Shown here: piece by piece, positions 1 through 50,593 of the stretch
How the letters are laid out: the number at the start of each line of letters is the position of its first letter
Position numbering within the stretch: the stretch's first letter is position 1
IMG/VR virus record: IMGVR_UViG_3300046374_000030
Span: 1 to 50,593 of that record
DNA: 50,593 bases
DNA from: a virus
Taxonomy: Duplodnaviria > Caudoviricetes
Strand: one strand, 5' to 3'
The notes under the pieces: generated by a model
Seen by the model: only the letters and a program-made list of their open reading frames with translations
Told to the model about the DNA's origin: nothing
Database searches by the model: none
Made by a program: the position numbers and the translations under genes

Positions 1-271
1 CTCGTGATCGCACTCCCCGCAACAGCGAATTTTGCGACGCCGCCCGCGTGGATGCGACTCCGGTGCCCGGGACGGGATGGCTTGCGGCGCAAAAACTTTC
101 GAAAGTTTGCTAGGCGCGTAAAGCGTTGGGGCAGTGCACCTTTGGCGCGGGCAGGTCTTATTTAAGCCAGTAACGGTAAATGTCCGTGTTGGTCATCGGA
201 CCATTTTGGGCGCAGGAAGGCGGCTCCGGTTCCGGTTTTGCCTCCGGTTCCGAGGGGCTGACCTCCTTCGG

Positions 272-688
272 TTAGTCGGGCCATTGCGCCCGCCACGCGC
301 GGGGCTCCACGAACTCCTTGATCCGGTAGACGATGCGCCCGCTGGTGGTGTCGAACGTCAGCAGCGCCCCGTAGAAGCAGTTGTTGCCGCGCAGCGCCAT
401 GAACCCGCGGTCTTTGCAGCACACCTCCGGCGGGGCATGGCACGGCTCCCAAGACTCCCAGGCCAGCGTGATGGCGGGATGCACCAGCAATGGTCTATGG
501 ATGATCGTGTGCAGCATCTCGTCGGCGACCAGGATTCGCGGGTCCGGTTCCTCCTGCATGACCAGCTCGCCGAGCTCGTCCCGGCGCAGGTCGATGGCGA
601 CCTCGAAGCGGCCCTGGCCGGGGCTGTGGTCGTCCCACGGCACACCGACACCTTTGAGCGGCGGGCCGGGATCACGCAGGTGAATCAT
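272..688 (-). CDS. Hypothetical protein, paralog of 12580..13047 (WPD-terminal family)
   Basis: 138-aa ORF sharing PDP(R/K)(I/V)L(V/I)ADE, LLxFxTxxGx(I/V)VYxI and AWxAxWPD* with 12580..13047. Confidence 0.75.
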   Translation of the reverse strand: MIHLRDPGPPLKGVGVPWDDHSPGQGRFEVAIDLRRDELGELVMQEEPDPRILVADEMLHTIIHRPLLVHPAITLAWESWEPCHAPPEVCCKDRGFMALRGNNCFYGALLTFDTTSGRIVYRIKEFVEPRAWRAQWPD

Positions 689-2081
689 CGCCGCCGCCGT
701 TTACAGCCCTTGCCGTCTTTGCAGACCCAGCCGTAGGTGGCGTCGCGTCGTGCGCCGGCCAGGGAGATCATGTGGCCGCACAAGCCGCACGGCACCTTGT
801 GTATGGTCATGGGCCGAGGTATGACAGGTGATCTAGGCAAAGGTCGCGGGCTTTTGCCCACCGCTGGGCGCGGAAATAGTTGCCCTCTCGGCGTGCTTTG
901 TGCCAACGCTCTTGGCAGGTCAGCAGGTCGTTGATAACGTCCTCGCGGTTCATGGGGGCGCCGCTGGTGGTCAGTCGGCACGGGCCGTGGCAGGTCGGGC
1001 ACATTTCACGTGACGGGCATTCGGAGCCATTGTTCGACCTGTTCGGCGTCGGTGCTGGTGTCGACCAGGTGCCCGTCGTGGTATAGCTCGCCTGAGATGA
1101 GCATGTCGTTGTTGTCGTAGTCGCAGATGACGCGGTAGTTACCGCGTTTGAATCGTTCCTGGTTCATCCTTGGCTTTCGTGTCCAGTCCGAATTCGGCGG
1201 GCCACGGGGCTGATCCGGTTTGCATGTCTCGGATTGCTTCTCGGTAGCCCATCCACCAGTCGCGGTGTCGGGGGTCTGGGTGTTGGCCGGTTTGTTGGGC
1301 TAGGTGCCATAGGGTGATGGCCTTTTCGGCGTGGGTTTTGAGTTGGTTTAGCCGGGGTATCGGCACGTCACCGTCCATGTGGGGGTTGTATCACGGGGGT
1401 GTGGCGGCGGTGACGATGGCGAAGATTTGGGCGACCGGGGTGGGGGGTTGGCCGGTGTCGAGGAGGGCTTTGAGGGCTTTGTCGGTGTGGAGGCGGCAGG
1501 CTGCGAGTTGGGTGTCTTGGTGGCCGGCTTGGTGCATTTGCCATTTGGCGGGTCGGCCGCAGAGGAAGCAGTTCATCGGTTCGCTAACCAGTCGCCTTCA
1601 AGGTGCTGCTGCCACGGGCTCTTATTACCCAGGTCGTTCAGGTCGCGGCCCCAGTCGTGTCGCTCCGCGCCGGGTCTGATCCGCATCTCGCCGGTCATGT
1701 GGCTCTGCGTCACTTCGAGGCTGTCGAACTCGCCGTTGTAGACCACCACCCGGTCGTCCTCGGTGTTGGTGAACCGGATCTCGACCTTGATACTCATCGG
1801 CCGCCCTGGTAGCGGTAGAGCGTGGTTTCCTGGAAGACGCCGGGCGCGACTTCTATCGTTTTGCCGGCGACGGGTTGGGGGCGGCGGAAGATCGGCGGGA
1901 TGGGCGGGTCGCCTTCCGGTGTGGGGCCTCCGGTGTAGCCGCCCGGGTAGGTCGGCCCGTCGGGTGTTTCGGCCAGCCAGGCCCGCAGCGCGGCGCGCAT
2001 TTTGGGGCTGACGCAGTACAGGGTGGCTGGTATCTCGACGGCGAGTGTCAGCCATTGCCACCACAGGCCGTGCCAGGTCAT
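685..2081 (-). other. Operon of small leftward hypothetical genes (about 685..810, 807..953 or 1004, 1006..1167, 1139..1378, 1391..1576, 1573..1797, 1794..2081)
   Basis: Chain of abutting or 4-nt-overlapping minus-strand ORFs, several with CxxC; 1794..2081 has a hydrophobic N-terminus. Confidence 0.6.
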
Positions 2082-2269
2082 CGTGGGCTTTCGTTGGGTA
2101 GTTGGGGCCGCCAGTCGGGGGGCATGTGTTGCATGGCGTAGCGGAGCAGGGTTCGGACGGTGTCTCCCATCGGTTCGTGGCGGTGTTCGGCGAGTAGTCG
2201 GATGGCGTTTTTGCCGCCGTGGGTGATGCGGAAGGAGAACATTTCCCGGTCGCTTTTGGGGCGCGGCAT
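2078..2269 (-). CDS. Ribbon-helix-helix DNA-binding protein
   Basis: 63 aa, MPRPK..MFSFRI strand followed by two helices (AIRLLAEH, MGDTVRTLLRYAM), a typical RHH pattern. Confidence 0.65.
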   Translation of the reverse strand: MPRPKSDREMFSFRITHGGKNAIRLLAEHRHEPMGDTVRTLLRYAMQHMPPDWRPQLPNESPR

Positions 2270-2320
2270 AACGTATTACATTACAGGCGGTGCGGCGTAT
2301 CCGTAATACGGATTGGGAAG
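2270..2320. promoter_or_regulatory. Divergent promoter region with inverted repeats (candidate RHH operator)
   Basis: CGTATTAC (2272-2279) and its complement GTAATACG (2303-2310); palindrome ATCCGTA-A-TACGGAT (2299-2313) between divergent genes. Confidence 0.45.
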
Positions 2321-2328
2321 GGACGGGA

Positions 2329-2694
2329 ATGATACGAGGCGAGCTGACGATCCAGGTGAACAAGAGCGAGCTGCTGGTGGCGTTGAAGCGGAACCGTGAG
2401 AAGCATGGCGCGGCGTTCGAGAAGGCCAAGGCGGGCTACATCAAGGTGACCACGCAGCAGGTGAGGGAGTACTTGACCAGGCTGGCGAACGGGGAGCTGT
2501 TGGAGCGGGCGTTCCTGCCGGCGCCGCCGGAGGATCACACCGGGGATTACGACGACGCGATCGACATGATGACGTTCCCGTCGCCGGATACCACCATTGA
2601 GCTGGCGCAGGGGCAGTTCAAGCAGTACGTGAAGGATGATTGGGGTTGGAAGGACACCTGGGTGGCGTCGAACACGGCCTATTTGGAGGCTTAG
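2329..2694 (+). CDS. Phage hypothetical protein
   Basis: GGAAGGGA RBS, ATG at 2329, helical 121-aa product with phage-like codon usage. Confidence 0.75.
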   Translation: MIRGELTIQVNKSELLVALKRNREKHGAAFEKAKAGYIKVTTQQVREYLTRLANGELLERAFLPAPPEDHTGDYDDAIDMMTFPSPDTTIELAQGQFKQYVKDDWGWKDTWVASNTAYLEA

Positions 2695-3308
2695 CCGCCG
2701 GAGCCTTGGGTGACGGTGGACACGGTGATGGTGGCGCCGCCGCCCAGCTGGCTGGCCGCGGTGATCTCGGGCAGGTCTTGGTTACCCAGCGCGTTGCAGA
2801 ACGCGCAGACGTAGCCCCAGTTGCCGTCCTTGCTCACTGTCACGTTCCCGGCGCCGATGGTGGACAGGGCCTCAAGCGCGCGTTGCACGTCGCCGGCCGC
2901 CGGGTGGTGGTTGATGCTGGCTGTCGGCTCGCTGCCGTTGAACGCCAGGGTGAATGTGCCCGAGCCGGGATTGCCGGCGATGTCGAAGCGTTGCACCTCG
3001 TTGACCGCGCCGGACGGCGTCGGGCCGGGCCCGGGTGCGCCGGTGCTGGCGTCCAGTCCGACCACGGCGATCTGATGTTCGGGTGAGCCCTGTAGCTTGA
3101 TGATGGCCAGCTCGACCGCGTAGGTCACGCCGCCCACGTTCAGCAGTAGCTCCGCCGCGGGTGTCTGCACCACTGTGCCGCCGCACACGTCTTCGAGCGC
3201 GATGGTCGCCAGCAGCACGAGCCGGCTGCCGTCCCCGGGTGCGCCCAGCGGTATTCCGTTCCAGGTCTGGGTGTTATCCGGCTGGCGCCAGATGAGGGGG
3301 AGTTCCAC
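2691..3308 (-). CDS. Virion-associated-type protein with NEVQ...GTFTLxFNG beta domain
   Basis: C-terminal NEVQRFDIAGNPGSGTFTLAFNG...DVQRALEALSTIGAGNVTV resembles the accessory domain of actinophage tail/capsid proteins. Confidence 0.6.
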   Translation of the reverse strand: MELPLIWRQPDNTQTWNGIPLGAPGDGSRLVLLATIALEDVCGGTVVQTPAAELLLNVGGVTYAVELAIIKLQGSPEHQIAVVGLDASTGAPGPGPTPSGAVNEVQRFDIAGNPGSGTFTLAFNGSEPTASINHHPAAGDVQRALEALSTIGAGNVTVSKDGNWGYVCAFCNALGNQDLPEITAASQLGGGATITVSTVTQGSGG

Positions 3309-3379
3309 GGCCGCCTCCGGGTTGGGGTGCGGTCATTGTCGCATCGGGTGTCGGGTTGGGCGGTGGACACGCCCGGGCG

Positions 3380-3613
3380 CTACAGCCAGGTCTCCACGAT
3401 CACCGGGTCATCGGCGTCGCTGCGGGTGAGGCGGATCAGGCCGAGGTTGGCCAGCGCCACCCGGATCGAGTCGAGGGTGCCCGTCATGATCCGGTCCGTG
3501 GGCCGCTGGCCCGCCACGCCGATGATGTGCTGGCGGGCGACGTAGTCGCGCGGGTAGTCGGACGGGTGGTCGTACACCACCCACAGCGGCAGGTCGGTCG
3601 CGGCGTCGGTCAT
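3380..3613 (-). CDS. Phage hypothetical protein (VYDHPSDYP motif)
   Basis: ATG at 3613; WVVYDHPSDYPRDYVAR...DDPVIVETWL. Confidence 0.7.
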   Translation of the reverse strand: MTDAATDLPLWVVYDHPSDYPRDYVARQHIIGVAGQRPTDRIMTGTLDSIRVALANLGLIRLTRSDADDPVIVETWL

Positions 3614-4314
3614 GTCAGGGCCCTCACCCGGCGCAGGCACATGACGGCTCCTTTGCAGCGGTATTGGCCGTCGCTCATGCGGAGCATCAGTGCGCTGGTG
3701 GCTTTGCGGGTGATCCCGCAGAATCGGCAACGGACCGTGGGGTTCAATTCGTGTTCTCCTGGAGTAGTCCTCGGCTGTCCAGCCAGGCGCGCAGCTCGCG
3801 TAGCTCGGCGTGGCAGACGTCGCACGGCTTGTGGGGGAAGCCTACGGTGATCGACAGGTCGTCCTTGTCGTAGAGCAGTTGCACGCCGTGGTCGGTGCGT
3901 CGCAGCAGCTCGCCGCGGGGAGCGTTCACGGCAACACGCCTTTGGCTCGTGCCCACGTGATCACTTTGGCGGCGCACTCGGTGCACGCCGTCCCGACATC
4001 CTCAAGCCCTGGGAAGGGTTTATGGTGCAGCGCCTCGTACTCGGCGCGGGCCATTTCCTCGGTGAAGGCCGGGTCCCGGTCGAATGTCTGGTGACACACC
4101 TCGCACACAAAGGTCGTGCTCCACCGATCAGTCATGGTTACCAGGCCAGGATTGTGTAGCCGTCGCCGTGGATGGGGCAGTCGGGGTTGCGGCCTTGCTC
4201 GTGGCCGCAGCACAGTTCGTGGCCGCCGGTTTCGAGGTGGCAGGTGCAGGGTGTAGCGGTGGTGGCGTGGCGGGCGTCGTGGGGGCGTTTCTCGAGTGGG
4301 TCGTTCATGCTCAT
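3610..4314 (-). other. Small leftward Cys-rich hypothetical genes (about 3610..3747, 3744..3929, 3926..4135, 4138..4314)
   Basis: Overlapping stop/start junctions and CxxC motifs. Confidence 0.55.
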
Positions 4315-4330
4315 GAGCCATGATGGGGCT

Positions 4331-4513
4331 ATGGCGGAGCGGTTGTACAGCTTGTCGGCGGCGGATCGGGACAAGCTGATCGCGGGTCTGCGGGCGAAAG
4401 GTTGGTCGTTGGCGCGGATCGGGGCGCGGGTGGGAATGTCGCGGTCGGGTGTGTTGCGGGCGTTGGAGCGCATCGAGCGGGGTGATCCCGGGGTGGATCG
4501 CCGTGGGATTTAG
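4331..4513 (+). CDS. Helix-turn-helix DNA-binding protein
   Basis: LRAKGWSLARIGARVGMSRSGVLRAL is a classic HTH. Confidence 0.75.
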   Translation: MAERLYSLSAADRDKLIAGLRAKGWSLARIGARVGMSRSGVLRALERIERGDPGVDRRGI

Positions 4514-6477
4514 TCGCGTGTTGGTGGCTGTGCTTTTGGCAGCGTGCTGTTAGATTTACCGTGGCTGAGGTTCGGCCTGTCCCACGAGGAAGGAGCGGTT
4601 TGTGACTATTGCACCGGATCGGTTGGAGGAGTTGGATTTCCCGGCGCCCGACGTGGAGCCTGAGATCGCGGTGGACGGGGTGGTGATTGATGGGCTGGCG
4701 GCGGCGTTGGCGTCGGCGCGGCCCGGGGTGATCGAACGCCGGCAGATCCCGACAACGCCTGGATACGCTCGGGTGGGATGGGAACGCGACGGCGTCATCT
4801 ACACCGACGAGGTACTCGAGGCGGTTCAGGAGCGGACTCGTCGGGAGATCGCGGCGCTGCATCCGCTGATGTCGGGGCTACCGGGTGGTGTGGTGATGAC
4901 GCGGCTCGGTCCGGTTTTGGCGATGATGGAGCGGGACTGGGTCTGCTACTGCTCCCCGTCGCGGTCGATGCTGATGGCTGACGCCCGCCGCCGCGAGGCT
5001 AGGGCGCGGGCGCGGCGCGCGCAGCGCCGGTTGAAGGTGATGGCGGGGCTGCTGGCGGTGTACGCCCTTGCGGCGCTGGTGTTCCTGCTGGTGTGAGCCG
5101 GGGGGCGATTTACCGGCTGTGCCCGTGCTGCGGGAAGCGCGGAGTGCGGTGGGTGGGCGCGTTCAGGGTGTGCAGGTTCTGCGGGTCGGTGGTGGCCGGG
5201 TGATTGACGAGTACGCGAATTGCGCGGAATGCGGTCAGGCGAGGACACGTAAGGTGCTCAACGCTGACGGGATTTGCCCGTGGTGTCTGTTGACGGTGAT
5301 CCTTCACGGCCGCAATCCGTGCTTGGAGGAGCGGTGATGGCTGACGAGAAGGAACCCGCGCCGACGCGGCCGAGTAAGCGTTACGTGGGGCGTGGTGACA
5401 CGAAGTCGCGTCGGGTGTGGTGCGCCTACAACAAGGACGGGTCCGCGTTTGTGCTGTTCGGTCAGGAGCTGCAGGCGATGCGGTACGCGGTGGACAACCA
5501 TTTGGACGGGTGTAAGCCGGTCGAGTTCGGGGTGCCGCTTCTGGATCAGATCAAATGAGCGGGTTCGAGGCCCGCCAGATCCTGATCGTCCATGAGGGGC
5601 TGTGGGCGGCGATGGAGCGGTTCGCCGCCGCGAACAATTTCCGGTTGGACCGGGTGCCGGACGGGGCCGACGACGAGGGCAGACCATTCTTTCGGGAGGA
5701 CAAACCCGAGACGGAGTGCCAGCAGTGCGGGCACACCCCCACCTACGGATTCATGCCCAGGGAGGTGCGATGAGCGAGGTGTTCAACGCGCGGCGCACCA
5801 TCGACAAGGCGGAGGACGCGCTCAAGAGTGCGCTGAGCTATTTCACTCATCAGGCGCAGATGAACGCGGCGTCGCACCTGTCGGGGAAGGTGATGTATCC
5901 GCCGATCCACGCCGGTATCGAGTCGGCGTTGTTCGCCATCAACATGTTCCGTGACAGCTACCCCGAGGAGCCGACGTGAGCGTGGTGATTGACGAGCTGC
6001 GGGCGGCGCTGGCCCGCCACGATGAGTGGCCGACGAAGCAGACCAGCGCCGCGGTGATCGACGCGGCTCGTCGGCTGGTCGGTGGGGTCGACATGCGCGC
6101 GGAGGTGATCGAGCAGATGCGGCGGCGGGTGACGCCGTCGGAGCAGGCGATCGCCGAGCTGTTGGGGTCGGAGCGCGGCGAATGAAGGGGCCGTGCGGGT
6201 ACGGGCGTTACGACGACGACCCTGCTCATGTCGGCTGCCCGCGGGCCAAGAGCGATATGACGCCGTGCATCGCCCGCGACGGCGCGTCGGCGCTCGCCGA
6301 TGACTTCCACTGCGTCGGCTGCAACGGACATCCGAAGGACCTGCTGGATGAGCTGCGCGCGGCGGGCGTGAATGTCGGGGTGATCCGGTCCGGGGTGCGC
6401 GGCTCACTGTGGGACCGCAAAGCCGCCGACAAACTTCGCGAGGTGGTTCGCCGCGCCACCGAGCCGCAGGCGGCGTC

Positions 6478-7071
6478 ATGAGCCTTGTCCTGAATGCCCG
6501 CGACCACATCGAGCGGATGGTCGCGAAGTTGGAGGGCGACGCGGATTTCAAGCCGTTCATGACCTACACCGACGCCGACGGTGAGCGCGGCTACATCGCG
6601 CTGGTGCTGCCCGACGTGGACGCGGATATGAAGGCCGACGTCGCTGATTTGATGACGGCGTGGCTGTGCGTGTATCGGGCATCGGAGGCGACGTTCGCGT
6701 CGGTGACGTGGGCGGTGCGCGACGACGAGAAGACACCCGGTGTGCAGCCCAAGGATGACCCGAACCGCATCGAGCTGGTGATGCTGATCTATGTCGGCGG
6801 CGCCGGCGACGAGTCGCACACCGCGCGGCTGTTCCGCGAGGGCGGCAAGGCGCGCCTGTCGGAGTGGGAGGAGCACCGCTACAAGGGTGAGGTCGGGGGC
6901 CGGTTCGGCAACGCGATGCACCTGGGGATGGCGATGGGCGCCGACATGCCCGAGTCGGGTATCGAGTATTGCCGGGACAACCAGGGCGACATGGAGGCGT
7001 TGATGCGGCCGGTGCTGAATGCGATGGTCAACGCGCGGGCGAAGCTGGCTGAGCGCGCCAAGGGGAACTGA
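6478..7071 (+). CDS. Hypothetical protein (197 aa)
   Basis: ATGA overlap with the upstream gene; globular-looking product. Confidence 0.7.
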   Translation: MSLVLNARDHIERMVAKLEGDADFKPFMTYTDADGERGYIALVLPDVDADMKADVADLMTAWLCVYRASEATFASVTWAVRDDEKTPGVQPKDDPNRIELVMLIYVGGAGDESHTARLFREGGKARLSEWEEHRYKGEVGGRFGNAMHLGMAMGADMPESGIEYCRDNQGDMEALMRPVLNAMVNARAKLAERAKGN

Positions 7072-9048
7072 TGGGATTCCTGCTGGCGGTCCTGTTGTGG
7101 ACGGTGTTCTGGATCATCATCACGCTGATGGTGGGACTGACCAGGAGGCCGCGGTGAAGGGCTGGACCCCGAAATGGCTGCCGCTGGTTTCCGAGCGGGA
7201 GCTTTTGGACCGGCTGGGCGCCGCGTTGAGCCTGTATCACATGCTCGAGGACCGGGTGGGGGATCTGGAGGCCGCGCTCAAGGATGCCGGGGTGCCGATC
7301 CCCACCGGCCGTAGTGAGCAGGATCGTCGTGACCGCACTGAGCGGGGTATTCGGGAATTTTTTCCGGAATATCTGGATGAGTGGCGGGCCCGGCATCCGC
7401 GCCCCGAGGAAAGGACGTGGCCGGAATGACTGACGATTATCTGCAGTACGCCCATGAGCCCGCCGACATCGAGAAGATACTGCGGGATGCTGGTCACCAC
7501 CCGCCGCCCGAGTCGCACGAGGTTCGCATCGCTTCGCCGGAGGAGTTCCTCTTGATGCGGCGCCGCGAGGCCGAGCAGATGCAGGCGGAGAGGACGCAGG
7601 CGCTGGCACGGCTGCAGGCGGCGTTGGAGGAGGCGGTGAAGCGTGTCCTCGACGTGAGCGATGTTCAGCTCGCCGCCCTCACCATGAACATCTTCTTGTG
7701 CTTCGACGACGCGGGCCTGGGCTTGTACGTGAAGGATCAGCCATGAGGCTGCGGTGCCTGTTCGGGCTGCACGAATGGGAGCCGGCCGGTGAGGTGGCGC
7801 CGCCGCCGGAGTGGCAGCACCCGCCGTGGATCGAATTTGAGAACGCGTTCGGGCGCCCAGCGGCGAAGCCGCAGTGGAAGGGGCTGCCCACCTTCCACCT
7901 CAAGCAGTGCGTGCACTGCCCCGCAAGCAGCTACGACATGGTCTGGCCGGAAGGGACGGTGCCGCCGCTATGAGCGGGATACAGGGATATCGTTGCGGCA
8001 CTTGCGGTTTCGAGAGCATGAGCCTGAAGAACCTGGCGTGTGGGCACTGGTCGCGCTGCCCGCACTACGCGGCCGCTGAGCAAGCCGGGACGCTGCCACC
8101 CGTATCGGAGCGGCCAGGAAGCGACGTGCCCTACCGATGACCCATTCGATTCACCGGGTGCAGGTGGAGATCACCGACTATCAGGAGCTGGACCTGACCG
8201 GGCCGCCGATCTTCGTGGCCGCTGACCGGGGCGGCGACCCGGAAGTGTTCGACTTGTGGTTCGAGCATTACGACGAATCCGCGCGTGAGCAGCACCGCAG
8301 CTACCACCTGTATGTGATCGGCACCGGCAACCCGGTGCCGTGGACGACGCCCGCCGTGCGCAGCGTGAGCTTCGATTTCCTGGGCAGCGTGATCACCACC
8401 GTCAACCAGGTGTGGCACGTCTACACCGGGCCGCAGCGGGACCTGCTGTGAGCGGGCAGCTCGCCCCGGATGGCTGGTCGGGTACCGAGGTTCACGCCGT
8501 GGGCGGCGGGGAGACGGATCTGTTCGTCGGCCGACCGAAGGTGTTTTTCCTGGCGTTCTGCGTGACGTGCTGGCCGGACCGGTGGGCGCCGATGCCGTTC
8601 GGGTCTGAGATTGAGCGGGACAAGTGGGCCGGTGAGCACCTGTCCGGGCCGTTGTCTAGGGATCACGAGGTGCAATGTTTCGTCGAGGTGCGGACGTGAC
8701 CGACAAGGTGGAGCTGGTCGGCACCATGCTGGCGCACACCCTGCTGGGGGTGGAGATGCTGCACCGTGAAGCCGGCGATTGGGATTACGCGGAAAGCTAC
8801 GGCGGGCGGTTGTTTAGGACGATGGGGCATCTGCGCGCCGCCTGCGACGAGTTCCGTCTAGCCCAGGAAGTGAGGCCCGCTGATGGGTGATGTTCTAGCC
8901 GAGTCGACGTGTAAGCACTGCGCCCAGCCGATCCGCAAGATCGCGCAGCATCGTCTCGATGAGGGCTTGTGGTATCACTTCGACGGGCACCGCGCGGTCC
9001 GCGAGTGCCGCTACCTGATGGCCGAACCCGTCGAACAGGAGGCCGTCG

Positions 9049-9456
9049 ATGACTGAGATTTTGCGGCGCGACCGCCTCGACGTGAAGGCGATGCACGAAC
9101 GGTTCGGCCAGTATTGGTCCAAGCCGAAGCCGCTGGTGATGGACGGGCTTGAATCTGAGGACTGCTGGGTGTTCTTCGGGCCCGGCGGGGCGAAGGTGTT
9201 CGTGTCCTACGACCCTGATAGCGAGCCCGGGGTGGAGTGGATTCACGCTTCGATGAGTTACGAGCTGAGCTACCGCTACCCCAGTTACATGGACCTGAAA
9301 ACCATGCACCGCGCGGTGTTCGGCGACGGGCACTCCTACCAGGTGTTCGTGCCGCCCGACGAGCACATCAACATCACCTCCAACGTGTTGCATTTGTGGG
9401 GCCGGCTGGACGGCAAGTCGGCGCTGCCCAACTTCGGCTGGCAGGGGACGATATGA
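9049..9456 (+). CDS. Phage hypothetical protein (WIHASMS...INITSNVLHLW)
   Basis: GGAGG RBS; W-x-H-x-S ... Q-V-F ... H-I-N ... LHLW pattern typical of a widespread small phage protein family. Confidence 0.7.
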   Translation: MTEILRRDRLDVKAMHERFGQYWSKPKPLVMDGLESEDCWVFFGPGGAKVFVSYDPDSEPGVEWIHASMSYELSYRYPSYMDLKTMHRAVFGDGHSYQVFVPPDEHINITSNVLHLWGRLDGKSALPNFGWQGTI

Positions 9457-11636
9457 CGGCGTGTAGGCACGGCTTCGACCCGGACACCACGATGCCGGAG
9501 CACCTGCGTGAGGCGATGCCGGTGTGCCCGTCGTGTGAGTGGGAGGCGCGGCTGCCGTGGCCGGCGCGGTTCGTCGCGACCCATCCGCGGTGGGGGCCGT
9601 GGATCAGCGTGTTCGGTTTGGGCCTGTCGATCGTGGCGCTCATCATGGCGGTGGGCTGCGTCAACGGGTGGTGGTGATGGGCGCCGCCACGCAACAAGGG
9701 GGAGACATGATTCGGGCGGAGTTCGTGATCGACGGTCGGCGTACCGGTGTGGTCCAGGTGCATCGCTGCGGGGAGGGGCCCAGCCACGACCTGCACGAGT
9801 ATGCATGGCTGGTGGAGAACGGTGGGCACAGCCGGCGCGGGTTTGTGCTGCACCGCGCCGCCGACGGGCAGCTCGCGTTGGTGCACGCCGCGCTGGGGCA
9901 TTACCTGGCGGGGACGGGGCGGTGGTCGTGGCGTGCCGCGGGGCCGCCGAAATTCACTCATCCCGAGGCGGAGGACGCGCGTGAAGACGTTTAAGGAGAT
10001 CCGTGACCACGAGGTGCTGCCGTGCGGCTGCGAGATGGCGGTCGGGGTGGACTGGATGGGCAACGACGCGTTCCTGTTCCAGCCGTGCCGACCCGACTGC
10101 GAGTATTACGCCTACGTGATCGAGGAGTCGAAGCGGATGGGTCAGCCCACATTCCCGGCGTTCGGGACGATCAAGGATGAGAAAGCGGGACGGTGATGGT
10201 GGAGCGCAGCAGGGCGCTGGGCGAGGGAGGCCAGTGGCACGAGCCCGGGGAGGCGACACCGAAAGCGGCGTTTTCCACGCCGATCCCCGACCTGGACGCC
10301 GAAGCGGTCGGCGCTGTGGGGATACGCCGGTTCGTGCTGAACCGGCGTGAGGACCTGAGCGGCACCAGCGGGGTCGGGATCGTCGCTGAAGGGGTCCGGT
10401 TCAGCGACGGCACCGCGGTGCTGCGCTGGGTCGTTGAGCTGAAATCCACAGCTGTGTACGGCTCTGTGGATGATCTGATCGCCATCCACGGCCACGACGG
10501 CGCCACGCAGGTGGTGTGGGCCGACCCGTGACCGGCGACGAGGTGGGTCCGCGCCTGGACGCGGTGGGCGCTTTCATCGCCAACCTGCATCAGATGATTG
10601 GGCATCGGGCCGCGGCCAGGTTTATGGGCCAGCCGGTCGGGGACATGAAGGCGTGCGTCCTGTGCCGCTACGAGCGGGGCGAGGCGACCCGCGAGCAGGT
10701 CATCGAGCGGATCGGGGTGTCATGAGGGAGACCGAGAAGACGGTGACCATCCGCATCATGGGGCTGATCGGCGGCGGCACCAGCGCGTTCGACGGCCAGT
10801 ATGTGGTGGAGTACGACCCGGGCCGCGGCGGTGTCGAGCCGGGCACCGGCTTCCCGATGCTGGCGCATCTGGTGACCACCCCGGACAAGGCGAAGGCGAC
10901 CCGCTACGAGATGGGGGAGGCGTTCGAGTTGTGGAAATCGGTGGACCCGGACAACCCGCTGCGCCCCGACGGTGAGCCGAACCGCCCGTTGACGGCGTTC
11001 AGTGTGGAGTTCCAGGGATGACCGTCCAGGACTGCGTCGGCTGCGGTAAACCGGCGCCCGCCGAGTGGTGCTGGGAAGGCCGGCTGGACTGCCCGTGCGA
11101 CAAGCCGCCGCACCACTTGAGCACGATCGCGCTGTGGCATCACCTTCGGGAGCTGGAGCGCCGGGTCGCGGCGTTGGAGCCGCGGCCTGACCTGCGGGCA
11201 AAGTTCGAGGAAGGACGCCACCGTGACACCTGAACAGTTCAATCTGCAATCCATCACCTGCCCACAGTGCAAGATGACCTCCCACAACCCCAACGACATC
11301 GAGTGGGGCTGGTGCGGCAACTGCAACGGTTACACCAGCCCGGTCAACCCGCTGATGAAGGCTATGCGGTTCATCGAGGAGTCGAAGGCGGCAGCTGCCG
11401 CAGCCGAAGCGGCGGTCGTGGATTTACCGGACAACATGGAGCAGCAGGATGCATCAGATCCGCATCAGTGAGGGTGACCGCGACCCGGTGTATTCCGGCA
11501 CCATGCACAGCGGCGCGGTATCCCAGGTGAAGGTGACCAAGGGCCTCGACGAGATCCTGATCGACATTGAACCAGCCGCGGGTGTGGACTACATCATCAC
11601 CGTCAACGGGCATCCATGTGCCCGCGGCAACGGCTG

Positions 11637-11659
11637 ATTAGGTGTCCACGGATGGACAC
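11637..11659. promoter_or_regulatory. Palindromic operator-like site GTGTCC-N6-GGACAC
   Basis: ATTAGGTGTCCACGGATGGACAC, identical over 23 bp to 37145-37167. Confidence 0.6.
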
Positions 11660-12579
11660 GCCGAATTCTTCCCGATCCGCCATCAATCACCGATTTACGG
11701 CGATATGCAGGCATTATCGAAACTTTACGGCGATACACGGCGAGTCTCACCACCGCATCAATGTTTGCCGTTACCATGCCCGCATGGGTGAAGTCGTCGC
11801 TGATCTGACCAAGCTGGTGTACTGCAACAATTGCGGTGTCGTGGCCGTCAAAGATTCCACGGGTTGGCGCACCTGGACCGAGCCGCCGCCGTTCAAACCG
11901 CTGTCCAACGAGCCGACCGTGCGGTTTCGGGCGCGCCGGCATCACTGCCCGTCCTGCGCCGAACACAATGAGCTGCTGGCCGGCGGGCTGTGCTACGGCC
12001 GCGACCCGGCCGACGCCGTCGTCTACGAACCGGTCAGCTGATGGTCATCATCATCGACCGCGAGGAGGACCTGCCCGGCGTGGAAGCGCAGCTCGCCGTG
12101 ATCGACGCGCTGCGGGAAAGCACCCGCCGGTTGCGGAGGTTTATCTCTGACACGCCGTGGGTGCAGGTCCGCTGGCCCAACCCGAGGTACCTATGAGGTA
12201 CCTATGAAGGTCTGCAGGCACTGCGGGGAGCCGATCATGATGTTTCATTGGCGCGATGAGGGCGACCAGTGGTGGCACGCCAACGTGAACCGCGGCTACG
12301 TCGAGCATCCGCCGGGCACCGAGCACATCAAGGCCCCGGCGTACCGGCGCTGCTACGCCGACCCCGCGCAGCCGTACGCGGAGCCGGCGCAATGAGCGGG
12401 GTGCAGGTGCAGTGCCACAGCTGCGAGCAGACCGCGCCGGTGCAGTGGGTTCCCGCCGAGCGGCGCTACCGCTACCAGCGGCATTTCATCGGCACCGGCC
12501 CCCAAAGGGTGCGCTGCCCGGCGTCCGGGGAGCCGATACCGGCGCCGACTGCGATCGTGTTCGCCCCCAGGAACCAGCC

Positions 12580-13047
12580 ATGAAATTCACCGACCCTGAA
12601 GTGCTGCAAGCCATCCGCTACGGCAAAAACAAGGGGCCGCTGCTGCCGCTGGTGGCGGGGAACTTCGAGCTGGGCGTCGACATGCGCAACAAACCCTGGC
12701 CCGGTGAGCTGTTCATCACCGCGGGCCCCGACCCGAAGGTGCTGATCGCCGACGAGGTGCTGATCCACCTGAGCGAGCATCCCGAGCAGATCCATCCCGA
12801 CGTCACCTTGGAGCGCCACCGCTGCACCGACCTGCATCCGTGCACATGCCCGCCGGCGGCGCGGGTTGGTCGCGCCGACTGCCCGCAGCACGGCTTCAAC
12901 CCGAAGATCTGCCTTATCTGCCACTGCGGCGCCGAATGCTTTGCCCGATCGCTGCTGCGGTTCGTCACCCGCCAGGGCACCGTGGTGTACACGATCACCG
13001 GGCATCAAGCCGCCCCGCCCGCATGGGTGGCCGAATGGCCCGACTGA
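12580..13047 (+). CDS. Hypothetical protein, paralog of 272..688
   Basis: Shared motifs with 272..688 plus a Cys/His-rich insert. Confidence 0.75.
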   Translation: MKFTDPEVLQAIRYGKNKGPLLPLVAGNFELGVDMRNKPWPGELFITAGPDPKVLIADEVLIHLSEHPEQIHPDVTLERHRCTDLHPCTCPPAARVGRADCPQHGFNPKICLICHCGAECFARSLLRFVTRQGTVVYTITGHQAAPPAWVAEWPD

Positions 13048-13269
13048 AGCACGGATGGGAGCGGTTGTGGACGAGCCGCTAGTCGATTACATGGACAAGC
13101 TGCGCCGGATGGCTGAGGGCGCGCTGCGGTCAATCGAGCGTCGCTGCCAGGAGGAGCCGAAGAAAGACCACGAGCGGCAACGGTCCTGGTGGCAGGGCTA
13201 CCGCCAATGCCTCGACGACGTGGAAGACGTCGTCCGCAAACACCAACACCACGAGGAAGGAACCCCTGT

Positions 13270-14439
13270 ATGAGCTTCGCCGAGGACAACGCCAAGGCGT
13301 GGTCTGAGATCACCGAGCTGCACAAGTCGCGGCCCGCCGAGTTCGGGACCATCGAAACCGCCAACGGGCCGGGCGCCACGCTGGCGCAGACCGAGGATCT
13401 GCGCCAGATCCTACCCGAGCTGCTGAAACGCTACGGCATCAAGACGATGCTGGACGTGGGCTGCGGGGATTGGAATTGGATGTCCCACGTTGATTTGACC
13501 GACGTGGAAGGCTACATCGGCTGGGACGTGGAGCCGTCCATGATCGCCGCCGACCAGGAGCACTTCGGGGACGCCCCCAACGTCACGTTCGAGTGTCAAA
13601 GCCTGCTGACCGCCGAGCAGCTGCCCCAGGTCGATCTGATCCTGGCGCGTCACGTGCTGATCCATTTCCCCAACGACGAGATCGCCGCGGTGCTCGACAA
13701 GATGCGCGCGTCGGGCGCGAAATACCTGCTCACGTCGCACTGGCCGGACGAATCCAACGAGGATTACGAGCCGGAAGGCTTCGCGTGGCGCGGCTACATG
13801 GAACGCGCCCTGAACATGGAAGCCCCACCGTTCAAGCTGGGACCGCGGATCGAGACGATCCACGAGCCGGCCGCCGACGCCGGGGTGCTGATGGAAGAAC
13901 ACGAGCTGGCGCTGTTCGAGCTGATCCCGCAGCCCGGTCTCGCCGAGTTCGACTTGCCCGACGAGCCGGCCGACTGGATGCCGCAGGCGCATGTGACGGT
14001 CACCGACCCGGAAACCGGGGTGACACGCATCATGGGTCCCGGTACACGCGGGACGGCACCCGACCCGGATTGTGAGCACACCTCCACCTACCGGGTGCAC
14101 CGCGCGGATGACACCGTCGCCACCGTCTGCTCCGACTGCCAAGGCGAAATCGACTCCAAAGGCGAAGCGGGAGGCGTGTTCTCGTTCCATGACACCATCG
14201 CCCGCTGGGCCGCCGACGTGGAATCCGGCGGGCTGGGCGCCTCCGACAAACCGGCCCGGCATCAGGGCCGCCCCGTCACCCGCAAGGAACTGCTGCGCGG
14301 GCTCAAGCAGAACCACCGCGAGGTGGTGGAGATGGCCCGCAAAGACAACTCACTGGCCTCGGCGTGGCTGCTGCTGGGCGCGCAGGCCGCGGTCATCGAC
14401 GCGGTCCTCGACGAACTACTCGGGGAGCCAGGACCATGA
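13270..14439 (+). CDS. Class I SAM-dependent methyltransferase with C-terminal extension
   Basis: MLDVGCGDWNW motif I, YIGWDV, DLILARHVLIHF. Confidence 0.85.
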   Translation: MSFAEDNAKAWSEITELHKSRPAEFGTIETANGPGATLAQTEDLRQILPELLKRYGIKTMLDVGCGDWNWMSHVDLTDVEGYIGWDVEPSMIAADQEHFGDAPNVTFECQSLLTAEQLPQVDLILARHVLIHFPNDEIAAVLDKMRASGAKYLLTSHWPDESNEDYEPEGFAWRGYMERALNMEAPPFKLGPRIETIHEPAADAGVLMEEHELALFELIPQPGLAEFDLPDEPADWMPQAHVTVTDPETGVTRIMGPGTRGTAPDPDCEHTSTYRVHRADDTVATVCSDCQGEIDSKGEAGGVFSFHDTIARWAADVESGGLGASDKPARHQGRPVTRKELLRGLKQNHREVVEMARKDNSLASAWLLLGAQAAVIDAVLDELLGEPGP

Positions 14440-14652
14440 ACGAGGGCGGGCTGTATTACATCCACGAGCGCATCGACCAGCTGGTGCGCCAGACCGCGTT
14501 GGAGATCGGGCTGCTGCGGATGCGCACCGGGATGGACCGGGACGACACCCGCGAGCAGCAGGAGCACGCTATGCAACTGACCCGGCAGCGGTTCTGGGCC
14601 GCGCAGGACGCCGCGGCCGACAACCACAGCCAGAAGCACCGCGAGGAGCGCG

Positions 14653-15111
14653 ATGTCTAGCGACGACCCGGTCCGCGTTTCAGAGTTGTTGGCGATGCTG
14701 GAAGCCGCTGAGGGGCACCGGGATTCACCGCTGAACCCGCGGCATGTCGAGGAGGTGTTCCAGGCGTGCCTGGCGCACGGCGCGGCGTCGCACCCGACCT
14801 GCACGGTGCAGGGGATCATGCACACCGCCAACTTCGCGATGACCGAGCTGAAGTGCCGCCACGCTGAGATCGCCGGGATGCTGGCGCAGCTGCCTACCGA
14901 GTTCCAGCCGCACGAAACCGGCGGCGGTGGAGGCTGGTCGTTTTTGAACGCCTGCCAGGACAAGGACGGCAACCTGTGGACCGGCGCGCACGTGGTGATG
15001 GAGAAGCTGGTGCTGCTCGGGATCGGCGCCGGGCAGGTCGAATGGTGTCTGCCGCGGGAGATGTGGAGCGCGCTGCCCGGTGAGATGCCATATTTCACGG
15101 TGAAGCTGTGA
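14653..15111 (+). CDS. Phage hypothetical protein (GGGWSFLNAC motif)
   Basis: GAGGAG RBS, 152 aa, GGGWSFLNACQDKDGNLWTG. Confidence 0.75.
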   Translation: MSSDDPVRVSELLAMLEAAEGHRDSPLNPRHVEEVFQACLAHGAASHPTCTVQGIMHTANFAMTELKCRHAEIAGMLAQLPTEFQPHETGGGGGWSFLNACQDKDGNLWTGAHVVMEKLVLLGIGAGQVEWCLPREMWSALPGEMPYFTVKL

Positions 15112-15328
15112 ACGTCACGATCACGCTGCCCGGTGAGGCCAAGGTCAGCGTCGAGTGCACGCTGGAGGAACTGCCGCAGGTTGTGCACGCCGTCAAGTTG
15201 GGCACCCGCGCCTACTATCGGCCACCCAAACCTCCGCCGACCGGCGCGGATGTCGGTGGCGAGTTTTTCGGCATGACGGTCAGCGATTGGCTGAGGCTGC
15301 TGCACAGTCTGGCGAAGCAGTCCGACGC

Positions 15329-15577
15329 ATGACCACGCTGCTGATCGCGCTGCTGTTCGTCGGGCTGCTCAACTTGGCGTTGGTGGGGCTCGTCGTCTAC
15401 GGGCTGGCGAAGCTGCGTGACGACTTCGGGTTCTGGCAGACCGCGCTGTTCCGCATCGAATGGCACACCGACCCGGGCAAGAAAGACAAGCCGGGGCCGT
15501 GGAAAGCTGACCTGCAGAAATGGCTGGACGAGCACCCGGACCGGCCGCATCGCGACGACCCGCCGTTCGTGAGATGA
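15329..15577 (+). CDS. Small membrane protein
   Basis: N-terminal hydrophobic helix LLIALLFVGLLNLALVGLVVYGL. Confidence 0.65.
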   Translation: MTTLLIALLFVGLLNLALVGLVVYGLAKLRDDFGFWQTALFRIEWHTDPGKKDKPGPWKADLQKWLDEHPDRPHRDDPPFVR

Positions 15578-16248
15578 CCATCGCGGTCGGGATCGTCGCG
15601 CATGACTCCCGCGCCGCGACGGCCCGGGCGCTGCGCCGCGACGTCGGGGCGGTGGCGGTCAACGTCGATGACGGCACGCTGGGGTGTGAAGGCAACCACG
15701 TCGCGGTGCTGCGGGCGTTGGCGTACCGGCACGTCGACTGGTGCGTGGTCCTCGAGGACGACGCACAGCCGGTCCACGACTTCCGGTTCCACGTCAAAGC
15801 GGCGCTGGGATGCGCGCCCGCCCCGATCGTCGGGCTGTACCTGGGCTACAGCGAGAACCCCGGGACGGAGCAGCGCACCGGGCAGGCGGTGCACATGGCG
15901 ATGGAGAACAACTGGGCGTGGATCATCGGGGACTGCCTGGTCGGCAGCGTGGGATACGCGGTGCGTATCCGCCTGGTTAAACCGATGCTGGACGCGGTCG
16001 TGCAGGTCGGCTACGAGTTGCCGCTGCGGATCACCAGGTGGGCGCAGGAGGCCGGGGTCGACATCTGCTATACGGTGCCGTCGCTGGTCGATCACGCCGA
16101 CCTGCCGTCCACGGACTGCACGCTGGACGCCCAGGACATGCCGGCCGTCGAGCGTAAGGCCTGGCAGTTCGGCAAGCGAGACAATTGGGACACTCCGGCG
16201 GTGCCGCTGGGCTACTGCCCCGGCTGGAGCAAACCGCGGGGAGGATGA
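15574..16248 (+). CDS. Glycosyltransferase (mycobacteriophage type)
   Basis: IAVGIVAH..R, LGCEGNH, WCVVLEDDA, VGLYLG, YTVPSLVDHAD motifs. Confidence 0.8.
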   Translation: MTIAVGIVAHDSRAATARALRRDVGAVAVNVDDGTLGCEGNHVAVLRALAYRHVDWCVVLEDDAQPVHDFRFHVKAALGCAPAPIVGLYLGYSENPGTEQRTGQAVHMAMENNWAWIIGDCLVGSVGYAVRIRLVKPMLDAVVQVGYELPLRITRWAQEAGVDICYTVPSLVDHADLPSTDCTLDAQDMPAVERKAWQFGKRDNWDTPAVPLGYCPGWSKPRGG

Positions 16249-16251
16249 GAC

Positions 16252-17139
16252 ATGGGAAAGATCCTGCTGCTGATCATCCTGATCCTGGTGATCGTCGCGA
16301 TGATCTACGCCAGACGCATCAAGAAACGCGCTGCGCGCAAGGCGCGGGTCGCGGCGATCAGCGCCCGCGCCGACGCGGAGAACGAGTTGGTTTTGGCCGG
16401 CGACCCGCGCGGCTTCTTCGGCGACTACCCGATACCTGACCTGGGAAAAGAGCCGGGCCACATGAGCGTGGCCGAAGCCGAGCACCTGCTCCATCCCGAT
16501 AGCAGCCCTGACCCGGCCACTTCGCCGCAGGAATGGGAGGACTGGTCGCAGGCCAAGCTCGACCAGCTGCGCCGCCACGAAGCCGCGACGGCGATGGCGG
16601 CCAAAATCAAAGAGTCGGGCGTCCTGGCTGGCCTCACCACCCACGCGTTCACCGTCCCGGTCACGCCCGGCGAATACGACGCGGTGAAGTTCGACAACGG
16701 GCAGATCGTCGAGTTCCCGTCTGTGAGGATGGGCGCCCCCGGCGACATCGTGGTGAACATGAGCGGCAACGTCAACGAGGTCGCGCACCTGAAAAACCCG
16801 GTGCTGCGTCGCCGTGGCGGTGACTTCGTCGAACCGGGCGCCACCGTCGTCACCAACTGGGGCGGAGAGGTGGTGCGCGTCATGCAGGACAAATACAGCG
16901 GAACCCTGACGGTGGCCGAAGCCCAGATGATGATGGAGAAGGCGAAGCAGCAATTCAATTGGGACCAGGCAGCTTCCGTCGCCGCGAGGTACCGGGCGGC
17001 GTCTGCCCGCAAGGTGGACCTGGAACCGCCGCGGCCCCGCAAACCGACCCCGTCCCGTAAGGCGACCCCGTCCCGCAAGCCAGCCAAGCGTGCCGCGGCC
17101 GCCAAGAAACCACCGATCGGAGAAGCCGAAAGTGCATGA
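16252..17139 (+). CDS. Membrane-anchored protein with basic low-complexity C-terminus
   Basis: N-terminal TM helix; ARADAEN..VLAGDPRG.FG.Y motif; tail RKPTPSRKATPSRKPAKRAAAAKK. Confidence 0.7.
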   Translation: MGKILLLIILILVIVAMIYARRIKKRAARKARVAAISARADAENELVLAGDPRGFFGDYPIPDLGKEPGHMSVAEAEHLLHPDSSPDPATSPQEWEDWSQAKLDQLRRHEAATAMAAKIKESGVLAGLTTHAFTVPVTPGEYDAVKFDNGQIVEFPSVRMGAPGDIVVNMSGNVNEVAHLKNPVLRRRGGDFVEPGATVVTNWGGEVVRVMQDKYSGTLTVAEAQMMMEKAKQQFNWDQAASVAARYRAASARKVDLEPPRPRKPTPSRKATPSRKPAKRAAAAKKPPIGEAESA

Positions 17140-17773
17140 GGGAGCATACAAATTCGTCGAACGCATCGCGGGCCAGTTGGAACCGCGGCGAATGGCCGCG
17201 CGGCACGTGATCGAGTTGGGGTCGCGCACCGTCGCCGGGGACTGGCCCTACTCAGGTCCGGTGCGGCCGCTGTTCGAGGGCGCCGCCTACCTGGGTATCG
17301 ACATGCTGCCCGGCCCGAACGTCGACGTGGTCGCCGACGCCGCGACCTGGCCCGACGTCGGCGGCGGCCCGACTGTCGGCACCGTCGACGGGCTGACCGC
17401 TGCGCGCTGGGCCGACGTCGGCGTCGATATCAGCGCCCAACCCGTATCCGTTTCGCAGCGCACCAACGCTGACACCGTGGTGTGCTGCGAAACCCTGGAA
17501 CACGCCCCGGAGGCGGGGGCGATATGCCACAACGCGCACCGGCTGCTGCGAGCTGGCGGGGTGTTCATCTGCACCGCCGCTGGCGAAGGCCGCGCTCCGC
17601 ATTCGGGCATCGACGGCGGCCCGATCCGCGCGGTCGACACCGACGGCAGCCTGGAGTTTTACCGCAACGTGAGCCGTGACGAGCTGCGGGATTGGTTGCT
17701 GCCGTTCGGGTTTGCGCTGATCGACACTTCCAACCCGGGCGACATCTACGCGATCGCGGTCAAACTCAAATGA
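17132..17773 (+). CDS. Class I SAM-dependent methyltransferase
   Basis: VIELGSR, YLGIDMLPGPNVDVVADA, DTVVCCETLEH, LLRAGGVF. Confidence 0.8.
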   Translation: MHEGAYKFVERIAGQLEPRRMAARHVIELGSRTVAGDWPYSGPVRPLFEGAAYLGIDMLPGPNVDVVADAATWPDVGGGPTVGTVDGLTAARWADVGVDISAQPVSVSQRTNADTVVCCETLEHAPEAGAICHNAHRLLRAGGVFICTAAGEGRAPHSGIDGGPIRAVDTDGSLEFYRNVSRDELRDWLLPFGFALIDTSNPGDIYAIAVKLK

Positions 17774-17980
17774 GGATCGCGTGAACCCGCACACCGACAA
17801 CCCGTCCCAATGGGCAGCGGCCGACGACATCGTGGGAGGCTTCGTCAAAGCGTTGCAGCAGCAGCCGATGCCGACGTCGCAGATCGCGATGCAGCTGCTT
17901 GCTCTCGAGCATCCGCAGCGGCTGATGCTGATGGCGATGATCGCCGCCACCGCGCTGCAGCGGCTCGCCGCGGGCGGATC

Positions 17981-18631
17981 ATGATCCCGGTCACCGCGAT
18001 CATGATCGCCTACAACAACGAGGACAAAGCCCTGGTCCGGCTGCAGCGTGATCTGTTGCCCGCGCTGGACGGTCTGGACGCCGAGCTGATCGTCATCGAC
18101 AACAGCGAAACCACGTCGGTCGAGCTCGCCGACGCGCTGATCACCGCGGAAGTTGAGGGCATCCATACCCGGTATCAGTGGCAGCTGGGCAACAACCTGC
18201 TCTACGGGCCCGCGATCAACGCCGCGGTCAAACTCGCCACCCGGCCGTATCTGCTGTACGTGTGCACCAACCACGGATACAGCCGCGACCCCAGCTGGGC
18301 GACCGACCTGCTGACGCCGCTGGTCGACGACGACACCCGCACCGTCGCGATGACCGGCTGCCTGCAGGCCGCCGGGCCGCCGGAAAACCACGGCTTCCCG
18401 GCCAGCCTGCCGCAGATTCATGTGCAGGGCGGGGTGTTCGCGGCGCGCCGCGACGTGCTGCGCGCCTTCCCCTACCCGGACGGCGAGTACGCGCACTGGG
18501 GTGCGGACATCCACGAATGCTTCGCGCTGATGCACGCCGGGTTCCATCTGGTGAACGTGCCGACCATCACATCGGTGTGGCGCCAGGCCGCCGGCAACGG
18601 GCACTGGAAGTACATCCACGATGAGCCATGA
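17981..18631 (+). CDS. GT-A fold glycosyltransferase-like protein
   Basis: VTAIMIAYN, LIVIDNS, NLLYGPAINAA, HVQGGVFAARR, WGAD. Confidence 0.7.
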   Translation: MIPVTAIMIAYNNEDKALVRLQRDLLPALDGLDAELIVIDNSETTSVELADALITAEVEGIHTRYQWQLGNNLLYGPAINAAVKLATRPYLLYVCTNHGYSRDPSWATDLLTPLVDDDTRTVAMTGCLQAAGPPENHGFPASLPQIHVQGGVFAARRDVLRAFPYPDGEYAHWGADIHECFALMHAGFHLVNVPTITSVWRQAAGNGHWKYIHDEP

Positions 18632-18965
18632 CCTGACCGGGGAGGAGTTCGTCGGCTACATCTTCCAAGGCTCACCGGAGCGCAGGCCGAGGCTGTGGTT
18701 CCTCGAGCGCCAGATCAACACGCTGTTCCTCTACGGCCCGCTGAACACCGCGCGCAAACCGGGACAGAACTCGCTCGACCTGGACGTGGGTCTGTGGACA
18801 CTGGAACCCGTCGAACCGCTGGTCTACATGCGGGGACTGATGCGTTACCAGCACCGCGGTCACGAGCGGTGGTCCGCGGTGTGGCGGCTCACCGACACCG
18901 TCATCCCCCACGTCCACACGTTCGGCTACGACGACGTGTGGCGCCTCGGTGTATGGCCCGATTAG
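18621..18965 (+). CDS. Hypothetical protein ending in WPD
   Basis: Overlaps the upstream stop; ends VWRLGVWPD*. Confidence 0.6.
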   Translation: MSHDLTGEEFVGYIFQGSPERRPRLWFLERQINTLFLYGPLNTARKPGQNSLDLDVGLWTLEPVEPLVYMRGLMRYQHRGHERWSAVWRLTDTVIPHVHTFGYDDVWRLGVWPD

Positions 18966-19100
18966 CTTGCCGTAACACGCAATTCAAACTGGTGTGCTAC
19001 AGATAGACACTCGTGACGTTCGCGATGTTCCTCGGCCTTTCGATGCTGGCGGTGCTCAGCACGGTGCTCCTGTTTGTGCTGACGCGGACCGACGGCAACG

Positions 19101-19379
19101 GTGGCGTGGCGTCGGAAGAAAACGACGACGAGCGACCACAATGAAGCCGTGAACAGCCCGAAATGCCCGGAGTGCCCACACCTGGCGCACCAGCACAACC
19201 TCGACGGCGACGGCAAATGCCGCGTCCGTATCCTCACCGGCTGGGACCACCAAACTAACACCTACACGTCGTGGCGGCCCTGCCCGTGCCCGGGCTTTCA
19301 CGGCGAAGCCACCTGCTGCGCCTGCGAATACGTGCCGACCTCACCGAACTGTGTGCACTGCGGCAAGGTGAAAGTGTGA
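19101..19379 (+). CDS. Cys-rich hypothetical protein
   Basis: Several CxxC/CxC motifs. Confidence 0.55.
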   Translation: MAWRRKKTTTSDHNEAVNSPKCPECPHLAHQHNLDGDGKCRVRILTGWDHQTNTYTSWRPCPCPGFHGEATCCACEYVPTSPNCVHCGKVKV

Positions 19380-20149
19380 CCCGCCGCAAACCGCCGGCCA
19401 CGGTGTGCATCCCGTGGCGGCCCAGCCCCTCACGGATGGACGCCTACCACCGGGTGCTGGAGTTCTGGTGGAAAACCGGGTGGCCGGTGATCCCCGCCGA
19501 CTCGGACACCGAAATCTTCTCCCTGTCGCAGGCCCGCAATAACGCTGTCGCGCAAGCGAAAACAGATGTGGTGGTGATCTGTGACGCCGACACCATCCCC
19601 GACATGACCAACATCCGTGCCGCGGTCGCCGACCCGGTCGGGGTGTGCTGGCCGTTCACGAAATACCGGGTTCTGGCGCCGGAATACCTCGACGTGCCGT
19701 TCAAAAAGTTGGCTGACGTGCCCTACCTCTACGAGTGGGGCGGTGACGGCGCGAACGGGGTGGGCGGCTGCCTGGTCGCCACCACCAGGGAATACTGGCG
19801 CCTCGGCGGGCAGGACCCGGCGTTCATCGGCTGGGGGCACGAAGACACCGCGTTCACCTTCGTCGTGGAAACCCTGTCCACGCTGCGCCGCAGCCCCGGC
19901 AACATCTACGCCTTCGAACACAACACGTCGGCGGTCGGTTACACCGGCGCCAAAGCCGACAGCCCCGGCTGGGACCGCGACTACGGCCGCAACGAGGCGC
20001 TGATGGTGCCCTACCGCACCGCGCGGCACCGGGCGTGGCTGATGCGGGAAGTCATCAAAAACCGCACCGGGCAGGACCCGCTGGGCGACGCGCCGAACCG
20101 CGGTGATCCCGAACTGAACAAGGCTCTGCTGGGAAGATACAAACCATGA
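19376..20149 (+). CDS. Glycosyltransferase (GT2/galactosyltransferase-like)
   Basis: VCIPWR, FSLSQARNNAV, VVICDADT (DxD), GGQDPAFIGWGHED. Confidence 0.85.
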   Translation: MTRRKPPATVCIPWRPSPSRMDAYHRVLEFWWKTGWPVIPADSDTEIFSLSQARNNAVAQAKTDVVVICDADTIPDMTNIRAAVADPVGVCWPFTKYRVLAPEYLDVPFKKLADVPYLYEWGGDGANGVGGCLVATTREYWRLGGQDPAFIGWGHEDTAFTFVVETLSTLRRSPGNIYAFEHNTSAVGYTGAKADSPGWDRDYGRNEALMVPYRTARHRAWLMREVIKNRTGQDPLGDAPNRGDPELNKALLGRYKP

Positions 20150-20604
20150 GCACCAGACGGCGGCTCAGCCCGAAAGAGCGGGCCAAACGGGACGCGTTCA
20201 TCCTGGACCTGTTCGTGGCTGGCAACACCCAGGCGGTGATCGGCGCGCATCCGCAGGTGCAGCTGACCGAAGCCAGGGTGAACCAGATCGTCAAAGCCGA
20301 GCTGGAACGCTGCGCCCAAGACCACATCCTGCGCAACACCAACGCGATGACGATCTACCTGTCGCGGATGGAATACCTGGTCCGCAAGGCGATGGGCCAC
20401 GTCGACGACGGCGACCTGAAAGCGATCGAAGTCACCCGCCGGCTGATGGCCGACCAAGCCAAGATCAACGACCTGGCCGAAGGCCGGGTCAGCGCGGGCC
20501 CGATCCCGCCGATGGGCGACACCGAGCTGGACGACGGGGAGCCGCTCGACGAGCTGGCCGCCTACCGGGCGCAGCGCCGCGAAGTCAAAGCGGAGGGTTC
20601 ATGA
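20146..20604 (+). CDS. Probable terminase small subunit
   Basis: N-terminal HTH-like segment, GDLKAIE helix and C-terminal LDELAAYRAQR, typical of actinophage TerS. Confidence 0.6.
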   Translation: MSTRRRLSPKERAKRDAFILDLFVAGNTQAVIGAHPQVQLTEARVNQIVKAELERCAQDHILRNTNAMTIYLSRMEYLVRKAMGHVDDGDLKAIEVTRRLMADQAKINDLAEGRVSAGPIPPMGDTELDDGEPLDELAAYRAQRREVKAEGS

Positions 20605-20819
20605 AAGCGTTGTTGCGGGGCGGTCCGTGCGAGGGGCGGATCATCGCCGATGTCACCGAGTCGACTCAGAACATCGCGATTCCGGCCGCCAGCATGACCA
20701 ACCCGCGGTCGGCTATCTACACCCGCGTCGGTGAAAACGCCGACGCCCGCGGCGAAAAGACGTTGCTATTCAACTTCGTGAAGGTGCAGCAGCAGAAGTT
20801 GGTCGAGGGGCTGAATTGA
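20601..20819 (+). CDS. Hypothetical protein
   Basis: GGAGG RBS, ATGA overlap, LRGGPCEG motif. Confidence 0.6.
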   Translation: MKALLRGGPCEGRIIADVTESTQNIAIPAASMTNPRSAIYTRVGENADARGEKTLLFNFVKVQQQKLVEGLN

Positions 20820-21071
20820 GCGCGATGGTCGGGGTGATCGCCGGCCTGGTGATCCTGTACTTCCTGGTGGCCGCGCTGCAGAAAAGCGGGCGGCTGCGAT
20901 GACCGAACCCTGTGCTGGCTCGATGACGTTCCCCACCAACTACGACGGCGAAACCACCGTCTGCCCGCGGTGCGGGCGAAGGCTGCGGCTGCACGTCAAC
21001 GGCAAACTTCCCAAGCACAACCGCGAACCGCGCCGCCCCGTCCACCTCGAGCGCGGCACCAGGATCATCGC

Positions 21072-21251
21072 GTGAACGAGGCGCAGCACCGCGCTTCGAT
21101 CAAGGTGGCCGAGGCGCGAAACTGTGTGCACCGCCTCGCATCTGATCTCAGCGAGGCCGAACGCAGGCTCAAACGCGCCGAAGCCAGATTGCGGCGAGAG
21201 ATCCGACTGGACCCCGACGCCTACGCGCAGATTACGGCGGTGAGCGGATGA
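21072..21251 (+). CDS. Small coiled-coil hypothetical protein
   Basis: GTG start after AGGA, heptad-like sequence. Confidence 0.5.
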   Translation: MNEAQHRASIKVAEARNCVHRLASDLSEAERRLKRAEARLRREIRLDPDAYAQITAVSG

Positions 21252-21252
21252 G

Positions 21253-21283
21253 GGTGTCCACCAACGGACACCGCCGCTACACT
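21253..21283 (+). promoter_or_regulatory. Promoter of tRNA block 1 with overlapping GGTGTCC-N6-GGACACC operator
   Basis: Palindrome 21253-21272; -10 TACACT 21278-21283, followed 7 nt later by GTG at 21291 (leaderless geometry). Confidence 0.6.
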
Positions 21284-21290
21284 GTGTGAC

Positions 21291-21344
21291 GTGCACGCCC
21301 GCCGATTACTGCGATCACGTTCCTCCTTGCGACTTAGTCGCTAA
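21291..21344 (+). CDS. Leader peptide 1 (MHARRLLRSRSSLRLSR) for the Ser/Leu tRNA block
   Basis: Leu codons TTA, CTG, TTG, CTT and Ser codons TCA, TCC, TCC, AGT; stops 3 nt before tRNA-Ser. Confidence 0.7.
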   Translation: MHARRLLRSRSSLRLSR

Positions 21345-21347
21345 CCA

Positions 21348-21430
21348 GGAGGGTGATCCCGGCCGGGCTGGGGCTTCTCTGCTAAGGAATGCGCGGCATT
21401 GTCCGTGGTGTCCGACTCACCCGCCCTCCG
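21348..21430 (+). tRNA. tRNA-Ser(GCT)
   Basis: Acceptor GGAGGGT/GCCCTCC, loop CT-GCT-AA, long variable arm, atypical T loop. Confidence 0.75.
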
Positions 21431-21434
21431 CTGA

Positions 21435-21521
21435 GGAAGATGAAGCAGTGGCGAGTGCCGCGACCGGCGTCGAATACCGGGTCCGCTTAACCGCGGTGGG
21501 GATCAAGACCTCCGTCTTCCA
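21435..21521 (+). tRNA. tRNA-Ser(CGA), atypical
   Basis: Acceptor GGAAGAT/GTCTTCC, loop GT-CGA-AT, long variable arm, T loop ATCAAGA. Confidence 0.65.
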
Positions 21522-21525
21522 CGAA

Positions 21526-21599
21526 GCCGTCGTAGCCCAACCGGCAGAGGCACTGGTCCCAGAAGCCAGACAGTGCGGGTTCGAATCCCGCGGGCGGCA
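21526..21599 (+). tRNA. tRNA-Leu(CAG)
   Basis: CTGGT-CC-CAG-AA-GCCAG, GGTTCGAATCC, short variable loop. Confidence 0.85.
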
Positions 21600-21600
21600 C

Positions 21601-21674
21601 GCTCCCGTAGTCCAACCGGCAGAGGCAGCGGCATGAGGTGCCGTCCAGTGTGCGTTCGAATCGCACCGGGAGTA
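21601..21674 (+). tRNA. tRNA-Leu(GAG)
   Basis: GCGGC-AT-GAG-GT-GCCGT, TTCGAAT T loop. Confidence 0.85.
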
Positions 21675-21675
21675 C

Positions 21676-21749
21676 GCACCCTTAGCCCAAACGGGAGAGG
21701 CATCCGGCTCAAACCCGGTCCAGTCTCGGTTCGAATCCGAGAGGGTGTA
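21676..21749 (+). tRNA. tRNA-Leu(CAA)
   Basis: CCGG-CT-CAA-AC-CCGG, GGTTCGAATCC. Confidence 0.85.
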
Positions 21750-21750
21750 C

Positions 21751-21823
21751 GCGCTCCTAGCCCAACGGGAGAGGCAGCCGGTTTAAGCCCGGTCCAGTCT
21801 CGGTTCAAATCCGAGGGGGCGCA
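21751..21823 (+). tRNA. tRNA-Leu(TAA)
   Basis: GCCGG-TT-TAA-GC-CCGGT, GGTTCAAATCC. Confidence 0.85.
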
Positions 21824-22218
21824 CCCACCGTCATCTTGTAGGTGCGGATCGCGTCGCTGGAGGCGCGCATCATCAGCACCGCCTCATCGCGGCTGACCGC
21901 CGACCGGTTGCCGCCGACCTGCAACCAGAACTTGTCGGGGATCTGCGGGTGAATCCACACCCGCCAGCGCAGCTCCGGATGGTCAATCGAATGCATCGCG
22001 GCCAGCCAGCGTAACCGCTCCAACGGCGACGCACCCTCGGGGCAGGGCGGCTGGACGGTCGGCCCGTACGCCGGGTCGTCGGGATGAACCCACCGCAGCT
22101 GCGGCGGCTCATACTCGGCCAGCGCCGCGAAGAACGCCTGGTCGTCGCGCCGCGACTGACCCCACCGCTCGTCATCCGGCGCAACGGTCTCCCACTTCAG
22201 GCCCTGCGGTTGTGTCAT
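21805..22218 (-). CDS. Hypothetical protein inserted antisense within the tRNA array
   Basis: ATG at 22218 (MTQPQGLKWE...), 137 aa; stop lies antisense to the T arm of tRNA-Leu(TAA). Confidence 0.6.
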   Translation of the reverse strand: MTQPQGLKWETVAPDDERWGQSRRDDQAFFAALAEYEPPQLRWVHPDDPAYGPTVQPPCPEGASPLERLRWLAAMHSIDHPELRWRVWIHPQIPDKFWLQVGGNRSAVSRDEAVLMMRASSDAIRTYKMTVGAPPRI

Positions 22219-22222
22219 GCGT

Positions 22223-22423
22223 TTAGGCGACGCTGATGGAGCTGGCGGTGGTGGTGACGTTGCTTTCCCAGTGGTCTCCGCTGGTGACGCCTGAGACGCT
22301 TTTGAGCCAGTTGTGCAGTTGCAGCACGGTGCAGGGTGTGGTGAGTGCGGGGTGAGTGACGGGCCGGTGGGCCAGTTGTTCGGCGCTGGCTTTTTCTTCG
22401 GGCATGGGGTCATCATCGCCCAC
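22223..22423 (-). CDS. Small hypothetical protein in the same insert
   Basis: 66-aa ORF ending 4 nt before the next ATG. Confidence 0.5.
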   Translation of the reverse strand: MGDDDPMPEEKASAEQLAHRPVTHPALTTPCTVLQLHNWLKSVSGVTSGDHWESNVTTTASSISVA

Positions 22424-22498
22424 GGTGGATGTTGTGGGGTTGCGGCGCGCCGTGTCCTAGACGATGCAGCGTTCCACCCGGCGGCTCAGCAAACCCGA

Positions 22499-22527
22499 CA
22501 GTCTCGGTTCAAATCCGAGGGGCGCAC
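22499..22527 (+). repeat. Copy of the tRNA-Leu(TAA) 3' half (att-like direct repeat or tRNA remnant)
   Basis: CAGTCTCGGTTCAAATCCGAGGGGCGCAC matches 21795-21824 except for one missing G. Confidence 0.8.
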
Positions 22528-22542
22528 GCTACAATGACCACC

Positions 22543-22578
22543 ATGTTCTTCGCCCCACGACCGTATCCCTGGCGCTAG
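22543..22578 (+). CDS. Leader peptide 2 (MFFAPRPYPWR) for the Pro/Trp/Tyr tRNA block
   Basis: -10 TACAAT at 22530-22535, ATG 7 nt later; codons CCA, CCG, CCC, TAT, TGG. Confidence 0.7.
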   Translation: MFFAPRPYPWR

Positions 22579-22611
22579 CCGCCCGGTCGTGACAACACGC
22601 CCGGGATCAAA

Positions 22612-22685
22612 CCGGGTGTAGGCCAACTTGGTAGGCCACCTGCTTTGGGAGCAGGAGACTGGGCGTTCGAATCGCTCCTCCCGGA
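22612..22685 (+). tRNA. tRNA-Pro(TGG)
   Basis: CCTGC-TT-TGG-GA-GCAGG, GTTCGAATC. Confidence 0.85.
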
Positions 22686-22689
22686 CGAA

Positions 22690-22761
22690 GGGGACTTCGC
22701 CAAGTGGGAAGGCAGCGGCTTCCAAACCCGCCACGACTGGGTTCGATTCCTAGAGTCCTCG
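22690..22761 (+). tRNA. tRNA-Trp(CCA)
   Basis: GCGGC-TT-CCA-AA-CCCGC, GGTTCGATTCC, G73. Confidence 0.8.
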
Positions 22762-22762
22762 C

Positions 22763-22843
22763 GCCGGCACATCCCATGTGGTGAGGGAAGCAGACTGTAA
22801 ATCTGTGGCTTCGGCTGTGTAGGTTCGACCCCTGCTGCCGGTA
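22763..22843 (+). tRNA. tRNA-Tyr(GTA)
   Basis: GCAGA-CT-GTA-AA-TCTGT, variable arm GGCTTCGGCT. Confidence 0.85.
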
Positions 22844-23032
22844 CGATCAGCGCAGCAGAGATGGGCGCCTGCCACGCGGCCCGGCTACGATTCCTGGGCT
22901 TCACCGTGATCCCTCGTCGGGGAGATGCCCACCCGGTACGATCAACGAGCAGAGATGGGCGCCTGCCATTGAAAGCCAGCCGGGTAACCGTGACGTGGTC
23001 GTAGGTGATCCCCCAGCGGGGAGACGCCCGCC
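22838..23032 (+). repeat. Tandem duplicated promoter/leader unit, each copy starting ATG-GGC-GCC-TGC-CAY
   Basis: Two units of about 95 bp: CCGGTACGATCA..AGCAGAGATGGGCGCCTGCCA...GTGATCCC..GGGGAGA(T/C)GCCC. Confidence 0.8.
22955..22972 (+). CDS. Leader peptide 3 (MGACH) for the Cys/His/Gly/Ala tRNAs
   Basis: ATG GGC GCC TGC CAT TGA downstream of TACGAT (22937-22942). Confidence 0.6.
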   Translation: MGACH

Positions 23033-23085
23033 TACGAAAAATGGGTGGACCGAACGCGGGCCAACCGTTTACCGTGGTACACAGT

Positions 23086-23156
23086 GCGCTGGTGACCGAG
23101 TGGTCAGGTGGCAGGCTGCAAACCTGTTCAGGCTGGTTCGATTCCAGTCCGGCGCT
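23086..23156 (+). tRNA. tRNA-Cys(GCA)
   Basis: GCAGG-CT-GCA-AA-CCTGT, U73. Confidence 0.9.
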
Positions 23157-23157
23157 C

Positions 23158-23235
23158 GGTAGTCGTAGCTCAATGCGGCAGAGCGCCGGGATGTGGCCCC
23201 GGAGGTTGAGGGTTCGGACCCCTTCGATTACCCCA
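23158..23235 (+). tRNA. tRNA-His(GTG)
   Basis: CCGGG-AT-GTG-GC-CCCGG, G-1/C73, encoded CCA. Confidence 0.9.
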
Positions 23236-23306
23236 GCGGGTGTGGCGTAGTGGCCGCGCACCAGACTTCCAATCTGGCAACGCAGGTTCGATTCCTGTCA
23301 TCCGCT
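23236..23306 (+). tRNA. tRNA-Gly(TCC)
   Basis: CCAGA-CT-TCC-AA-TCTGG, U73. Confidence 0.9.
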
Positions 23307-23385
23307 CGACATCGCCCTCGTGGTCGCCAGAGGAGTAAGGCTGGTCAATCCGCGTAAAGCCGAGGCGAAGCTAATATCGGCACCT

Positions 23386-23458
23386 GGGGTTGTAGCTCAG
23401 CTGGTAGAGCGCCTGCCTTGCAAGCAGGAGGCCCGGGGTTCGATTCCCCGCTGCTCCA
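23386..23458 (+). tRNA. tRNA-Ala(TGC)
   Basis: CCTGC-CT-TGC-AA-GCAGG, G3:U70. Confidence 0.92.
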
Positions 23459-23459
23459 C

Positions 23460-23532
23460 GCCTTGATAGCTCAGTTGGTAGAGCGCCCGCCTGAAGAGTG
23501 GGAGGCCCGAGGTTCGATCCCTCGTCCTGGCA
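23460..23532 (+). tRNA. tRNA-Phe(GAA)
   Basis: CCCGC-CT-GAA-GA-GTGGG. Confidence 0.9.
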
Positions 23533-23536
23533 CTTG

Positions 23537-23608
23537 GCCCTGCTAGCTCAATGGGAGAGCGTCCGTTTCACACGCGGAAGGCACGAGGATCGTAACCTCG
23601 GTGGGGCA
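23537..23608 (+). tRNA. tRNA-Val(CAC)
   Basis: TCCGT-TT-CAC-AC-GCGGA, T loop ATCGTAA. Confidence 0.85.
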
Positions 23609-23609
23609 C

Positions 23610-23681
23610 GTCCTGTTAGCTCAGCGGCAGAGCGCCGGCACGACACGCCGGAGGCCCGAAGTTCGATCCTTCGACGGGACA
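23610..23681 (+). tRNA. tRNA-Val(GAC)
   Basis: CCGGC-AC-GAC-AC-GCCGG (C33). Confidence 0.85.
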
Positions 23682-23682
23682 C

Positions 23683-23751
23683 ATGATGCGAACGCGAACC
23701 GATCAGGGGCGGCGAAAGCCGACACGTCGCCCTGATTCCGCGCGTCCGTAG
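23683..23751 (+). CDS. Leader peptide 4 (MMRTRTDQGRRKPTRRPDSARP) for the Lys/Thr/Gly/Asp tRNAs
   Basis: ATG 1 nt after tRNA-Val; codons ACG, ACC, ACA, AAG, GAT x2, GGG; stop inside tRNA-Lys (nt 8-10). Confidence 0.6.
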   Translation: MMRTRTDQGRRKPTRRPDSARP

Positions 23752-23817
23752 CTCAGTCGGTAGAGCTGTTGCCTCTTAAGCATCAGGTCGAAGGTTCGAT
23801 CCCTTCCGGGCGCACCA
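23742..23817 (+). tRNA. tRNA-Lys(CTT)
   Basis: Loop CT-CTT-AA, encoded CCA. Confidence 0.9.
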
Positions 23818-23818
23818 G

Positions 23819-23893
23819 GCCGTTGTCGCACACGTTGGCTTGTGCACCTGCCTTGTAAGCAGACTTACGCGGGTTCGATTCCTGTCAGCGGCT
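23819..23893 (+). tRNA. tRNA-Thr(TGT)
   Basis: CTGC-CT-TGT-AA-GCAG, GGTTCGATTCC. Confidence 0.85.
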
Positions 23894-23941
23894 CGTTATG
23901 ATAAGCGCATCAGCGAAGCGCACCACGAAGGAAAGGCGATC

Positions 23942-24163
23942 ATGTCGCAGGAACAAGAGCAGGAAACGGCCAGCGCCGAGCAGCGACTGGAAGCCGACCC
24001 GGCGCTGGAGCCCGAGCTGGCGCACGAGCGCGACGAAGGTGCGGCCGAAGCAGCCGAAACCGCAGCCGAGGACGCGGCGTACTCCGGTTCCGGTGCGCTG
24101 TCGGCGTCCGCGGTCGCGGGCGCGGACGACGAAGCCGCGGACGAGGCCGCTGAGGACGCGTAG
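23942..24163 (+). CDS. Small highly acidic, Ala/Glu-rich protein
   Basis: GAAGGAAAGG RBS; MSQEQEQETA...DEAADEAAEDA, 73 aa. Confidence 0.7.
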   Translation: MSQEQEQETASAEQRLEADPALEPELAHERDEGAAEAAETAAEDAAYSGSGALSASAVAGADDEAADEAAEDA

Positions 24164-24193
24164 CTTGTCAGACCGTCGCCTTAAAGTTCGGGT

Positions 24194-24553
24194 GTGGCAA
24201 TCAGCCAAGCCAAAAAGACGCAGCAAGCCCGCTGGAGAAATGAGAACCGCACGTTCCTACGTCAGATCAATCGCAAACGACGCCTAGCGATCAAAGGTGA
24301 AGCTCTCGATCACTATGGATGGGAATGTGCGGAGTGCGGATTCGACAACCCAATGGCTCTCGTCATAGATCACGTCGATGACAACGGTGCGGATGAGCGG
24401 AGGGATTTAGGCGGGCGGCATTATGCGGGCTGGAACTTCTACAGCTACCTGAAGCGCCTCGGCTGGCCGGAGGGATATCAGACGCTTTGCGCGAACTGTA
24501 ACATGATCAAACAGCAGCTCAGGCTGCAAGGCACCTGTGGTCTAGCGGTATGA
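24194..24553 (+). CDS. HNH endonuclease
   Basis: CAECG...LVIDHVDDNG...YQTLCANCN; stop overlaps tRNA-Gly(GCC). Confidence 0.85.
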   Translation: MAISQAKKTQQARWRNENRTFLRQINRKRRLAIKGEALDHYGWECAECGFDNPMALVIDHVDDNGADERRDLGGRHYAGWNFYSYLKRLGWPEGYQTLCANCNMIKQQLRLQGTCGLAV

Positions 24554-24602
24554 CACCTGCTTGCCATGCAGGAGATCGCGGGTTCGATTCCCGTCGGGTG
24601 CT
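24531..24602 (+). tRNA. tRNA-Gly(GCC)
   Basis: CCTGC-TT-GCC-AT-GCAGG, U73. Confidence 0.9.
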
Positions 24603-24603
24603 C

Positions 24604-24616
24604 GTTGTTTGATAAC
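24604..24616 (+). promoter_or_regulatory. BoxA-like antitermination element
   Basis: GTTGTTTGATAAC resembles the mycobacterial rrn BoxA (GTTGTTTGAGAAC) and sits in an AT-rich tRNA spacer. Confidence 0.5.
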
Positions 24617-24629
24617 AACTAAACATCAT

Positions 24630-24701
24630 GGCTCTGTAGCTCAGTGGTAGAGCGCCGGCCCGTCAAGCCGGAGGTCGAGGGATCGTTCCCCTTCAGGGTC
24701 G
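24630..24701 (+). tRNA. tRNA-Asp(GTC)
   Basis: CCGGC-CC-GTC-AA-GCCGG (C33), G73, T loop ATCGTTC. Confidence 0.85.
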
Positions 24702-24702
24702 C

Positions 24703-24750
24703 ATGTTGATACGGGCGCGACGAATTAGGCAGCGGCGACAAAGCCGCTGA
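24703..24750 (+). CDS. Leader peptide 5 (MLIRARRIRQRRQSR) for the Ile/Arg/Arg/Arg/Gln tRNAs
   Basis: ATG 1 nt after tRNA-Asp; 11 of 14 codons after the start are Ile, Arg or Gln. Confidence 0.7.
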   Translation: MLIRARRIRQRRQSR

Positions 24751-24759
24751 TTTCGTCAT

Positions 24760-24831
24760 GCCCGTCTAGCTCACCGGTAGAGCACCGATCTGATAAGTCG
24801 TAGGCACCAGGTTCAATTCCTGGGTCGGGCA
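24760..24831 (+). tRNA. tRNA-Ile(GAT)
   Basis: CGAT-CT-GAT-AA-GTCG, GGTTCAATTCC. Confidence 0.85.
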
Positions 24832-24832
24832 C

Positions 24833-24907
24833 GCCTTCATAGCTCAGTCTGGACAGAGCACCGGTCTACGGAGCCGGGTGTCGCAGGTTCGAATCCTGCT
24901 GGGGGCA
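24833..24907 (+). tRNA. tRNA-Arg(ACG)
   Basis: CCGGT-CT-ACG-GA-GCCGG. Confidence 0.9.
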
Positions 24908-24908
24908 C

Positions 24909-25005
24909 GCCGCTGTGGCTGAACGGATAAGCGCCCGCCTCCTAAGCGGGTTAGGCAACCGGCTTCTACCCGGTGAATATGCAGGTTCGAATCCTGTCAG
25001 CGGCA
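24909..25005 (+). tRNA. tRNA-Arg(CCT) with a 30-nt variable region
   Basis: CCCGC-CT-CCT-AA-GCGGG; variable region 24951-24980. Confidence 0.8.
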
Positions 25006-25008
25006 CAA

Positions 25009-25079
25009 GCCTTCGCCAGCGGATCTGGCCCTGAGTTTCCGAAGCTCGGCGTGCGGTGGTTCGACTCCACTCGGGGGCA
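25009..25079 (+). tRNA. tRNA-Arg(CCG), atypical D arm
   Basis: CTGAGT-TT-CCG-AA-GCTCGG, GGTTCGACTCC; no U8/N9 linker. Confidence 0.7.
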
Positions 25080-25083
25080 CTGG

Positions 25084-25156
25084 TGAGCCGTTGGGTAACT
25101 GGCATCCCGCCGCGCTTTGGTCGCGGATATTGCACGTTCGAATCGTGCCGGCTCAG
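25084..25156 (+). tRNA. tRNA-Gln(TTG)
   Basis: U1:A72, CCGCG-CT-TTG-GT-CGCGG, G73. Confidence 0.85.
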
Positions 25157-25167
25157 CTATGCTGCTT

Positions 25168-25189
25168 GGGTGTCCATTCGCGGACACCC
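25168..25189. promoter_or_regulatory. Palindromic operator-like site GGGTGTCC-N6-GGACACCC
   Basis: Same half-sites and 6-nt spacer as the sites at 11642, 21253 and 37147. Confidence 0.55.
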
Positions 25190-25210
25190 CGAGCACGGAA
25201 GGAGCCTGAG

Positions 25211-25270
25211 ATGCGACAGCACAAACCGGAGCCTGAACGCATGAATCAGGCGTCCGTAGCTCAGCGGTAG
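25211..25270 (+). CDS. Leader peptide 6 (MRQHKPEPERMNQASVAQR) for the Lys/Glu/Glu/Asn/Gln/Met tRNAs
   Basis: RBS GGAAGGAG at 25197-25204; codons AAA, GAG, GAA, ATG, AAT, CAG; runs into tRNA-Lys. Confidence 0.7.
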   Translation: MRQHKPEPERMNQASVAQR

Positions 25271-25321
25271 AGCTGTTGCCTTTTAAGCATCAGGTCGGGG
25301 GTTCGATCCCCTCCGGGCGCA
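25250..25321 (+). tRNA. tRNA-Lys(TTT)
   Basis: Loop CT-TTT-AA; near-identical to tRNA-Lys(CTT). Confidence 0.9.
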
Positions 25322-25325
25322 CGCT

Positions 25326-25397
25326 GGTCCCATGAGGTAGCGGCTAGCCTGCGAGATTTTCACTCTCGTCGTTCGGGTTCGATTCCCGGTGGGACTG
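25326..25397 (+). tRNA. tRNA-Glu(TTC)
   Basis: CGAGA-TT-TTC-AC-TCTCG. Confidence 0.88.
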
Positions 25398-25412
25398 CGG
25401 AGGCGCGTTGTG

Positions 25413-25523
25413 ATGAAACGGCTCAAAGCTTTGCTGCGGCCGCACCTGTATTCGCTTTGGCGATGGACGTGGGCCGAGGACGAAGACGACGACGAAGACG
25501 ACGACGAAGCTGGATTGGTGTAA
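25413..25523 (+). CDS. 36-aa peptide with an acidic run between the two tRNA-Glu genes
   Basis: GGAGG RBS; MKRLKALLRPHLYSLWRWTWAEDEDDDEDDDEAGLV; stop inside tRNA-Glu(CTC). Confidence 0.5.
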   Translation: MKRLKALLRPHLYSLWRWTWAEDEDDDEDDDEAGLV

Positions 25524-25580
25524 CCGGGAGCACAGCGGATTCTCAGTCCGCCAGCGCGGGTTCGAGCCCCGTATCCAGTG
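25509..25580 (+). tRNA. tRNA-Glu(CTC)
   Basis: GCGGA-TT-CTC-AG-TCCGC. Confidence 0.88.
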
Positions 25581-25584
25581 CTGA

Positions 25585-25657
25585 TGGTCTGTAGCACAAC
25601 CGGCAGTGCGCTCGGCTGTTAACCGAGTGGTTGAAGGTTCGAATCCTTCCAGGCCAG
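25585..25657 (+). tRNA. tRNA-Asn(GTT)
   Basis: CTCGG-CT-GTT-AA-CCGAG, G73. Confidence 0.92.
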
Positions 25658-25661
25658 CGAA

Positions 25662-25733
25662 TGAGGTGTGGTCCAACCGGCACGACTCTGGGTTCTGGTC
25701 CCGGCAATCTAGGTTCAAATCCTGGCACCTCAG
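25662..25733 (+). tRNA. tRNA-Gln(CTG)
   Basis: U1:A72, CTGGG-TT-CTG-GT-CCCGG. Confidence 0.88.
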
Positions 25734-25737
25734 CGGA

Positions 25738-25813
25738 TGCAGGGTAGGGAAGTCTGGTCTATCCCTGCGGCCTCATAAGCCGTAAATCGCGGGTTCGAAT
25801 CCCGCCCCTGCAA
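25738..25813 (+). tRNA. tRNA-Met(CAT), initiator versus elongator uncertain
   Basis: GCGGC-CT-CAT-AA-GCCGT; fMet-like T arm, but paired U1:A72 and no full GGG/CCC run. Confidence 0.85.
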
Positions 25814-25817
25814 CGAG

Positions 25818-25973
25818 ATGGCCGGATTGACGGTGCGACTGATCACGCCACAGCCGCTGCCCAAGGCGGATGAATGGTGGGACGAGGTGACGCTGTGCCG
25901 GGTCGAGCGTGTCGACGAGGGCTACAGCTACACCGCCCGGCTGGACGGACGCAGGATTACGCGTAACGCGTAA
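25818..25973 (+). CDS. Small hypothetical protein
   Basis: 51-aa ORF MAGLTVRLITPQ... directly after tRNA-Met. Confidence 0.4.
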   Translation: MAGLTVRLITPQPLPKADEWWDEVTLCRVERVDEGYSYTARLDGRRITRNA

Positions 25974-26020
25974 TGCGACACGCCGCGGAAATGCTTGACA
26001 GCGTCCACGGCAAACTTGCG

Positions 26021-26059
26021 GCGTGTCTGCGCCGGCCACGGTAAACATCGCGTGACCAT
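26021..26059 (+). promoter_or_regulatory. Candidate late promoter upstream of the terminase operon
   Basis: GCGTGTC...CCACGGTAAAC-N7-GACCAT. Confidence 0.55.
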
Positions 26060-26065
26060 GACCTC

Positions 26066-26275
26066 GTGCGCGGGTTGTTGTGCGACGCGCTTGCTGCTGT
26101 CTTGAGGGCGCTGACCGCGCCGCTGAGGAAAGTCATCAGCGACGCGATCGCCGACGCCCGTGACCGCGCCACCCGCGAGGACATCGCCGCCGCGCTGGTG
26201 TCGGCGACGTGGACCGCCAAGGATGACGAGGCGTTCGACCAAGCGTTCGGCGAATATTTGCAGGAGCCGGAGTGA
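26066..26275 (+). CDS. Small hypothetical protein
   Basis: GTGA overlap with the TerL start. Confidence 0.5.
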   Translation: MRGLLCDALAAVLRALTAPLRKVISDAIADARDRATREDIAAALVSATWTAKDDEAFDQAFGEYLQEPE

Positions 26276-27870
26276 GCGCCGTCCTTGAGGCCGATCCCGA
26301 GGTCGGCTCCACGCTGCCACGGCTGTTCACCCCGCCGCTGCCCGAGCACGTCGACCCCGACGCCGAATGGGGCATCAAACCCGAAGCCACCTGGGGTCCG
26401 CTGTGCTGCGACTTTTTGGAACGCATCCTGAAATGGAAGCTGCTGCCCTGGCAGAAGTGGCTGTACTACCGGGCGCTGGAAAAGCGTAGGAACGGAACAG
26501 GTTTCAGGTTCCGCTACCTGATCGTGCTGGTGGCGCGGCAGAACGGGAAGACGAAGTGGGGGATGGGGCTGGGGCTGTGGCGGCTGTTCATGGACAAGCA
26601 CGGCCGCGCCGACCCGGATTGGCCGGCGGCCAAGCTCGCCGTCGTGGCGGCGCAGAACTTGGATTACGCCGAGACCACCCTCAAGGAAGTCGTCGACGAG
26701 ATCCGCGACCAGCCGCTGCTGGCGCCGGAACTGTTGAACCACAAGGTGACCAACGGCAAGCACCGCGCGATCCTGTCGTATCGGCGGCTGTGGCGCGCCG
26801 CGACAGCGAACAAGAAGGGGGCGCGGTCGCTGTCGGTGGATTTCGCGTGGCTCGACGAGCTGCGCACCCACACCACCCCGGACGCCTGGAACGCTGTCAC
26901 CCCGACCACCAACGTCCGCATCTGCGCGCAGGTGCTCGCCACCTCCAACGCCGGGGAAAACACCAGCGTCAAACTCAAGGAGCTGCGCCAGGCCGCGGTC
27001 CGCAAGATCACCGTCGGCGACACCGCCGACACGCAGACCGGGTTCTTCGAATGGAGCGTGCCCGACGAGGTGGACCCGCGCGACGACTCCTACTGGTATC
27101 TGGCGAATCCCGCGCTGGGGCTGCTCAACGAGTTCTGCCTGGACGATCTGCGGGCGCATTTCGAGACGATGGAAGCCGACGATATGCCCGGCTTCCGCAC
27201 CGAGTATCTGTGCCAGTGGGTGGACGCGCTCAAGCCCGGCATCCTGCCCGCGCAGGCGTGGGCCGACACCATCGACAAGGAATCGAAGCGGGCCGAGAAC
27301 TCGCCGGTGTACGCCTGCATCGAGTACAACTACCACCGCACCCGCGCCTACGTCGGGATCGCCGCCCGGCGCGCTGACGGCAAGACCCACATCGAAGTCC
27401 TCAAAACCCCGGCCAAGGGCGTCGACTGGCTCCCCGAATGGCTGCGCCCACGCAAAGAAAAGTTCGCCGGCATCTGCATCCAAAAGACCGGCGCGCCGGC
27501 TTCGGGGCTGGCTGACGATCTGCGGGCCCAGGGCTTCACGATCATCGACTGGGGCTCCCCGGTGGCGCAGCTCGCCGCCGGCGCCGGCGACTTCTACGAC
27601 GGGCTGGTCAACGGCACCATCAAACACCGGCCCGCCTTGGTGCTGGACAAGGCCGCCGCGTCCACCCCGGCCCGCACCATCGGCGACGCCTGGTTTTTCG
27701 ACCGCCGCCACTCCCCGGTGGACGCGTCCCCGGTAATCGCGGTCTGCGGCGCGGCGTGGCTGCTGAACAACCCGCCGCCACCGGTCGGCCCGGCGACGGT
27801 GTGGGAATGGCCCGACGACGACACCCTCGACGAATGGCGGAAGGAAGCCGATGACCGATTCAACGAGTAA
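26272..27870 (+). CDS. terL: Terminase large subunit
   Basis: LLPWQ, Walker A VARQNGKT, Walker B FAWLDELR, TSNAG, FFEWS, ANPALG, C-terminal nuclease (VDA). Confidence 0.95.
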   Translation: MSAVLEADPEVGSTLPRLFTPPLPEHVDPDAEWGIKPEATWGPLCCDFLERILKWKLLPWQKWLYYRALEKRRNGTGFRFRYLIVLVARQNGKTKWGMGLGLWRLFMDKHGRADPDWPAAKLAVVAAQNLDYAETTLKEVVDEIRDQPLLAPELLNHKVTNGKHRAILSYRRLWRAATANKKGARSLSVDFAWLDELRTHTTPDAWNAVTPTTNVRICAQVLATSNAGENTSVKLKELRQAAVRKITVGDTADTQTGFFEWSVPDEVDPRDDSYWYLANPALGLLNEFCLDDLRAHFETMEADDMPGFRTEYLCQWVDALKPGILPAQAWADTIDKESKRAENSPVYACIEYNYHRTRAYVGIAARRADGKTHIEVLKTPAKGVDWLPEWLRPRKEKFAGICIQKTGAPASGLADDLRAQGFTIIDWGSPVAQLAAGAGDFYDGLVNGTIKHRPALVLDKAAASTPARTIGDAWFFDRRHSPVDASPVIAVCGAAWLLNNPPPPVGPATVWEWPDDDTLDEWRKEADDRFNE

Positions 27871-28390
27871 CGTGGCCCGGCCCCGGTTCGGGCAGGGCGG
27901 GCGGCTCTACCGCGAGGAAGGCGCCAGTCCGGCGGCCGCGGCGATGGGTGTGGCCCGGGAGGCGATCGAGGATGCGCGGCTCGCCGAGATGATGGCGCCC
28001 GATCCGCCGCCGTGGGCCGATGAGCCCGAACCGTTGACACCGCCGACACCGCCGACACCGCCGCCGCCTGCTGAGCCGCCGGCTTCGTTGGAGAAGCCGT
28101 TGCAGAAGCCGAAGCGGCGCCGGCGGCGCGGCAAGCAGCCGGAACCGGAACCGGAACCGGTGAGAGAGGTGCAGCACCCGCCGTGGATGAAGGCCGGGAA
28201 AATCGAGGCGCCGCCCGAACCTAAGCCGCCGTTCGACTGGCGTGAGGCCGTGTCCACCGCGCTTGAGCTGGCCGGGATCGCGCTGCTCGTCACCACCGGC
28301 TTCCTGCTGGCGGTGTGGGTGGGCACCCTGATTGCCGGTCTATCCCTGGTAGTTCTCGGCGTGGCGACCAGCAGGAACATCGGTGGCTGA
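27851..28390 (+). CDS. Pro-rich membrane protein between terminase and portal
   Basis: Two C-terminal TM helices; Pro-rich N-terminus. Confidence 0.7.
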   Translation: MTDSTSNVARPRFGQGGRLYREEGASPAAAAMGVAREAIEDARLAEMMAPDPPPWADEPEPLTPPTPPTPPPPAEPPASLEKPLQKPKRRRRRGKQPEPEPEPVREVQHPPWMKAGKIEAPPEPKPPFDWREAVSTALELAGIALLVTTGFLLAVWVGTLIAGLSLVVLGVATSRNIGG

Positions 28391-28457
28391 GGGAAACTGC
28401 GCGCGTGAACATCCTGGTCAGACTTCACGGAGAAACTTCATCGCGGGGGTGGCCGCG

Positions 28458-29810
28458 TTGAGCATCCTCGCCCGATTCGCCGCCAACCGTCCCGCCGCCG
28501 GCGGCATGGAGCAGCGCACCCTGATGTCGTCGGCGTTTGTTCCGCCACCGCAAATCGGAGTGGTGGACGACTACATGGGTGTGCACCGGGCGATGGCCTG
28601 CATGACGGTGCTGGCCTGCGTGCGGGTGCTGGCCGACACCATCGCGAGCCTGCCGTGGAAGGCGTACCGGCGCGACGCGAAGGGGGTGCCGAAGGAGATC
28701 AGGCCGCAGCCGGCGATCCTGCGTAACCCGTTCCCGGGGTTTGACCTCTATCAGTGGAAATGGATGGTGATCGCGTCGATGGCGTTGCGCGGCAACAGTT
28801 ATCACTTGATTACCAGCCGCGACCGGCAGGGCTACCCGACGTCGCTGTTGCCGTTGCATCCCGATGTGGTGTTCCTGGAGCGCCGGACGGATCTGCTGCT
28901 GTGGTTCGACCCGATCTACCGGGTGATGGGCGAACAAGTCCCGACCAAGGACATGATCCACGTCCGCCGGTTCACCATGCCCGGCGAGCCGTGGGGCCTG
29001 TCGCCGGTGAAGCAGGCCGCGGTCGCGATCGGGATGAGCTTGGGCGCTGAGGAATACGGTTACCGCTATTTCAAAGAGTCGGCGAATCCGTCCGGCATCC
29101 TGTTCACCGATCAGGATCTGGACGAGAAGGCGGTCACGAAGCAGCAGAAAAACTGGATCGCCTCCCACGGTGGGCGGCGGCTGCCCGCTGTTTTAACCAA
29201 CGGGTTCAAGTGGGAGAACCTGACCATCAGCCCGGAGGAGTCGCAGTTCTTGGCGACCCGCCAGTTCCAACGCTCCGAGATCTGCCTGATGTACGGGGTT
29301 CCTCCAATCCTGATCGGAGACACGAAAGAAACGACAGCATGGGGTACTGGAGTGGAGCAAATCACTTTGGGCGCAATAACTTTCACGTTCCGCGCGTGGA
29401 CGTCGTGCGTCGAGTCGATCCTCTCATCCTGCCTGCCAGGAGGCCAGTACGTGCAGTTCGATTACGACTCGCTGCTGCGCGGCGACATCGAGGGCCGCTA
29501 CGCCGCCTACGCGAAAGCGGTCGGCGGGTCGACGACGATGGGCTGGGTCACGCCCAACGAGATCCGGGCCCGCGAGGAGATGGACCCGGTCGAGGGCGGC
29601 GACAAGCTGTACATGTCTAACCGGATGATGCCGGCCGGCACACCACCGGCAGTCAACAATCCGCCGCCGCCGCCGATGCCGGGAGGCGGCAGCCCGGGCA
29701 GCCACTTCCCGATGCCGCCGATCGCCGGCGGTGAGGACAACAAAGACGACGACGAGGACGAATCGGCCGGCGCGCCTCGCAATGGCCGCAGTTTTCTGAT
29801 GAGAACCTAA
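28458..29810 (+). CDS. Portal protein (HK97 family)
   Basis: VLACVRVLADTIASLP, LRGNSY, GLSPV, QFLATRQF..EICLMYGVPP, TPNEIRARE; TTG start inferred. Confidence 0.95.
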   Translation: MSILARFAANRPAAGGMEQRTLMSSAFVPPPQIGVVDDYMGVHRAMACMTVLACVRVLADTIASLPWKAYRRDAKGVPKEIRPQPAILRNPFPGFDLYQWKWMVIASMALRGNSYHLITSRDRQGYPTSLLPLHPDVVFLERRTDLLLWFDPIYRVMGEQVPTKDMIHVRRFTMPGEPWGLSPVKQAAVAIGMSLGAEEYGYRYFKESANPSGILFTDQDLDEKAVTKQQKNWIASHGGRRLPAVLTNGFKWENLTISPEESQFLATRQFQRSEICLMYGVPPILIGDTKETTAWGTGVEQITLGAITFTFRAWTSCVESILSSCLPGGQYVQFDYDSLLRGDIEGRYAAYAKAVGGSTTMGWVTPNEIRAREEMDPVEGGDKLYMSNRMMPAGTPPAVNNPPPPPMPGGGSPGSHFPMPPIAGGEDNKDDDEDESAGAPRNGRSFLMRT

Positions 29811-29831
29811 CCGCAACATGGAGGTAGCACG

Positions 29832-31592
29832 ATGACGACCACCTTGGACGAGCGCGCCGCCCGGGCGAAGATCCTCGATGTCCGCGAAACCCGGCGGATG
29901 GCCACCCCGCTGGAGATGCGCACCGACGGGGTGTCGGGGCACATCATCTTGGAGGGCTACGCGTCGACCTTCCACGAGTACGAGGTGGCCGGCGGGCCGC
30001 GCGGCGGCGGCTGGATGGAGCAGCTGCACAGGCGCGCGTTCGACACCACGTTGGCTGGCAACCCCGACGTGATGCTGCTCATCAACCACACCGATATGCC
30101 GCTGGCGCGGACCAAGTCCGGCACCCTGAGCCTGCGGGTGGATGAGCACGGGCTGCTGGTGCGCGCCGACCTGGACCCATCAGATCCCGACGTGCAAAGG
30201 CTGATGCCCAAGATGCGCCGCGGTGACATGGACGAAATGTCCTTCGCGTTCCACGTCCGCGCTCATGACTGGTCGAGCGACTATACCCGGCGCACCATCA
30301 CCGAGGTTGACCTGCGGAAAGGGGATGTCAGCGTGGTTAATTACGGAGCGAATCCGAACACGGCGGCGAGGCTCACCGAGGCTATCGGCGCGCTGGCGTC
30401 GCTGTCCAACAAGGAGCTGATGGAGGTCCGCGGCCTGCTGGATCAGCATAAGGTGTCCCGCGCGATGCAGGTGCTTTCCGCCGCCGCCCGGCCCGGTACC
30501 CGCGCCAAGACTCCCAAGAAGTACGCCGACGTGTCCAACTTCGCTGATCCGGGCTACCTGGACAACGCGGGCAAGCCCGCTAAAGACGGCAACGGTAAGA
30601 AGCGGTACCCGCTCAACAGCGCCGCCCGGGTGCGCAACGCTTTGGCCCGGTTCGCGCAGAACAAGGGCCGCTACACCTCCGAGCAGCAGTCCGCGATCAT
30701 GAGCAAAATCCGTTCCGCCGCCAAGCGGTTCGGCATCAAGGTCGGCGACGGCGACTCGAAGTCGCGGCGCTCGTTCTCCCAGCCTTATGTGTGGCAGCCG
30801 TTCGGGCCGGGCGCGCCGATCGACCCGCACGACAACGACTACGACAAGAGCCCGGTCGCCGCCTACGACCAGACGCTGGGCGGGCGCGCCGATGTGACTC
30901 CCGGCGCGAACCTGCCCGGTGTCGCGGTCAAGGGCGGCTACGACGCGCACGACGAACCGTATGGGCCCAAGCAGATGTACGCGCTGTATCTGCTCGCCAA
31001 CGACGAAGTGTGCCCGGGCGGTCAGATGTGCGCCGGCGCCAGCTGCCCTGACCACGGCACCGAGGAGGACGCGATGGACGGCGTGAGTGACTGGCGAGAC
31101 GGCTTCGGCGGCAAGCAGGCCGCACCGTTCAAGAAGGGCGGCGGCCGGCAAGGCGACGACGACGAGGACGACGAGTCGCGTCAGCTGCCCGACGTGCACG
31201 ACGAGATGAGCGACTACGAAGGCGACGACGCCGAGGGCGCGGTCGAGGACTACGACGAGGACGAGGACGAGCACGAATCCGACGCCGAGGACGAGGATGA
31301 CCGCGACAACCAGATCGACCTGGCGCTGGCCGCGGCGCTGGAAAAGACCATCTGCACCTGCTACCAGATGGCTGAGGTGATCGACGACAAGGACCTGCGC
31401 ACTATGCTCGCCAGGGCACGCCGCCAGGTCCGGGACCTGCAGCACATCCCCGGCAAGGAAGTGGACATCAGCCGCAAGCTCGAGGAGCTGCGCGCCGAGT
31501 TCGGCGACCCCGAAACGATCACGGTGTCCGACGGGCTGCGCGCCATCGCCCAGGCCGGCTTCGCCGACGTGATGAAGCCGAGGGCGTCGTGA
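29832..31592 (+). CDS. HK97-type prohead protease fused to extra domains and an acidic scaffold-like tail
   Basis: LEGYASTF, LINH, LART, MSFAF, DVSVVNYGANP; then YPLNSAARVRNALARF domain and a D/E-rich region. Confidence 0.9.
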   Translation: MTTTLDERAARAKILDVRETRRMATPLEMRTDGVSGHIILEGYASTFHEYEVAGGPRGGGWMEQLHRRAFDTTLAGNPDVMLLINHTDMPLARTKSGTLSLRVDEHGLLVRADLDPSDPDVQRLMPKMRRGDMDEMSFAFHVRAHDWSSDYTRRTITEVDLRKGDVSVVNYGANPNTAARLTEAIGALASLSNKELMEVRGLLDQHKVSRAMQVLSAAARPGTRAKTPKKYADVSNFADPGYLDNAGKPAKDGNGKKRYPLNSAARVRNALARFAQNKGRYTSEQQSAIMSKIRSAAKRFGIKVGDGDSKSRRSFSQPYVWQPFGPGAPIDPHDNDYDKSPVAAYDQTLGGRADVTPGANLPGVAVKGGYDAHDEPYGPKQMYALYLLANDEVCPGGQMCAGASCPDHGTEEDAMDGVSDWRDGFGGKQAAPFKKGGGRQGDDDEDDESRQLPDVHDEMSDYEGDDAEGAVEDYDEDEDEHESDAEDEDDRDNQIDLALAAALEKTICTCYQMAEVIDDKDLRTMLARARRQVRDLQHIPGKEVDISRKLEELRAEFGDPETITVSDGLRAIAQAGFADVMKPRAS

Positions 31593-31771
31593 CTGATCGC
31601 AGTCGCGAGCAGATCCTCGCCGAGGCGCGTGAGGAGAAGGCGGGGTATCTGCGCGGCAAAGGCTGGACCGACGGGCAGATCGCCGCGTACTTCGCGTCGT
31701 GCCGGTGGATCGGTTGGCGACCACCTTGGTGGATGAACTACTCGCTCGGCCGTAAACAACGCATCGCCTAA
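31589..31771 (+). CDS. Small hypothetical protein
   Basis: GTGA overlap, 60 aa. Confidence 0.45.
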   Translation: MTDRSREQILAEAREEKAGYLRGKGWTDGQIAAYFASCRWIGWRPPWWMNYSLGRKQRIA

Positions 31772-31777
31772 CATCCG

Positions 31778-31818
31778 GCGTGTCGCGCCGCTGACCACGG
31801 AAAACTTCCGCATAACAT
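31778..31818 (+). promoter_or_regulatory. Candidate late promoter upstream of the major capsid gene
   Basis: GCGTGTCGCGCC...CCACGGAAAAC-N7-TAACAT. Confidence 0.6.
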
Positions 31819-31981
31819 GCCGTTCAGGTCTCGTGCTCGGTCGGCCAACCGGTACGGATCAGTAGCTCCCGCGATGCGGCGACGAACCCTCCATCGCAGC
31901 GGACCGGTGACGAGCTATCCGCCCACGTCGAGCCACGCCCCCAGCTGTCTACGCCCAAAAACGGGCCATACCAAGAAAGTC

Positions 31982-33436
31982 ATGGACATGACAGACCAGA
32001 TGGAGCGCCGCGACCTGATGGTGCCCGCCGCCGGTGGCCTCGAGGATTTCCTCGACCAGCTGCTCAAACGACGGGAATCCACCGCAGAACAACGCGCCCG
32101 CTCACAGCAGAAAGCTGAAGCCGTACTCCTGCTGGCCCGCGAACAGGGCCGGGAAAAACTCGAGCCCGAAGAAGACGGCGAATACCGCCGCTACATGAGC
32201 GACATGCGAACCCAGGGCGCGGAGGTTATCGGACTCGACGAGCGGATCAACGAGATCCGCGCCGAGGTGGAGCGTTCCGGGCAGATCTCCAAGAACCTCG
32301 CCGGTATCCGCAAAGCCGAGCATGCACGTATCTCGGTCAAGGAAGCGTTGACCTACCGGGCGGACAACAATCGGCAGCACTCCTACGTCAACGACCTCGT
32401 CAAGTACCAGTGCAACCTGGATACGACCGGGCAGTGCCGCGACCGGCTGTTCCGCCACGCGCAGGACGTCGCCACCGACGACTCCTACAAGGAGTACCGC
32501 GACATCTCCCGGGTCGACGGCCAGGGTGGTTACGCTGTTCCGCCGGCGTGGCTGATGGATCAGTACATTGAGCTGGCCCGTCCCGGTCGCGCGTTCGCGA
32601 ACCTCGTTCAGCGGCAAGCACTTCCGGGTGGAACGGACAGCATCAACATCCCGAAGCTGCTGACTGGTACCGCGGTTGGTATCCAGACCGCCGACAACTT
32701 GCCGGTGACCGACGTGGATTTGACGGACACGTTCATCAACGCGCCGGTGCGGACGATCAGCGGCCAGCAAGGGGTCAGCATCCAGCTGATCGACCAGTCG
32801 CCGATCGCGTTCGACGACGTGGTGTTCCGCGACCTGGTAGCCGCGCACGCCGCCGCCACCGACACCCAGGTGCTCTCCGGTACCGGCACCAACGGTGAGG
32901 TGCTCGGCGTGAACAACACGCCCGGTATCACCACGATCCCCACCAGCGGGGTGACGATTCAGGGTGTGTACGCCGCGATCGCCAACGCCATCCAGAAGGT
33001 GCACAGCACCCGCTTCCTGCCACCCGAGGTGATCGTGATGCACCCGGTGCGGTGGGGCTGGTTCCTGTCCCTGTTGGACAACCAGGAGCGCCCGCTGTTC
33101 CTGCCGCAGGCCAACTCGCCGATGAACGTCGGCGGTATCCTGCAGGATGTCGCGAGCCAGCAGGTGGTCGGCAGCATGCACGGCTTGCCCGTGGTGACCG
33201 ACCCCAACATCACCACCACAGCCGGCGGTTCGCCGGGCACCCAGGACCTCGTGTACGTCCTGCGCGCCTCCGACCTGGTGCTGTGGGAGTCCGGTATCCG
33301 TGCCCGCGTGCTGCCGGAAACCAAGGCCGCCAACCTGACGGTCCTGCTGCAGATCTACAACTACCTGGCGTTCTCGGCGGGTCGTTACCCGCAGTCGGTG
33401 GTTGAGATCACCGGCCTGACCGCCCCGACCTTCTGA
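31982..33436 (+). CDS. Major capsid protein (HK97 fold)
   Basis: N-terminal coiled-coil delta domain, GGYAVPP, GTGTNGEVLGV, VMHP, GLPVVTD; start at 31982 or 31988. Confidence 0.93.
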   Translation: MDMTDQMERRDLMVPAAGGLEDFLDQLLKRRESTAEQRARSQQKAEAVLLLAREQGREKLEPEEDGEYRRYMSDMRTQGAEVIGLDERINEIRAEVERSGQISKNLAGIRKAEHARISVKEALTYRADNNRQHSYVNDLVKYQCNLDTTGQCRDRLFRHAQDVATDDSYKEYRDISRVDGQGGYAVPPAWLMDQYIELARPGRAFANLVQRQALPGGTDSINIPKLLTGTAVGIQTADNLPVTDVDLTDTFINAPVRTISGQQGVSIQLIDQSPIAFDDVVFRDLVAAHAAATDTQVLSGTGTNGEVLGVNNTPGITTIPTSGVTIQGVYAAIANAIQKVHSTRFLPPEVIVMHPVRWGWFLSLLDNQERPLFLPQANSPMNVGGILQDVASQQVVGSMHGLPVVTDPNITTTAGGSPGTQDLVYVLRASDLVLWESGIRARVLPETKAANLTVLLQIYNYLAFSAGRYPQSVVEITGLTAPTF

Positions 33437-33447
33437 CCGCACAAGCT

Positions 33448-33484
33448 AACTGGCCGCCCCGTCTCCTTTCCGGGGCGGTCAGTT
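33448..33484 (+). terminator. Intrinsic terminator-like hairpin after the capsid gene
   Basis: AACTGGCCGCCCCG-9 nt loop-CGGGGCGGTCAGTT. Confidence 0.7.
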
Positions 33485-33541
33485 GTGTGCGCTACGGCGC
33501 GCCGCCCCGGTGATCGGCCTGCGGGTGCTTATCCTGCGCTC

Positions 33542-34096
33542 ATGGCTGTAGGCACCCACGAACCCGCGTCGGTGGTTAGCGGCGAATACGGGCGGCTGCC
33601 GCCGCCGCCCGAGGGCGCAATCTATGTCCGCGACCCGCAGGCCGCGCGTGCGCTGGCAGTTGCGCTGGCGATCGACTTATTCAAGGCGACGGGCCAGGAA
33701 GTCCCCGAACACCTAGCGGCGTTGGCCGAAGAATCCGCGAGCGAGGTGCCAGCCGACAGCGACGCCGTCATCCTCGTCGACGAGTACACCGGCGAGCTGA
33801 TCGCCGACGTCGATGTCACCGACCACGATGCGGGGGAGGACCTGCCCGAAGGCGCGGTACGGGCCTGGCAGACATCACCGGAACCGGCCGAACCGGAGCC
33901 GGAACCCGAACCCGAACCGGAGCCCGAGCCGGAACCCGAGCCGGAACCCGCGCCGGAACCGTCGGTGGTGTTTGATGTGGACTCGCTGACCGTCGCCGAA
34001 CTCAAAACCGAGCTGGACTCGCTGGGCGTGGAGTACACCCACGAGGACCGCAAAGCTGACCTGCAACAGAAGCTCCGCGATGCGCTAGAGGAGTGA
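33542..34096 (+). CDS. Protein with (EP)n linker and C-terminal HeH/LEM-like domain
   Basis: LTVAELKTELDSLGVEY...KADL after about 11 EP repeats. Confidence 0.75.
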   Translation: MAVGTHEPASVVSGEYGRLPPPPEGAIYVRDPQAARALAVALAIDLFKATGQEVPEHLAALAEESASEVPADSDAVILVDEYTGELIADVDVTDHDAGEDLPEGAVRAWQTSPEPAEPEPEPEPEPEPEPEPEPEPAPEPSVVFDVDSLTVAELKTELDSLGVEYTHEDRKADLQQKLRDALEE

Positions 34097-34099
34097 GTC

Positions 34100-34723
34100 G
34101 TGACCGCTCCACAGCCGCCACTGCAAGACCTGCTCGACCCCAACGATCCCGATTGGGCGAAATTCCAGGCGCAGGACCCCGACTGGTTTCTGGCCGTCGC
34201 AGGTGACGCGATCCGCGACTACTGCGGCTGGCACATCTACCCCAACCTGCAGCTGAACGTGAGCAACCTGGAGATCGGCACCCGCGGCCTGATCAACCTG
34301 CCCGCCATGCTGGTCACCGACGTCATCTCGGTCACCATCCAAGCCTCCAACGCCGAACAAAACATGCTGCTGGACCCCGCCGAGTACAACTGGTACGACT
34401 ACGGGGTCATCGAGCCGCTGTCCTGGCACTGGTGGTCGGCCTACGGCGGCTTCTACTACGGGCCCGACAACTGGTCGTTCCTGCCGATCTACCAGTACGG
34501 GCTGGCGACGGTGGTGTTCAACGCTGGCTACACCGAATGCCCGCGGGTCATCAAAGAGATCGCCTACGAGCTGACCACCGTCACCAGCGAGGTCGCCGCC
34601 GGCAACGTCAAAGAGATCCAAACCCCCGGCTTCCGGCTGTCGCTGATGCAGGCATACGGCGCCACCCTGAACGCCGACCAGAAGAACAAGCTGTCCAAAT
34701 ACCGGCTGCCGACGGTGCGCTGA
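34100..34723 (+). CDS. Head-to-tail adaptor
   Basis: AIRDYCGWHIYP, LP, AGY, L.KYRL motifs and position. Confidence 0.8.
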   Translation: MTAPQPPLQDLLDPNDPDWAKFQAQDPDWFLAVAGDAIRDYCGWHIYPNLQLNVSNLEIGTRGLINLPAMLVTDVISVTIQASNAEQNMLLDPAEYNWYDYGVIEPLSWHWWSAYGGFYYGPDNWSFLPIYQYGLATVVFNAGYTECPRVIKEIAYELTTVTSEVAAGNVKEIQTPGFRLSLMQAYGATLNADQKNKLSKYRLPTVR

Positions 34724-35184
34724 TGCCCACCGTGCCGTGGCCCGCGCACCCGTTCACCACCACGCCGTGGCAGTGCGTGCACATCGTGCGCTGGGAGGAC
34801 ACCACGCAGAAAGACGACCACGGCAATTACCCGGTGATCGACGACCCGCCGGTGATCCGCAACTTCTATGACATCTCCCAGTTCGGCCGGCGCGGCTCCA
34901 GCCACCTGATCATGGGCCCGGAGTTTCAGGAACGCGCCGAGACGATCCTGCACATGAGCGTCCCCAACCCGACTCTTTACCAGTCGGGTGATCAGATCAT
35001 CCTGTTCGCTGAGCTGGACAAGGACGCCGACGGCAATTACAGCTACTCGCCGTTCACCGACGACGGGCAGCCCAACGGCGTCGCCTACTTCGTCGACGGC
35101 GATCCGCCCGAGGACCGCATGAGCCCGTGGCCCCGGTTGACCATGCAGTTCGGCGGCGTCGTCAAAATCAGGAGGGTGACATGA
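34723..35184 (+). CDS. Head-to-tail stopper
   Basis: DDHGN, VDGDP, ...VKIRRVT end and position. Confidence 0.7.
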   Translation: MPTVPWPAHPFTTTPWQCVHIVRWEDTTQKDDHGNYPVIDDPPVIRNFYDISQFGRRGSSHLIMGPEFQERAETILHMSVPNPTLYQSGDQIILFAELDKDADGNYSYSPFTDDGQPNGVAYFVDGDPPEDRMSPWPRLTMQFGGVVKIRRVT

Positions 35185-35762
35185 CTGGCCCGCACTGGGG
35201 CAGCGGTGAATCCGCCTACGATCCGCACGAAGAGCCGCACTACTACACCGCCGACGAAGGCGAAATCGTCCTGGCGCATGAGGGCGAGCTTGAGCTCGAA
35301 CAGCGGTCCGACGAATCCATGCCGCCGTTCTTCGATCTGGGCGGCGGCATCTACCTGCGGATCAACCGCGAATGGTTCCGCAAGCTCATGCACACCCCCG
35401 AAATCACCGCGGAGGTCGACCGCCGCTGCGAGGCGATCGCCACCGCGGCAAACGGCATCGCCGTCAAAGAGGGCGCCGAGTACGTCTACCAGGTGTCCAA
35501 CAACGAGAACAACATCCGCGCCCGCGGCCGGGTGAAACCCGGCAATGAGGCCGCCAGAATCGACGACGACCTCAACTCCACCCTGCTCAAGGCGTTGGGC
35601 ACGGTCGGCTCCGATCCGCTGCCGGCGCAATACTTCTCCGGCGACGACGTCTACGAGCGTTACCTGACCCAACACGACGAGTTCCACAGCGAGCTCGCCG
35701 AAACAGGCGGGCAGTCCCAAGGCATGGAGGAATACCTCGATCAATTGGCGATCGAAGAATGA
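35181..35762 (+). CDS. Neck/tail-completion protein
   Basis: FRKLM..PEI, RARGRV, TLLKAL pattern and position. Confidence 0.65.
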   Translation: MTGPHWGSGESAYDPHEEPHYYTADEGEIVLAHEGELELEQRSDESMPPFFDLGGGIYLRINREWFRKLMHTPEITAEVDRRCEAIATAANGIAVKEGAEYVYQVSNNENNIRARGRVKPGNEAARIDDDLNSTLLKALGTVGSDPLPAQYFSGDDVYERYLTQHDEFHSELAETGGQSQGMEEYLDQLAIEE

Positions 35763-36337
35763 GCACCCCAGTCTCGCCCAGCCAAATACGCACCTATCAG
35801 ACGGTGCGGCCACCGCCGACCGAACTGCTCGCGCTGGCCTACTTCACCCCGCTGGTCGCGCCCACCCCGGTCGCGACCCGCGTCCCGAAACCGGCCAACA
35901 CCGAGGACACCATCAACGGATTTTTGCGGGTGGAGGCCGGCGGCGGGGTGCTGCGCGGCGACGGCATCCTGTGGGACGTGTCCTGCATCCTGCACGCCTA
36001 CGCCAACAACACGCAGGAGGCGATGGCTGAGCAGCTCGGTGAGGAAGCCGTCGCGTGGGGCGCCAACTTCACCGGCAGCTCGGTGCAGATGGCCAACGGC
36101 GACGTCTGGTATTGCACCTACGCACGCTGCTCCGGCTGGAATCTGCGTAAGGCTGATCCGCTGGTGCCGATGACCCGGTATCGCAGCATGGTCACCTGGC
36201 GCATCCCCGGCCTGCCGATCATCCCCGGGCAACGCTTCCGGCGCATCGTGTCGCCTGAGCAGATCGTGGATCAGAACGTGGTGGCACAACAGCAGGCGCA
36301 GGCCGCGGCGGCGCCCAGACCCAGCCGGCGGCGCTGA
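35759..36337 (+). CDS. Tail terminator
   Basis: VATRVP, FLRVEAGGG, DP...RY motifs and position. Confidence 0.7.
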   Translation: MSTPVSPSQIRTYQTVRPPPTELLALAYFTPLVAPTPVATRVPKPANTEDTINGFLRVEAGGGVLRGDGILWDVSCILHAYANNTQEAMAEQLGEEAVAWGANFTGSSVQMANGDVWYCTYARCSGWNLRKADPLVPMTRYRSMVTWRIPGLPIIPGQRFRRIVSPEQIVDQNVVAQQQAQAAAAPRPSRRR

Positions 36338-36765
36338 TGATCGACACGGTGGTCCTCGACCTGGACGGCACGCTGCGGGACTGGGACGGCTCCATCATCC
36401 GCAAAGGCCTGGCCTTCGCCGAGAAACATCACCAGCTGGGCCACGCGCTGGCCGTCGTCACCCTGGCCGCCGAACCCGACGCGGAGGGGTGGCTCGCGGC
36501 CAATTTCGAGCTGCCGTTCCTGGGGCCGTTCTGCCGACCGCCGGGTGATCCCCGCGCGCCGGCGCTGTTCAAATACGACGTGGCGGTCGACCTGCTGAAA
36601 GCCGACTTCAACGTGGTGGGCGCCGCCGAGGACGACCCGAAGGTGATGTGGATGTGGCAACGCTGGGCACGCTGGTACAACAGCCATACCAGCCCCGCCA
36701 CGTTTGACCTGCTGAAAGTCACGTTCAGCCGTAGACGATCACCCGGGGGCAGTTTCGTCACGTGA
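36337..36765 (+). CDS. HAD-family (PNKP-type) phosphatase
   Basis: Motif I VLDLDGTL, motif II T, motif III K, motif IV EDD. Confidence 0.75.
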   Translation: MIDTVVLDLDGTLRDWDGSIIRKGLAFAEKHHQLGHALAVVTLAAEPDAEGWLAANFELPFLGPFCRPPGDPRAPALFKYDVAVDLLKADFNVVGAAEDDPKVMWMWQRWARWYNSHTSPATFDLLKVTFSRRRSPGGSFVT

Positions 36766-36804
36766 CGCTCCACAGGAGATTCCACAGATCAACCGGAAGG
36801 AAAA

Positions 36805-37149
36805 GTGATGGCCCAGCAGATTCCCGTCGCGGTCGCCGCCGAGGAAGGCTACGTCACCTACAGCGGCGTCACCCTCGGCGCGCCCGGCTCGCAGGACACA
36901 CTGGTCAACCTGGCCGTCGTCAAAGTTGAGGAGCTGACCGGCGGCACGGTACTCGACGAGCCGGGACAAGCCGAGATGCTGGTGGACGCGGCCGGGAAAG
37001 TCTACGAGGTCGAGATCGCCGCGCTGAAGCCGCCGCAGGGTCCGACCCGCAAATACGTGCTGATCGGTCGGCTGGTGCGGGACGGGACCGCGCCGCCCAG
37101 CGAGCCGCCAGCGGAGGAAACCTCGGAGGAAACCCCCGAACACCATTAG
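36805..37149 (+). CDS. Hypothetical protein
   Basis: GGAAGGA RBS, 114 aa. Confidence 0.7.
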   Translation: MMAQQIPVAVAAEEGYVTYSGVTLGAPGSQDTLVNLAVVKVEELTGGTVLDEPGQAEMLVDAAGKVYEVEIAALKPPQGPTRKYVLIGRLVRDGTAPPSEPPAEETSEETPEHH

Positions 37150-37170
37150 GTGTCCACGGATGGACACCTA
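37147..37170. promoter_or_regulatory. Palindrome between convergent genes (operator or bidirectional terminator)
   Basis: TAGGTGTCCA-CGGA-TGGACACCTA. Confidence 0.55.
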
Positions 37171-37542
37171 GCGCAGTTCTAGGTGGTCGGGCCGCACGCA
37201 CAGCCTGTTGCGGCACGTCTGGATCACCTTCGCTTTCGGCGGGATCGGACCGTAGGCGCGCTCCCAGGCGTAGCGGTGCACATAGATGAACCGATGACCC
37301 GTCACGAGCGCGCCAAAACCGCTCGGCTTGTGGACGTATCCCATCCAGATGTAGCAGGGGCCGGGACCGAGGCGCACACGGTCGATGAATCGCTCCTCGA
37401 GTGTGGCTTTGCGGCCCATCCTCCCGCTCGGCCCGGTACCTGCGAATCGCAGCCAGCGTTTGTAGTGCATCCAGCACAAGCCGCGCCGCGCCGGCGGATA
37501 CGGGCACACCCCGATCGCGCACCGCAGCTCGCTGACCTGCAC
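37168..37542 (-). CDS. HNH_3-type endonuclease, possibly inactive
   Basis: GLCWMHYKRW, CYIWMG, HRYAWERAYGPIP, VIQTCRNRLCVRPDHL; GTG start inferred. Confidence 0.75.
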   Translation of the reverse strand: MQVSELRCAIGVCPYPPARRGLCWMHYKRWLRFAGTGPSGRMGRKATLEERFIDRVRLGPGPCYIWMGYVHKPSGFGALVTGHRFIYVHRYAWERAYGPIPPKAKVIQTCRNRLCVRPDHLELR

Positions 37543-37588
37543 GGTAATACACAAGTCTCGTTTGCCGATCCTGCTCGGGATTTTCGCG

Positions 37589-37627
37589 GCGTGTCGCGCC
37601 TGTCCACGGAAAACCTGGTGCGACTTT
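37589..37627 (+). promoter_or_regulatory. Candidate late promoter upstream of the major tail gene
   Basis: GCGTGTCGCGCC...CCACGGAAAAC-N7-GACTTT. Confidence 0.6.
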
Positions 37628-37672
37628 CTGCTCGTCATCACCCGATCTATTCCATCGAGCAGGAGGAATCCG

Positions 37673-38278
37673 ATGACGACTGTTTTGCCCCCCATTCTCG
37701 AGGCCGAAGTCCAGGAGGTCGCAGCCCCGTATCCCAAGGTGACCGGCGGCGTGCTGACGGCCCCTCTCGGGACCGTGCTGCCCAAGGATGCGACGAGTGC
37801 GTTGGACCCGGCGTTCATCACGCTGGGACGCGTTTCTGTGGACGGTGTGGACCGCACCGAGGAACGCCCGAACACCGAGGTGAATGACTGGGGCGGTGAC
37901 CTGGTCGCGATCCTGCAGGACAAGTACGGCTTGACGATCAAGTTCAAGTTGATGCAGATGATGAACGCCGACGTGCAGCGCGCTGCGCACGGCGCGCCGA
38001 ACATCACGGTGGGTCCGTCGCCGAATCCGGCCACCCCGAACGCGACGCTGATCAGCGCGAAGCTGAACCGTGAGCTGCTGCCGTATCAGTCGTGGGTGAT
38101 CGACGCCTACTACCTGGCGATGAACATGCGGCTGGTGGTGCCGACTGGTCGTATCACTTTGGTGGGTCCGCTGAAGTGGGTGCACAAGGAGTTGGCGATG
38201 TTCGATCTGACGTTGCGGCCGTTCCCCGACGCCGCCAACAACCACGCGTACGAGTACTGGGACGACGGCGCCGCATGA
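37673..38278 (+). CDS. Major tail protein
   Basis: AGGAGG RBS; APLGTVLP, LG.VS.DGV, WGGD, PD..NH.YEY.DDG. Confidence 0.9.
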   Translation: MTTVLPPILEAEVQEVAAPYPKVTGGVLTAPLGTVLPKDATSALDPAFITLGRVSVDGVDRTEERPNTEVNDWGGDLVAILQDKYGLTIKFKLMQMMNADVQRAAHGAPNITVGPSPNPATPNATLISAKLNRELLPYQSWVIDAYYLAMNMRLVVPTGRITLVGPLKWVHKELAMFDLTLRPFPDAANNHAYEYWDDGAA

Positions 38279-38835
38279 CAACGACGACGAGACGTAAGCC
38301 CGTGCCCCGCAAAGGCACGGCACCGCGTAGGGCGGCGGCGAAGCGGGTAGGTGCCAACGGTTCGGCGCAGCCGAGCGGTTCGCCGCCTGTTCCGGCGTTT
38401 GATCCGTCGCCCGCCGCGCCGGGGACGCGCAGCGGTTTTGAGCCGGCGCCGCCGGAGGAGTTCATTCCGACGACGGTGCCGGAGGCTCCTAAGCCGCCGC
38501 CGGTGAATCCGCCGGACACTCCGCCTCACCCGTATGGGGAGAACACGCTGGTGTTCGTGTTTCACCCGAAGCCGGGCAGTAAAGCTGGGGATGCGCCGAT
38601 CGTGTTCCCGCACATCACCACCATCCGGCCCGATTATCACTTCATGTGGAAGCTGCGGAAGCTGGATCAGATCCAGCAGAGCTTCGAGTGGATGGACATG
38701 GCGAAGGTGCCTGACGAGATTCAGGAGCGGGTGACGCTGCTCTCCGATGGCGATCAGGGCGATTTCTTCTTGGCGTGGTTCAGCCCGGCTGTGACGCCGG
38801 CGAAGTTGGAGGTAGGTCTGCCGGGGGAATCCTGA
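38275..38835 (+). CDS. Tail assembly chaperone (short form)
   Basis: Position; ends ...PGES* on the slippery sequence GGGGGAA. Confidence 0.8.
   Translation: MTTTTRRKPVPRKGTAPRRAAAKRVGANGSAQPSGSPPVPAFDPSPAAPGTRSGFEPAPPEEFIPTTVPEAPKPPPVNPPDTPPHPYGENTLVFVFHPKPGSKAGDAPIVFPHITTIRPDYHFMWKLRKLDQIQQSFEWMDMAKVPDEIQERVTLLSDGDQGDFFLAWFSPAVTPAKLEVGLPGES
38823..38829 (+). other. Programmed -1 frameshift site GGGGGAA
   Basis: Slippery heptamer before the stop; the -1 frame stays open to 39254. Confidence 0.8.
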
Positions 38836-39254
38836 CGCTGGCACGCGTGGTGGGCGAGTGCTGGCACGCCCTGGCGAGGGACGTGATCGCATTGGGTTAC
38901 CGGCGCCAGGACATGTTCACCACGTTGGATCTGTCGGACATGATCTCGATTGTGGTGGGCGCCCCGCCCACCAGCAGTGTGCGGTACTTCCTGGATGGGG
39001 GCTGGTCGAAAGAGGCGCATCTGCTGGCGAACCTGCAGGAGCAGCGCGCCGGGATTGGTGAGCTGACCGAGCCTTATCCGCGGCCGGGAGTCGAGGCGCG
39101 CCCGTCCGATCCGATGGAGGGTGCGGGGTTCTTCCCGATGCAGGCGATGAGCTGGGAGGAAGCCGACAAGCGCGACGCGGAGCGGTACGCGGCGAACAAG
39201 CCTAAAGGCCGCAGCCGCAGCAGAACCTACTCAGCGAACGGGATGATCTCGTGA
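38829..39254 (+). CDS. Tail assembly chaperone, frameshifted C-terminal part (long form 38275..39254)
   Basis: AL..D...GY, WS....LLANL, YPRPG motifs. Confidence 0.8.
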   Translation: MLTLARVVGECWHALARDVIALGYRRQDMFTTLDLSDMISIVVGAPPTSSVRYFLDGGWSKEAHLLANLQEQRAGIGELTEPYPRPGVEARPSDPMEGAGFFPMQAMSWEEADKRDAERYAANKPKGRSRSRTYSANGMIS

Positions 39255-42200
39255 GCGCGCCGGGTGCCGGGCAGGGCATTTCCTGGGTTGACGTCGCGGC
39301 GTCGGCGGCCGGCATCTTCTCGGAGATGCAGGCGATCGGTGAGCAGGCCGCGGGCGGCTTGGCGCGGGGGATGCAGTCGCGGCTGCCGGGGGCGTTGACG
39401 CCGGTTGTTCAGGGCGCGGTCGCGGGTGCGGTGGAGGGCGCCATCGGCGGCGGTATCGGCGCGGTGCTGGAGCAGAAGTTCGGGGCGGAAGTCGTCCGCG
39501 CGATGGCGAACGTGGGCCCGACTTTGCGGGCCGCGTGGGCGAAAGAGATGCAGGGCGCGATGTCCGCCGGCGGCGGGCTGATTTTGCCGGCGGGCGTCGC
39601 TGAGGATATCGCCCGTAACTTCAGCGCGAGGGTCGGCGCGACGATGCGCGCGACGATGAGCAAGGAGATGCGGGAGGCGTTCAACGCCGCCGAAGCTGCA
39701 GCCGCTGCTGAGGCGGCGGGGACGGCGATCGCCGGGGGATTCGCCAAGGGCGTCGGCAGCATCAGGCAGACGATTCAGACGCTGTTCGGTGGTGGGCTTC
39801 AGACGGCGGCGACCGAGGCGCAGGCGCTGGAGGCCGGGCAGCGGATCGGGCGGGCCGTCACCGGCGGGCTCAAGCAGACGTTGGCTGAGATGTCCGGTGC
39901 CGGCGGTTGGCTGGACACCAAGCAGTTCGAGGTCGCCGCCGCTGATCTGCAGACCCGGATGATGCAGTTCAGGCAATCCATGCAGGCGGCGCAGGCCGGG
40001 ACAGCCGCGGCCGGTGAAGCCGAGTGGGCGCGGATGCGCATGGCCGCCGACGACGCGGCGCAGGGCTCGCTGAGCGCCGAAACAGCGGCGCAGGCGGCGA
40101 TACAGGCTGTTTACGCGCGGACGGCTGCGTGGAAGCTGGCCGCGGACCGCGTGACTGCGGAAGCAACGATGCGGGGCCTGAGGAACATGGTCGCGGCCGA
40201 GGCCGCGGCCCAGGCGGAAATCACCGCAGCGCGTGAAGCAGCGCAGGCGGCAAACGCCGCGGCTGCGGAGAAATGGGCAGCAGTCCAGGCCGCGTCGGCG
40301 GCGCGGATCGCGGCCGAGCAGAAAAAAATCTTCGAGTTCACCAAGCTCGGCGGGATCGCCGACCAGGTGGGGCCCACATTCCAGGAGGCCGGCCGGTTCG
40401 GGGCCGAAGCGATGGGCCAAGGCTTCCAGGCTCATCTCGCGCAGATAGCGCAAAAGTTCGTGCCGGTCGCGCTGCGGCCGGCGGTGCGGCAGTTCTTCGG
40501 CCAGACCGGTAGAGAAGCCGGGAGCACGTTCACGGGCGAGTTCAACCTCAACGCCGAGTTCAAGGGCATCAAATACTTGAAGGGCTGGGACCGCTTCGCC
40601 GGGGAGGGCGCGGCGGAGGCGGCCAACGCTGCCGGCAAGATGTCGATGGCGATGAAGGCGGGCCTGGCCGGGCTGGCGGTCATCGCCGCCGACGTCCTTG
40701 TCAGCGGCGTCAGAAACGCTTTCAAGCTGGTGGAGACTGAGGTTAGCCAGTTCGCCAAAGTCGGCGAGGACGCGGCCCACGCCCTGCTGGGCGGGTTCAA
40801 AGCGATCGCCAATGGTGAGATGCCCGACATTCAGAGCATCTTCACGGTGGGGCTGGAAGGCATCAAGGCCGGGATGGATCTGCCGCTGAACGCGATCCAG
40901 GGCGGCTTGCAAGCGGCTGTCGGGTGGATTCCGATCTTCGGCAGCGCGATCACCGGGGCGGTCGCGCAGGTCCAGTCCGCGTTGGGCGGGCTGTTCAGCG
41001 GAATCCAGTCATACATGGGCATCGCCGGCGAGTTCGGCAGCATTCTGCTCGACATCGGCAACAAGTGGCAGGAGGCCGCCCGTACCATCGCCGGGCAGAC
41101 GCTGGGGGTCGACAAACTCGAGGGCTACCTGGGTGTGGTGAAAGACGTCGCCGCCTCCGGCGACCTGGTGCACTTCAAAGACGTCGCCGCGGTGGTCGGC
41201 GAGCTGAGCCAACGACTGTCTGGGCTCAACAACGGCGCGGGGGTGACCCGCGAGCAGGTGACCGAGCTGGCGACCACGTTGGCGATGGGCAACGAGCTGC
41301 TCGGCGACACCAAGATCAACGTCGACAACCTGACCGCCGCGTTCAACAGCTTCGACGTGCCCGCCGAGAAGACCAACCAGGTGCTCACCGAGTTCATCAA
41401 CATAGCGCGGATGACCGGGGCGGACATCAACGATCTGACCGCCGACATCGACACCATCTCGCCGGCGTTGCAGGCGCTGGGCCTGGGCGGCGAGCAAGCG
41501 GCGATGCTGATGGGCCTGATCAACGAGGAGCTGGGCAAGCCGGCGATGGGCCGGTTCTCCTATTCGCTGGCGCGGCTGCCCGAGCAGCTGAGCAAAGCGG
41601 GCATGGATTACAACACGTTCGTCTCCGTCATCCAGGGCTACACCAAGTCGATCAACGAGGCTGGCAGCGAGACTGAGAAAAACGCGATCAAGATGGCGGC
41701 GATCGACTACGCGCAGCCGTTCCTGGGTTCGGCGAAAGCCGCCGAAAACTACATCGACATGATCCGCAAAGGCATCATCCCCACCCAGGAGGCGATGACG
41801 GCCTACATGCGTGAGCATGGGGATGCGCTGTCCGACCCGATCAAAGCCGCGCTGGATGTCACCGCGAAGCTCGGCGACAAACTCGAGCAGTTGTCCAACC
41901 AGGTGCAGGCCGCGCTGCTGCCGCTGGGTGAGGGGGTGCTCGAGAAGCTCAGCAAGGCGGGCGACGGCATATCCGCGTGGCTGCAGAAACATCAGGTCGA
42001 GTTCATCGGCTGGGTCGGGGCGATCGGCGAGAAGCTGCTGGACTGGGGCGCCAAGATCGCCCATTTCCTGGCCTCCATGATGCGCGACATGGCCGGCATG
42101 ATCGAGTTCTTCAAGAACGTGGTCGTGGGCGTGCTCGCCTTCGTCGACGAACAGATTTTCCAGTTCACCCTCCCCTGGATGGCGCTGCCCGACGAGTTCC

Positions 42201-45200
42201 CGATGGCCAAGGCCATGAAGGGCCTCAACAAAGCCACCCGCGACGCGATGCCCGCCCTGGGGGAGATGGCCCGGTTCCGTCTGGACAAAACCTTCGAGGC
42301 GGGCGCCGACGCCCTCGACACGATGGGCAACAAGATTTCGGGGATGAGCGAGGGCCTGGCCCATCTCGTCGCCACCAGCCAGGACGCGGCGGCGTTCTGG
42401 CAGGCCGGGCGCGCCGAGTTCGGCAAAGTGAAGATGGACCCGAAGGACATGACCAAGCCGCTGATCGAGGGCGGCGAGATTCAGCGTGAGGCGGCCGCGC
42501 TCAACGACGCGCTGTCCGGTGCCATAGATCCGAACATGTTCGGCGCGAAGGGCTTAACGATCGACCCCACCGCCTGGGATCAGGTCGTGGCGCAGTACCA
42601 CGACAGAGGCATCCAGATCATCGGTGACAAGACCACCGGGCAGATCCGGCAGATCAAGGCTAATTCGCAGAAGGAACTGGACGACTTCGTCAAGTACCTT
42701 AACGAGCGGTTCCAGCCCGACATGTTCGCGAAGTACGCCGCCGCCGGCGCGGTGTCGTTCAAGGTCGAGCCGATGGAGGGTAAATCCGCGGCGGAGTGGC
42801 TGCACGACAACGTCGGCTTGCCCTCGGAGCTGGCCGGCACGGTCGGCCCCGACGGGGTGATCCGCCCCAAGATTCAACTGCAGAATGTGCCGCCGCAGCT
42901 TCAGGGGGTTATGAGCGGGACGCCCGGGGTGACCACCACCACGGCGCCGGAGGAGGACAAGCCCAAGCCGCCCGGCGGCAACTGGTTCCAAGAAGCTTTG
43001 GGCTGGTTGATTTCTCCCCTGGGCATGGCGCTGGGCAGCTTCCAGTACGGCGGCACCGTCGCCGGCCCGGGCGGCACCGACAATGTGCTGATCCGGGCGA
43101 CCGCCGGCGAGAAGGTGATGAGCCTGGGCGCCTCGCAGCGGTTCGGCCAGGTGCTGGACGCGATGAACCTGCAAGCGTTCGCCAACGGCGGCACGGTGCT
43201 GGACCAGGCGGGTATCCCCGCCTCCATGCAGGCCGGTTCCGGTGCTGTCGGGGCTATCGCGCTGCCCGCCGGGATCAACGTGATCACCCCGCAGCCGATG
43301 AGCGTGAGCGACACCCTGGTCAACGCCGGGATACCCGACAGACTGCAGGGCGACGTTCAGCAGGCCGGTGTCACCGAGACCGGTGTGTCGCTGCCCACCA
43401 ACCTGTCCGTCAAAGAAGCGAGCCGCAAAGACGCCGGCGATGTGATGACCGCAGTCGGCATCCCCGACAAGATGCAGAGCGGCGACGGTGTGCAGATCGA
43501 CGTCAAATTCAACGTCGTCCCCGGCCAGCAGCTGCAGCTGGGCGACGCCAATGTGCCGCCACCGGGCAGCGGGCCTGTGACAAACCAGGTGTTTCAGGCG
43601 ATGAAAGAGGGCGGTTTCCCCGACAGCGAATGGGGGCCGCTGTACAACCTGATCCAGGGCGAGTCGAGCTGGAACCCGATGGCCGACAACCCGTCGTCGC
43701 ACGCGTTCGGGTTGTTCCAGTTCCTGGGTCACCAGCACGACAAGTACGGCCAGATGGGCGGCTACTCCACTAACCCGTACCAGCAGGCCCACGCCGGCAT
43801 CCAGTACATCAAAGATGTTTACGGCTCCCCCACCAGCGCCTACCAGACTTGGCTTTCTCGCAGCCCGCACTGGTACCAGAAGGGCGGCCGGGTCGGACTC
43901 AAGGAGGACAAGCCTGTTCCGTCTGTGGGGGGCAAGGGCTACAGCTTCCTGGGCTTCGCCGGCGGCGGCGACAGCAGCGATCCGCACCACATGGGCAGCG
44001 GGGCGCAGTGGTACGCCGACGCGTTCAAGAAGCTGAAGAAGTTCTTCGGCTTCGCGGCCGGCGGCAGCCCGACCGGGGATGTGCCTCAGCCGTGGCCGTG
44101 GCCCGGTCTGCATCCAGGTCCCACGCCGGGCGGGCCGCCCGGTGCGCCGAGCGTGCCGGGCAGCAAGCTCTTCCCGTGGTCGAAGGAGCCGTTCTTCCCG
44201 CAGCTGCCCGACTACCATGACCCGACGCAACCGAATGTGCCGCCGCCGCAGTATTGGCAGGACTGGCCGCCGCACATCGGCTTCGGGCCGATCCCCCGCG
44301 CCGGCGGCGGGGCGACGGCGTCGTTGTCGTATCACTCCGAAAGCCACCTCGCACCGCATGTCGGGCTGCCGGTGTCCAAGACCAGCGTGTGGTCACACAT
44401 GTTGGGCGGCGGCCTGCTGGGCTTCAACGGCGGCGGCCAGGCAGGGCATCCGCTGTTCACGTCTGAGGGCCCCGAGTTTTACGCCGCGGCGTACGCGCAC
44501 AACCGGCCGTGGGCGAAGGCGTCGGGCACCAACTATCAGACGGTGCTCTCCCCCGAGGATGAGCAGGAATTTATCGCGTGGGTGAAGTCCGGCAAGCATC
44601 CGTTCTTTGACTGCGAAGCCAAGACCGTCGACTACGACATGCGCGGCTACTGGCGCTCCGGCGGCCGGCGCACCGAGCCGCACTGGCCCGACACCTACAA
44701 AACCCCTTACGACACAAGCTTTTCCGCGGAGTCGCGGTACGCGATCCCGGGCACCCCGTTCAAGTGGCAGGGCGACATCCTCGTCGACACCCGCGACGGG
44801 TCGGTGGTGTTCCAGGCGCTGGCTGAGGGTGGCGGTGCGCGGGCGTCGCTGTCGTATCACTCCGAAAGTCACCTGGCGCCGCATGTGGGGCTGCCGGTGT
44901 CCAAGTCCAGCGTGTGGTCGCACATGGCCAACGGCGGGCTGCTGCCCGGGCCGGGCGGCGGGCCGGGCGGAGCGGCGATACCTGGGCTGCCGCCCAACGC
45001 ATCGGCCATTGTGGCGCCGGCCGCCCCGTACAGCGGCGGAACCCTGGAAACCCACAGCGCCGTCTACAAGGCGTTTCGGGAGGCCGGCTTCAGCGACGCG
45101 CAGTGGGGCGCGCTGGTGCAGCTATGCAACCACGAGAACGACACCTGGGACCCCAACCGCGGCACGATGGGACCCGACTCCGACGCCAAAGGCATCTTCC

Positions 45201-48200
45201 AGTTCCTGTCCACCACCTGGGCCACCGTCGGCATGTCGTTTTCCAGCGACCCTTACATCCAGTCGATCGCCGGGAACCGCTACGCCAAGCAACGCTACGG
45301 CGACTGGATCGGCGCGTGGGCCGCGTGGCAGCGGCAGAAAGACGCCTACGGCCACAACTGGTGGAACCGAGGCGGGATGCCGAAAGGCTTCGTACCCGGC
45401 GGGCTGGCGGCCGGTGATTACAGCGCCGACGACATTCAGGGTGTTGACGCCGAGATCCTGGGCGCCGACGTCATTGCGCATTCGATGGGTTTAACGCTGA
45501 CTTCGGGCAAGGCGCGCCACCCGGTCGACAGCGGCTATCACCCCAAGGGCATGGCCGGGGACTTCAGCAACTCTTGGAAAGCCGATACGCCGGAGGAAGC
45601 CCGCTTCGCCACCTACATGGCGAGCAACTTCAAGACCAACATCGCCGAGCTGATCCATGCGACCGGGCCGGGTTGGGACGCCAACTTCAACATCAAGGAC
45701 GGCAAGTTCATCAAGGAGTACGGTGGCGTCCCCAATGTGTATGACCAGGGCACCTTGGGCGGTCACCATGACCACGTCCACCTGGCGATGGTGCCCGGTT
45801 CCTCACCGGCGCTTGAGCAGCTCGCCACCAGCGGCACGCTGCCGGCGAACTGGCAGGCCTCCGGTGGCGGGTTGAGCTTCACCAACGCATCCCTGGTCAG
45901 CTCGATCAGCAGCGGCTCGGGCGCCACCGCCACGCATGGGCCGCTGAACCCTGTGCTGGCCGGTCTGGTGCAAGGCGTGTTCGAGGCGCTGGGCTTCAAG
46001 CTGCCCCACCCGGAGGAATTTTGGGCGCAGGTGGCGGGTCACCAAGGCGCATCAGCCGCCGCCCCAGCCGCCGCTGCCCCGGCCGCAGATCTTGCCTCCC
46101 CGGACAAGCGGATCGTGAACGTCGCGGCGGGTGGTCACATCAAGGGCTATCACCTGCCGGGCCGCGACACCGTGCCGATGCTGGTCCCGCCGGGCACGTT
46201 CATCCTGAACCGGCACCGCTCCGCGCAGTACCGCGACATCGCCGACAACATCCTCGGGATGGCCGCGGGCGGGATGATTCCGATCATCACCGAACCCGGC
46301 GAGCGGGTTTTCCCGCCCGGTTCCGCCCCGCCCGGATTCCTGCACGCTATGAACCAGGGCCGGCTGCTGCGCCGCCAGCCCGGCGGCGGCACCGACGACA
46401 ACCAGACCGTCACTTTGCCGGACGGCACTCAGGTCATCCTGGTCAAAGGCCCCGGCAAGCAGGACCCGAATCTGCCGAAGATTCCCGCCCCGCCCGGCCC
46501 GTTCGACCCGTCAAAGGTGGGGGCACCGCCGTGGGCGGCAAGGGGCCTGGTGCCTCCAGGCACCCCGGGTGGGATCGAAACCATCTACGGGACGTTCGCA
46601 TGGGCGAGCCTGGACAACCTGATGGGAATGACTCAGGAAGAGGCCGTCAAATACGACGAGTGGCTTAAAGGACTCATTGCGACGGCCCAAAAGAACCAGA
46701 AAGCCGGGGACGCGGTCGGCGCGGCGCTGCTCGAGGAACAAGCCAAGATCGGTGAGGAGAACGCCGCCCGCGACGCGGTCACCAACATCCTGAACACCCG
46801 CGCCAAGGGGCTCTCGGGCCCGGACCTGGAGAACTTCAAAAAGACCGACGCGGAATACCTTGCCGCGATGGCCAAGCTCGCCAAGGCGACCTCGGATGTG
46901 GCTGCAGCCCATGACAAGGTGACGAAAGCCCAAGGCGCCTACGGCGACGCCATCAGGGACCAGCAGCTAGAGCAACTCAAGCCGGCGCCGTGGCAGGGGA
47001 AAGCCGCCGAGACGGCTGTTTCCCCCGACGCGAACGCGTCCGCGCTGGGCGCGGGCCTGATCAAAGGCATGGCCCAGGAGTTGGGGTTCGGGGATGTCTT
47101 CGGCAAGCCGCCGTGGGAGTGGGGCATCTGGAAGCTGTTCGCCGGCGGCGCATCCTACGCGATCGGTCTGGGCAACATTTTGGGCGGCGGCGTCGGTGGG
47201 GCAGCGGGAGCGGGAGCGCCCGGCGGCCTACCGGGCGGCGGCCTGCCGGGCGCCGGTGGCCCCAGTGCCGGCCCACCCACGCCGCCGGGCGGCGACGCCG
47301 CAATCTACGGGACGCTCAACGCCGACGGCTCCTACACCATGCCCGACGGAACAAAAGACGTCCCCGTCAACGGCGGATACAGCAAGCCGCACGGCCCGAC
47401 GACCGGGGATAAGGCCTGGAAATACGACGAGAAAACCAAACTCTACTACCCGCCGGGTCAAGCGCCGGCGCTCACGCCGCAAACCCCGACCCCGGGCGCC
47501 CCCGACACCGGCGCGAAACATAAGCCGGGCGATCCCGGGCCGCCGGGCAGCGGACTGGTTTACAACGACAAAGGCGAACTGGTCCCCGCCGGCAGCTACA
47601 CCCCCCCTGCGGCTGCGCCGCCAGCGCCGCCGCAGGCTCCTGGTGCGCCGCCGGCGCCGCCCGTTCCGCCGCCGTCGCAGCGCAAGTATGAGAACCCGCC
47701 CGGCGACGAGAACTCGTGGCCGGGGTTCTTCCAGACACCCGAAGGCAAGACGTGGGCGTACAACCATCCGGGCTGGATGGGCCAACACCCCGGCATCGAC
47801 CAAGCGCCGGCGCCGCCCCCACCAGCTCCGCCCGGCGCGCCGCCAACATCTGCAACACCTGGACCACCGTCGCCGGGGCAGCCGCCCGGCCTGCAACCGC
47901 CTGCCGCGCCGTCGTGGGCCGGGCCGCAGACTGCTGTGGGTCCTCCTATTCACTGGAGCACCGACAGGCAGGGCTGGGTGCTGGACAGGGACAACACCCC
48001 GGTCACCGACGATCCCAGGAGCCACTCCGGCTGGGACCCGGCCGGTCCCGCGTCCCACGGCCGCCGCGCCGACACCGCGGGTTACGTTCAGGGCGGCGAC
48101 GGCGGCCGCGTCCAGTTGGTGTCGGCCGTGCAATCCCTCGGCGCCGGAGGCGACGGGACCGGCACCCCGCAACTGGCGAGCTACTCCACCGCGACCCCGA

Positions 48201-48496
48201 TGGACTGGCTGATGCACCCCGCGAGAAGCGCCATGTTGGAGTCCTATCAGCGCGGTGATCTGCGTGTGCCCCGCGACAACAGCGGGATCGCGGCGTTTAT
48301 GCGGGCCAGGGTCAGCCAGGGCCCAGCCAATGTGCCGCTCGGCGCGCAGCCCGGCCCGCAAACCGCCAACTTCGTGTCCCTCACCACCAACAACAACGGC
48401 GTGCTGCACGGCGCCGACGAGGCCGCCAAGTTCGTTACCGGCGCGCAGGTCCAGCGCAGCGGCTGGCATCCCAGCATGTCGGGGGTGCCCGCATGA
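39251..48496 (+). CDS. Tape measure protein with muralytic domains
   Basis: 3081 aa, Ala/Gly-rich helical N-terminal part, two transglycosylase-like domains and an H-D-H peptidase-like domain. Confidence 0.93.
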   Translation: MSAPGAGQGISWVDVAASAAGIFSEMQAIGEQAAGGLARGMQSRLPGALTPVVQGAVAGAVEGAIGGGIGAVLEQKFGAEVVRAMANVGPTLRAAWAKEMQGAMSAGGGLILPAGVAEDIARNFSARVGATMRATMSKEMREAFNAAEAAAAAEAAGTAIAGGFAKGVGSIRQTIQTLFGGGLQTAATEAQALEAGQRIGRAVTGGLKQTLAEMSGAGGWLDTKQFEVAAADLQTRMMQFRQSMQAAQAGTAAAGEAEWARMRMAADDAAQGSLSAETAAQAAIQAVYARTAAWKLAADRVTAEATMRGLRNMVAAEAAAQAEITAAREAAQAANAAAAEKWAAVQAASAARIAAEQKKIFEFTKLGGIADQVGPTFQEAGRFGAEAMGQGFQAHLAQIAQKFVPVALRPAVRQFFGQTGREAGSTFTGEFNLNAEFKGIKYLKGWDRFAGEGAAEAANAAGKMSMAMKAGLAGLAVIAADVLVSGVRNAFKLVETEVSQFAKVGEDAAHALLGGFKAIANGEMPDIQSIFTVGLEGIKAGMDLPLNAIQGGLQAAVGWIPIFGSAITGAVAQVQSALGGLFSGIQSYMGIAGEFGSILLDIGNKWQEAARTIAGQTLGVDKLEGYLGVVKDVAASGDLVHFKDVAAVVGELSQRLSGLNNGAGVTREQVTELATTLAMGNELLGDTKINVDNLTAAFNSFDVPAEKTNQVLTEFINIARMTGADINDLTADIDTISPALQALGLGGEQAAMLMGLINEELGKPAMGRFSYSLARLPEQLSKAGMDYNTFVSVIQGYTKSINEAGSETEKNAIKMAAIDYAQPFLGSAKAAENYIDMIRKGIIPTQEAMTAYMREHGDALSDPIKAALDVTAKLGDKLEQLSNQVQAALLPLGEGVLEKLSKAGDGISAWLQKHQVEFIGWVGAIGEKLLDWGAKIAHFLASMMRDMAGMIEFFKNVVVGVLAFVDEQIFQFTLPWMALPDEFPMAKAMKGLNKATRDAMPALGEMARFRLDKTFEAGADALDTMGNKISGMSEGLAHLVATSQDAAAFWQAGRAEFGKVKMDPKDMTKPLIEGGEIQREAAALNDALSGAIDPNMFGAKGLTIDPTAWDQVVAQYHDRGIQIIGDKTTGQIRQIKANSQKELDDFVKYLNERFQPDMFAKYAAAGAVSFKVEPMEGKSAAEWLHDNVGLPSELAGTVGPDGVIRPKIQLQNVPPQLQGVMSGTPGVTTTTAPEEDKPKPPGGNWFQEALGWLISPLGMALGSFQYGGTVAGPGGTDNVLIRATAGEKVMSLGASQRFGQVLDAMNLQAFANGGTVLDQAGIPASMQAGSGAVGAIALPAGINVITPQPMSVSDTLVNAGIPDRLQGDVQQAGVTETGVSLPTNLSVKEASRKDAGDVMTAVGIPDKMQSGDGVQIDVKFNVVPGQQLQLGDANVPPPGSGPVTNQVFQAMKEGGFPDSEWGPLYNLIQGESSWNPMADNPSSHAFGLFQFLGHQHDKYGQMGGYSTNPYQQAHAGIQYIKDVYGSPTSAYQTWLSRSPHWYQKGGRVGLKEDKPVPSVGGKGYSFLGFAGGGDSSDPHHMGSGAQWYADAFKKLKKFFGFAAGGSPTGDVPQPWPWPGLHPGPTPGGPPGAPSVPGSKLFPWSKEPFFPQLPDYHDPTQPNVPPPQYWQDWPPHIGFGPIPRAGGGATASLSYHSESHLAPHVGLPVSKTSVWSHMLGGGLLGFNGGGQAGHPLFTSEGPEFYAAAYAHNRPWAKASGTNYQTVLSPEDEQEFIAWVKSGKHPFFDCEAKTVDYDMRGYWRSGGRRTEPHWPDTYKTPYDTSFSAESRYAIPGTPFKWQGDILVDTRDGSVVFQALAEGGGARASLSYHSESHLAPHVGLPVSKSSVWSHMANGGLLPGPGGGPGGAAIPGLPPNASAIVAPAAPYSGGTLETHSAVYKAFREAGFSDAQWGALVQLCNHENDTWDPNRGTMGPDSDAKGIFQFLSTTWATVGMSFSSDPYIQSIAGNRYAKQRYGDWIGAWAAWQRQKDAYGHNWWNRGGMPKGFVPGGLAAGDYSADDIQGVDAEILGADVIAHSMGLTLTSGKARHPVDSGYHPKGMAGDFSNSWKADTPEEARFATYMASNFKTNIAELIHATGPGWDANFNIKDGKFIKEYGGVPNVYDQGTLGGHHDHVHLAMVPGSSPALEQLATSGTLPANWQASGGGLSFTNASLVSSISSGSGATATHGPLNPVLAGLVQGVFEALGFKLPHPEEFWAQVAGHQGASAAAPAAAAPAADLASPDKRIVNVAAGGHIKGYHLPGRDTVPMLVPPGTFILNRHRSAQYRDIADNILGMAAGGMIPIITEPGERVFPPGSAPPGFLHAMNQGRLLRRQPGGGTDDNQTVTLPDGTQVILVKGPGKQDPNLPKIPAPPGPFDPSKVGAPPWAARGLVPPGTPGGIETIYGTFAWASLDNLMGMTQEEAVKYDEWLKGLIATAQKNQKAGDAVGAALLEEQAKIGEENAARDAVTNILNTRAKGLSGPDLENFKKTDAEYLAAMAKLAKATSDVAAAHDKVTKAQGAYGDAIRDQQLEQLKPAPWQGKAAETAVSPDANASALGAGLIKGMAQELGFGDVFGKPPWEWGIWKLFAGGASYAIGLGNILGGGVGGAAGAGAPGGLPGGGLPGAGGPSAGPPTPPGGDAAIYGTLNADGSYTMPDGTKDVPVNGGYSKPHGPTTGDKAWKYDEKTKLYYPPGQAPALTPQTPTPGAPDTGAKHKPGDPGPPGSGLVYNDKGELVPAGSYTPPAAAPPAPPQAPGAPPAPPVPPPSQRKYENPPGDENSWPGFFQTPEGKTWAYNHPGWMGQHPGIDQAPAPPPPAPPGAPPTSATPGPPSPGQPPGLQPPAAPSWAGPQTAVGPPIHWSTDRQGWVLDRDNTPVTDDPRSHSGWDPAGPASHGRRADTAGYVQGGDGGRVQLVSAVQSLGAGGDGTGTPQLASYSTATPMDWLMHPARSAMLESYQRGDLRVPRDNSGIAAFMRARVSQGPANVPLGAQPGPQTANFVSLTTNNNGVLHGADEAAKFVTGAQVQRSGWHPSMSGVPA

Positions 48497-49695
48497 TCAT
48501 TCCCCGCGGCCTCGAGCTGCCCTACCGGCAACCGCCTTCGGCCGGCACCCGCACCGCGCTGATAACCAGTGGCGGCCCCGTCGCCGAGGTGTGGCCGGGC
48601 ACCACCTCCACCGCCTACTATCCCGGCCTCGTCGACCCGGTGTCGTTTGATCAGCTGCCGTCACCGGTGCGCGGCATGATGACCCACGCCGTCTACCTGC
48701 CGCCCACCCAGGACCGGGTGTTCAACCTGGCCGGGCCGAGCAAAGGCCGCGAAGGGGTGCGGCTGGCGACGCAGCTGCAGGGCGATCAGCAGTGGCCCTA
48801 CAAGCAGGTCCTGGTCAACTCCCCGTACATGTACGGGGCCACCATCGAACGCCAAAACATCCCCGAACGCCTCTTCGATCTGGGCATCATCATCGGCAGC
48901 CAGGCCCCGCCGATGACCGAGTACCAGTACCGGATCGCTGAGGACAACTGGTGGGCCGGCCAGGACGAAAGCAACGACGGCTGGCTGGGGATTTACACCC
49001 GCTACTCCGGGTGGCGCTGGATTCCGGTGCGGCCCAACGAGACTGTGAAAAGCGCGCAGAAAATCGACCCCACCGCGTACGGCAACAACGCCAGCCAGTG
49101 GGACATCACCTGGGTGGCGGCGCGGCCGTACTTCACCAAACCCGCGCTGCACAGCCTGTTCGAGGCGTCCACCGCCGGATACCCGAAACCCCCACCGCAG
49201 GGCGGGGGCATCCTGTCCGGCGTCTTGTCGCCGCTGGTGACGCTGCTCGACCAGATCACCGGGCAGCCCATGTACTACTGGGGCACCCTGCCGATCGCCA
49301 ACCGCGGCGACCTGCCCTCCTACGCCACCTTCTACGTCACCAGCCCGGGGCAGGCGATCGTGCAGGACAACGAGTCGACCCGGCTGGTCACGCTGCCGTT
49401 CACCCAGCCGTCGGTGGGCACCTACATGTGTGACACCGAGCCCGCGCACCGCACCCTGACCGCGGCCAACGACCCGACCGACAACCTGATCTTCGACATC
49501 ATCCGGCAGTCGATGATCCTGGACTTCTTCCTGTCCGGCATCGCCAACGAGGGACTCCCCTTGCAGCTGACATGGAACGGGAAGTTTATCTTCGCGATCC
49601 CACCGCAGACGGTGGTCAATCTGACCGTCGCGCATTCGCAGCCCGAAGGCAAAATCCTGGCGGTCGTGCCGCAGCGGTTCAAGCGGAGCCGCTGA
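48493..49695 (+). CDS. Minor tail protein (distal tail, Dit-like)
   Basis: Follows the TMP; FNLAGP..GREGVRL, GWRWIPVR, IANRGDLP. Confidence 0.85.
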   Translation: MIIPRGLELPYRQPPSAGTRTALITSGGPVAEVWPGTTSTAYYPGLVDPVSFDQLPSPVRGMMTHAVYLPPTQDRVFNLAGPSKGREGVRLATQLQGDQQWPYKQVLVNSPYMYGATIERQNIPERLFDLGIIIGSQAPPMTEYQYRIAEDNWWAGQDESNDGWLGIYTRYSGWRWIPVRPNETVKSAQKIDPTAYGNNASQWDITWVAARPYFTKPALHSLFEASTAGYPKPPPQGGGILSGVLSPLVTLLDQITGQPMYYWGTLPIANRGDLPSYATFYVTSPGQAIVQDNESTRLVTLPFTQPSVGTYMCDTEPAHRTLTAANDPTDNLIFDIIRQSMILDFFLSGIANEGLPLQLTWNGKFIFAIPPQTVVNLTVAHSQPEGKILAVVPQRFKRSR

Positions 49696-50593
49696 TGAGC
49701 CAGTTCCTGCAGGGCATCGGGCTGCTGCCGGCGCAGTCCACCATCGGGATGAAACTCACGCAATGGGTGGACCAATACCTGCCCACCCCGGGAATCCCCG
49801 ACGTGCCCGACATGGTGACCGCGCCGTGCCAGACCGCCGCCTACCTCAACGGTGTGCGGCTGACCACGCTGATGTCGTCCAAGCAGAAGCCGTTGATCCG
49901 GCTCGCCGACTGCAACATCGACATCCTGCAGGAGCTGGACGGGGAGCTCGACTGCTCGATGGAAGAACTGATGGACGACACCGGCAAGTGCACGGTGAAG
50001 ATCCTCTACGACAACTGGCTCACCGATTACATGACGGTGCAGACGCAGCTGATCACCGACCTGAATTTGCTGATCGACCCGATCCCCACCAAGCCGGACT
50101 GGAGGACCCGTTGGGCGGGGAAGATCACCGAAATCCACATTAAAAAAGACGACAAAGGTGTGCACTCGATCGAGCTGACCGCGCTGTCGTTTTTCGAGCA
50201 CGCCAAGCGGCTGCTGATCGCGGCCAACCCGATCTTCCCACCCGAAATCCAATTGCCGAGGATGTGGGTTTTGCCCGGGCCGTGCCGCACCATCTGCGCG
50301 CTGTCCACGTTCATCAACCTGGGTCGGCTGTTCATGCCGATCTGGTCGACCATCACCAACGTGTTCAACCCGGCGCAGTGGATCAACCCGCTGGGCCCGG
50401 ACGCGGTGCTCAACTTTTTGCCCACAATGTGGCCGATCCAGGTCGCGTTCGTGGATACGGTGATCGACCAGTCCCGGTGGACGGCGATCGGCGCCACCTG
50501 GACCGACATGTACAAGGCGTTCAAGGATGTGCTCACCGACGCGGGCTGCATCATGCGCTGCTACTGCTATTTGACCACCGACCCGGACAGCCC
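49695..50593 (+). CDS. Minor tail protein (baseplate hub, partial)
   Basis: ATG at 49695, open to the window end; PLIRLAD, RWAGKI, NPIFPPEIQLP, WPIQV. Confidence 0.85.
   Translation, partial: MSQFLQGIGLLPAQSTIGMKLTQWVDQYLPTPGIPDVPDMVTAPCQTAAYLNGVRLTTLMSSKQKPLIRLADCNIDILQELDGELDCSMEELMDDTGKCTVKILYDNWLTDYMTVQTQLITDLNLLIDPIPTKPDWRTRWAGKITEIHIKKDDKGVHSIELTALSFFEHAKRLLIAANPIFPPEIQLPRMWVLPGPCRTICALSTFINLGRLFMPIWSTITNVFNPAQWINPLGPDAVLNFLPTMWPIQVAFVDTVIDQSRWTAIGATWTDMYKAFKDVLTDAGCIMRCYCYLTTDPDS

Follow-up and report, generated by a model that had tools for sequence, protein, structure and literature searches.

Why phages carry tRNA genes has been an open question for >50 years; these genes are currently proposed to compensate for host defences that cleave tRNAs (PMC10264068). 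The window analyzed here, 50,593 nucleotides of an uncultured actinobacterial-type phage, raises a narrower question: are its tRNAs made only when matching tRNAs run short? The first-pass annotation of this DNA proposed that each of six tRNA blocks is gated by a tiny upstream frame whose codons match the block. Our results suggest that, at five blocks, conserved block-matched leaders probably act as ribosome-read sensors of tRNA shortage, with folding of the first tRNA as the predicted output. Conservation, covariation with block content, and folding models support the core of the stalling-leader interpretation, but for five units rather than six blocks. If the blocks are off until ribosomes stall on matching codons, this would be strong evidence that depletion, and not codon bias, is what the tRNAs respond to, and the leaders would amount to a list of the tRNAs that come under attack. 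Leader-peptide control would furthermore extend to tRNA genes, possibly to RNA maturation, and provide a source of compact codon-specific sensors.

The tRNA array and the frames ahead of its blocks

The array, on the + strand like all features below, precedes the head genes, with the terminase large subunit at 26272-27870; this terminase shares ~50% identity with the Typha and Bipper proteins and is not of the cluster C type. ARAGORN called 28 tRNAs at default settings. The Ser(CGA) and Ser(GCT) tRNAs were detected only with lowered thresholds, a call labeled "???" at 24909 folds with a CCT loop, and Arg(CCG) (~25009-25079) was recognized by eye, its homologue being called in the related genome L002. 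With these additions, the previously claimed total of 31 is borne out, and all the small ORFs are present with the peptides assigned to them (21291-21344, 22543-22578, 22955-22972, 23041 onward, 23683-23751, 24703-24750, and 25211-25270). Block 1 (21348-21825; tRNA calls) holds Ser(GCT), Ser(CGA), and Leu(CAG, GAG, CAA, TAA), and block 2 (22612-22844; ARAGORN) holds Pro(TGG), Trp(CCA), and Tyr(GTA). A unit of Cys, His, Gly(TCC), Ala, Phe, Val(CAC), and Val(GAC) follows (23086-23682; ARAGORN and relatives), and then block 4, Lys(CTT) and Thr(TGT) (23742-23894; ARAGORN). A 73-amino-acid acidic ORF without a Pfam match (23942-24163) and an HNH endonuclease ORF (24194-24553), whose 3' end overlaps tRNA-Gly(GCC), precede the Gly(GCC)/Asp(GTC) pair (24531-24702; ARAGORN). 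Block 5 (24760-25157; ARAGORN, fold, and by eye) contains Ile(GAT), Arg(ACG), Arg(CCT), Arg(CCG), and Gln(TTG), and block 6 (25250-25814; ARAGORN) contains Lys(TTT), Glu(TTC), Glu(CTC), Asn, Gln(CTG), and Met.

Leader 1 (MHARRLLRSRSSLRLSR, 21291-21344; peptides are given up to the stop codon) has counterparts in relatives. A -10-like hexamer, TACACT (21278-21283), 7 nt upstream of its GTG predicts a leaderless start, and the -10-to-start spacing is identical in L001, L002, ET08, Lukilu, G005, and G006. Its Leu codons are TTA, CTG, TTG, and CTT; its Ser codons are TCA, TCC, TCC, and AGT. Leader 2 (MFFAPRPYPWR, 22543-22578) has the -10-like TACAAT (22530-22535) 7 nt upstream of its ATG; the start signal in relatives is TACCGT (L001), TATGAT (L002), or a Shine-Dalgarno sequence (G001). 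Leader 4 (MMRTRTDQGRRKPTRRPDSARP, 23683-23751) begins one C past tRNA-Val and stops within tRNA-Lys, and in G001 it has its own -10 (TATGGT, +7). Leader 5 (MLIRARRIRQRRQSR, 24703-24750) begins one C past tRNA-Asp. Leader 6 (MRQHKPEPERMNQASVAQR, 25211-25270), which reads into tRNA-Lys(TTT), is preceded by a -10-like TATGCT and the Shine-Dalgarno AGGAG (25158-25204); the -10 is TATACT in L002 and TACGAT in L005, and L001, L002, and L005 have a 3-nt insertion in this leader. At the sequence level, leaders 1 and 2 and most matches of the codon-blind rule described below are predicted to start at the transcript 5' end, with a -10 hexamer 6-7 nt upstream; window leaders 4-6 are not of this leaderless, -10-adjacent type. 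Relatives differ in how a leader starts (leaderless or Shine-Dalgarno), in its start and stop codons, and in the -10 sequence, while the frame is kept.

Matching leaders are supported for Ser/Leu, Pro/Trp/Tyr, Lys/Thr, Ile/Arg/Gln, and Lys/Glu/Asn/Gln/Met; those proposed for the Cys block, and the match to Gly/Asp, are not. MGGPNAGQPFTVVHS makes up the opening 15 codons in a frame of 69 codons, whose start is ATC in L001; in L002, the distance from the start to the TTTACC motif is one base shorter. MGACH lies in a structured element present as two diverged tandem copies with the MGACH frames (22845-23036; frames at 22861-23004 and 22955-22972), a window-specific duplicated insert upstream of the TGGACC/TACC(G/C)T site that is absent from L001 and G001. 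The conserved feature ahead of the Cys block is this promoter-like TGGACC-17/18-TACC(G/C)T, in the window TGGACC-18-TACCGT (23046-23075; also in L001 and L002), which lies directly 5' of tRNA-Cys and overlaps the MGGPNAG frame. A second conserved promoter-like site, TATGAT followed by TCAGCGAAGCGC (23897-23921; window, L001, L002, and G001), lies after tRNA-Thr and likely marks a separate unit for Gly(GCC)/Asp, so that leader 4 is best assigned to Lys/Thr. Neither the Cys-Val unit nor the Gly/Asp unit has a conserved leader; both have promoter-like sites instead.

Leader codons and block content

The sequences themselves show the frames with their start signals, and they show that the frames are conserved and covary with block content. 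Frames are kept in relatives with differing tRNA bodies and altered where blocks are rearranged, and the frame persists across a siphovirus-type lineage and cluster C. In leader 5, Ile codons are confined to genomes where tRNA-Ile comes next, and AGA to those where Arg(TCT) comes next. The rearranged Asn/Gln/Met/Arg/Ile/Lys block of G001 is headed by another leader, MLKAIRQRRNPRQQ, which accounts for 8 of 9 anticodons; separate Gln/Asn tRNA pairs have leaders of the MRTSSQQNRQQ type, and a lone Lys(TTT) has MRRYK. Outside the cognate residues, the peptides are poorly conserved.

Permutation of the five leaders against the blocks, by two scores, placed the true assignment best of 120; own-block assignment was best of 120 in the window, L001, and L002 and best of 24 in G001. 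When the best ORF was chosen freely in each dinucleotide-shuffled spacer, 249, 652, 1096, 53, and 158 of 5000 shuffles matched as well as leaders 1, 2, 4, 5, and 6, respectively, and 831 of 5000 as well as the Cys-block ORF. Single-spacer p values for the five leaders are modest (0.01-0.22), and the six blocks combined, including the Cys block, gave a Fisher p of 0.001. A codon-blind rule found 21 leader-type frames with a block coverage of 0.96 versus 0.46 permuted (0 of 100,000 permutations as good, and likewise 0 for 11 representatives), related genomes not being independent samples in these statistics. The same rule gave 0 matches on the 44,793 nt of the window's + strand outside the array and 2 beside 91 tRNAs of six other elements, both unmatched to their block; one match in the window (25170) has content unlike its block. 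Agreement at the anticodon level (21 of 22) beyond the amino-acid level is borderline, with p values of 0.05-0.07 for the window, 0.02 for G001, and up to 0.17 for L002, and leader 1 lacks a TCG codon for Ser(CGA) in three genomes.

Predicted coupling of leader translation to tRNA folding

Every leader has a tRNA directly downstream, and its predicted partner is nt 1-14 of that tRNA. The proposed pairing with the 5' acceptor strand of the first tRNA is supported in that the own partner ranks 3, 3, 1, 3, and 10 among the 31 array tRNA 5' ends (Fisher p 0.01), but it is weaker than the codon match. The predicted interaction is stronger than the average synonymous recoding in all 30 related units and than the average base shuffle in 28 of them, with Fisher p values of 0.0002/0.003 (window), 0.0001 (G001), and 0.002/0.02 (cluster C1), and the leader's partner bases vary along with nt 7-9 of tRNA-Ser. 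Full-length folds did not discriminate: in the window, the acceptor stem was also lost with 39-72 of 100 shuffled leaders.

Ribosome positions were modeled in ViennaRNA with ribosome-sized masks. An off/on/off profile along the leader was obtained for window units 1, 4, 5, and 6 and G001 units 1 and 7. Directly after leader 2, a predicted switch spacer (22579-22611) has a segment 2 that would pair with the leader's CGACCG or with segment 3, which in turn would pair with nt 1-8 of tRNA-Pro. For units 1 and 4 of L002, a folded tRNA is predicted despite a free leader, and the model fails or is ambiguous for the cluster C Pro leaders (Bxz1 opens only at upstream codons, and ET08 barely opens), Lukilu unit 1, the G005 main, Gln/Asn, and Lys units, and the G006 Gln/Asn unit at its Asn and Gln codons. 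No T-box was among the 40 Rfam matches listed up to E=1 for 21000-26200, and in an RNA run (contigs only) none of the exact pieces listed spans a leader.

The best reading is probable ribosome-stalling attenuation at putatively translated leaders, with tRNA folding as its predicted output. By default, the untranslated leader would pair with the 5' acceptor strand of the first tRNA, keeping the block off. A ribosome at the stop codon would also keep it off, by covering the acceptor strand or, in the Pro unit, by restoring the blocking hairpin, and one parked at a mid-leader codon would release the strand, according to the folding predictions. Stalling would set in once the host tRNA that reads this codon has been cleaved or is left uncharged. 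As the stalled ribosome likely frees the first tRNA from its predicted blocking fold, the phage would make each set only in shortage. RNase P may then excise the folded tRNA, after which the rest of the block would be transcribed and matured, and misfolded precursor would be lost through polarity (Rho or decay), so that gating may reach the whole block, tRNAs 2-6 included. Leaders 4 and 5 would be read from the 5' end created by processing of the preceding tRNA. We tentatively propose "maturation attenuation" as a possible third output of ribosome-mediated attenuation, in which the stalled ribosome decides tRNA folding and excision, the bank of modules reads which host tRNAs were destroyed and replaces just those, and each tRNA's processing creates a leaderless message testing for the next block.

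Competing explanations and known systems

The leaders might be codon-matched stalling sensors whose output is transcription termination at an inner hairpin, a U-poor intrinsic terminator, with the tRNA pairing incidental. This reading would account for whole-block control, and each window leader has an inner hairpin on or near its last codons; a terminator-like hairpin, with a T/C-rich tail, follows only the Pro leaders of Myrna and G006, and TTCTTC follows the G005 Gln/Asn hairpin. We nevertheless consider it rather unlikely, as a consensus scan of the region gave 4 terminator-like sites where chance alone predicts 3.6, no leader hairpin is closed by any of them, and the leader-tRNA pairing exceeds recoded controls and tracks first-tRNA identity. 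A general, whiB7-like sensing of translation stress is improbable; under it, any slow ribosome would open every block, aided by the many CGA codons, and little specificity would come from the codon match. CGA does make up 11 of 79 leader codons versus 2.6 per 1000 in phage genes, the "on" window covers many non-cognate codons, and the losses to which the whiB7 uORF reacts include many amino acids and tRNAs (PMC10274678, accessible part); however, leader content follows block content through rearrangements, which a general sensor would not need.

Even less probable is translation for another purpose, with ribosome passage as a tRNA-folding chaperone or with minigenes or peptides draining cognate tRNAs. 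Several frames reach or enter the first tRNA, and cluster C arrays encode a peptidyl-tRNA hydrolase, but a chaperone would not need cognate codons, the poor conservation beyond cognate residues speaks against a peptide function, and draining phage-supplied tRNAs has no evident benefit. Chance ORFs chosen post hoc from GC-rich spacers do explain the Cys-block candidates, which are unconserved and readily equalled by shuffles, and the modest single-spacer values and the match at 25170 point the same way. For the five leaders, this account is largely refuted by the assignment test and the codon-blind rule, and, with the frame kept across lineages and new blocks bringing new leaders, its probability is very small.

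Classical leader-peptide transcription attenuators include trp, his, thr, and ilv. The leaders resemble them in being short ORFs enriched in cognate codons, as in the accessible description of the M. tuberculosis ilvB1 uORF (PMC13236596), in the choice between alternative RNA structures by ribosome position that folding predicts for most window units and G001, though not for several cluster C-type units, and, as in ilv, in multivalent sensing. They differ in that window leaders lack a closing hairpin with a U-tract, the predicted targets are tRNA genes instead of biosynthetic enzymes, and several leaders are spread along one array. Ms5788A, from the leaderless polycysteine sORF attenuators of mycobacteria, offers a precedent for the stalling logic and polarity in the available part of Canestrari et al. 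(10.1101/834739): a leaderless short ORF lies in a long duplex with a downstream element that a stalled ribosome frees, no terminator is needed, and downstream genes follow through polarity. There, however, a Shine-Dalgarno sequence is masked, and one repeated amino acid provides the sensor. The leaders described here would instead mask a tRNA acceptor strand and control tRNAs as products, and each sensor combines several amino acids, mostly through single synonymous codons.

The whiB7 attenuator, likewise an actinobacterial uORF that senses stalling, including after tRNA or synthetase loss, is, as far as the accessible part of PMC10274678 goes, a single sensor of general scope that, together with an antiterminator, precedes a transcription factor, without block matching. 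The Anabaena trn operon is also a mobile-type tRNA array, silent until translation is impaired, but it is controlled by promoter direct repeats and a repressor protein (TrcR) acting on all tRNAs together (PMC8421152 and PMC10272220, accessible parts); the terms "leader" and "attenuat" are absent from the available text of PMC8421152. The group G4 arrays of cluster C phages share a similar isotype order (Ser/Leu; Pro-Trp-Tyr; Cys-His...) in the accessible parts of PMC5966550 and PMC10264068, and the term "leader" is absent from that of PMC5966550. Our literature searches found no description of codon-matched leaders for tRNA genes, in agreement with the first reading of this locus. Counterparts of the Ser/Leu and Pro leaders exist in cluster C: cultured mycobacteriophages have leaderless counterparts ahead of their Ser/Leu, Pro/Trp/Tyr, and Gln/Asn tRNAs, without annotation in the records examined. 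The Ser/Leu leader region is found in 206 cluster C-type records. Most of these phages grow on M. smegmatis mc2 155, which makes existing strains suitable for testing the idea.

Codon match and start signals of the leaders

The tRNA array (about 21278-25814, + strand) holds the 31 tRNAs counted in the first-pass annotation, 28 found by ARAGORN at default settings, two Ser tRNAs with lowered thresholds and Arg(CCG) by eye. The small ORFs that the annotation had described are present in the window. Of the six codon-matched blocks it claimed, five are real but the Cys block lacks a conserved leader, and the array appears from its sequence to consist of five units that have a leader and two that lack one.

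When the five leaders were permuted over their blocks, the true assignment was the best of 120, both by anticodon coverage and by the fraction of codons read. Choosing the best ORF freely in shuffled spacers gave modest single-spacer results for the five leaders (53 to 1096 of 5000 shuffles matched); taken together, the six spacers give p 0.001. The strongest test of the leader-block match is a rule that ignores codon content and asks for a TANNNT hexamer, 6-7 nt, ATG or GTG, 4-30 codons and an end near a tRNA. This rule, devised after the window leaders had been seen, returned 21 matches in 18 stretches of the window phage family and of cluster C mycobacteriophages, and in 19 of them all amino acids of the following tRNAs (Met aside) were present. 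Mean coverage was 0.96 versus 0.46 when permuted, with 0 of 100,000 permutations reaching it, likewise with 11 representatives. Outside the array, the + strand of the window gave 0 matches in 44,793 nt, and the vicinity of 91 tRNAs of six other elements gave two, both unmatched to their tRNAs. The unmatched case within the window lies at 25170, and window leader 1 and the Ser leader of Myrna were overlooked through tRNA-calling artefacts. Matching at the anticodon level, beyond that of amino acids, is no more than suggestive (p 0.02-0.17).

In the window, leaders 1 and 2, which head the Ser/Leu and Pro/Trp/Tyr blocks, have their start codon exactly 7 nt past a TANNNT hexamer; the leaderless arrangement is described as common in mycobacteria (10.1101/834739). 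Leader 6 (Lys/Glu/Asn/Gln/Met) has a Shine-Dalgarno sequence upstream of its start. Leaders 4 (Lys/Thr) and 5 (Ile/Arg/Gln) begin one C past the discriminator base of the preceding tRNA, where the first base of the next tRNA would be. Mycobacterial RNase Z is described as cleaving just past the discriminator base (PMC10673834), and such cleavage of the preceding tRNA would leave leaders 4 and 5 a 5'-C-AUG end, which we infer to be translated.

Since the leaders mostly use single, varied synonymous codons and not runs, loss of a tRNA species would be a better fit as the sensed signal than amino-acid starvation, a state that additional tRNA would not relieve. Counted over all leaders, 11 of 79 codons are CGA, an enrichment of about 50-fold over the 2.6 per 1000 of phage genes, and this codon often stands directly 5' of a cognate one; in the related loci L001, L002 and L005 the Arg(ACG) tRNA itself is found 5' of leader 5.

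Related arrays and genomic setting

The 50.6-kb viral record carries terminase, portal, protease and capsid genes downstream of the array. Its host is presumably actinobacterial, as the closest named terminases, about 50% identical, are those of mycobacteriophages such as Typha and Bipper. The complete array had no match in any named phage or plasmid in sequence searches, and tRNAs were the only Rfam matches above cut-off in the array region. Among 18 terminase loci, a tRNA array is present in L001, L002/L003/L007 and L005 and was not seen at 11, several of which have too little upstream DNA. Loci L013, L012, L014, L015 and L017 share 70-78% terminase identity and have 10 kb of upstream DNA, yet none of them carries an array in it, which makes the regulated array a module of patchy occurrence. 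No terminase relative was found in bacterial genomes, where two pattern matches both lacked arrays; arrays were also absent in five of six matches of one pattern (L034-L038) and in L025.

In L001, L002/L003/L007 and L005 the tRNA bodies are often of different sequence and the leaders are kept nonetheless, with indels that keep the frame and with altered start, stop and -10 sequences. The covariation of uORF codons with block content that the annotation had proposed to look for was found in leader 5 and in the longer genome G001. In the window, Ile and Arg(CCT) tRNAs come after leader 5, which contains two Ile codons and lacks AGA; in L001, L002 and L005, where it stands after Ile and before Arg(TCT), it contains AGA and lacks Ile codons. 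The array of G001 (195 kb) is rearranged, and its Asn-Gln-Met-Arg-Ile-Arg-Gln-Arg-Arg-Lys block comes with another leaderless frame, MLKAIRQRRNPRQQ*, which covers 8 of 9 scored anticodons; there, leader 2 has a Shine-Dalgarno start and leader 4 its own -10.

In cultured phages of cluster C, MFARLSLSSSLRLS*-type leaders lie 5' of Ser/Leu in ET08, Bxz1, Lukilu and Myrna, and Pro/Trp/Tyr leaders occur in ET08, Bxz1, Tonenili, Melpomini, Spud and Myrna; MRTSSQQNRQQ* precedes Gln/Asn in Khaleesi, SmallFry and Shifa. None of the cluster C phage records examined annotates a leader. Of 240 records matching the ET08 Ser-leader stretch (duplicates counted), 206 cover at least 80% of it; the Ser leaders aligned too poorly in MAFFT for pairs to be counted. 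Most of the main array in cluster C lacks its own leader, and matching leaders are absent from the arrays of TyDawg, BRock, pCBMA213_1, Fezzik, Phoebe and Guillaume. The genomes G005 and G006 hold additional variants, such as MRRYK* 5' of a lone Lys(TTT) in G005. In G005 (L064), G006 (L067) and Myrna (L051) a long main array is headed by MFTTADTTRG...YRPWH.... This leader contains most amino acids of its array; Ser and Asn are missing from it, and their tRNAs sit in other blocks that have leaders too. It stands midway between the block-specific and the all-amino-acid type of leader.

Folding models and comparison with known attenuators

In nascent-RNA folding models, a free leader folds into a long rod, and the outer stem of this rod captures the 5' acceptor strand of the first tRNA. 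In window unit 1, the acceptor-stem probability was 0.00 for the free leader, 0.94-1.00 when a ribosome-sized mask was placed at codons from TTA to AGT, and 0.00 again with the mask on the stop codon; the profile was alike in window units 4, 5 and 6 and G001 units 1 and 7. The Pro unit is modelled as a four-segment switch: in the window, masking of tRNA nt 1-7 stands at 1.00 both without a ribosome and with one at the stop codon, and falls to 0.51 for a ribosome on CCG, 0.31 on TAT, 0.10 on CCC and 0.00 on TGG; the values of L002, Myrna and G006 were not used, as their acceptor ends were misassigned. The off state predicted at the stop is largely geometric. The model fits poorly for the cluster C Pro leaders, Lukilu unit 1 and the G005 units.

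The leader pairing with the first tRNA claimed in the annotation stands in part. Leaders recoded synonymously or shuffled by base are predicted to interact less strongly in the nascent RNA than the real ones (Fisher p 0.0002 and 0.003 for the window, 0.0001 for G001). Acceptor loss in full-length folds, in contrast, does not discriminate, since 39-72 of 100 shuffled window leaders show it too, and it was dropped as evidence. As pairing partner, the own first tRNA ranked 3, 3, 1, 3 and 10 of 31 for the five window leaders. A terminator scan gave no intrinsic terminator after any window leader.

The leaders are very probably functional ribosome-read sensors of some kind. With the controls mixed, the nascent interaction above its controls and no terminator, we lean with moderate confidence on the models towards stalling that would control tRNA folding. 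Each leader lists the amino acids of its whole block, and the predicted masking concerns the first tRNA only; the rest would follow through polarity, as demonstrated downstream of the mycobacterial attenuator Ms5788A (10.1101/834739).

One RNA run (X1; share 0.19, one study) held exact contigs at 21936-22086, 23305-23491 and 23987-24691 and five head-gene pieces. These are contigs only, blind to starts, strand and level and possibly due to DNA carry-over, and every leader lies outside the listed pieces.

The proposed working resembles that of mycobacterial leaderless-sORF attenuators, but the target here is not a Shine-Dalgarno sequence, a defining feature of theirs. It likewise resembles classical leader-peptide attenuators (trp, his, thr), whose defining terminator is missing. 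The system is not a T-box, none being among the 40 Rfam matches listed up to E=1 for 21000-26200. The Anabaena trn operon, as described, is comparable in function and works by another mechanism (PMC8421152). No description of leader-peptide control of tRNA genes was found in the literature searched, subscription journals lying mostly outside its scope. For five of the six claimed blocks we regard the observation as real, and the system as a probable form of ribosome-mediated attenuation that differs from those known.

Units without a conserved leader and other elements

For the Cys block (Cys/His/Gly(TCC)/Ala/Phe/Val2), the proposed MGGPNAG... frame is not conserved and overlaps a conserved promoter-like site. 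The proposed MGACH lies within a window-specific duplication upstream of the Cys promoter-like site, and 831 of 5000 shuffles match as well as its longer copy; both proposed frames were rejected as conserved leaders. The 47-codon MGACHAARLRFLGFTV frame may have a window-specific role. Gly(GCC) and Asp(GTC) were discarded as targets of leader 4 because a second promoter-like site 3' of tRNA-Thr splits them off. The element TCAGCGAAGCGC (23910-23921) is conserved about 7 nt past a -10-like hexamer in the window, L001, L002 and G001, where it precedes Gly(GCC) or an inserted ORF; it is missing in the four cluster C-type arrays searched.

Almost no tRNA gene of the window encodes CCA; most end in the discriminator and one C, with the next tRNA directly after. 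An insert after Leu(TAA) (21826-22527) carries at its end a second copy of the tRNA's 3' half (about 22498-22527), a pattern as from integration or duplication at a tRNA. Upstream of the array lie several glycosyl- and methyltransferase genes (13189-20149) and an ORF (20146-20604) matching PHROG 645 ('RNase E'); an 'RNaseE' gene adjoins the terminase in Typha and Hilltopfarm. Within the array are two small acidic-tract ORFs (23942-24163 and 25413-25523), the latter overlapping the start of Glu(CTC).

Structured spacer elements with a GC-rich hairpin and a closing stem at the end occur at 22845-23036, where Rfam gave no match, and at 6311-6409 and 7409-7483 of L002. Window copy 1 and both L002 elements have a CTACG loop resembling the Arg(ACG) anticodon loop and share CTACGGAT with the ET08 spacer 5' of tRNA-Met; they are possibly tRNA-like small RNAs or decoys. 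A two-hairpin spacer (23308-23385, covered by an exact contig of the RNA run) always lies between Gly(TCC) and Ala, with equivalents in L001, L002 and G001 whose sequence varies by lineage. Between Arg(TCT) and Arg(CCG), AT-rich near-perfect hairpin runs (L005 438-516, L001 6336-6366, L002 7934-7962) are possibly decoy or operator palindromes.

Follow-up and report, generated by a model that had tools for sequence, protein, structure and literature searches.

The window (the whole 50,593-nucleotide stretch analyzed here) comes from an uncultured virus record and has a G+C content of about 66%. Its terminase large subunit is about 50% identical to the terminases of mycobacteriophage Typha and of M. 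abscessus prophages, and portal, head, and tape-measure genes lie 3' of the terminase gene; because of this likeness and gene content, the host is probably mycobacterial. A tRNA array of about 4.5 kb spans positions 21348–25814. ARAGORN found 28 tRNA genes in it at the default threshold, and a relaxed threshold added Ser(GCT), Ser(CGA), and Arg(CCG). The array is of the kind known as the mycobacterial tRNA array unit, which comprises at least 20 dense tRNA genes and often an HNH endonuclease. Six tRNA genes make up its first block, in the order tRNA-Ser(GCT), tRNA-Ser(CGA), and four tRNA-Leu genes. The features of the locus are collected in Table 1.

Table 1. Positions of the leaders, tRNA genes, and neighboring features in the window
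Feature	Position	Strand	Remark
-10 hexamer of leader 1, TACACT	21278..21283	+	predicted SigA-type promoter; 7 nt 5' of the start codon
Leader 1, predicted leaderless 17-codon ORF	21291..21344	+	Ser x4, Leu x4, Arg x6 (CGA x3)
Anti-tRNA strand within leader 1	21313..21327	+	predicted to pair with 21347-21358
Inner hairpin across the last codons of leader 1	21329..21341	+	relatives keep a hairpin here; stems differ
tRNA-Ser(GCT), non-canonical	21348..21431	+	relaxed scan; nt 1-11 form the strand predicted to be masked
tRNA-Ser(CGA)	21435..21522	+	relaxed scan
Four tRNA-Leu genes	21526..21825	+	anticodons CAG, GAG, CAA, TAA
-10 hexamer of leader 2, TACAAT	22530..22535	+	
Leader 2, predicted leaderless 11-codon ORF MFFAPRPYPWR	22543..22578	+	Pro x3, Tyr, Trp
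Predicted alternative helices of leader 2	22582..22620	+	codons with 22582-91; 22594-605 with the 5' strand of tRNA-Pro; switching model-dependent
tRNA-Pro(TGG), tRNA-Trp(CCA), tRNA-Tyr(GTA)	22612..22844	+	head of the second block
Remaining tRNA array	23086..25814	+	includes the HNH endonuclease ORF
HNH endonuclease ORF	24194-24553		inside the tRNA array
Terminase large subunit	26272..27870	+	context gene

Several features of the array stand apart from the leaders. All four tRNA-Leu are 75 nt long with a short variable arm; bacterial tRNA-Leu usually has a long arm. The 3' half of tRNA-Leu(TAA) is duplicated at 22487–22527, upstream of leader 2, and the original and the copy flank a minus-strand ORF of 203 amino acids (21805–22416) without a Pfam or PHROG match, an arrangement that suggests an insertion into the array. 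Two imperfect direct repeats carrying tRNA-like pieces lie past tRNA-Tyr (22840–22970) and are possibly decayed tRNA genes. Where relatives have Arg(TCT), the window has a tRNA-like gene of 98 nt whose anticodon is unassigned (24909–25006, Rfam 57.5 bits); it may hold a small intron or insertion. The array also includes a very acidic 73-amino-acid ORF without a family match (23943–24163) and a run of Asp/Glu codons immediately 5' of tRNA-Glu(CTC) (25477–25510).

Overlooked tRNA-Ser genes in the array and its relatives

Both tRNA-Ser genes of the window were missed by default ARAGORN and by Rfam and appeared only at the relaxed threshold; tRNA-Ser(GCT) by itself is predicted to fold as a cloverleaf. 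Further non-canonical tRNA-Ser genes were located in related records (L001 943–1118, L143 957, L142 961, and L163 5136–5311), and such genes (GCT and CGA in the window type; in cluster C, CGA and in some cases GGA) are also absent from the GenBank annotation. For Bonray, Bxz1, Phabba, G001, G002, and G003, the relaxed scan predicted a Ser(CGA) gene, and for Bonray and G003 it predicted Ser(GGA) as well. These predictions conflict with a passage of PMC10264068 stating that cluster C1 phages avoid Ser(CGA) and Ser(GGA). The scan thereby brings to light tRNA-Ser(CGA) genes of cluster C that standard annotation overlooks.

A putative leaderless ORF precedes the first tRNA block

Leader 1 (MHARRLLRSRSSLRLSR) runs from a GTG at 21291 to a TAA stop ending at 21344, 3 nt 5' of tRNA-Ser(GCT), and a 7-nt spacer (21284–90) separates the start codon from the hexamer TACACT. 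The first-pass annotation had placed a GTG 7 nt past TACACT, and its positions for this segment are correct base for base. Only four sites in the whole window, on both strands, show the pattern TANNNT-N7-RTG (nine expected by chance), and leaders 1 and 2 are two of them. A minus-strand ORF overlying the promoter of leader 1 (20940–21296) was judged spurious. No T-box or other cis-element of Rfam was found in the window, where only tRNAs matched at the gathering score, and comparison of 21200–21620 with Rfam at E ≤ 10 gave nothing meaningful.

Leader ORFs are conserved across three phage lineages

In nine genomes, which represent only about three independent lineages, all 19 tRNAs that stand first in a cluster are preceded by a short ORF with TANNNT 6–7 nt 5' of an RTG start; the same was seen for 7 of 265 other tRNAs. 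Four of these seven are Pro-block leaders and the other three precede Lys(TTT). This census left out a false tRNA call at window position 22451, and its ranges were trimmed in L004 and L153, where false calls lie just upstream of the leader. A G stands two bases 5' of the hexamer in 19/19 leaders and TG in 13/19, which we take to resemble an extended -10 element.

The three lineages in which the leader ORFs are conserved, as read from their sequences, are the family of the window, cluster C, and the distant singleton phage Sparky. In the first, the IMG/VR type L003 has the Ser/Leu leader MRDHRLLSSSPFRLS, and L004 has the same leader with Leu for Phe; both also carry a Pro leader. Cluster C mycobacteriophages have three tRNA clusters, with a leader at each head examined: the leader 5' of Ser, Ser, and three Leu tRNAs is MFARLSLSSSLRLS in Bonray, Bxz1, and ScoobyDoobyDoo and differs by one residue in Phabba, G001, and G002; the one 5' of Pro, Trp, and Tyr has a Pro/Trp/Tyr core; and the one 5' of Gln(CTG) and Asn is MRTSSQQNRQQ or a variant ending in NRQQ. 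The first block of Sparky comprises only Ser(GCT) and Ser(CGA) and follows the leader MLIPGRRSSSTSR, and its Pro leader is MTSARRRPWPWRYTAEG. In all the relatives' records fetched, the leader ORFs are unannotated.

Between cluster C pairs, the Ser/Leu ORF is 96–98% identical, compared with 50–55% for upstream DNA, 29–43% for the spacer, and 77–88% for tRNA-Ser; between the window and L003, the ORF is 70% and the upstream DNA 81% identical. Silent and coding positions are equally conserved. In L361 (3066–2994, minus strand), the Pro/Trp/Tyr leader has a Shine-Dalgarno site and its hexamer is shifted upstream by about 30 nt. In Roots515, the Pro leader has had its 5' part replaced, with a hexamer, the start, and the frame kept. 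In wastewater contigs, the match to the cluster C leader begins one base 5' of the ATG, and their different upstream DNA still places TATCTT 7 nt before it; these matches come from two runs of one study, four runs of which gave only short contigs that show neither start nor strand, and do not speak to expression. For the cluster C stretch, no RNA data set was listed. The gain of a Shine-Dalgarno site in L361 and the upstream replacements in Roots515 and the wastewater contigs may be read as signs of translation. In L370 (2860–2700, minus strand), the tail of a Sparky-type Ser leader ends a long upstream frame and has no leaderless start.

No leader precedes the first tRNA in the stretches examined of MrMagoo (cluster M), Wildcat (cluster V), and plasmid pCBMA213_1, and no similar leader was found on the plasmids examined, among which a match on an M. 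avium plasmid has a single tRNA in the stretch examined. Among bacterial genomes, a terminase search found no relative, and the leader pattern gave 16 matches, none of them mycobacterial by title and none with a tRNA in the four checked. Among at least 119 metagenome matches, one was an array with leaders, identical to L004. The short-arm Leu pattern occurs at at least 121 loci, many of them arrays; among loci above 55% G+C, only cluster C-like ones have a matching leader. Five of 49 matches to the Gln-leader pattern adjoin tRNAs, and all five are cluster C-like; a Gln/Asn leader-plus-tRNA query was at least 80% covered in 202 phage-collection records, only a few of which were inspected directly. 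Four candidate ORFs in Streptomyces phage SparkleGoddess show no clear codon match.

Short hexamer-led ORFs also lie 5' of tRNA-Lys(TTT) (L145 11162–11203; L341 7865–7894, minus-oriented; window 25158–25244). Those of Bonray and G002 contain an AAA codon and are possibly a fourth leader type; the one in the window has no Lys codon and may be due to chance.

Leader codons match the tRNAs downstream

Eight of the 16 codons after the start of leader 1 specify Ser or Leu, compared with a background of 12.6% (P = 3e-4); its other two frames contain one and four such codons. The first-pass annotation had paired the four Leu codons, TTA (21306), CTG (21309), TTG (21327), and CTT (21333), one to one with the downstream anticodons TAA, CAG, CAA, and GAG, and had called TTA very rare in a high-GC genome. 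Both statements hold for the window, where TTA accounts for 3 of 7082 codons in 12 genes. In a post hoc test, the probability of one each of TTA, CTG, TTG, and CTY is 0.002 with the codon usage of the genome and 0.037 if all codons are used uniformly. As a rule for the family, the strict map was rejected, since Leu codons and tRNAs are mismatched in the relatives: L003 and L004 retain CTT without a Leu(GAG) tRNA; the leaders of Bonray, Phabba, and G002 contain CTA without a Leu(TAG) tRNA; and of the four genomes with Leu(TAA), the window and L004 have a TTA codon and L003 and G002 have none. Across the six Ser/Leu leaders, the conserved trait is the sampling of different Leu codons, not an exact map: none repeats a Leu codon, and CTG, TTG, and CTT are present in all six.

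The Ser codons of leader 1 are TCA, TCC, TCC, and AGT. TCG is lacking, as the first-pass annotation had cautioned; we regard this as minor, TCG being present in the cluster C and Sparky leaders. As TCA TCC TCC is the reverse complement of the start of tRNA-Ser, some of the agreement in Ser codons may simply be a by-product of the pairing described below.

In all 19 leaders, every cognate amino acid of the block head is present. Trp and Tyr occur in 9/9 Pro/Trp/Tyr leaders and in 0/10 others, and Gln and Asn make up 33–50% of the Gln/Asn leaders. In the Ser/Leu and Gln/Asn leaders, the match of cognate codons is confined to the frame of the ORF; for the longer Pro leaders, the enrichment is not significant individually. 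The leader of Sparky, whose first block has no Leu tRNA, contains four Ser and a lone Leu at codon 2, the run of Leu having been lost. Rare codons are favored, and CGA occurs in frame in 19/19 leaders: it accounts for 18 of 32 Arg codons in 10 representative leaders, compared with 5% in the window genes. CGA may be a general pause codon.

Leader 1 is predicted to mask the start of tRNA-Ser

In the predicted fold, GATCAC (21313–18) pairs with 21353–58 and CCTCCT (21322–27) pairs with 21347–52, giving 12 pairs with a 3-nt bulge. These pairs and the inner hairpin are the ones by which leader 1 was originally proposed to mask nt 1–11 of tRNA-Ser. The probability of this masking is 0.91, compared with a mean of 0.25 for shuffled sequences, and none of 50 shuffles reached 0.91. 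For the seven Ser-headed leaders, 0, 1, 2, 0, 8, 0, and 1 of 50 shuffles reached the observed masking, so that six of the seven beat their shuffles (0–2 of 50), the exception being Phabba. The corresponding counts are 9, 11, and 43 of 50 for the Gln leaders and 3–50 of 50 for the Pro-block leaders, of which those of Phabba and G001 are unmasked. When the leaders were folded as nascent RNA, just 2 of 19 beat 95% of shuffles, and all 19 were more stable than shuffles (z from -1.2 to -5.6).

A translating ribosome was modeled by forcing the bases from 12 nt 5' to 14 nt 3' of the P-site base to be unpaired; tRNA tertiary structure and folding kinetics lie outside these models. The native acceptor stem of tRNA-Ser in the window scored 0.0 without a ribosome or with the A site on codons 2–5, and rose to 0.7 with the A site on TTA/CTG (codons 6–7), where the Leu/Ser codons begin, and to 0.9–1.0 on codons 8–16. 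At the last sense codon and the stop, where the footprint overlies the start of the tRNA, it returned to 0.0. The minimum-energy folds sampled from codon 6 to codon 15 contained the full cloverleaf. Folding with and without a footprint, the check proposed in the first-pass annotation, thus gives a masked tRNA in the free RNA and a cloverleaf with a ribosome on codons 6–16. Of the original reading of leader 1, a putative leaderless and probably translated ORF, the match between its codons and the downstream tRNAs, and the predicted masking of the tRNA-Ser acceptor strand are supported, with conservation in three lineages and the footprint folding in their favor; the exact Leu map is not supported as a rule.

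The relatives vary in this model. In Bonray and Phabba, the native stem scored 0.6–0.9 inside the leader and 0.0–0.1 at the last codon and the stop, and a spacer hairpin is predicted to give a trp-like pattern. For L003, L004, and Sparky, the tRNA is released with the ribosome at nearly every codon, and several Pro leaders show no unmasking. For leader 1, the folding models contain a duplex between the ORF and an element 3' of it that can be broken by stalling of a ribosome; in several Pro and Gln leaders, this duplex is weak or absent. On visual inspection, L003 and Sparky have an anti-tRNA strand that changes along with the tRNA start. In a cross-pairing matrix, the leaders of the window and of cluster C preferred their own type of tRNA, and those of L003 and L004 did not.

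For leader 2, the switch was seen in the ensemble and not in minimum-energy folds. The Pro leaders of Phabba (L146 713–881) and G001 (L339 364–532) are longer and Thr-rich and are followed by a cascade of alternative hairpins of 91–94 nt. Since tRNA-Pro is not masked in their free fold, their wiring may differ.

An intrinsic terminator, consisting of a hairpin and a U-tract, was ruled out: none of the 19 leaders has a U-tract after any hairpin (longest T run 2–4), and there is no terminator-like site at leaders 1 and 2 of the window.

Discussion

For leader 1, a promoter-like hexamer, an ORF, and a match between its codons and the tRNAs, all with their conservation, can be read directly in the DNA; the masking and unmasking of the tRNA-Ser acceptor strand are predicted by folding. 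Taken together, they make it probable that leader 1 is a ribosome-sensed attenuator of the phage tRNA operon whose switch is the acceptor strand of the first tRNA itself. In this mechanism, the Ser and Leu codons of the leader would report the supply of working Ser and Leu tRNA. With no ribosome, or with a ribosome on codons 2–5, the leader would pair with nt 1–11 of tRNA-Ser; with the A site on codons 6–16, the cloverleaf would form; and a ribosome at the last sense codon or at the stop would itself cover the tRNA start. When tRNA is plentiful, the ribosome would run off, and the masked fold would cause the transcript to be cut short or wasted. When charged Ser or Leu tRNA falls, through starvation or host tRNA-cleaving toxins, the ribosome would pause, the tRNA would fold, and the block would be made, a feedback loop in which tRNA genes are controlled by tRNA supply.

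As there is no U-tract terminator, the output, like the regulatory direction, is one that we infer. Our first choice would be Rho termination when the first tRNA is misfolded, which is favored because the effect must reach the Leu genes 180–480 nt downstream; the second would be blocked RNase P processing followed by decay. The Ser-headed leaders contain more C than G. Passages of 10.1101/2022.06.01.494293 describe Rho as dominating leader termination in M. tuberculosis, with conditional termination linked to translated uORFs, which makes this a plausible output for a leader without a terminator; the abstract and outline of that work do not mention phage or tRNA operons.

Translation could also act without sensing anything. 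The leader may be a constitutive licence or timer, in which any ribosome unzips the hairpin or shields the transcript from Rho and the dwell time depends on slow codons (CGA, TTA, and CTA). Every leader, regardless of cluster, has CGA in frame, and rare codons are favored; in the models of L003, L004, and Sparky, the position of the ribosome hardly matters; and translation suppresses Rho in M. tuberculosis, according to passages of 10.1101/2022.06.01.494293. This explanation is nevertheless rather unlikely, for it leaves unexplained the amino acids that track the cluster (Trp/Tyr in 9/9 versus 0/10, Gln/Asn, and the loss of the Leu run in Sparky), and the CAG of the Gln leaders is a common codon.

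We consider it quite unlikely that the leader acts as RNA only, as a structured 5' leader for stability or processing that is an inverted copy of the tRNA start, with an incidental ORF arising because mycobacterial transcripts often start at RTG. The coincidence of the Ser codons with the anti-tRNA strand and the near-complete nucleotide conservation, silent sites included, would suit such an RNA constraint, and one or two changes would be enough for many start sites to initiate translation, as stated in part of Canestrari et al. (10.1101/834739). Against it, codons for Leu, Trp, Tyr, Gln, and Asn are matched in frame (and, for the Ser/Leu and Gln/Asn leaders, not in other frames), L361 gained a Shine-Dalgarno site, the frame outlasts 5' replacement and length changes, and the tRNA is disrupted, not helped, by the predicted fold. 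That the peptide itself acts, arresting the ribosome in its tunnel or serving in trans as a small protein, is very improbable: there are short conserved endings (RLS or RLSR in 6/7 Ser-headed leaders, NRQQ in 3/3 Gln leaders), but three unrelated peptide types stand at the three clusters, and silent positions are conserved like coding ones.

The attenuator that we favor has relatives among known systems. The leaders of trpL, thrL, and ilvGMEDA are multivalent leader-peptide transcription attenuators. Leader 1 shares with them a short ORF, cognate codons of several amino acids, and a ribosome position that picks the helices (trp-like in the Bonray and Phabba models). It differs in lacking an intrinsic U-tract terminator, in being followed only by tRNA genes and not by biosynthesis or synthetase genes, in its predicted leaderless start, and in having the tRNA as its last helix strand. 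Closer in host, passages of Canestrari et al. (10.1101/834739) describe mycobacterial leaderless sORF attenuators that form a polycysteine 'ribulon'. The likeness extends to cognate codons as (here putative) sensors of charged tRNA, the probable host genus, and a stalled ribosome that breaks an RNA duplex hiding a downstream element (in silico here); it would also include a leaderless short ORF at the front of the transcript, for which the 19 leaders show TANNNT 6–7 nt 5' of the start. In those attenuators, the hidden element is the Shine-Dalgarno sequence of a protein gene and the codons form a homopolymer, whereas leader 1 would hide nt 1–11 of tRNA-Ser, its codons are mixed across several amino acids and isoacceptors, and the regulated genes would be phage tRNA genes.

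For arrays of this kind, PMC5966550, PMC12803027, and PMC10264068 treat, in the passages concerned, the same type of array and, for cluster C, the same phage group; these passages describe no regulation, and the word 'promoter' is absent from the main texts of PMC5966550 and PMC12803027. The word 'leader' is absent from the main texts of these three and of PMC10865867 and PMC8421152, and 'attenuat' from that of PMC8421152. Passages of the latter concern the Anabaena trn L-array, likewise an accessory tRNA operon induced under translational stress, for which control through a DNA-binding repressor at the promoter is proposed. Literature searches of mostly non-subscription papers for T-boxes, attenuation, or leader peptides in connection with phage tRNAs or tRNA operons gave no paper relevant by title, and nothing on Bxz1 transcripts was among the papers listed. 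What is new here is the design, a terminator-free leader predicted to mask a tRNA, present in cultured M. smegmatis phages; it is a variant of ribosome-mediated attenuation.

The wider idea is tentative and, in our view, rather doubtful: phage tRNA operons might regulate themselves through a ribosome track made of their own codons, with the acceptor strand of the first tRNA as a terminator-free switch, and would thus release replacement tRNAs once host tRNAs for these codons run low or are cut, as an inducible counter-defense against tRNA-targeting immunity, in three versions (Ser/Leu, Pro/Trp/Tyr, and Gln/Asn) per phage genome. In passages of PMC10264068, cluster C1 tRNAs are proposed to replace host tRNAs cut by anticodon nucleases, and the leader codons TCA and TCC (window) and TCG (cluster C) are read by Ser tRNAs listed there as anticodon-cleaved.

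Judged by their sequences, the tRNA blocks headed by Ser, Pro, or Gln here and in Bxz1 and Sparky open with a tiny, unannotated ORF whose codons match the block, and this element is present in cultured phages of M. smegmatis. The leader likely serves to make spare tRNAs available to the phage when the matching codons cause ribosomes to stall. The purpose of phage tRNA arrays has been open for decades; the main ideas, as given in passages of PMC10264068, are codon compensation and escape from host tRNA nucleases, and they are silent on control. A leader that reads codons would name the tRNA shortages that the phage is built to detect, and these ideas would thereby become testable.

Follow-up and report, generated by a model that had tools for sequence, protein, structure and literature searches.

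A candidate ribosome-sensing leader before the Pro-Trp-Tyr block of a phage tRNA array

In a leader-peptide transcription attenuator such as trpL of E. coli, stalling of the ribosome promotes the ON helix, and its arrival at the stop codon promotes the OFF helix. Attenuators of the trp type, such as that of M. tuberculosis ilvB1 (PMC13236596), combine product-related codons in a short ORF with mutually exclusive helices and the sensing of several amino acids, and in these respects resemble the leader described here. They differ from it in that its fourth pairing segment is the 5' strand of a tRNA with no U-tract, the regulated genes are tRNAs and not enzymes, and the codons are single for each tRNA and not in runs. 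The leader is also like the mycobacterial polycysteine leaderless small-ORF attenuators of the Ms5788A type (10.1101/834739), with which it shares an ATG or GTG leaderless start (predicted in the present case) and the host group; in those attenuators a stalled ribosome blocks a sequestering helix and no terminator is needed, which is the logic proposed here. They mask a Shine-Dalgarno (SD) sequence and use runs of Cys codons, whereas here the masked element would be an acceptor-stem strand and the downstream gene is tRNA-Pro. The Pro leader thus belongs to neither class, falling outside the trp type on the terminator and outside the Ms5788A type on SD sequestration.

Why phages should have tRNA arrays has been asked for a long time (PMC10264068). 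In the cyanobacterial inducible L-arrays (trn operon, PMC8421152) a spare tRNA array is likewise induced by ribosome trouble, whereas control in the present array appears to be block by block and codon-specific; the text of that report contains neither "leader" nor "attenuat". A likely purpose is shared with phage tRNAs that counter tRNA-cleaving defences (PMC10264068, PMC11555353). The former analyses the same cluster C1 arrays as are considered below and does not use "leader", "attenuat" or "promoter"; the latter reports a strong promoter and not a sensor. Among open PMC and bioRxiv papers, none was found on leader-peptide control of tRNA genes or on tRNA folding as the output of an attenuator.

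The leader ORF and its setting

The window, meaning the whole stretch of 50,593 nt that was analysed, is a 50.6-kb phage contig with terminase, portal, head and tail genes. Its host is probably an actinobacterium, since its phage terminase shares ~50% identity with the terminases of mycobacteriophages Hilltopfarm, Typha and prophiT37-1. ARAGORN located 28 tRNA genes in 21526-25814. Three further ones, missed at default thresholds, are tRNA-Ser(gct) (21348-21432) and a tRNA-Arg(ccg)-like gene (about 25009-25080), both found by eye, and tRNA-Ser(cga) (about 21435-21520), found at a lower ARAGORN score. Related haplotypes of the array are referred to as L001, L003 and L006. The leader studied here precedes the Pro-Trp-Tyr block and comprises the following features.

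22477-22528, + strand: degenerate tRNA-Leu copy (3' part), immediately upstream of the promoter
22530-22535, + strand: -10 hexamer TACAAT of a predicted leaderless promoter; the start codon follows after 7 nt
22543-22578, + strand: leader ORF, MFFAPRPYPWR and stop, with codons read by tRNA-Pro(tgg), -Tyr(gta) and -Trp(cca)
22556-22563, + strand: segment 1, on CCA-CGA-CCG; pairs with segment 2
22582-22591, + strand: segment 2; pairs with segment 1, with segment 3 or, in the window and L001 only, with 22657-22665 of tRNA-Pro
22596-22605, + strand: segment 3, the anti-tRNA strand; pairs with segment 2 or with nt 1-8 of tRNA-Pro
22612-22619, + strand: segment 4, nt 1-8 of tRNA-Pro (5' strand of the acceptor stem); no U-tract after it
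22612-22686, + strand: tRNA-Pro(tgg) by ARAGORN and Rfam, with a U6·U67 mismatch in the acceptor stem; CCA not encoded
22690-22762, + strand: tRNA-Trp(cca) by ARAGORN and Rfam
22763-22844, + strand: tRNA-Tyr(gta) by ARAGORN and Rfam

The MFFAPRPYPWR ORF is placed directly before tRNA-Pro, -Trp and -Tyr and holds cognate codons for all of them (3/3; P=0.008 by nucleotide shuffle, P=0.013 by CDS codons), one per tRNA and without runs. Its start is most likely the ATG at 22543; a start at 22534 was rejected because that upstream ATG is missing in L001. The spacing between a -10 hexamer and its start site is 6-7 nt. TANNNT hexamers of differing sequence sit 6-7 nt upstream in L001, L003 and clusters C1 and C2, in all copies examined, and in mycobacteria it is enough for translation that an ATG or GTG stands at +1 (PMC4633059). 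The leader had no Rfam match, at gathering score or at E up to 1, to any leader or riboswitch family, T-box and amino-acid leaders included.

Several other elements of the array were recorded. Between tRNA-Leu(taa) and the degenerate tRNA-Leu copy lie ~700 bp (21826-22528) with minus-strand ORFs that had no Pfam or PHROG match. This stretch is absent in L003, where an intact tRNA-Leu(taa) stands at the place of the degenerate copy, and is present in L001 without the tRNA-Leu copy and with another -10 hexamer; it looks like an insertion into a tRNA gene. Two near-repeats with hairpins (22845-23040), absent from L001 and L003, separate tRNA-Tyr from the Cys promoter. More TANNNT hexamers, with no codon-matched leader, occur at 23070-23086 before tRNA-Cys and at 23898-23903 before the Gly(gcc) region, and the blocks behind them seem to be driven directly. 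An HNH endonuclease gene with its own TANNNT and GTG start lies within the array (24194-24553), and a methyltransferase/glycosyltransferase gene cluster lies upstream of it (13189-20149). At 24909-25006 a tRNA-like gene that ARAGORN cannot assign folds with two anticodon-like stem-loops, CCT and TCT (both Arg); a separate tRNA-Arg(tct) is present in relatives and absent from the window.

Pairing segments and ribosome position

The sequence-only reading had described a four-segment attenuator ending in the 5' strand of tRNA-Pro, and the pairings it gave were all recovered. The 1:2 pairing, claimed to be perfect, is so, 22556-22563 being the exact reverse complement of 22584-22591; the 3:4 pairing of 22597-22604 with 22612-22619 consists of seven Watson-Crick pairs and one G·U; the 2:3 pairing of 22582-22591 with 22596-22605 holds at 9/10 positions around an ACAA loop; and both ARAGORN and Rfam set nt 1 of tRNA-Pro at 22612. 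As modelled, the three helices are mutually exclusive. The minimum free energy (MFE) structure of 22530-22619 is exactly 1:2 plus 3:4 (-32.7 kcal/mol, z -2.4; 3/200 shuffles as good), and with segment 4 removed it becomes 2:3 (z -0.6; 51/200 shuffles as good). In 20,000 dinucleotide shuffles of the 69-nt leader, over windows chosen after the segments had been seen, the energies of 1:2, 2:3 and 3:4 were reached singly 986, 148 and 411 times, all three together 0/20,000 times and 75% of each together 76/20,000 times. Under a looser three-helix cut-off applied to natural sequence, 9/123 tRNA calls preceded by a spacer passed; 3/9 were copies of this leader, leaving 6/120 among the others. In the window and L001, segment 2 has an additional partner that the sequence-only reading missed, the T-stem stretch 22657-22665 of tRNA-Pro. 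When duplexes with other tRNAs were ranked, the Pro leader took rank 1 of 29 in the window and L001, and most sister leaders were weak.

Sequestration of tRNA nt 1-8 was predicted at -6.6 to -14.8 kcal/mol for 17 family leaders vs -0.3 to -9.4 kcal/mol for 14 control spacers, and the energy was reached by at most 6/100 shuffles for 11/17 family leaders vs 0/14 controls. For three C1 Pro leaders it was matched by 49-58/100 shuffles and so was not beyond chance. Full-length folds of the free state set leaders and controls less clearly apart, the acceptor-stem value being below 0.1 for 11/17 leaders vs 7/14 controls (Mann-Whitney p=0.006, with non-independent rows). No U-tract follows 3:4, nor any of the five anti-tRNA helices found in the array, and a terminator scan made no call here. 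Mycobacterial RNA polymerase needs a U-tract for intrinsic termination and did not terminate without one even with NusA and NusG (PMC3993855). An intrinsic terminator at 3:4 was rejected for want of the U-tract.

Ribosome positions were modelled by masking the RNA up to 12-15 nt from the P-site codon, a choice consistent with the 26-nt footprint of PMC13236596. In this geometry a ribosome on codons 4-11 frees 2:3, and one at the stop codon covers segment 2. A sharp switch was predicted for L003: its acceptor stem stood at 0.00 in the free RNA, rose to 0.89-0.92 while codons 3-10 occupied the A site, and fell to 0.22 at codon 11 and to 0.00 at the stop. Similar behaviour was predicted for the Ser leaders of ET08 and Myrna, each with four segments of its own of which the last is the 5' strand of tRNA-Ser (0.00 free, 0.64-0.98 with a ribosome and 0.01 at the stop in ET08; 0.08, 0.34-0.99 and 0.01 in Myrna); in nascent RNA the tRNA strand of the cluster C Ser leaders was still held at every ribosome position (0.56-0.97).

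In the window, masking of segment 1 brought 2:3 to 0.99-1.00 before segment 4 is made, and nascent RNA including segment 4 gave 2:3 at 0.29-0.94 with the ribosome at codons 4-11. At full-length equilibrium the acceptor stem of the window and L001 was at 0.00 at every ribosome position, which in the window arises because segment 2 also pairs with tRNA-Pro 22657-22665. The ON and OFF hairpins barely differ in energy (-15.3 vs -15.2), and passing from 2:3 to 3:4 means crossing a barrier of 11.3 kcal/mol. Relative to the MFE, the ON state costs 7.1-7.5 kcal/mol when a ribosome is present and 11.5 when it is not. The folding model omits tertiary contacts, so the window copy would need kinetic capture or tertiary energy to switch. 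The proposal that a stall forms 2:3 and releases the tRNA was supported by the models of L003 and the ET08 and Myrna Ser leaders, but not by that of the window's full-length RNA, where masking segment 1 still leaves the cloverleaf 7.1-7.5 kcal/mol above the MFE. A stall on Pro, Tyr and Trp codons would agree with the cognate codons of a conserved ORF, although any stall on codons 4-11 would suffice. The Pro leaders of cluster C do not fit the switch: in C1 the acceptor stem was at 0.00 at the Trp and Tyr codons (3/3), and in C2 it was at 0.81 without any ribosome (2/2).

Codons for Trp and Tyr point to control of the block as a whole, yet clamping tRNA-Pro alone does not stop the next two tRNAs, and RNase P can process a polycistronic precursor tRNA by tRNA (PMC2190699). 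A domino-like refolding from each tRNA to the next was rejected by a junction rank test, in which adjacent junctions in three family arrays paired no better than others (mean rank 0.48-0.57); because no domino was found, sequestration of tRNA-Pro fails to explain the Trp and Tyr codons. Folds of whole blocks hint at a domino for the Lys/Thr and Ile/Arg blocks and are uninformative for Pro-Trp-Tyr, whose tRNAs do not fold even without the leader.

Sister leaders, codon index and relatives

Five leaders were found in the window, before blocks of Ser/Leu, Pro/Trp/Tyr, Lys/Thr, Ile/Arg/Gln and Lys/Glu/Asn/Gln/Met tRNAs. Besides the Pro/Trp/Tyr leader they are as follows.

21278-21344, + strand: sister leader 1, a -10 hexamer, 7 nt and a leaderless ORF with Leu and Ser codons (21291-21344); before Ser, Ser and four Leu tRNAs
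23683-23751, + strand: sister leader 3, an ORF before Lys(ctt) and Thr(tgt)
24703-24750, + strand: sister leader 4, an Ile/Arg/Gln ORF before Ile, Arg, Arg, Arg and Gln
25211-25270, + strand: sister leader 5, an SD-led ORF with Lys, Glu, Glu, Asn, Gln and Met codons; reads into tRNA-Lys(ttt)

Anti-tRNA helices are predicted in all five leader types; that of leader 1 involves the 5' strand of tRNA-Ser. The Lys/Thr and Lys-Met leaders read into the tRNA itself, the stop codon of the Lys/Thr ORF being nt 8-10 of tRNA-Lys in the window, L001 and L003 (spacers of 59, 62 and 59 nt). Leaders 3 and 4 (window 23683 and 24703; L001 3876 and 4686) start right after the discriminator base of the upstream tRNA plus C, and there is an SD-like run inside the acceptor strand of that tRNA; 3' processing of the upstream tRNA could create a near-leaderless mRNA for both.

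For 21/22 block tRNAs, in blocks delimited by hand and with two tRNAs and one anticodon assigned by eye, a readable codon is present in the tRNA's own leader, the sole miss being Ser(cga). The true assignment of leaders to blocks was the best of 120 permutations (21/22; next best 17, mean 7.4). Left out of the 22 were nine tRNA genes, Cys-His-Gly-Ala-Phe-Val-Val, Gly(gcc) and Asp, for which no leader was found in the window. A rule-based scan of 14 array stretches returned 15 leaderless short ORFs, representing about three lineages by two leader types, and 13/15 hold all the amino acids of the next three tRNA calls. The Arg/Gln leader has Ile codons only where tRNA-Ile follows (window vs L001, L003 and L006). 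CGA codons occur in every leader.

The Pro leader ORF is identical to that of L003 (36/36 nt) and nearly so to that of L001 (35/36), where it follows a different hexamer. Elsewhere L003 is less alike (tRNA-Pro 53/74, tRNA-Trp 45/73, upstream 30 nt 21/30, terminase 84%). Its changes spare 1:2, being located in the 2:3 loop and at the 2:3 mismatch, and 3:4 is re-formed in a shifted register (8/9) against an altered tRNA 5' strand; among the three sequences no pair had changed on both sides.

A leaderless ORF with Pro, Trp and Tyr codons precedes the same three tRNAs in 7/7 cluster C1 and 2/2 cluster C2 records examined; 209 records match the ET08 stretch. Of the 23 RNA runs listed for a C1 copy, each has a share of 0.07 or less. 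The layout of promoter, ORF and codons is common to C1 and C2 despite unrelated flanks, and the Ser/Leu leader is homologous to leaders of ET08, Myrna and Phabba. The C2 Pro leaders (Myrna L175, 3164-3332; Phabba L177, 4713-4881) have a spacer of 91-94 nt with two long conserved hairpins, and their ORF contains a 6-nt stretch complementary to its own, differently starting tRNA-Pro. Viral scans for further relatives yielded only L001, L003-type and partial L006 haplotypes; in one of these scans 3/7 matches were copies of known haplotypes and 4/7 unrelated. A metagenome scan, which was too loose, gave one real copy, of L003 type, among 120 loci, and a genome scan gave two matches, neither with a tRNA call on the + strand. 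Cluster M phages Bongo and Estes and plasmid pCBMA213_1 have no matching leaderless leader (Bongo has one non-matching ORF).

Competing explanations and proposed mechanism

That the leader senses the ribosome is, in our judgement, very probable; whether the tRNA fold is its switch is about an even call. The trp-type logic of the sequence-only reading, 1:2 and 3:4 against 2:3 with tRNA folding in place of a terminator, keeps its geometry, its missing U-tract and the anti-tRNA helices of the sister leaders, but lacks a covarying pair and is not followed by the C1 Pro leaders at Trp and Tyr codons. Sensing might instead act through Rho, with a stalled ribosome hiding the C-rich leader, a released one letting Rho load, and the tRNA pairing secondary. 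Such a route would explain the polar control implied by the Trp and Tyr codons, and would suit both a leader with 27 C vs 17 G in 69 nt and no U-tract and the C1 and C2 Pro leaders that retain the codons without a clear tRNA switch. It is nonetheless unlikely: at 69 nt the leader is small for the loading of Rho, most of it is predicted to be paired when free, and every one of the five leader types has anti-tRNA helices, of which types Lys/Thr and Lys-Met read into the tRNA. A little less probable still is that the ORF is translated and the helices merely delay or chaperone folding of the pre-tRNA, being reset by each passing ribosome, so that output tracks general translation and not shortage. 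While a ribosome anywhere on codons 4-11 favours 2:3, the ON and OFF hairpins have almost the same energy and CGA codons occur in every leader, all as this account would have it, it leaves unexplained both the one-to-one codon index (21/22, a diagonal matrix) and the restriction of Ile codons to leaders that tRNA-Ile follows.

Ordinary transcription attenuation, with segment 3 and the tRNA 5' strand acting as an atypical intrinsic terminator or pause hairpin, is quite improbable. It would share the classical 1:2 / 2:3 / 3:4 geometry, and in Myrna a comparable hairpin, with a pyrimidine run behind it, lies upstream of tRNA-Pro; that run is weaker in Phabba, however, and the lack of U-tracts after all five helices, the silent terminator scan and the behaviour of the mycobacterial polymerase (PMC3993855) stand against it. 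Least credible of all is that a GC-rich spacer produced the pairings by chance, with an ORF that is only incidental. The sequence is 65% GC, the looser three-helix cut-off is met by 6/120 other tRNA calls, and only three family haplotypes are available, whose identity could be explained by exchange of small segments; against this weigh the shuffles (0/20,000 with all three helices), the codon index and the recurrence of the promoter-ORF-codon layout in C1 and C2 with unrelated flanks.

The ORF and the segments are observed, as are their conservation and the matching of codons to tRNAs in five leaders; from these we read, at a probability of roughly 0.5, a ribosome-sensing attenuator in which the OFF state (1:2 plus 3:4) would hold the tRNA misfolded and the ON state (2:3) would let it fold and be cut out. 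Transcription would start from TACAAT and MFFAPRPYPWR would be translated leaderless. The ribosome would stall when Pro, Tyr or Trp tRNA is short, and a ribosome slowed on codons 4-11 would allow 2:3 to be captured co-transcriptionally before segment 4 appears, after which tRNA-Pro could fold and be released by RNase P. In the absence of a stalled ribosome, 1:2 plus 3:4 is predicted to keep tRNA-Pro misfolded. For tRNA-Trp and tRNA-Tyr a second, polar step would be needed, which is the least certain part; our guess is that failure of the first cloverleaf would lead to Rho-dependent termination or to decay of the precursor. More tentatively, and at somewhat less than even confidence, actinobacterial phages may in general run terminator-free attenuators of this kind: the mini-ORF of each block would list its codons, the position of the ribosome would decide whether the first tRNA folds for RNase P or is clamped or invaded by the ribosome (with U8-A9-G10 as the stop codon), and a failed cloverleaf would shut the block.

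Cluster C phages, which can be grown on M. smegmatis mc2 155, carry unannotated homologues of these leaders, and the question is therefore directly testable. If the reading is true, ribosome-mediated attenuation, with termination and SD masking as its outputs, would gain tRNA maturation as a third. A codon-indexed sensor for each block would make the arrays an on-demand response to slow decoding and not a constitutive supplement, and the phage would sense the depletion of particular host tRNAs and provide just these.

Follow-up and report, generated by a model that had tools for sequence, protein, structure and literature searches.

Attenuators of the thrL, ilvL and trpL type carry codons for several amino acids in a short leader and switch between mutually exclusive RNA structures. 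T-box riboswitches monitor tRNA supply codon by codon; the tRNA itself binds to them, and no ribosome takes part. In mycobacteria, the polycysteine leaderless sORF attenuators exemplified by Ms5788A respond to one amino acid and act on the Shine-Dalgarno site of a protein-coding gene (bioRxiv 10.1101/834739). At the level of tRNA processing, a synthetic RNase P riboswitch responsive to theophylline works by masking the single-stranded 5′ leader of a pre-tRNA, and precursor left unprocessed is reported to be degraded rapidly (PMC7897497). Groups of tRNA genes are called array units when they contain at least 20 tRNA genes at a density of at least two per kb (PMC5966550), and, according to one published answer to why phages carry such arrays, they make up for tRNAs that host defences have cut (PMC12409363).

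Here we present a computational analysis of a short frame, leader 5, that stands in front of five tRNA genes within an array of this kind. The array is part of a 50.6-kb virus record, the whole of which was analysed and is referred to here as the window. Its codons and its relatives lead us to conclude that leader 5 is very probably a translated, codon-sensing leader. With more reserve, folding models favour a lock in which the leader 5 RNA sequesters the acceptor strand of tRNA-Ile, and a stalled ribosome frees the tRNA to fold and mature.

The tRNA array and its setting

Terminase, portal, protease and capsid genes follow one another in the window from 26272 onward. The terminase shares about 50% identity with the terminases of the Mycobacterium phages Hilltopfarm, Nadezda and Typha, and mycobacteria are therefore the likely hosts of this phage. 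Directly upstream of the terminase region lies the tRNA array, with 28 genes under default ARAGORN settings (21526–25814) and three more, Ser(GCT), Ser(CGA) and Arg(CCG), at a lower threshold. By gene number and density it falls within the published definition of a tRNA array unit (PMC5966550) and, like the units described from mycobacteria, phages and plasmids, it packs more than 30 tRNA genes into 4.5 kb with an HNH gene inside (PMC5966550, PMC12803027). All 27 Rfam matches in the window are tRNAs, the T-box covariance model finds no match there, and a search of 22830–23400 at a relaxed Rfam threshold gave tRNAs only.

Terminase and motif searches recovered further distinct arrays in L001, L002, L005 and G001 (L003, L007 and L019 repeat L002 with 0–1 differences and were counted once). 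Among the cultured phages and plasmids searched with the array, matches were confined to tRNA pieces with a coverage of at most 14%. No terminase relatives were found in GTDB contigs, and the DNA retrieved for terminase relatives L009–L017 contained no tRNA.

Several other features of the region were recorded. A 73-codon acidic frame inside the array (23943–24163) has no PHROG match and is kept in L001, which lacks the HNH endonuclease gene (24194–24553). A frame at 20146–20604 matches a PHROG labelled 'Rnase E' (label only); a gene with this label adjoins the terminase in Typha and Hilltopfarm, and in the window the tRNA array stands between the two. Pfam searches of 18 other window ORFs returned only methyl- and glycosyltransferase matches. 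Some 700 nt from Leu(TAA) to leader 2 (21825–22530), missing in L002, terminate in a sequence nearly identical to the 3′ half of tRNA-Leu(TAA), resembling a duplication from an integrated element. On the 3′ side of tRNA-Tyr, 22850–23045 holds two imperfect repeats of about 95 nt each that belong to no Rfam family and fold no better than shuffles; similar hairpin-rich spacers in L002 (6292–6409 and 7408–7483) have z-scores of −2.2 and −2.6. The Gly(TCC)–Ala spacer (23308–23385) looks structured, with neither a matching frame nor an Rfam match; L001 5025–5102 is nearly identical to it, and L002 6630–6718 and G001 carry a related type. Finally, a 112-nt insert with an Asp/Glu-type triplet repeat (25399–25508) lies between Glu(TTC) and Glu(CTC) in the window, two genes that are adjacent in L001, L002 and L005.

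Leader 5 and its codons

Leader 5 (MLIRARRIRQRRQSR, 24703–24750, on the plus strand like all window features given below) comprises 15 codons, from the ATG at 24703 to the TGA at 24748–24750, and is the single frame in the 57-nt spacer between tRNA-Asp and tRNA-Ile. Upstream it abuts tRNA-Asp(GTC) plus one C (24630–24702). Downstream, the block runs in the order Ile(GAT) (24760–24831), Arg(ACG) (24833–24907), Arg(CCT) (24909–25005), Arg(CCG) (about 25009–25079) and Gln(TTG) (25084–25156). The Ile and Arg(ACG) genes were called by both ARAGORN and Rfam and the Gln gene by ARAGORN. The gene of about 98 nt at 24909, which has a long variable arm, was found by Rfam and folding; ARAGORN gives it no assignment, and CCT was read from the folded anticodon loop. 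Arg(CCG) is atypical and low-scoring: default ARAGORN and Rfam miss it in the window, low-threshold ARAGORN finds it, its ends were set by eye, and the G001 copy is called by default ARAGORN. A DNA contig from a second soil study (run X2) reproduces 24627–24736 with 0 differences.

In tRNA-Arg(CCT) the variable arm forms an additional 5-bp hairpin whose 7-nt loop has UCU at its centre, resembling a further Arg anticodon arm. A counterpart lies on the minus strand of L042 at about 3515–3438, and G001 has a tRNA-like gene with the same UCU hairpin and an almost absent D arm (by eye).

The original prediction described an Ile/Arg/Gln leader peptide, and the frame agrees with it, Arg, Ile and Gln making up 11 of the 14 inner codons (P = 4e-5). 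The sensing codons are ATT, AGG, CGG and CAA, and CGA occurs three times. With ACG set aside, leader 5 holds exact codons for 4/4 block anticodons, whereas the other two frames score 0 and 0; this match has P = 0.006 against shuffled letters and P = 2.5e-4 against phage codon usage, for which five long phage genes served as the reference. The assignment of ATT to Ile(GAT) is upheld by an exact, frame-specific match, as are those of AGG to Arg(CCT) and CGG to Arg(CCG) by exact codons. The assignment of CGA to Arg(ACG) does not survive: CGA is present in 23/23 leaders of the family described below, as against 1.7 per 1,000 codons in phage genes, and therefore gives no specific evidence for Arg(ACG). 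Considering I34 wobble, the basis for slow reading of CGA, this triplet would be a general slow codon. For Gln, CAA is exact for Gln(TTG) as had been claimed, but CAG is exact for Gln(CTG) of the next block and serves Gln(TTG) by wobble only.

Sister leaders and rearranged blocks

Leader 5 has four sisters in the window. Leader 1 (21291–21344) precedes Ser/Ser/Leu ×4 and leader 2 (MFFAPRPYPWR, 22543–22578) precedes Pro/Trp/Tyr, each with TANNNT 7 nt before its start codon (GTG and ATG, respectively). Leader 4 (23683–23751), before Lys(CTT)/Thr(TGT), has a frame that enters tRNA-Lys, and leader 6 (MRQHKPEPERMNQ..., 25211–25270), before Lys/Glu/Glu/Asn/Gln/Met, has a Shine-Dalgarno-type start. 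Together, the five leaders match 20/21 block anticodons. When leaders were permuted over blocks in the window, L001, L002 and G001, the true arrangement scored best among the 120 possible ones in all four genomes.

Because the five leaders had been picked by eye, all 19 frames starting before the nine contiguous blocks of the window were then listed, and the full or near-full matches among them were those of the five leaders. The best frame before Cys/His/Gly matched 2/3 anticodons within an 81-codon frame, the best before Ala/Phe/Val/Val matched 2/4 and that before Gly/Asp 0/2, and none of these counts as a leader. A matching frame directly in front is thus missing for 4/9 contiguous blocks, one of which falls under leader 6: the Glu/Asn/Gln/Met part, without a leader of its own, is covered by leader 6; L002 and L005 have it in one uninterrupted run with Lys/Glu, and in L001 Met is separated from the leader 6 block by a 369-nt insert. 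A conserved leader before Cys/His/Gly was considered and rejected, as the spacing is off by one base between the window and its relatives (by eye) and the conserved letters resemble −35/−10 boxes.

Post hoc, we observed that Phe-Phe-Ala codons open leader 2 in the window (22543–22554), L001 and L002, where Ala/Phe genes lie less than 1 kb downstream, and that leader 2 of G001, whose Ala/Phe block is more than 5 kb away, is without them.

A homologue of leader 6 stands before a lone tRNA-Lys(TTT) on four M. avium plasmids, including pMAH135, so the design is not limited to uncultured DNA. In pMAH135 (L080), leader and tRNA-Lys(TTT) occupy 9000–9131 at the end of a conjugation-gene cluster and adjoin a phospholipase D-like gene on the opposite strand. 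In total, 23 leaders in six elements match 76/89 anticodons strictly and 83/89 with wobble. Homologous leaders are not independent trials, and evidential weight therefore falls on the rearrangements. In L001, L002 and L005 the leader-5 homologues have Ile and Arg(ACG) ahead of them and Arg(TCT) after them, and each has 0 Ile codons and 1 AGA, against 2 Ile codons and no AGA in leader 5 of the window. G001 regroups Asn, Gln(CTG), Arg(CCT), Gln(TTG) and Arg(CCG) into one block, whose leader contains AAT, CAG, AGG, CAA and CGG and misses 3/8 anticodons, namely Met, a doubtful Ile(TAT) and an atypical Arg(TCT). The pMAH135 leader before tRNA-Lys(TTT) has kept AAA, and GAG, GAA, ATG and AAT are gone.

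The match is imperfect at the level of isoacceptors. TCG is absent before the Ser(CGA) blocks (3/3) and present before the Ser(TGA) block of G001, the Lys-only leader of G001 contains two Ile codons, AGG is retained in leader-5 homologues whether the Arg gene is CCT or TCT, and the plasmid leader retains CAG with no Gln gene. A 1,367-nt contig from an RNA library (run X16), used here as sequence evidence only, carries the 3′ part of a leader-5 homologue, Arg(TCT), Arg(CCG) and leader 6, and by its sequence is a further member of the leader family.

Wider searches added no carriers. Against phages, leader 5 alone gave 7 short matches (E 2–8) and leader 6 gave 16, with no cultured carrier; the leader-5 region of L001 matched tRNAs only. 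In GTDB, the leader-6 pattern had 25 matches, none titled Mycobacterium, which from their titles were read as chance and rejected. Across 401 genomes of the PE-bearing genus (taken as Mycobacterium), the leader-6 pattern had 0 matches and the leader-5/tRNA pattern, with window-type spacing only, had 10, no excess over the reversed control. Among the 150 matches listed for the leader-5 block against 401 Actinomycetes genomes, all were single and tRNA-sized. Viral contigs with unrelated pattern matches and no array were dropped (L024, L026–L028, L030, L032, L034, L035, L038, L077 and L091), and by eye the array of pCBMA213_1 contains no such leaders.

Signs of translation and start signals

Where leader frames enter a tRNA, their lengths vary by whole codons only: 59, 62, 59 and 62 nt for leader 4 (4/4), 52, 49 and 49 nt for the relatives of leader 5 (3/3) and 39, 42, 42 and 42 nt for leader 6 (4/4). 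Run contigs also show 3-nt indels in leaders 1 and 6. A TANNNT/CANNNT hexamer lies 6–7 nt before the start in 9/23 leaders, which thereby share the layout of mycobacterial leaderless genes (PMC4633059, PMC6448022), and six of the 23 have an AGGAG-type site, scored by eye.

The ATG of leader 5 has neither a −10-like hexamer nor a clear Shine-Dalgarno site (the latter judged by eye). It lies directly behind the tRNA-Asp discriminator plus C, the position at or near which the next tRNA usually begins (the gap is 2 nt in 24 cases and 5 nt in 30). Of 66 long trailers, 10 have a start codon at exactly this place, against a background of 4.5% (P = 8e-4), a count in which tRNA ends were anchored by the acceptor stem and related genomes, not independent of each other, were included. 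Three phages have leader 4 starting in this position; in G001 it comes with a −10 box of its own. We infer that the leader 5 message is created by tRNA 3′ processing. A 5′-terminal RTG has been called necessary for leaderless initiation (PMC4633059), and this makes the extra C before the ATG a problem; leaders of up to 5 nt have elsewhere been counted as leaderless (PMC6448022). As for transcription, a candidate −10 box (TANNNT, 23897–23902, by eye) lies behind tRNA-Thr and is likely to mark the promoter of a unit reaching leader 5; in the window, L001, L002 and G001 alike, a TANNNT box is followed by one conserved 13-mer (by eye).

Longer frames, of 54–122 codons, also start behind discriminator plus C, after Val(CAC), Val(GAC) and Glu(CTC) of G001 and Arg(CCT) of L079; tRNA 3′ processing may thus be a more general source of leaderless messages.

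A predicted lock on tRNA-Ile

The structure proposed in the original prediction was recovered in full. The 5′ arm (24711–24724, codons 3–8), which would act as the anti-acceptor strand, pairs at 13/14 positions with the 3′ arm (24752–24765), with one G-U pair and one C-A mismatch; the 3′ arm includes tRNA-Ile nucleotides 1–6 (24760–24765), and the 7-bp inner hairpin lies at 24730–24749. The leader 5 hairpin has a minimum free energy (MFE) of −35.9 kcal/mol (z = −6.17), and 0/200 shuffles were equally stable. The pairing of the 5′ arm is predicted to extend to tRNA nucleotides 8–11. The GGCGACAA core of the inner hairpin is invariant in 4/4 aligned homologues, and pair covariation on this 4-sequence alignment is weak, being reached by 15–189 of 500 shuffles.

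In the folding model, pairing of the tRNA-Ile acceptor falls from 0.65 for the tRNA alone to 0.00 with leader 5. A 30-nt ribosome-sized mask on any of codons 2–10 brings it back to a predicted 0.50–0.65, in line with the proposal that a stalled ribosome covers the inhibitory strand. The proposal does not extend to codons 11–13, which include the only exact Gln codon, CAA, and at which the mask leaves acceptor values of 0.12, 0.01 and 0.00. The mask permits strands to pair around it, and that a real ribosome would prevent such pairing is an assumption. Pairing of leader 5 with the 5′ end of tRNA-Ile ranks 2 among 92 tRNA 5′ ends, and the pairing gain over shuffled leaders has P = 0.003.

In MFE folds of leader plus 12 tRNA letters, the upstream RNA pairs with the 5′ strand of the first tRNA in 23/23 leaders. 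Because such pairing comes easily to GC-rich RNA, two controls were run. Against shuffled leaders, the pairing gain reached P ≤ 0.05 in only 9/23 leaders; among the 92 tRNA 5′ ends, the native one was in the top tenth for 15/23 leaders versus 1/5 leader-free spacers. Predicted acceptor pairing drops to 0.05 or below in 16/23. The relatives of leader 5 have a weak lock at equilibrium, with acceptor values of 0.35, 0.65 and 0.60 versus 0.98–0.99 alone; when Ile is compared with their own Arg(TCT), pairing is equal in L001, better in L005 and weaker in L002. Their frames (L001, L002 and L005) end inside the tRNA, at nucleotides 12–14, so that an unstalled ribosome would proceed onto the acceptor strand. 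For leader 6, and for leader 2 in the window and L001, masking is mostly unsuccessful. A four-segment attenuator layout of leader 2 is predicted in L002 and G001 and absent in the window and L001.

From the first tRNA to the whole block

The single-tRNA lock accounts for tRNA-Ile only, whereas the codons of leader 5 cover the whole block. In two-tRNA folds, adding the leader lowered the second tRNA from 0.99 to 0.00 for leader 4, from 0.90 to 0.21 for leader 5 and from 0.98 to 0.05 for leader 6. A blocked first tRNA disturbed its native neighbour in 27/40 informative pairs and random partners in 107/206 (p = 0.08; 71 and 426 pairs were examined, respectively). Native neighbours thus do not clearly exceed random partners, and spread by misfolding is a generic effect that may operate here. 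Junction hairpins show no enrichment (0/20), and folding of whole blocks is unreliable, the model losing most cloverleaves even without a leader.

Alternatively, the same codon sensor could control a hairpin that serves as a pause or Rho-loading switch and ends transcription of the whole block. This would explain directly why the codons cover all tRNAs of the block, and in M. tuberculosis premature Rho-dependent termination at translated uORFs is common and intrinsic terminators are rare (bioRxiv 10.1101/2022.06.01.494293). We nevertheless consider it unlikely. Termination has no need of specific pairing with the acceptor strand, and behind every leader hairpin the sequence is that of a structured tRNA and not a U-tract, at least a partial stretch of U being needed for factor-independent termination (bioRxiv 10.1101/2022.06.01.494293). 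Four terminator-like sites lie in 21150–26300, none of which closes a leader. Intrinsic termination was thus rejected, and classical attenuation fails its defining test. For the remainder of the block beyond tRNA-Ile, Rho-dependent polarity is, by analogy, the main alternative.

The mask also frees tRNA-Ile, in prediction, at codons that sense nothing in the block. This is what would be expected if any ribosome traffic opened the hairpin, tying tRNA maturation to general translation with the codon match incidental, and CGA, rare in phage genes and common to every leader, points the same way. Such a link is improbable, however, because the match is specific to each block, gives the best of the 120 permutations in 4/4 genomes and follows rearrangements. 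More improbable still is an untranslated processing stem, with the hairpin serving for nuclease cleavage or as a spacer and no ribosome ever reading the frame. The bare ATG at 24703, with no −10 box or clear Shine-Dalgarno site, and the great stability of the hairpin would suit it, but a permanently formed stem that destroys the acceptor would do harm, and the frame-preserving indels, the match in one frame only (0 and 0 in the others) and the start signals of the sister leaders all speak for translation. That the peptide itself is the product, as an Arg-rich RNA-binding micro-protein with RNA pairing secondary, is hardly credible: Arg does make up 7/15 residues and the homologues share an Arg-Arg-Gln end, yet the sister-leader peptides are unrelated and track their tRNA blocks, lengths and C-termini vary, and rare codons occur.

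Proposed mechanism and its meaning

The lock on tRNA-Ile would operate as follows. A unit would be transcribed from the putative promoter behind tRNA-Thr, and 3′ processing of tRNA-Asp would leave an RNA starting (C)AUG, to be translated as a leaderless message. If the ribosome moves fast and is released at the TGA, the 20-bp hairpin would form, as predicted by folding, leaving tRNA-Ile without an acceptor stem; it would then escape RNase P cleavage and decay. A ribosome stalled at ATT, AGG or CGG, with CGA acting as a general slow codon, would cover the 5′ arm and allow the cloverleaf to form. In the least supported step, the off state would spread to the other four tRNAs through misfolding passed on from gene to gene together with decay, or through Rho. 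The net effect would be negative feedback, the tRNA block being supplied when its codons are read slowly. In this model, what the switch probably controls is whether the first tRNA folds and matures; RNase P can separate the tRNAs of polycistronic precursors in E. coli (PMC2190699).

We tentatively extend this to the array, which might be a panel of self-regulating modules. Mini-genes made of a block's own codons would lock the first acceptor stems, unlocking would pass down each block with no terminator, and processing of one tRNA would create the leaderless message of the next block, so that the phage matures only the isoacceptors that are depleted. If true, the phage would gauge, isoacceptor by isoacceptor, the loss of host tRNAs by starvation or by a tRNA-cleaving defence. 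A codon-matched lock in front of each block would make the idea that phage arrays replace cut tRNAs directly testable. It would, moreover, provide a natural example of tRNA maturation governed by the ribosome, for which the sole precedent found is synthetic: titles and abstract openings in the literature, mostly outside subscription papers, yielded no leader-peptide control of tRNA genes or of tRNA folding. A reporter built on it in M. smegmatis could report the supply of a single isoacceptor.

Comparison with known systems

Like leader-peptide transcription attenuators in general, leader 5 is a short frame rich in the codons of the genes it would regulate. With thrL, ilvL and trpL it shares the presence of several amino acids' codons in one short leader. 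A choice between exclusive structures by ribosome position is a prediction only, from the mask on leader 5 and from the four-segment layout of leader 2 in L002 and G001. Leader 5 differs in that neither it nor the other window leaders have a U-tract intrinsic terminator, and in what lies downstream, which is tRNA genes and not an operon for amino-acid biosynthetic enzymes or synthetases. Unlike in those systems, the signal would be tRNA supply itself, with the product closing the loop. T-boxes sense the tRNA by direct, ribosome-free binding, whereas the leader 5 model needs a ribosome. Short leader frames such as those of the window are not mentioned in the parts of PMC5966550 covered here, and the words 'leader', 'promoter' and 'small ORF' have 0 occurrences in the corresponding text of PMC12803027.

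The synthetic theophylline switch resembles the proposed lock in placing the processing of a pre-tRNA under the control of an RNA switch upstream of it (PMC7897497). It is man-made, driven by a ligand and independent of the ribosome, and the element that it hides is the 5′ leader, whereas leader 5 would hide the acceptor strand (PMC7897497). The likeness to Ms5788A is in the sensing half: in both, the strand pairing with the target downstream contains the sensed codons (in leader 5, by prediction), a stalled ribosome blocks the pairing (for leader 5, in the model), there is no intrinsic terminator, and polar effects on further genes come into consideration (bioRxiv 10.1101/834739). The target in leader 5 is a tRNA acceptor strand in place of a Shine-Dalgarno site, its codons cover three amino acids and five isoacceptors instead of one amino acid, and it has no poly-Cys tract, nor indeed any Cys codon (10.1101/834739). 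Leader 5 also has no promoter of its own, unlike Ms5788A (10.1101/834739); a −10-like hexamer 6–7 nt before the start codon is seen in 9/23 leaders, all of them its sisters. Leader 5 thus appears to work like Ms5788A but, judged by these features, is outside both the Ms5788A and the trpL/thrL families. By analogy, Ms5788A and the synthetic RNase P switch are precedents for the two halves of the leader 5 model.

Follow-up and report, generated by a model that had tools for sequence, protein, structure and literature searches.

The window analysed here, meaning the whole stretch of DNA, is the entire virus record IMGVR_UViG_3300046374_000030 (50,593 nt), which includes portal, prohead protease and capsid genes as well as a 3,081-aa ORF. 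Its terminase is about 51% identical to its best matches, those of the Mycobacterium phages Hilltopfarm, Nadezda and Typha, which points to a mycobacterial host; with the best terminase identity at about 51%, no close cultured relative of this soil phage was found, nor was any phage or plasmid record covering its tRNA array. ARAGORN placed 28 tRNA genes at 21526-25814, and four more were recognised by eye (about 32 in all). Genes missed or miscalled by ARAGORN were Ser(GCT) at 21348-21431, Ser(CGA) at 21434-21522, Arg(CCT) at 24909-25006, which has a long extra arm, and Arg(CCG) at about 25010-25082, whose odd, GC-rich D arm recurs in the relatives L001, L002, L005 and G001. The tRNAs are arranged in blocks with spacers of 50-100 nt between them. 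Above threshold, Rfam returned only tRNAs over the array region. Methyltransferase-like and glycosyltransferase-like ORFs (13189-20149) lie directly upstream of the array. Two small acidic ORFs within it, at 25413-25523 (tail DEDDDEDDDE) and 23942-24163 (Glu/Ala-rich, also in L001), had no Pfam match. The sequencing runs consisted of contigs only; in the one RNA run the long pieces that match the window lay at 23305-23491, 21936-22086 and 23987-24691, all outside the leader described next.

The sixth tRNA block is preceded by a short ORF, here called leader 6. The features of this region are as follows.

25158..25163, + strand: predicted -10 hexamer TATGCT of the block-6 promoter (predicted start site near 25170; TANNNT co-located in relatives)
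25168..25189, + strand: 5'-terminal hairpin GGGTGTCC/GGACACCC predicted by folding (same hairpin in L005 from different sequence)
25211..25270, + strand: leader 6 ORF, 19 codons, MRQHKPEPERMNQASVAQR, with control codons CAG3, AAA5, GAG7, GAA9, ATG11, AAT12 and CAG13
25250..25322, + strand: tRNA-Lys(TTT), first tRNA of block 6 (ARAGORN, Rfam)
25326..25398, + strand: tRNA-Glu(TTC)
25413..25523, + strand: 36-codon ORF whose acidic tail overlaps tRNA-Glu(CTC); not present in L001, L002 and L005
25509..25581, + strand: tRNA-Glu(CTC)
25585..25658, + strand: tRNA-Asn(GTT)
25662..25734, + strand: tRNA-Gln(CTG)
25738..25814, + strand: tRNA-Met(CAT)

The ORF reads ATG CGA CAG CAC AAA CCG GAG CCT GAA CGC ATG AAT CAG GCG TCC GTA GCT CAG CGG TAG, and its ribosome binding site, GGAAGGAG, lies at 25197-25204, 6 nt upstream of the ATG at 25211. 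The initial annotation had singled it out as holding, within 12 codons, a cognate codon for each of the six downstream tRNAs. This is borne out: all six codon classes occur in codons 3-12 (AAT matching Asn(GTT) by wobble, not by Watson-Crick pairing), and the binding site, the ATG and the tRNAs were confirmed. The ORF also ends inside the tRNA-Lys D arm, as had been said, its TAG at 25268-70 being nt 19-21 of the tRNA (D loop). The 36-codon ORF at 25413-25523, which splits block 6 in the window, had gone unmentioned. The tRNA-Met(CAT) of the block is presumably an elongator, its first base being paired and three successive G-C pairs being absent from its anticodon stem. Position 25170 has a GTG that might serve as a leaderless start; it was considered as the start of the leader and rejected, its frame differing in L001 and the codon being absent from L002 and G001.

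The chance of finding all six classes in 12 codons, a calculation that the initial annotation had proposed, was estimated at 9.0e-5 from the codon usage of 12 phage ORFs (6,936 codons), at 3.4e-6 from the array base composition, at 2.0e-3 with lenient wobble and at 1.1e-3 with all 18 codons counted. The match is therefore far beyond chance, at about 1e-4 under strict and about 2e-3 under lenient counting. All six classes were held by 6 of the 81,292 stop-free 12-codon segments in the six frames, five of them overlapping in leader 6 and one at 46616.

Relatives were sought through the terminase, which yielded 18 loci; five carry block 6 together with the leader, three of the five being one phage. 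The homologues of leader 6 are MRQHKPEPERMPNQ in L001, MRQRKPEPERMPNQ in L002 and MMRQRKPEPERMPNQ in L005. The leader MRMHRKPEPEQQNQVPVAQEQNS stands before the same Lys-Glu-Glu-Asn-Gln-Met block in G001, a 145-kb phage that is a biased sample, having been retrieved by the leader motif, and whose kinship is not established, since a terminase profile search of it gave no match. A further sequence, X3, has an L001-like leader with a CCC insertion and no substitution. The binding site and ATG of leader 6 are conserved in the five sequences, and TANNNT lies about 45-55 nt upstream of the ATG in all five as four different hexamers (TATGCT in L001, TATACT in L002, TACGAT in L005 and TACAGT in G001). 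Identity between L002 and the window is 0.90 in the leader and 0.60-0.80 in the six tRNAs. Indels within the ORF are of 3 nt only (L001, L002, L005 and G001), and the third positions of AAA CCG GAG CCT GAA are invariant across the leader-6 sequences. This last point would suit untranslated triplets that pair directly with tRNA anticodons in the manner of a T-box specifier, but the matches all lie in one frame from start to stop, the indels keep that frame and a search of 19000-27000 with Rfam gave no T-box match to E 1, so that direct pairing is very improbable.

In G001 the Met codon has moved from position 11 to position 3 and the Gln codons have shifted the opposite way, both being retained. 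Its tRNA-Lys has been replaced, and the first 15 nt of the old tRNA persist as a relic in the leader. The G001 ORF ends 26 nt upstream of the tRNA, so overlap between ORF and tRNA is dispensable. A leader-6 pattern search gave no match in genome contigs and two in metagenomes, both from phages already in the comparison; the 28 viral matches to a 16-mer comprised five known contigs, G001 and 22 sequences without a tRNA block at that place. No homologue of leader 6 was found in cultured phages.

Four sister leaders precede other blocks of the array.

21291..21344, + strand: Ser/Leu leader VHARRLLRSRSSLRLSR, predicted leaderless (TACACT, 7 nt, GTG)
22543..22578, + strand: Pro leader MFFAPRPYPWR, predicted leaderless (TACAAT, 7 nt, ATG), before Pro/Trp/Tyr (22612-22844)
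23683..23751, + strand: Lys/Thr leader MMRTRTDQGRRKPTRRPDSARP, directly after tRNA-Val and before Lys(CTT)/Thr(TGT)
24703..24750, + strand: Ile/Arg leader MLIRARRIRQRRQSR, directly after tRNA-Asp

The Ser/Leu leader, which has homologues in ET08, Myrna, G001, L080 and L085, precedes Ser(GCT), Ser(CGA) and the Leu tRNAs CAG, GAG, CAA and TAA (21348-21825) and covers five of these six anticodons. The Ile/Arg leader covers all five anticodons of its block, namely Ile(GAT), Arg(ACG), Arg(CCT), Arg(CCG) and Gln(TTG) (24760-25157), Arg(CCT) and Arg(CCG) having been identified by eye. Leaderless starts are predicted for the Ser/Leu and Pro leaders from their -10 spacing, both beginning 6-7 nt downstream of TANNNT; a promoter scan with the sigma-70 consensus recovered only the Pro-leader promoter. 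Pattern searches returned 22 matches for the Ser/Leu leader, seven with the leader before a Ser/Leu block (two of these identical in sequence), and 10 matches for the Arg leader, the four new ones being without tRNAs. Several leaders (window 23683 and 24703; L001 5398 and 6208; L048 8286) begin 1-2 nt past the 3' end of the preceding tRNA and have no -10 hexamer, so that tRNA 3' processing would yield a nearly leaderless mRNA.

Other elements of the array were also noted. A degraded tRNA-Leu-like copy (22450-22529) adjoins the Pro-leader promoter, and a minus-strand ORF (21805-22416) lies between Leu(TAA) and this copy; as the copy repeats the 3' half of Leu(TAA), an insertion at tRNA-Leu(TAA) is suggested. 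Structured repeats between tRNAs (window 22862-22936 and 22956-23032; L002 6310-6405 and 7408-7481) are closed by a stem, often show a GCTACG loop, carry a T-arm-like hairpin and are without Rfam match. Both window repeats open with ATG GGC GCC TGC CAY (MGACH) and lie immediately upstream of the tRNAs for Cys, His, Gly and Ala. Such repeats may be tRNA-like decoys or inserted leaders. In G001 a hairpin stands in front of every Thr tRNA (L048 5427-5481, 5558-5610 and 5683-5737); its arms are conserved (GACGGC...GCCGTC) and its loop varies. Upstream of the Ser/Leu leader of L002, ARAGORN reported Pyl(CTA) at relaxed score (position 5380), with similar calls in L039 and L054.

The match between leader codons and downstream anticodons was evaluated for all five leaders. 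With leaders and blocks picked by hand, coverage was 21/22 anticodons in the window, 16/19 in L001, 18/19 in L002 and 19/20 in G001, and in each of these four the true leader-block pairing was the best of 120; shifted frames covered only 0-2 anticodons per block. An automated scan was also performed, using ATG/GTG ORFs of 8-30 codons, spacers of at least 40 nt and 5000 shuffles of the anticodon order, with tRNA lists that were without Arg(CCG) in the window and L002. It gave z values of 8.2 for the window, 4.4 for L001, 7.7 for L002, 4.0 for L005 and 5.9 for G001. The p value of the shuffle test was 0.0002, the floor of 5000 shuffles. The main cluster of ET08 reached only z = 1.9, owing to its Pro leader. 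The unrelated arrays of Bongo (z = -1.1), Wildcat (-0.5) and pCBMA213_1 (-1.1) showed no leader signal in the scan, unlike the window family. That a short ORF merely happened to hold these codons is barely credible: one further six-class segment does exist among the 81,292, and the leaders were initially picked by eye, but neither the automated shuffle nor the recurrence in distant phages would be expected by chance.

The codons also follow the tRNA set when it changes. The Arg leaders of L001, L002, L005 and G001, all of which have Arg(TCT), contain AGA, and the window leader has AGG, no AGA, and the tRNA Arg(CCT). The Lys/Thr leader of G001, MKRKQTTRTTAY, holds ACA, ACG, ACT and ACC, and three Thr tRNAs follow it; Ile codons (ATA, ATT) are confined to leaders upstream of tRNA-Ile. 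The tracking has exceptions. TCG is missing from three Ser/Leu leaders, the L001 leaders are without CCA and TTA although the matching tRNAs are kept, and those of G001 are without CCA. Ten window tRNAs have no matched leader codon before their block (Cys, His, Gly, Ala, Phe, Val, Val, Gly and Asp, plus the Ser tRNA for TCG), and no leader clearly belongs to the Cys-His-Gly, Ala-Phe-Val-Val or Gly-Asp group. Read from sequence comparison, the codon match of leader 6, its conservation, its co-variation with the tRNA set of the relatives and the four sister leaders form one consistent pattern.

Two of the sister leaders also occur in cultured phages, among which ET08, Turret, Colt, Bipolarisk, Issimir and Myrna carry one or both; several are recorded on M. 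smegmatis mc2 155. In ET08, TACAGT is followed after 7 nt by MFARLSLSSSLRLS, before Ser(GCT), Ser(CGA), Ser(GGA), Leu(CAG), Leu(GAG) and Leu(CAA); all six have their codon in it, and the Ser codons are predicted to pair with the first 9 nt of tRNA-Ser. Myrna has MFALLSLSSSLRLS at the corresponding place. ET08, Bipolarisk and Issimir carry MFEIRPPEPRWRYQPSLGR before Pro/Trp/Tyr, and Turret and Colt have a Pro leader with a different hexamer and an earlier GTG, the frame being kept; for the Pro-leader region of ET08, five of 203 matching records were examined. The Pro leader was not seen in Myrna or Francesca. A short ORF of ET08 with five Thr codons, VATPLTPAWSTLRTTMLI (L047 9129), precedes tRNA-Thr(GGT) and is possibly another leader.

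For the structural analysis of leader 6, three strands are distinguished.

25191..25210, + strand: strand A, the 5' UTR including the binding site, predicted to pair with 25246-25262, enclosing the start and taking tRNA-Lys nt 1-13
25227..25236, + strand: strand B, codons 6-9, the 5' arm of the hairpin named in the initial annotation; invariant in the five sequences
25246..25262, + strand: strand C, the end of AAT-CAG plus tRNA-Lys nt 1-13, partner common to A, B and the acceptor 3' strand

The hairpin between leader and tRNA that had been proposed exists as named: CGGAGCCTGA at 25227-36 pairs with 25246-56, including tRNA-Lys nt 1-7, at -14.6 kcal/mol (z = -2.7 for a hand-chosen 43-nt piece). 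It shows no covariation, however, and a stronger helix that occludes the binding site competes with it, the duplex energies being -21.6 kcal/mol for A:C, -16.9 kcal/mol for B:C and -12.4 kcal/mol for the acceptor stem. In the alignment register 15, 15, 13, 14 and 11 of 15 A:C pairs are present in the five sequences, the B:C hairpin loses one pair in two of the five, and neither helix has a two-sided pair change. Strand C is kept in the G001 leader as a non-tRNA relic, with which the A helix of G001 pairs in changed sequence and register (-22.3 kcal/mol).

Folding predicts that the leader disrupts the first tRNA. The acceptor stem of tRNA-Lys has a probability of 0.98 by itself but only 0.00-0.04 once the leader is included, in all five sequences. 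On nascent RNA, upstream pairing of tRNA nt 1-7 reaches a probability of at least 0.7 at 22/24 leader junctions versus 22/99 other spacers, the 24 junctions being homologous groups and not independent. Against its own dinucleotide shuffles, the anti-acceptor pairing of leader 6 gave p = 0.28, and p<0.05 was reached at only 5/24 junctions. The Ile/Arg leader has a predicted hairpin that reaches into tRNA-Ile (z = -3.9). The Pro leader has alternative predicted 1:2, 2:3 and 3:4 hairpins, strand 4 being the 5' end of tRNA-Pro.

In modelling ribosome positions, the footprint was assumed to span -15/+11 relative to the A site, and RNA on one side of the ribosome was kept from pairing with RNA on the other. 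Under this model, stalls at GAG, CCT and GAA of leader 6 free tRNA-Lys and a stall at AAA does so partly, and stalls at ATG11, AAT12 and CAG13 cover 3, 6 and 9 nt of it. When the 5' UTR was allowed to pair across the ribosome, no stall position freed tRNA-Lys in the window or L001. The statement that stalling upstream spares the tRNA therefore does not hold as it was made. The Pro leader is predicted to be the cleanest switch and the most attenuator-like: tRNA sequestration is 1.0 when no ribosome is bound or when one has reached the stop, and 0.0-0.5 with one at CCA, CCG, TAT, CCC or TGG. The window shows this switch, and L002 and G001 show it in part; for leader 6 the predicted switching is partial, and folding gave no switch in the Pro leaders of ET08 or Turret, nor in G001 leader 6 at GAG-CAG. 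In the model, the anti-acceptor helix of the Ile and Arg leaders is lost whenever a ribosome is bound, whatever the codon. This would be expected if translation were a constitutive folding aid or brake and the codon match a remnant of no sensory use; such a reading leaves unexplained why codons and anticodons stay matched when they are gained, lost or moved, and we regard it as improbable.

A control acting on folding only, in which a stall would spare the cloverleaf of the first tRNA for RNase P, full translation would unfold it, and transcription would be unaffected while the misfolding spread to the other tRNAs or triggered their decay, is unlikely. The loss of the acceptor stem in 5/5 sequences, the absence of a U-tract terminator and a Pro-leader switch that ends in the tRNA 5' strand agree with it. 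It is at odds with the Met11, Asn12 and Gln13 stalls, which would cover the tRNA, with the G001 ORF, which ends before the tRNA, and with whole-block folds, which were noisy and gave no consistent domino effect on later tRNAs; these folds are uninformative because several tRNAs are unfolded in the model even without the leader. Nor does the unfolding of tRNA-Lys suffice as the output, as had been supposed, for it leaves the codons for five further tRNAs unexplained and the ORF-tRNA overlap can be dispensed with. Codons for all six tRNAs call for a block-wide output, for example termination or decay.

No intrinsic terminator (hairpin plus U tract) was found upstream of the first tRNA for the five leaders, and terminators in the array were not in excess (4 found versus 3.9 in shuffles). 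Counts of C and G were 27/17 in the Pro leader, 21/12 in the Ser/Leu leader, 11/10 in leader 6 and 13/18 in the Ile leader. With no excess of terminators and a leader 6 that is not C-rich, the output step is not seen in the sequence. The leader-tRNA hairpin could itself be a factor-independent terminator or pause, working without a U tract or with CUUUU of the Lys anticodon loop, and a stalled ribosome would keep it from acting. The stable hairpins of some length seen at several leaders and one terminator-like match at 25256-25276 would fit this, but that match consists of the D arm and anticodon loop of tRNA-Lys, a feature of any Lys(TTT) gene, other blocks are without U runs, and the available text of 10.1101/2022.06.01.494293 reports intrinsic terminators to be rare in M. 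tuberculosis; a terminator of this kind is distinctly unlikely.

The observation is real and conserved, and most likely reflects codon-sensing control of phage tRNA blocks. The leaders are very probably translated codon sensors that regulate tRNA yield, the sensing step being well supported by the comparisons above. For the full chain, ribosome-stall attenuation of tRNA blocks through a tRNA-misfolding hairpin, with Rho probably replacing the U-tract terminator, we estimate a probability of roughly 0.6. The initial annotation was right about the sensor, and its translated, codon-matched leader tied to a structure that takes the 5' strand of the first tRNA is supported; it was incomplete on the output step.

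In the proposed chain, with no ribosome present, the acceptor stem would be blocked by strand A, pairing with tRNA-Lys nt 1-13, or by strand B, pairing with nt 1-7; the A pairing would also enclose the leader-6 start. A shortage of charged tRNA for Lys, Glu, Met, Asn or Gln, through starvation or host tRNA cleavage, would make a ribosome stall in the leader; the stalled ribosome would prevent the helices and shield the nascent RNA, and the block would be transcribed through. The likely trigger is host tRNA cleavage in infection, as treated in the main text of PMC10264068. During fast translation the ribosome would end in the D loop and depart, leaving the first tRNA trapped in a misfolded state and the binding site occluded again, and the transcript would be terminated, most likely by Rho, or degraded. 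We infer the termination step from mycobacterial precedent: according to the available text of the respective reports, Rho is the main agent of conditional termination where uORFs are translated in M. tuberculosis (10.1101/2022.06.01.494293), and stalled ribosomes relieve inhibitory helices at leaderless short ORFs in M. smegmatis (10.1101/834739), and the stall/Rho chain was adopted on these grounds. We would give even odds to the broader view that the leaders form a regulon, each tRNA block having its own codon test track, the misfolded first tRNA being the off state and the anti-acceptor helix replacing the terminator, through which the phage would sense destroyed host tRNAs anticodon by anticodon and supply only those.

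The role of phage tRNA arrays has been debated for decades between codon compensation and defence from host tRNA cleavage, and the tRNAs of cluster C1 phages are presented as a defence against anticodon nucleases in the main text of PMC10264068; such a defence would provide a selective reason for tRNAs made on demand. If the reading is correct, a leader turning on just those tRNAs whose codons stall would be direct evidence for supply on demand, the leaders would be a built-in reporter of which tRNAs the host destroys, and attenuation would extend to tRNA genes, with tRNA folding as the output. Two sister leaders (Ser/Leu and Pro/Trp/Tyr) occur in cultured Bxz1-like mycobacteriophages, which makes these predictions testable in the laboratory.

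Multivalent leader-peptide attenuators are known from amino-acid operons (thrL, ilvL, pheL, trpL). The phage leaders resemble them in their short leader ORF, whose control codons correspond to more than one downstream product, and in predicted alternative hairpins, and the Pro leader has their 1:2/2:3/3:4 layout. They differ in that the controlled genes are tRNAs, control is codon-specific, the codons are mostly single and not tandem, strand 4 is the tRNA's own 5' end and no U-tract terminator was found; given this last difference the leaders are not classed as classical attenuators, though they are multivalent-attenuator-like. In T-box riboswitches a tRNA is sensed via a codon in the leader, and here several in-frame codons take the place of the one specifier. 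No published account of leader-peptide control of tRNA genes was found in the literature searched, and subscription journals and supplements could hold a mention. The main texts of PMC5966550, PMC12803027 and PMC10264068 do not contain 'leader', those of PMC5966550 and PMC12803027 do not contain 'attenuat', and the main text of 10.1101/2022.06.01.494293 has zero occurrences of 'tRNA'.

The array itself is like the mycobacterial tRNA array units G1-G5 in the main texts of PMC5966550 and PMC12803027, with about 32 clustered tRNA genes, an HNH-like ORF and an order as in ET08 and Myrna. The Rho-dependent uORF termination of M. tuberculosis, as far as the available text of 10.1101/2022.06.01.494293 describes it, offers a stop without a U tract, and a role of Rho at the phage leaders would follow the same logic. 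With the mycobacterial polycysteine attenuators, leaderless short ORFs as described in the available text of 10.1101/834739, the phage leaders share what is likely the same host group, predicted leaderless starts (in sister leaders) and a stalled ribosome that would block an inhibitory helix. The polycysteine attenuators respond to a single amino acid, and their helix masks the RBS of a downstream gene, whereas in the phage leaders the helix is predicted to mask a tRNA acceptor strand, up to six anticodons would be sampled, and leader 6 is led by an RBS.
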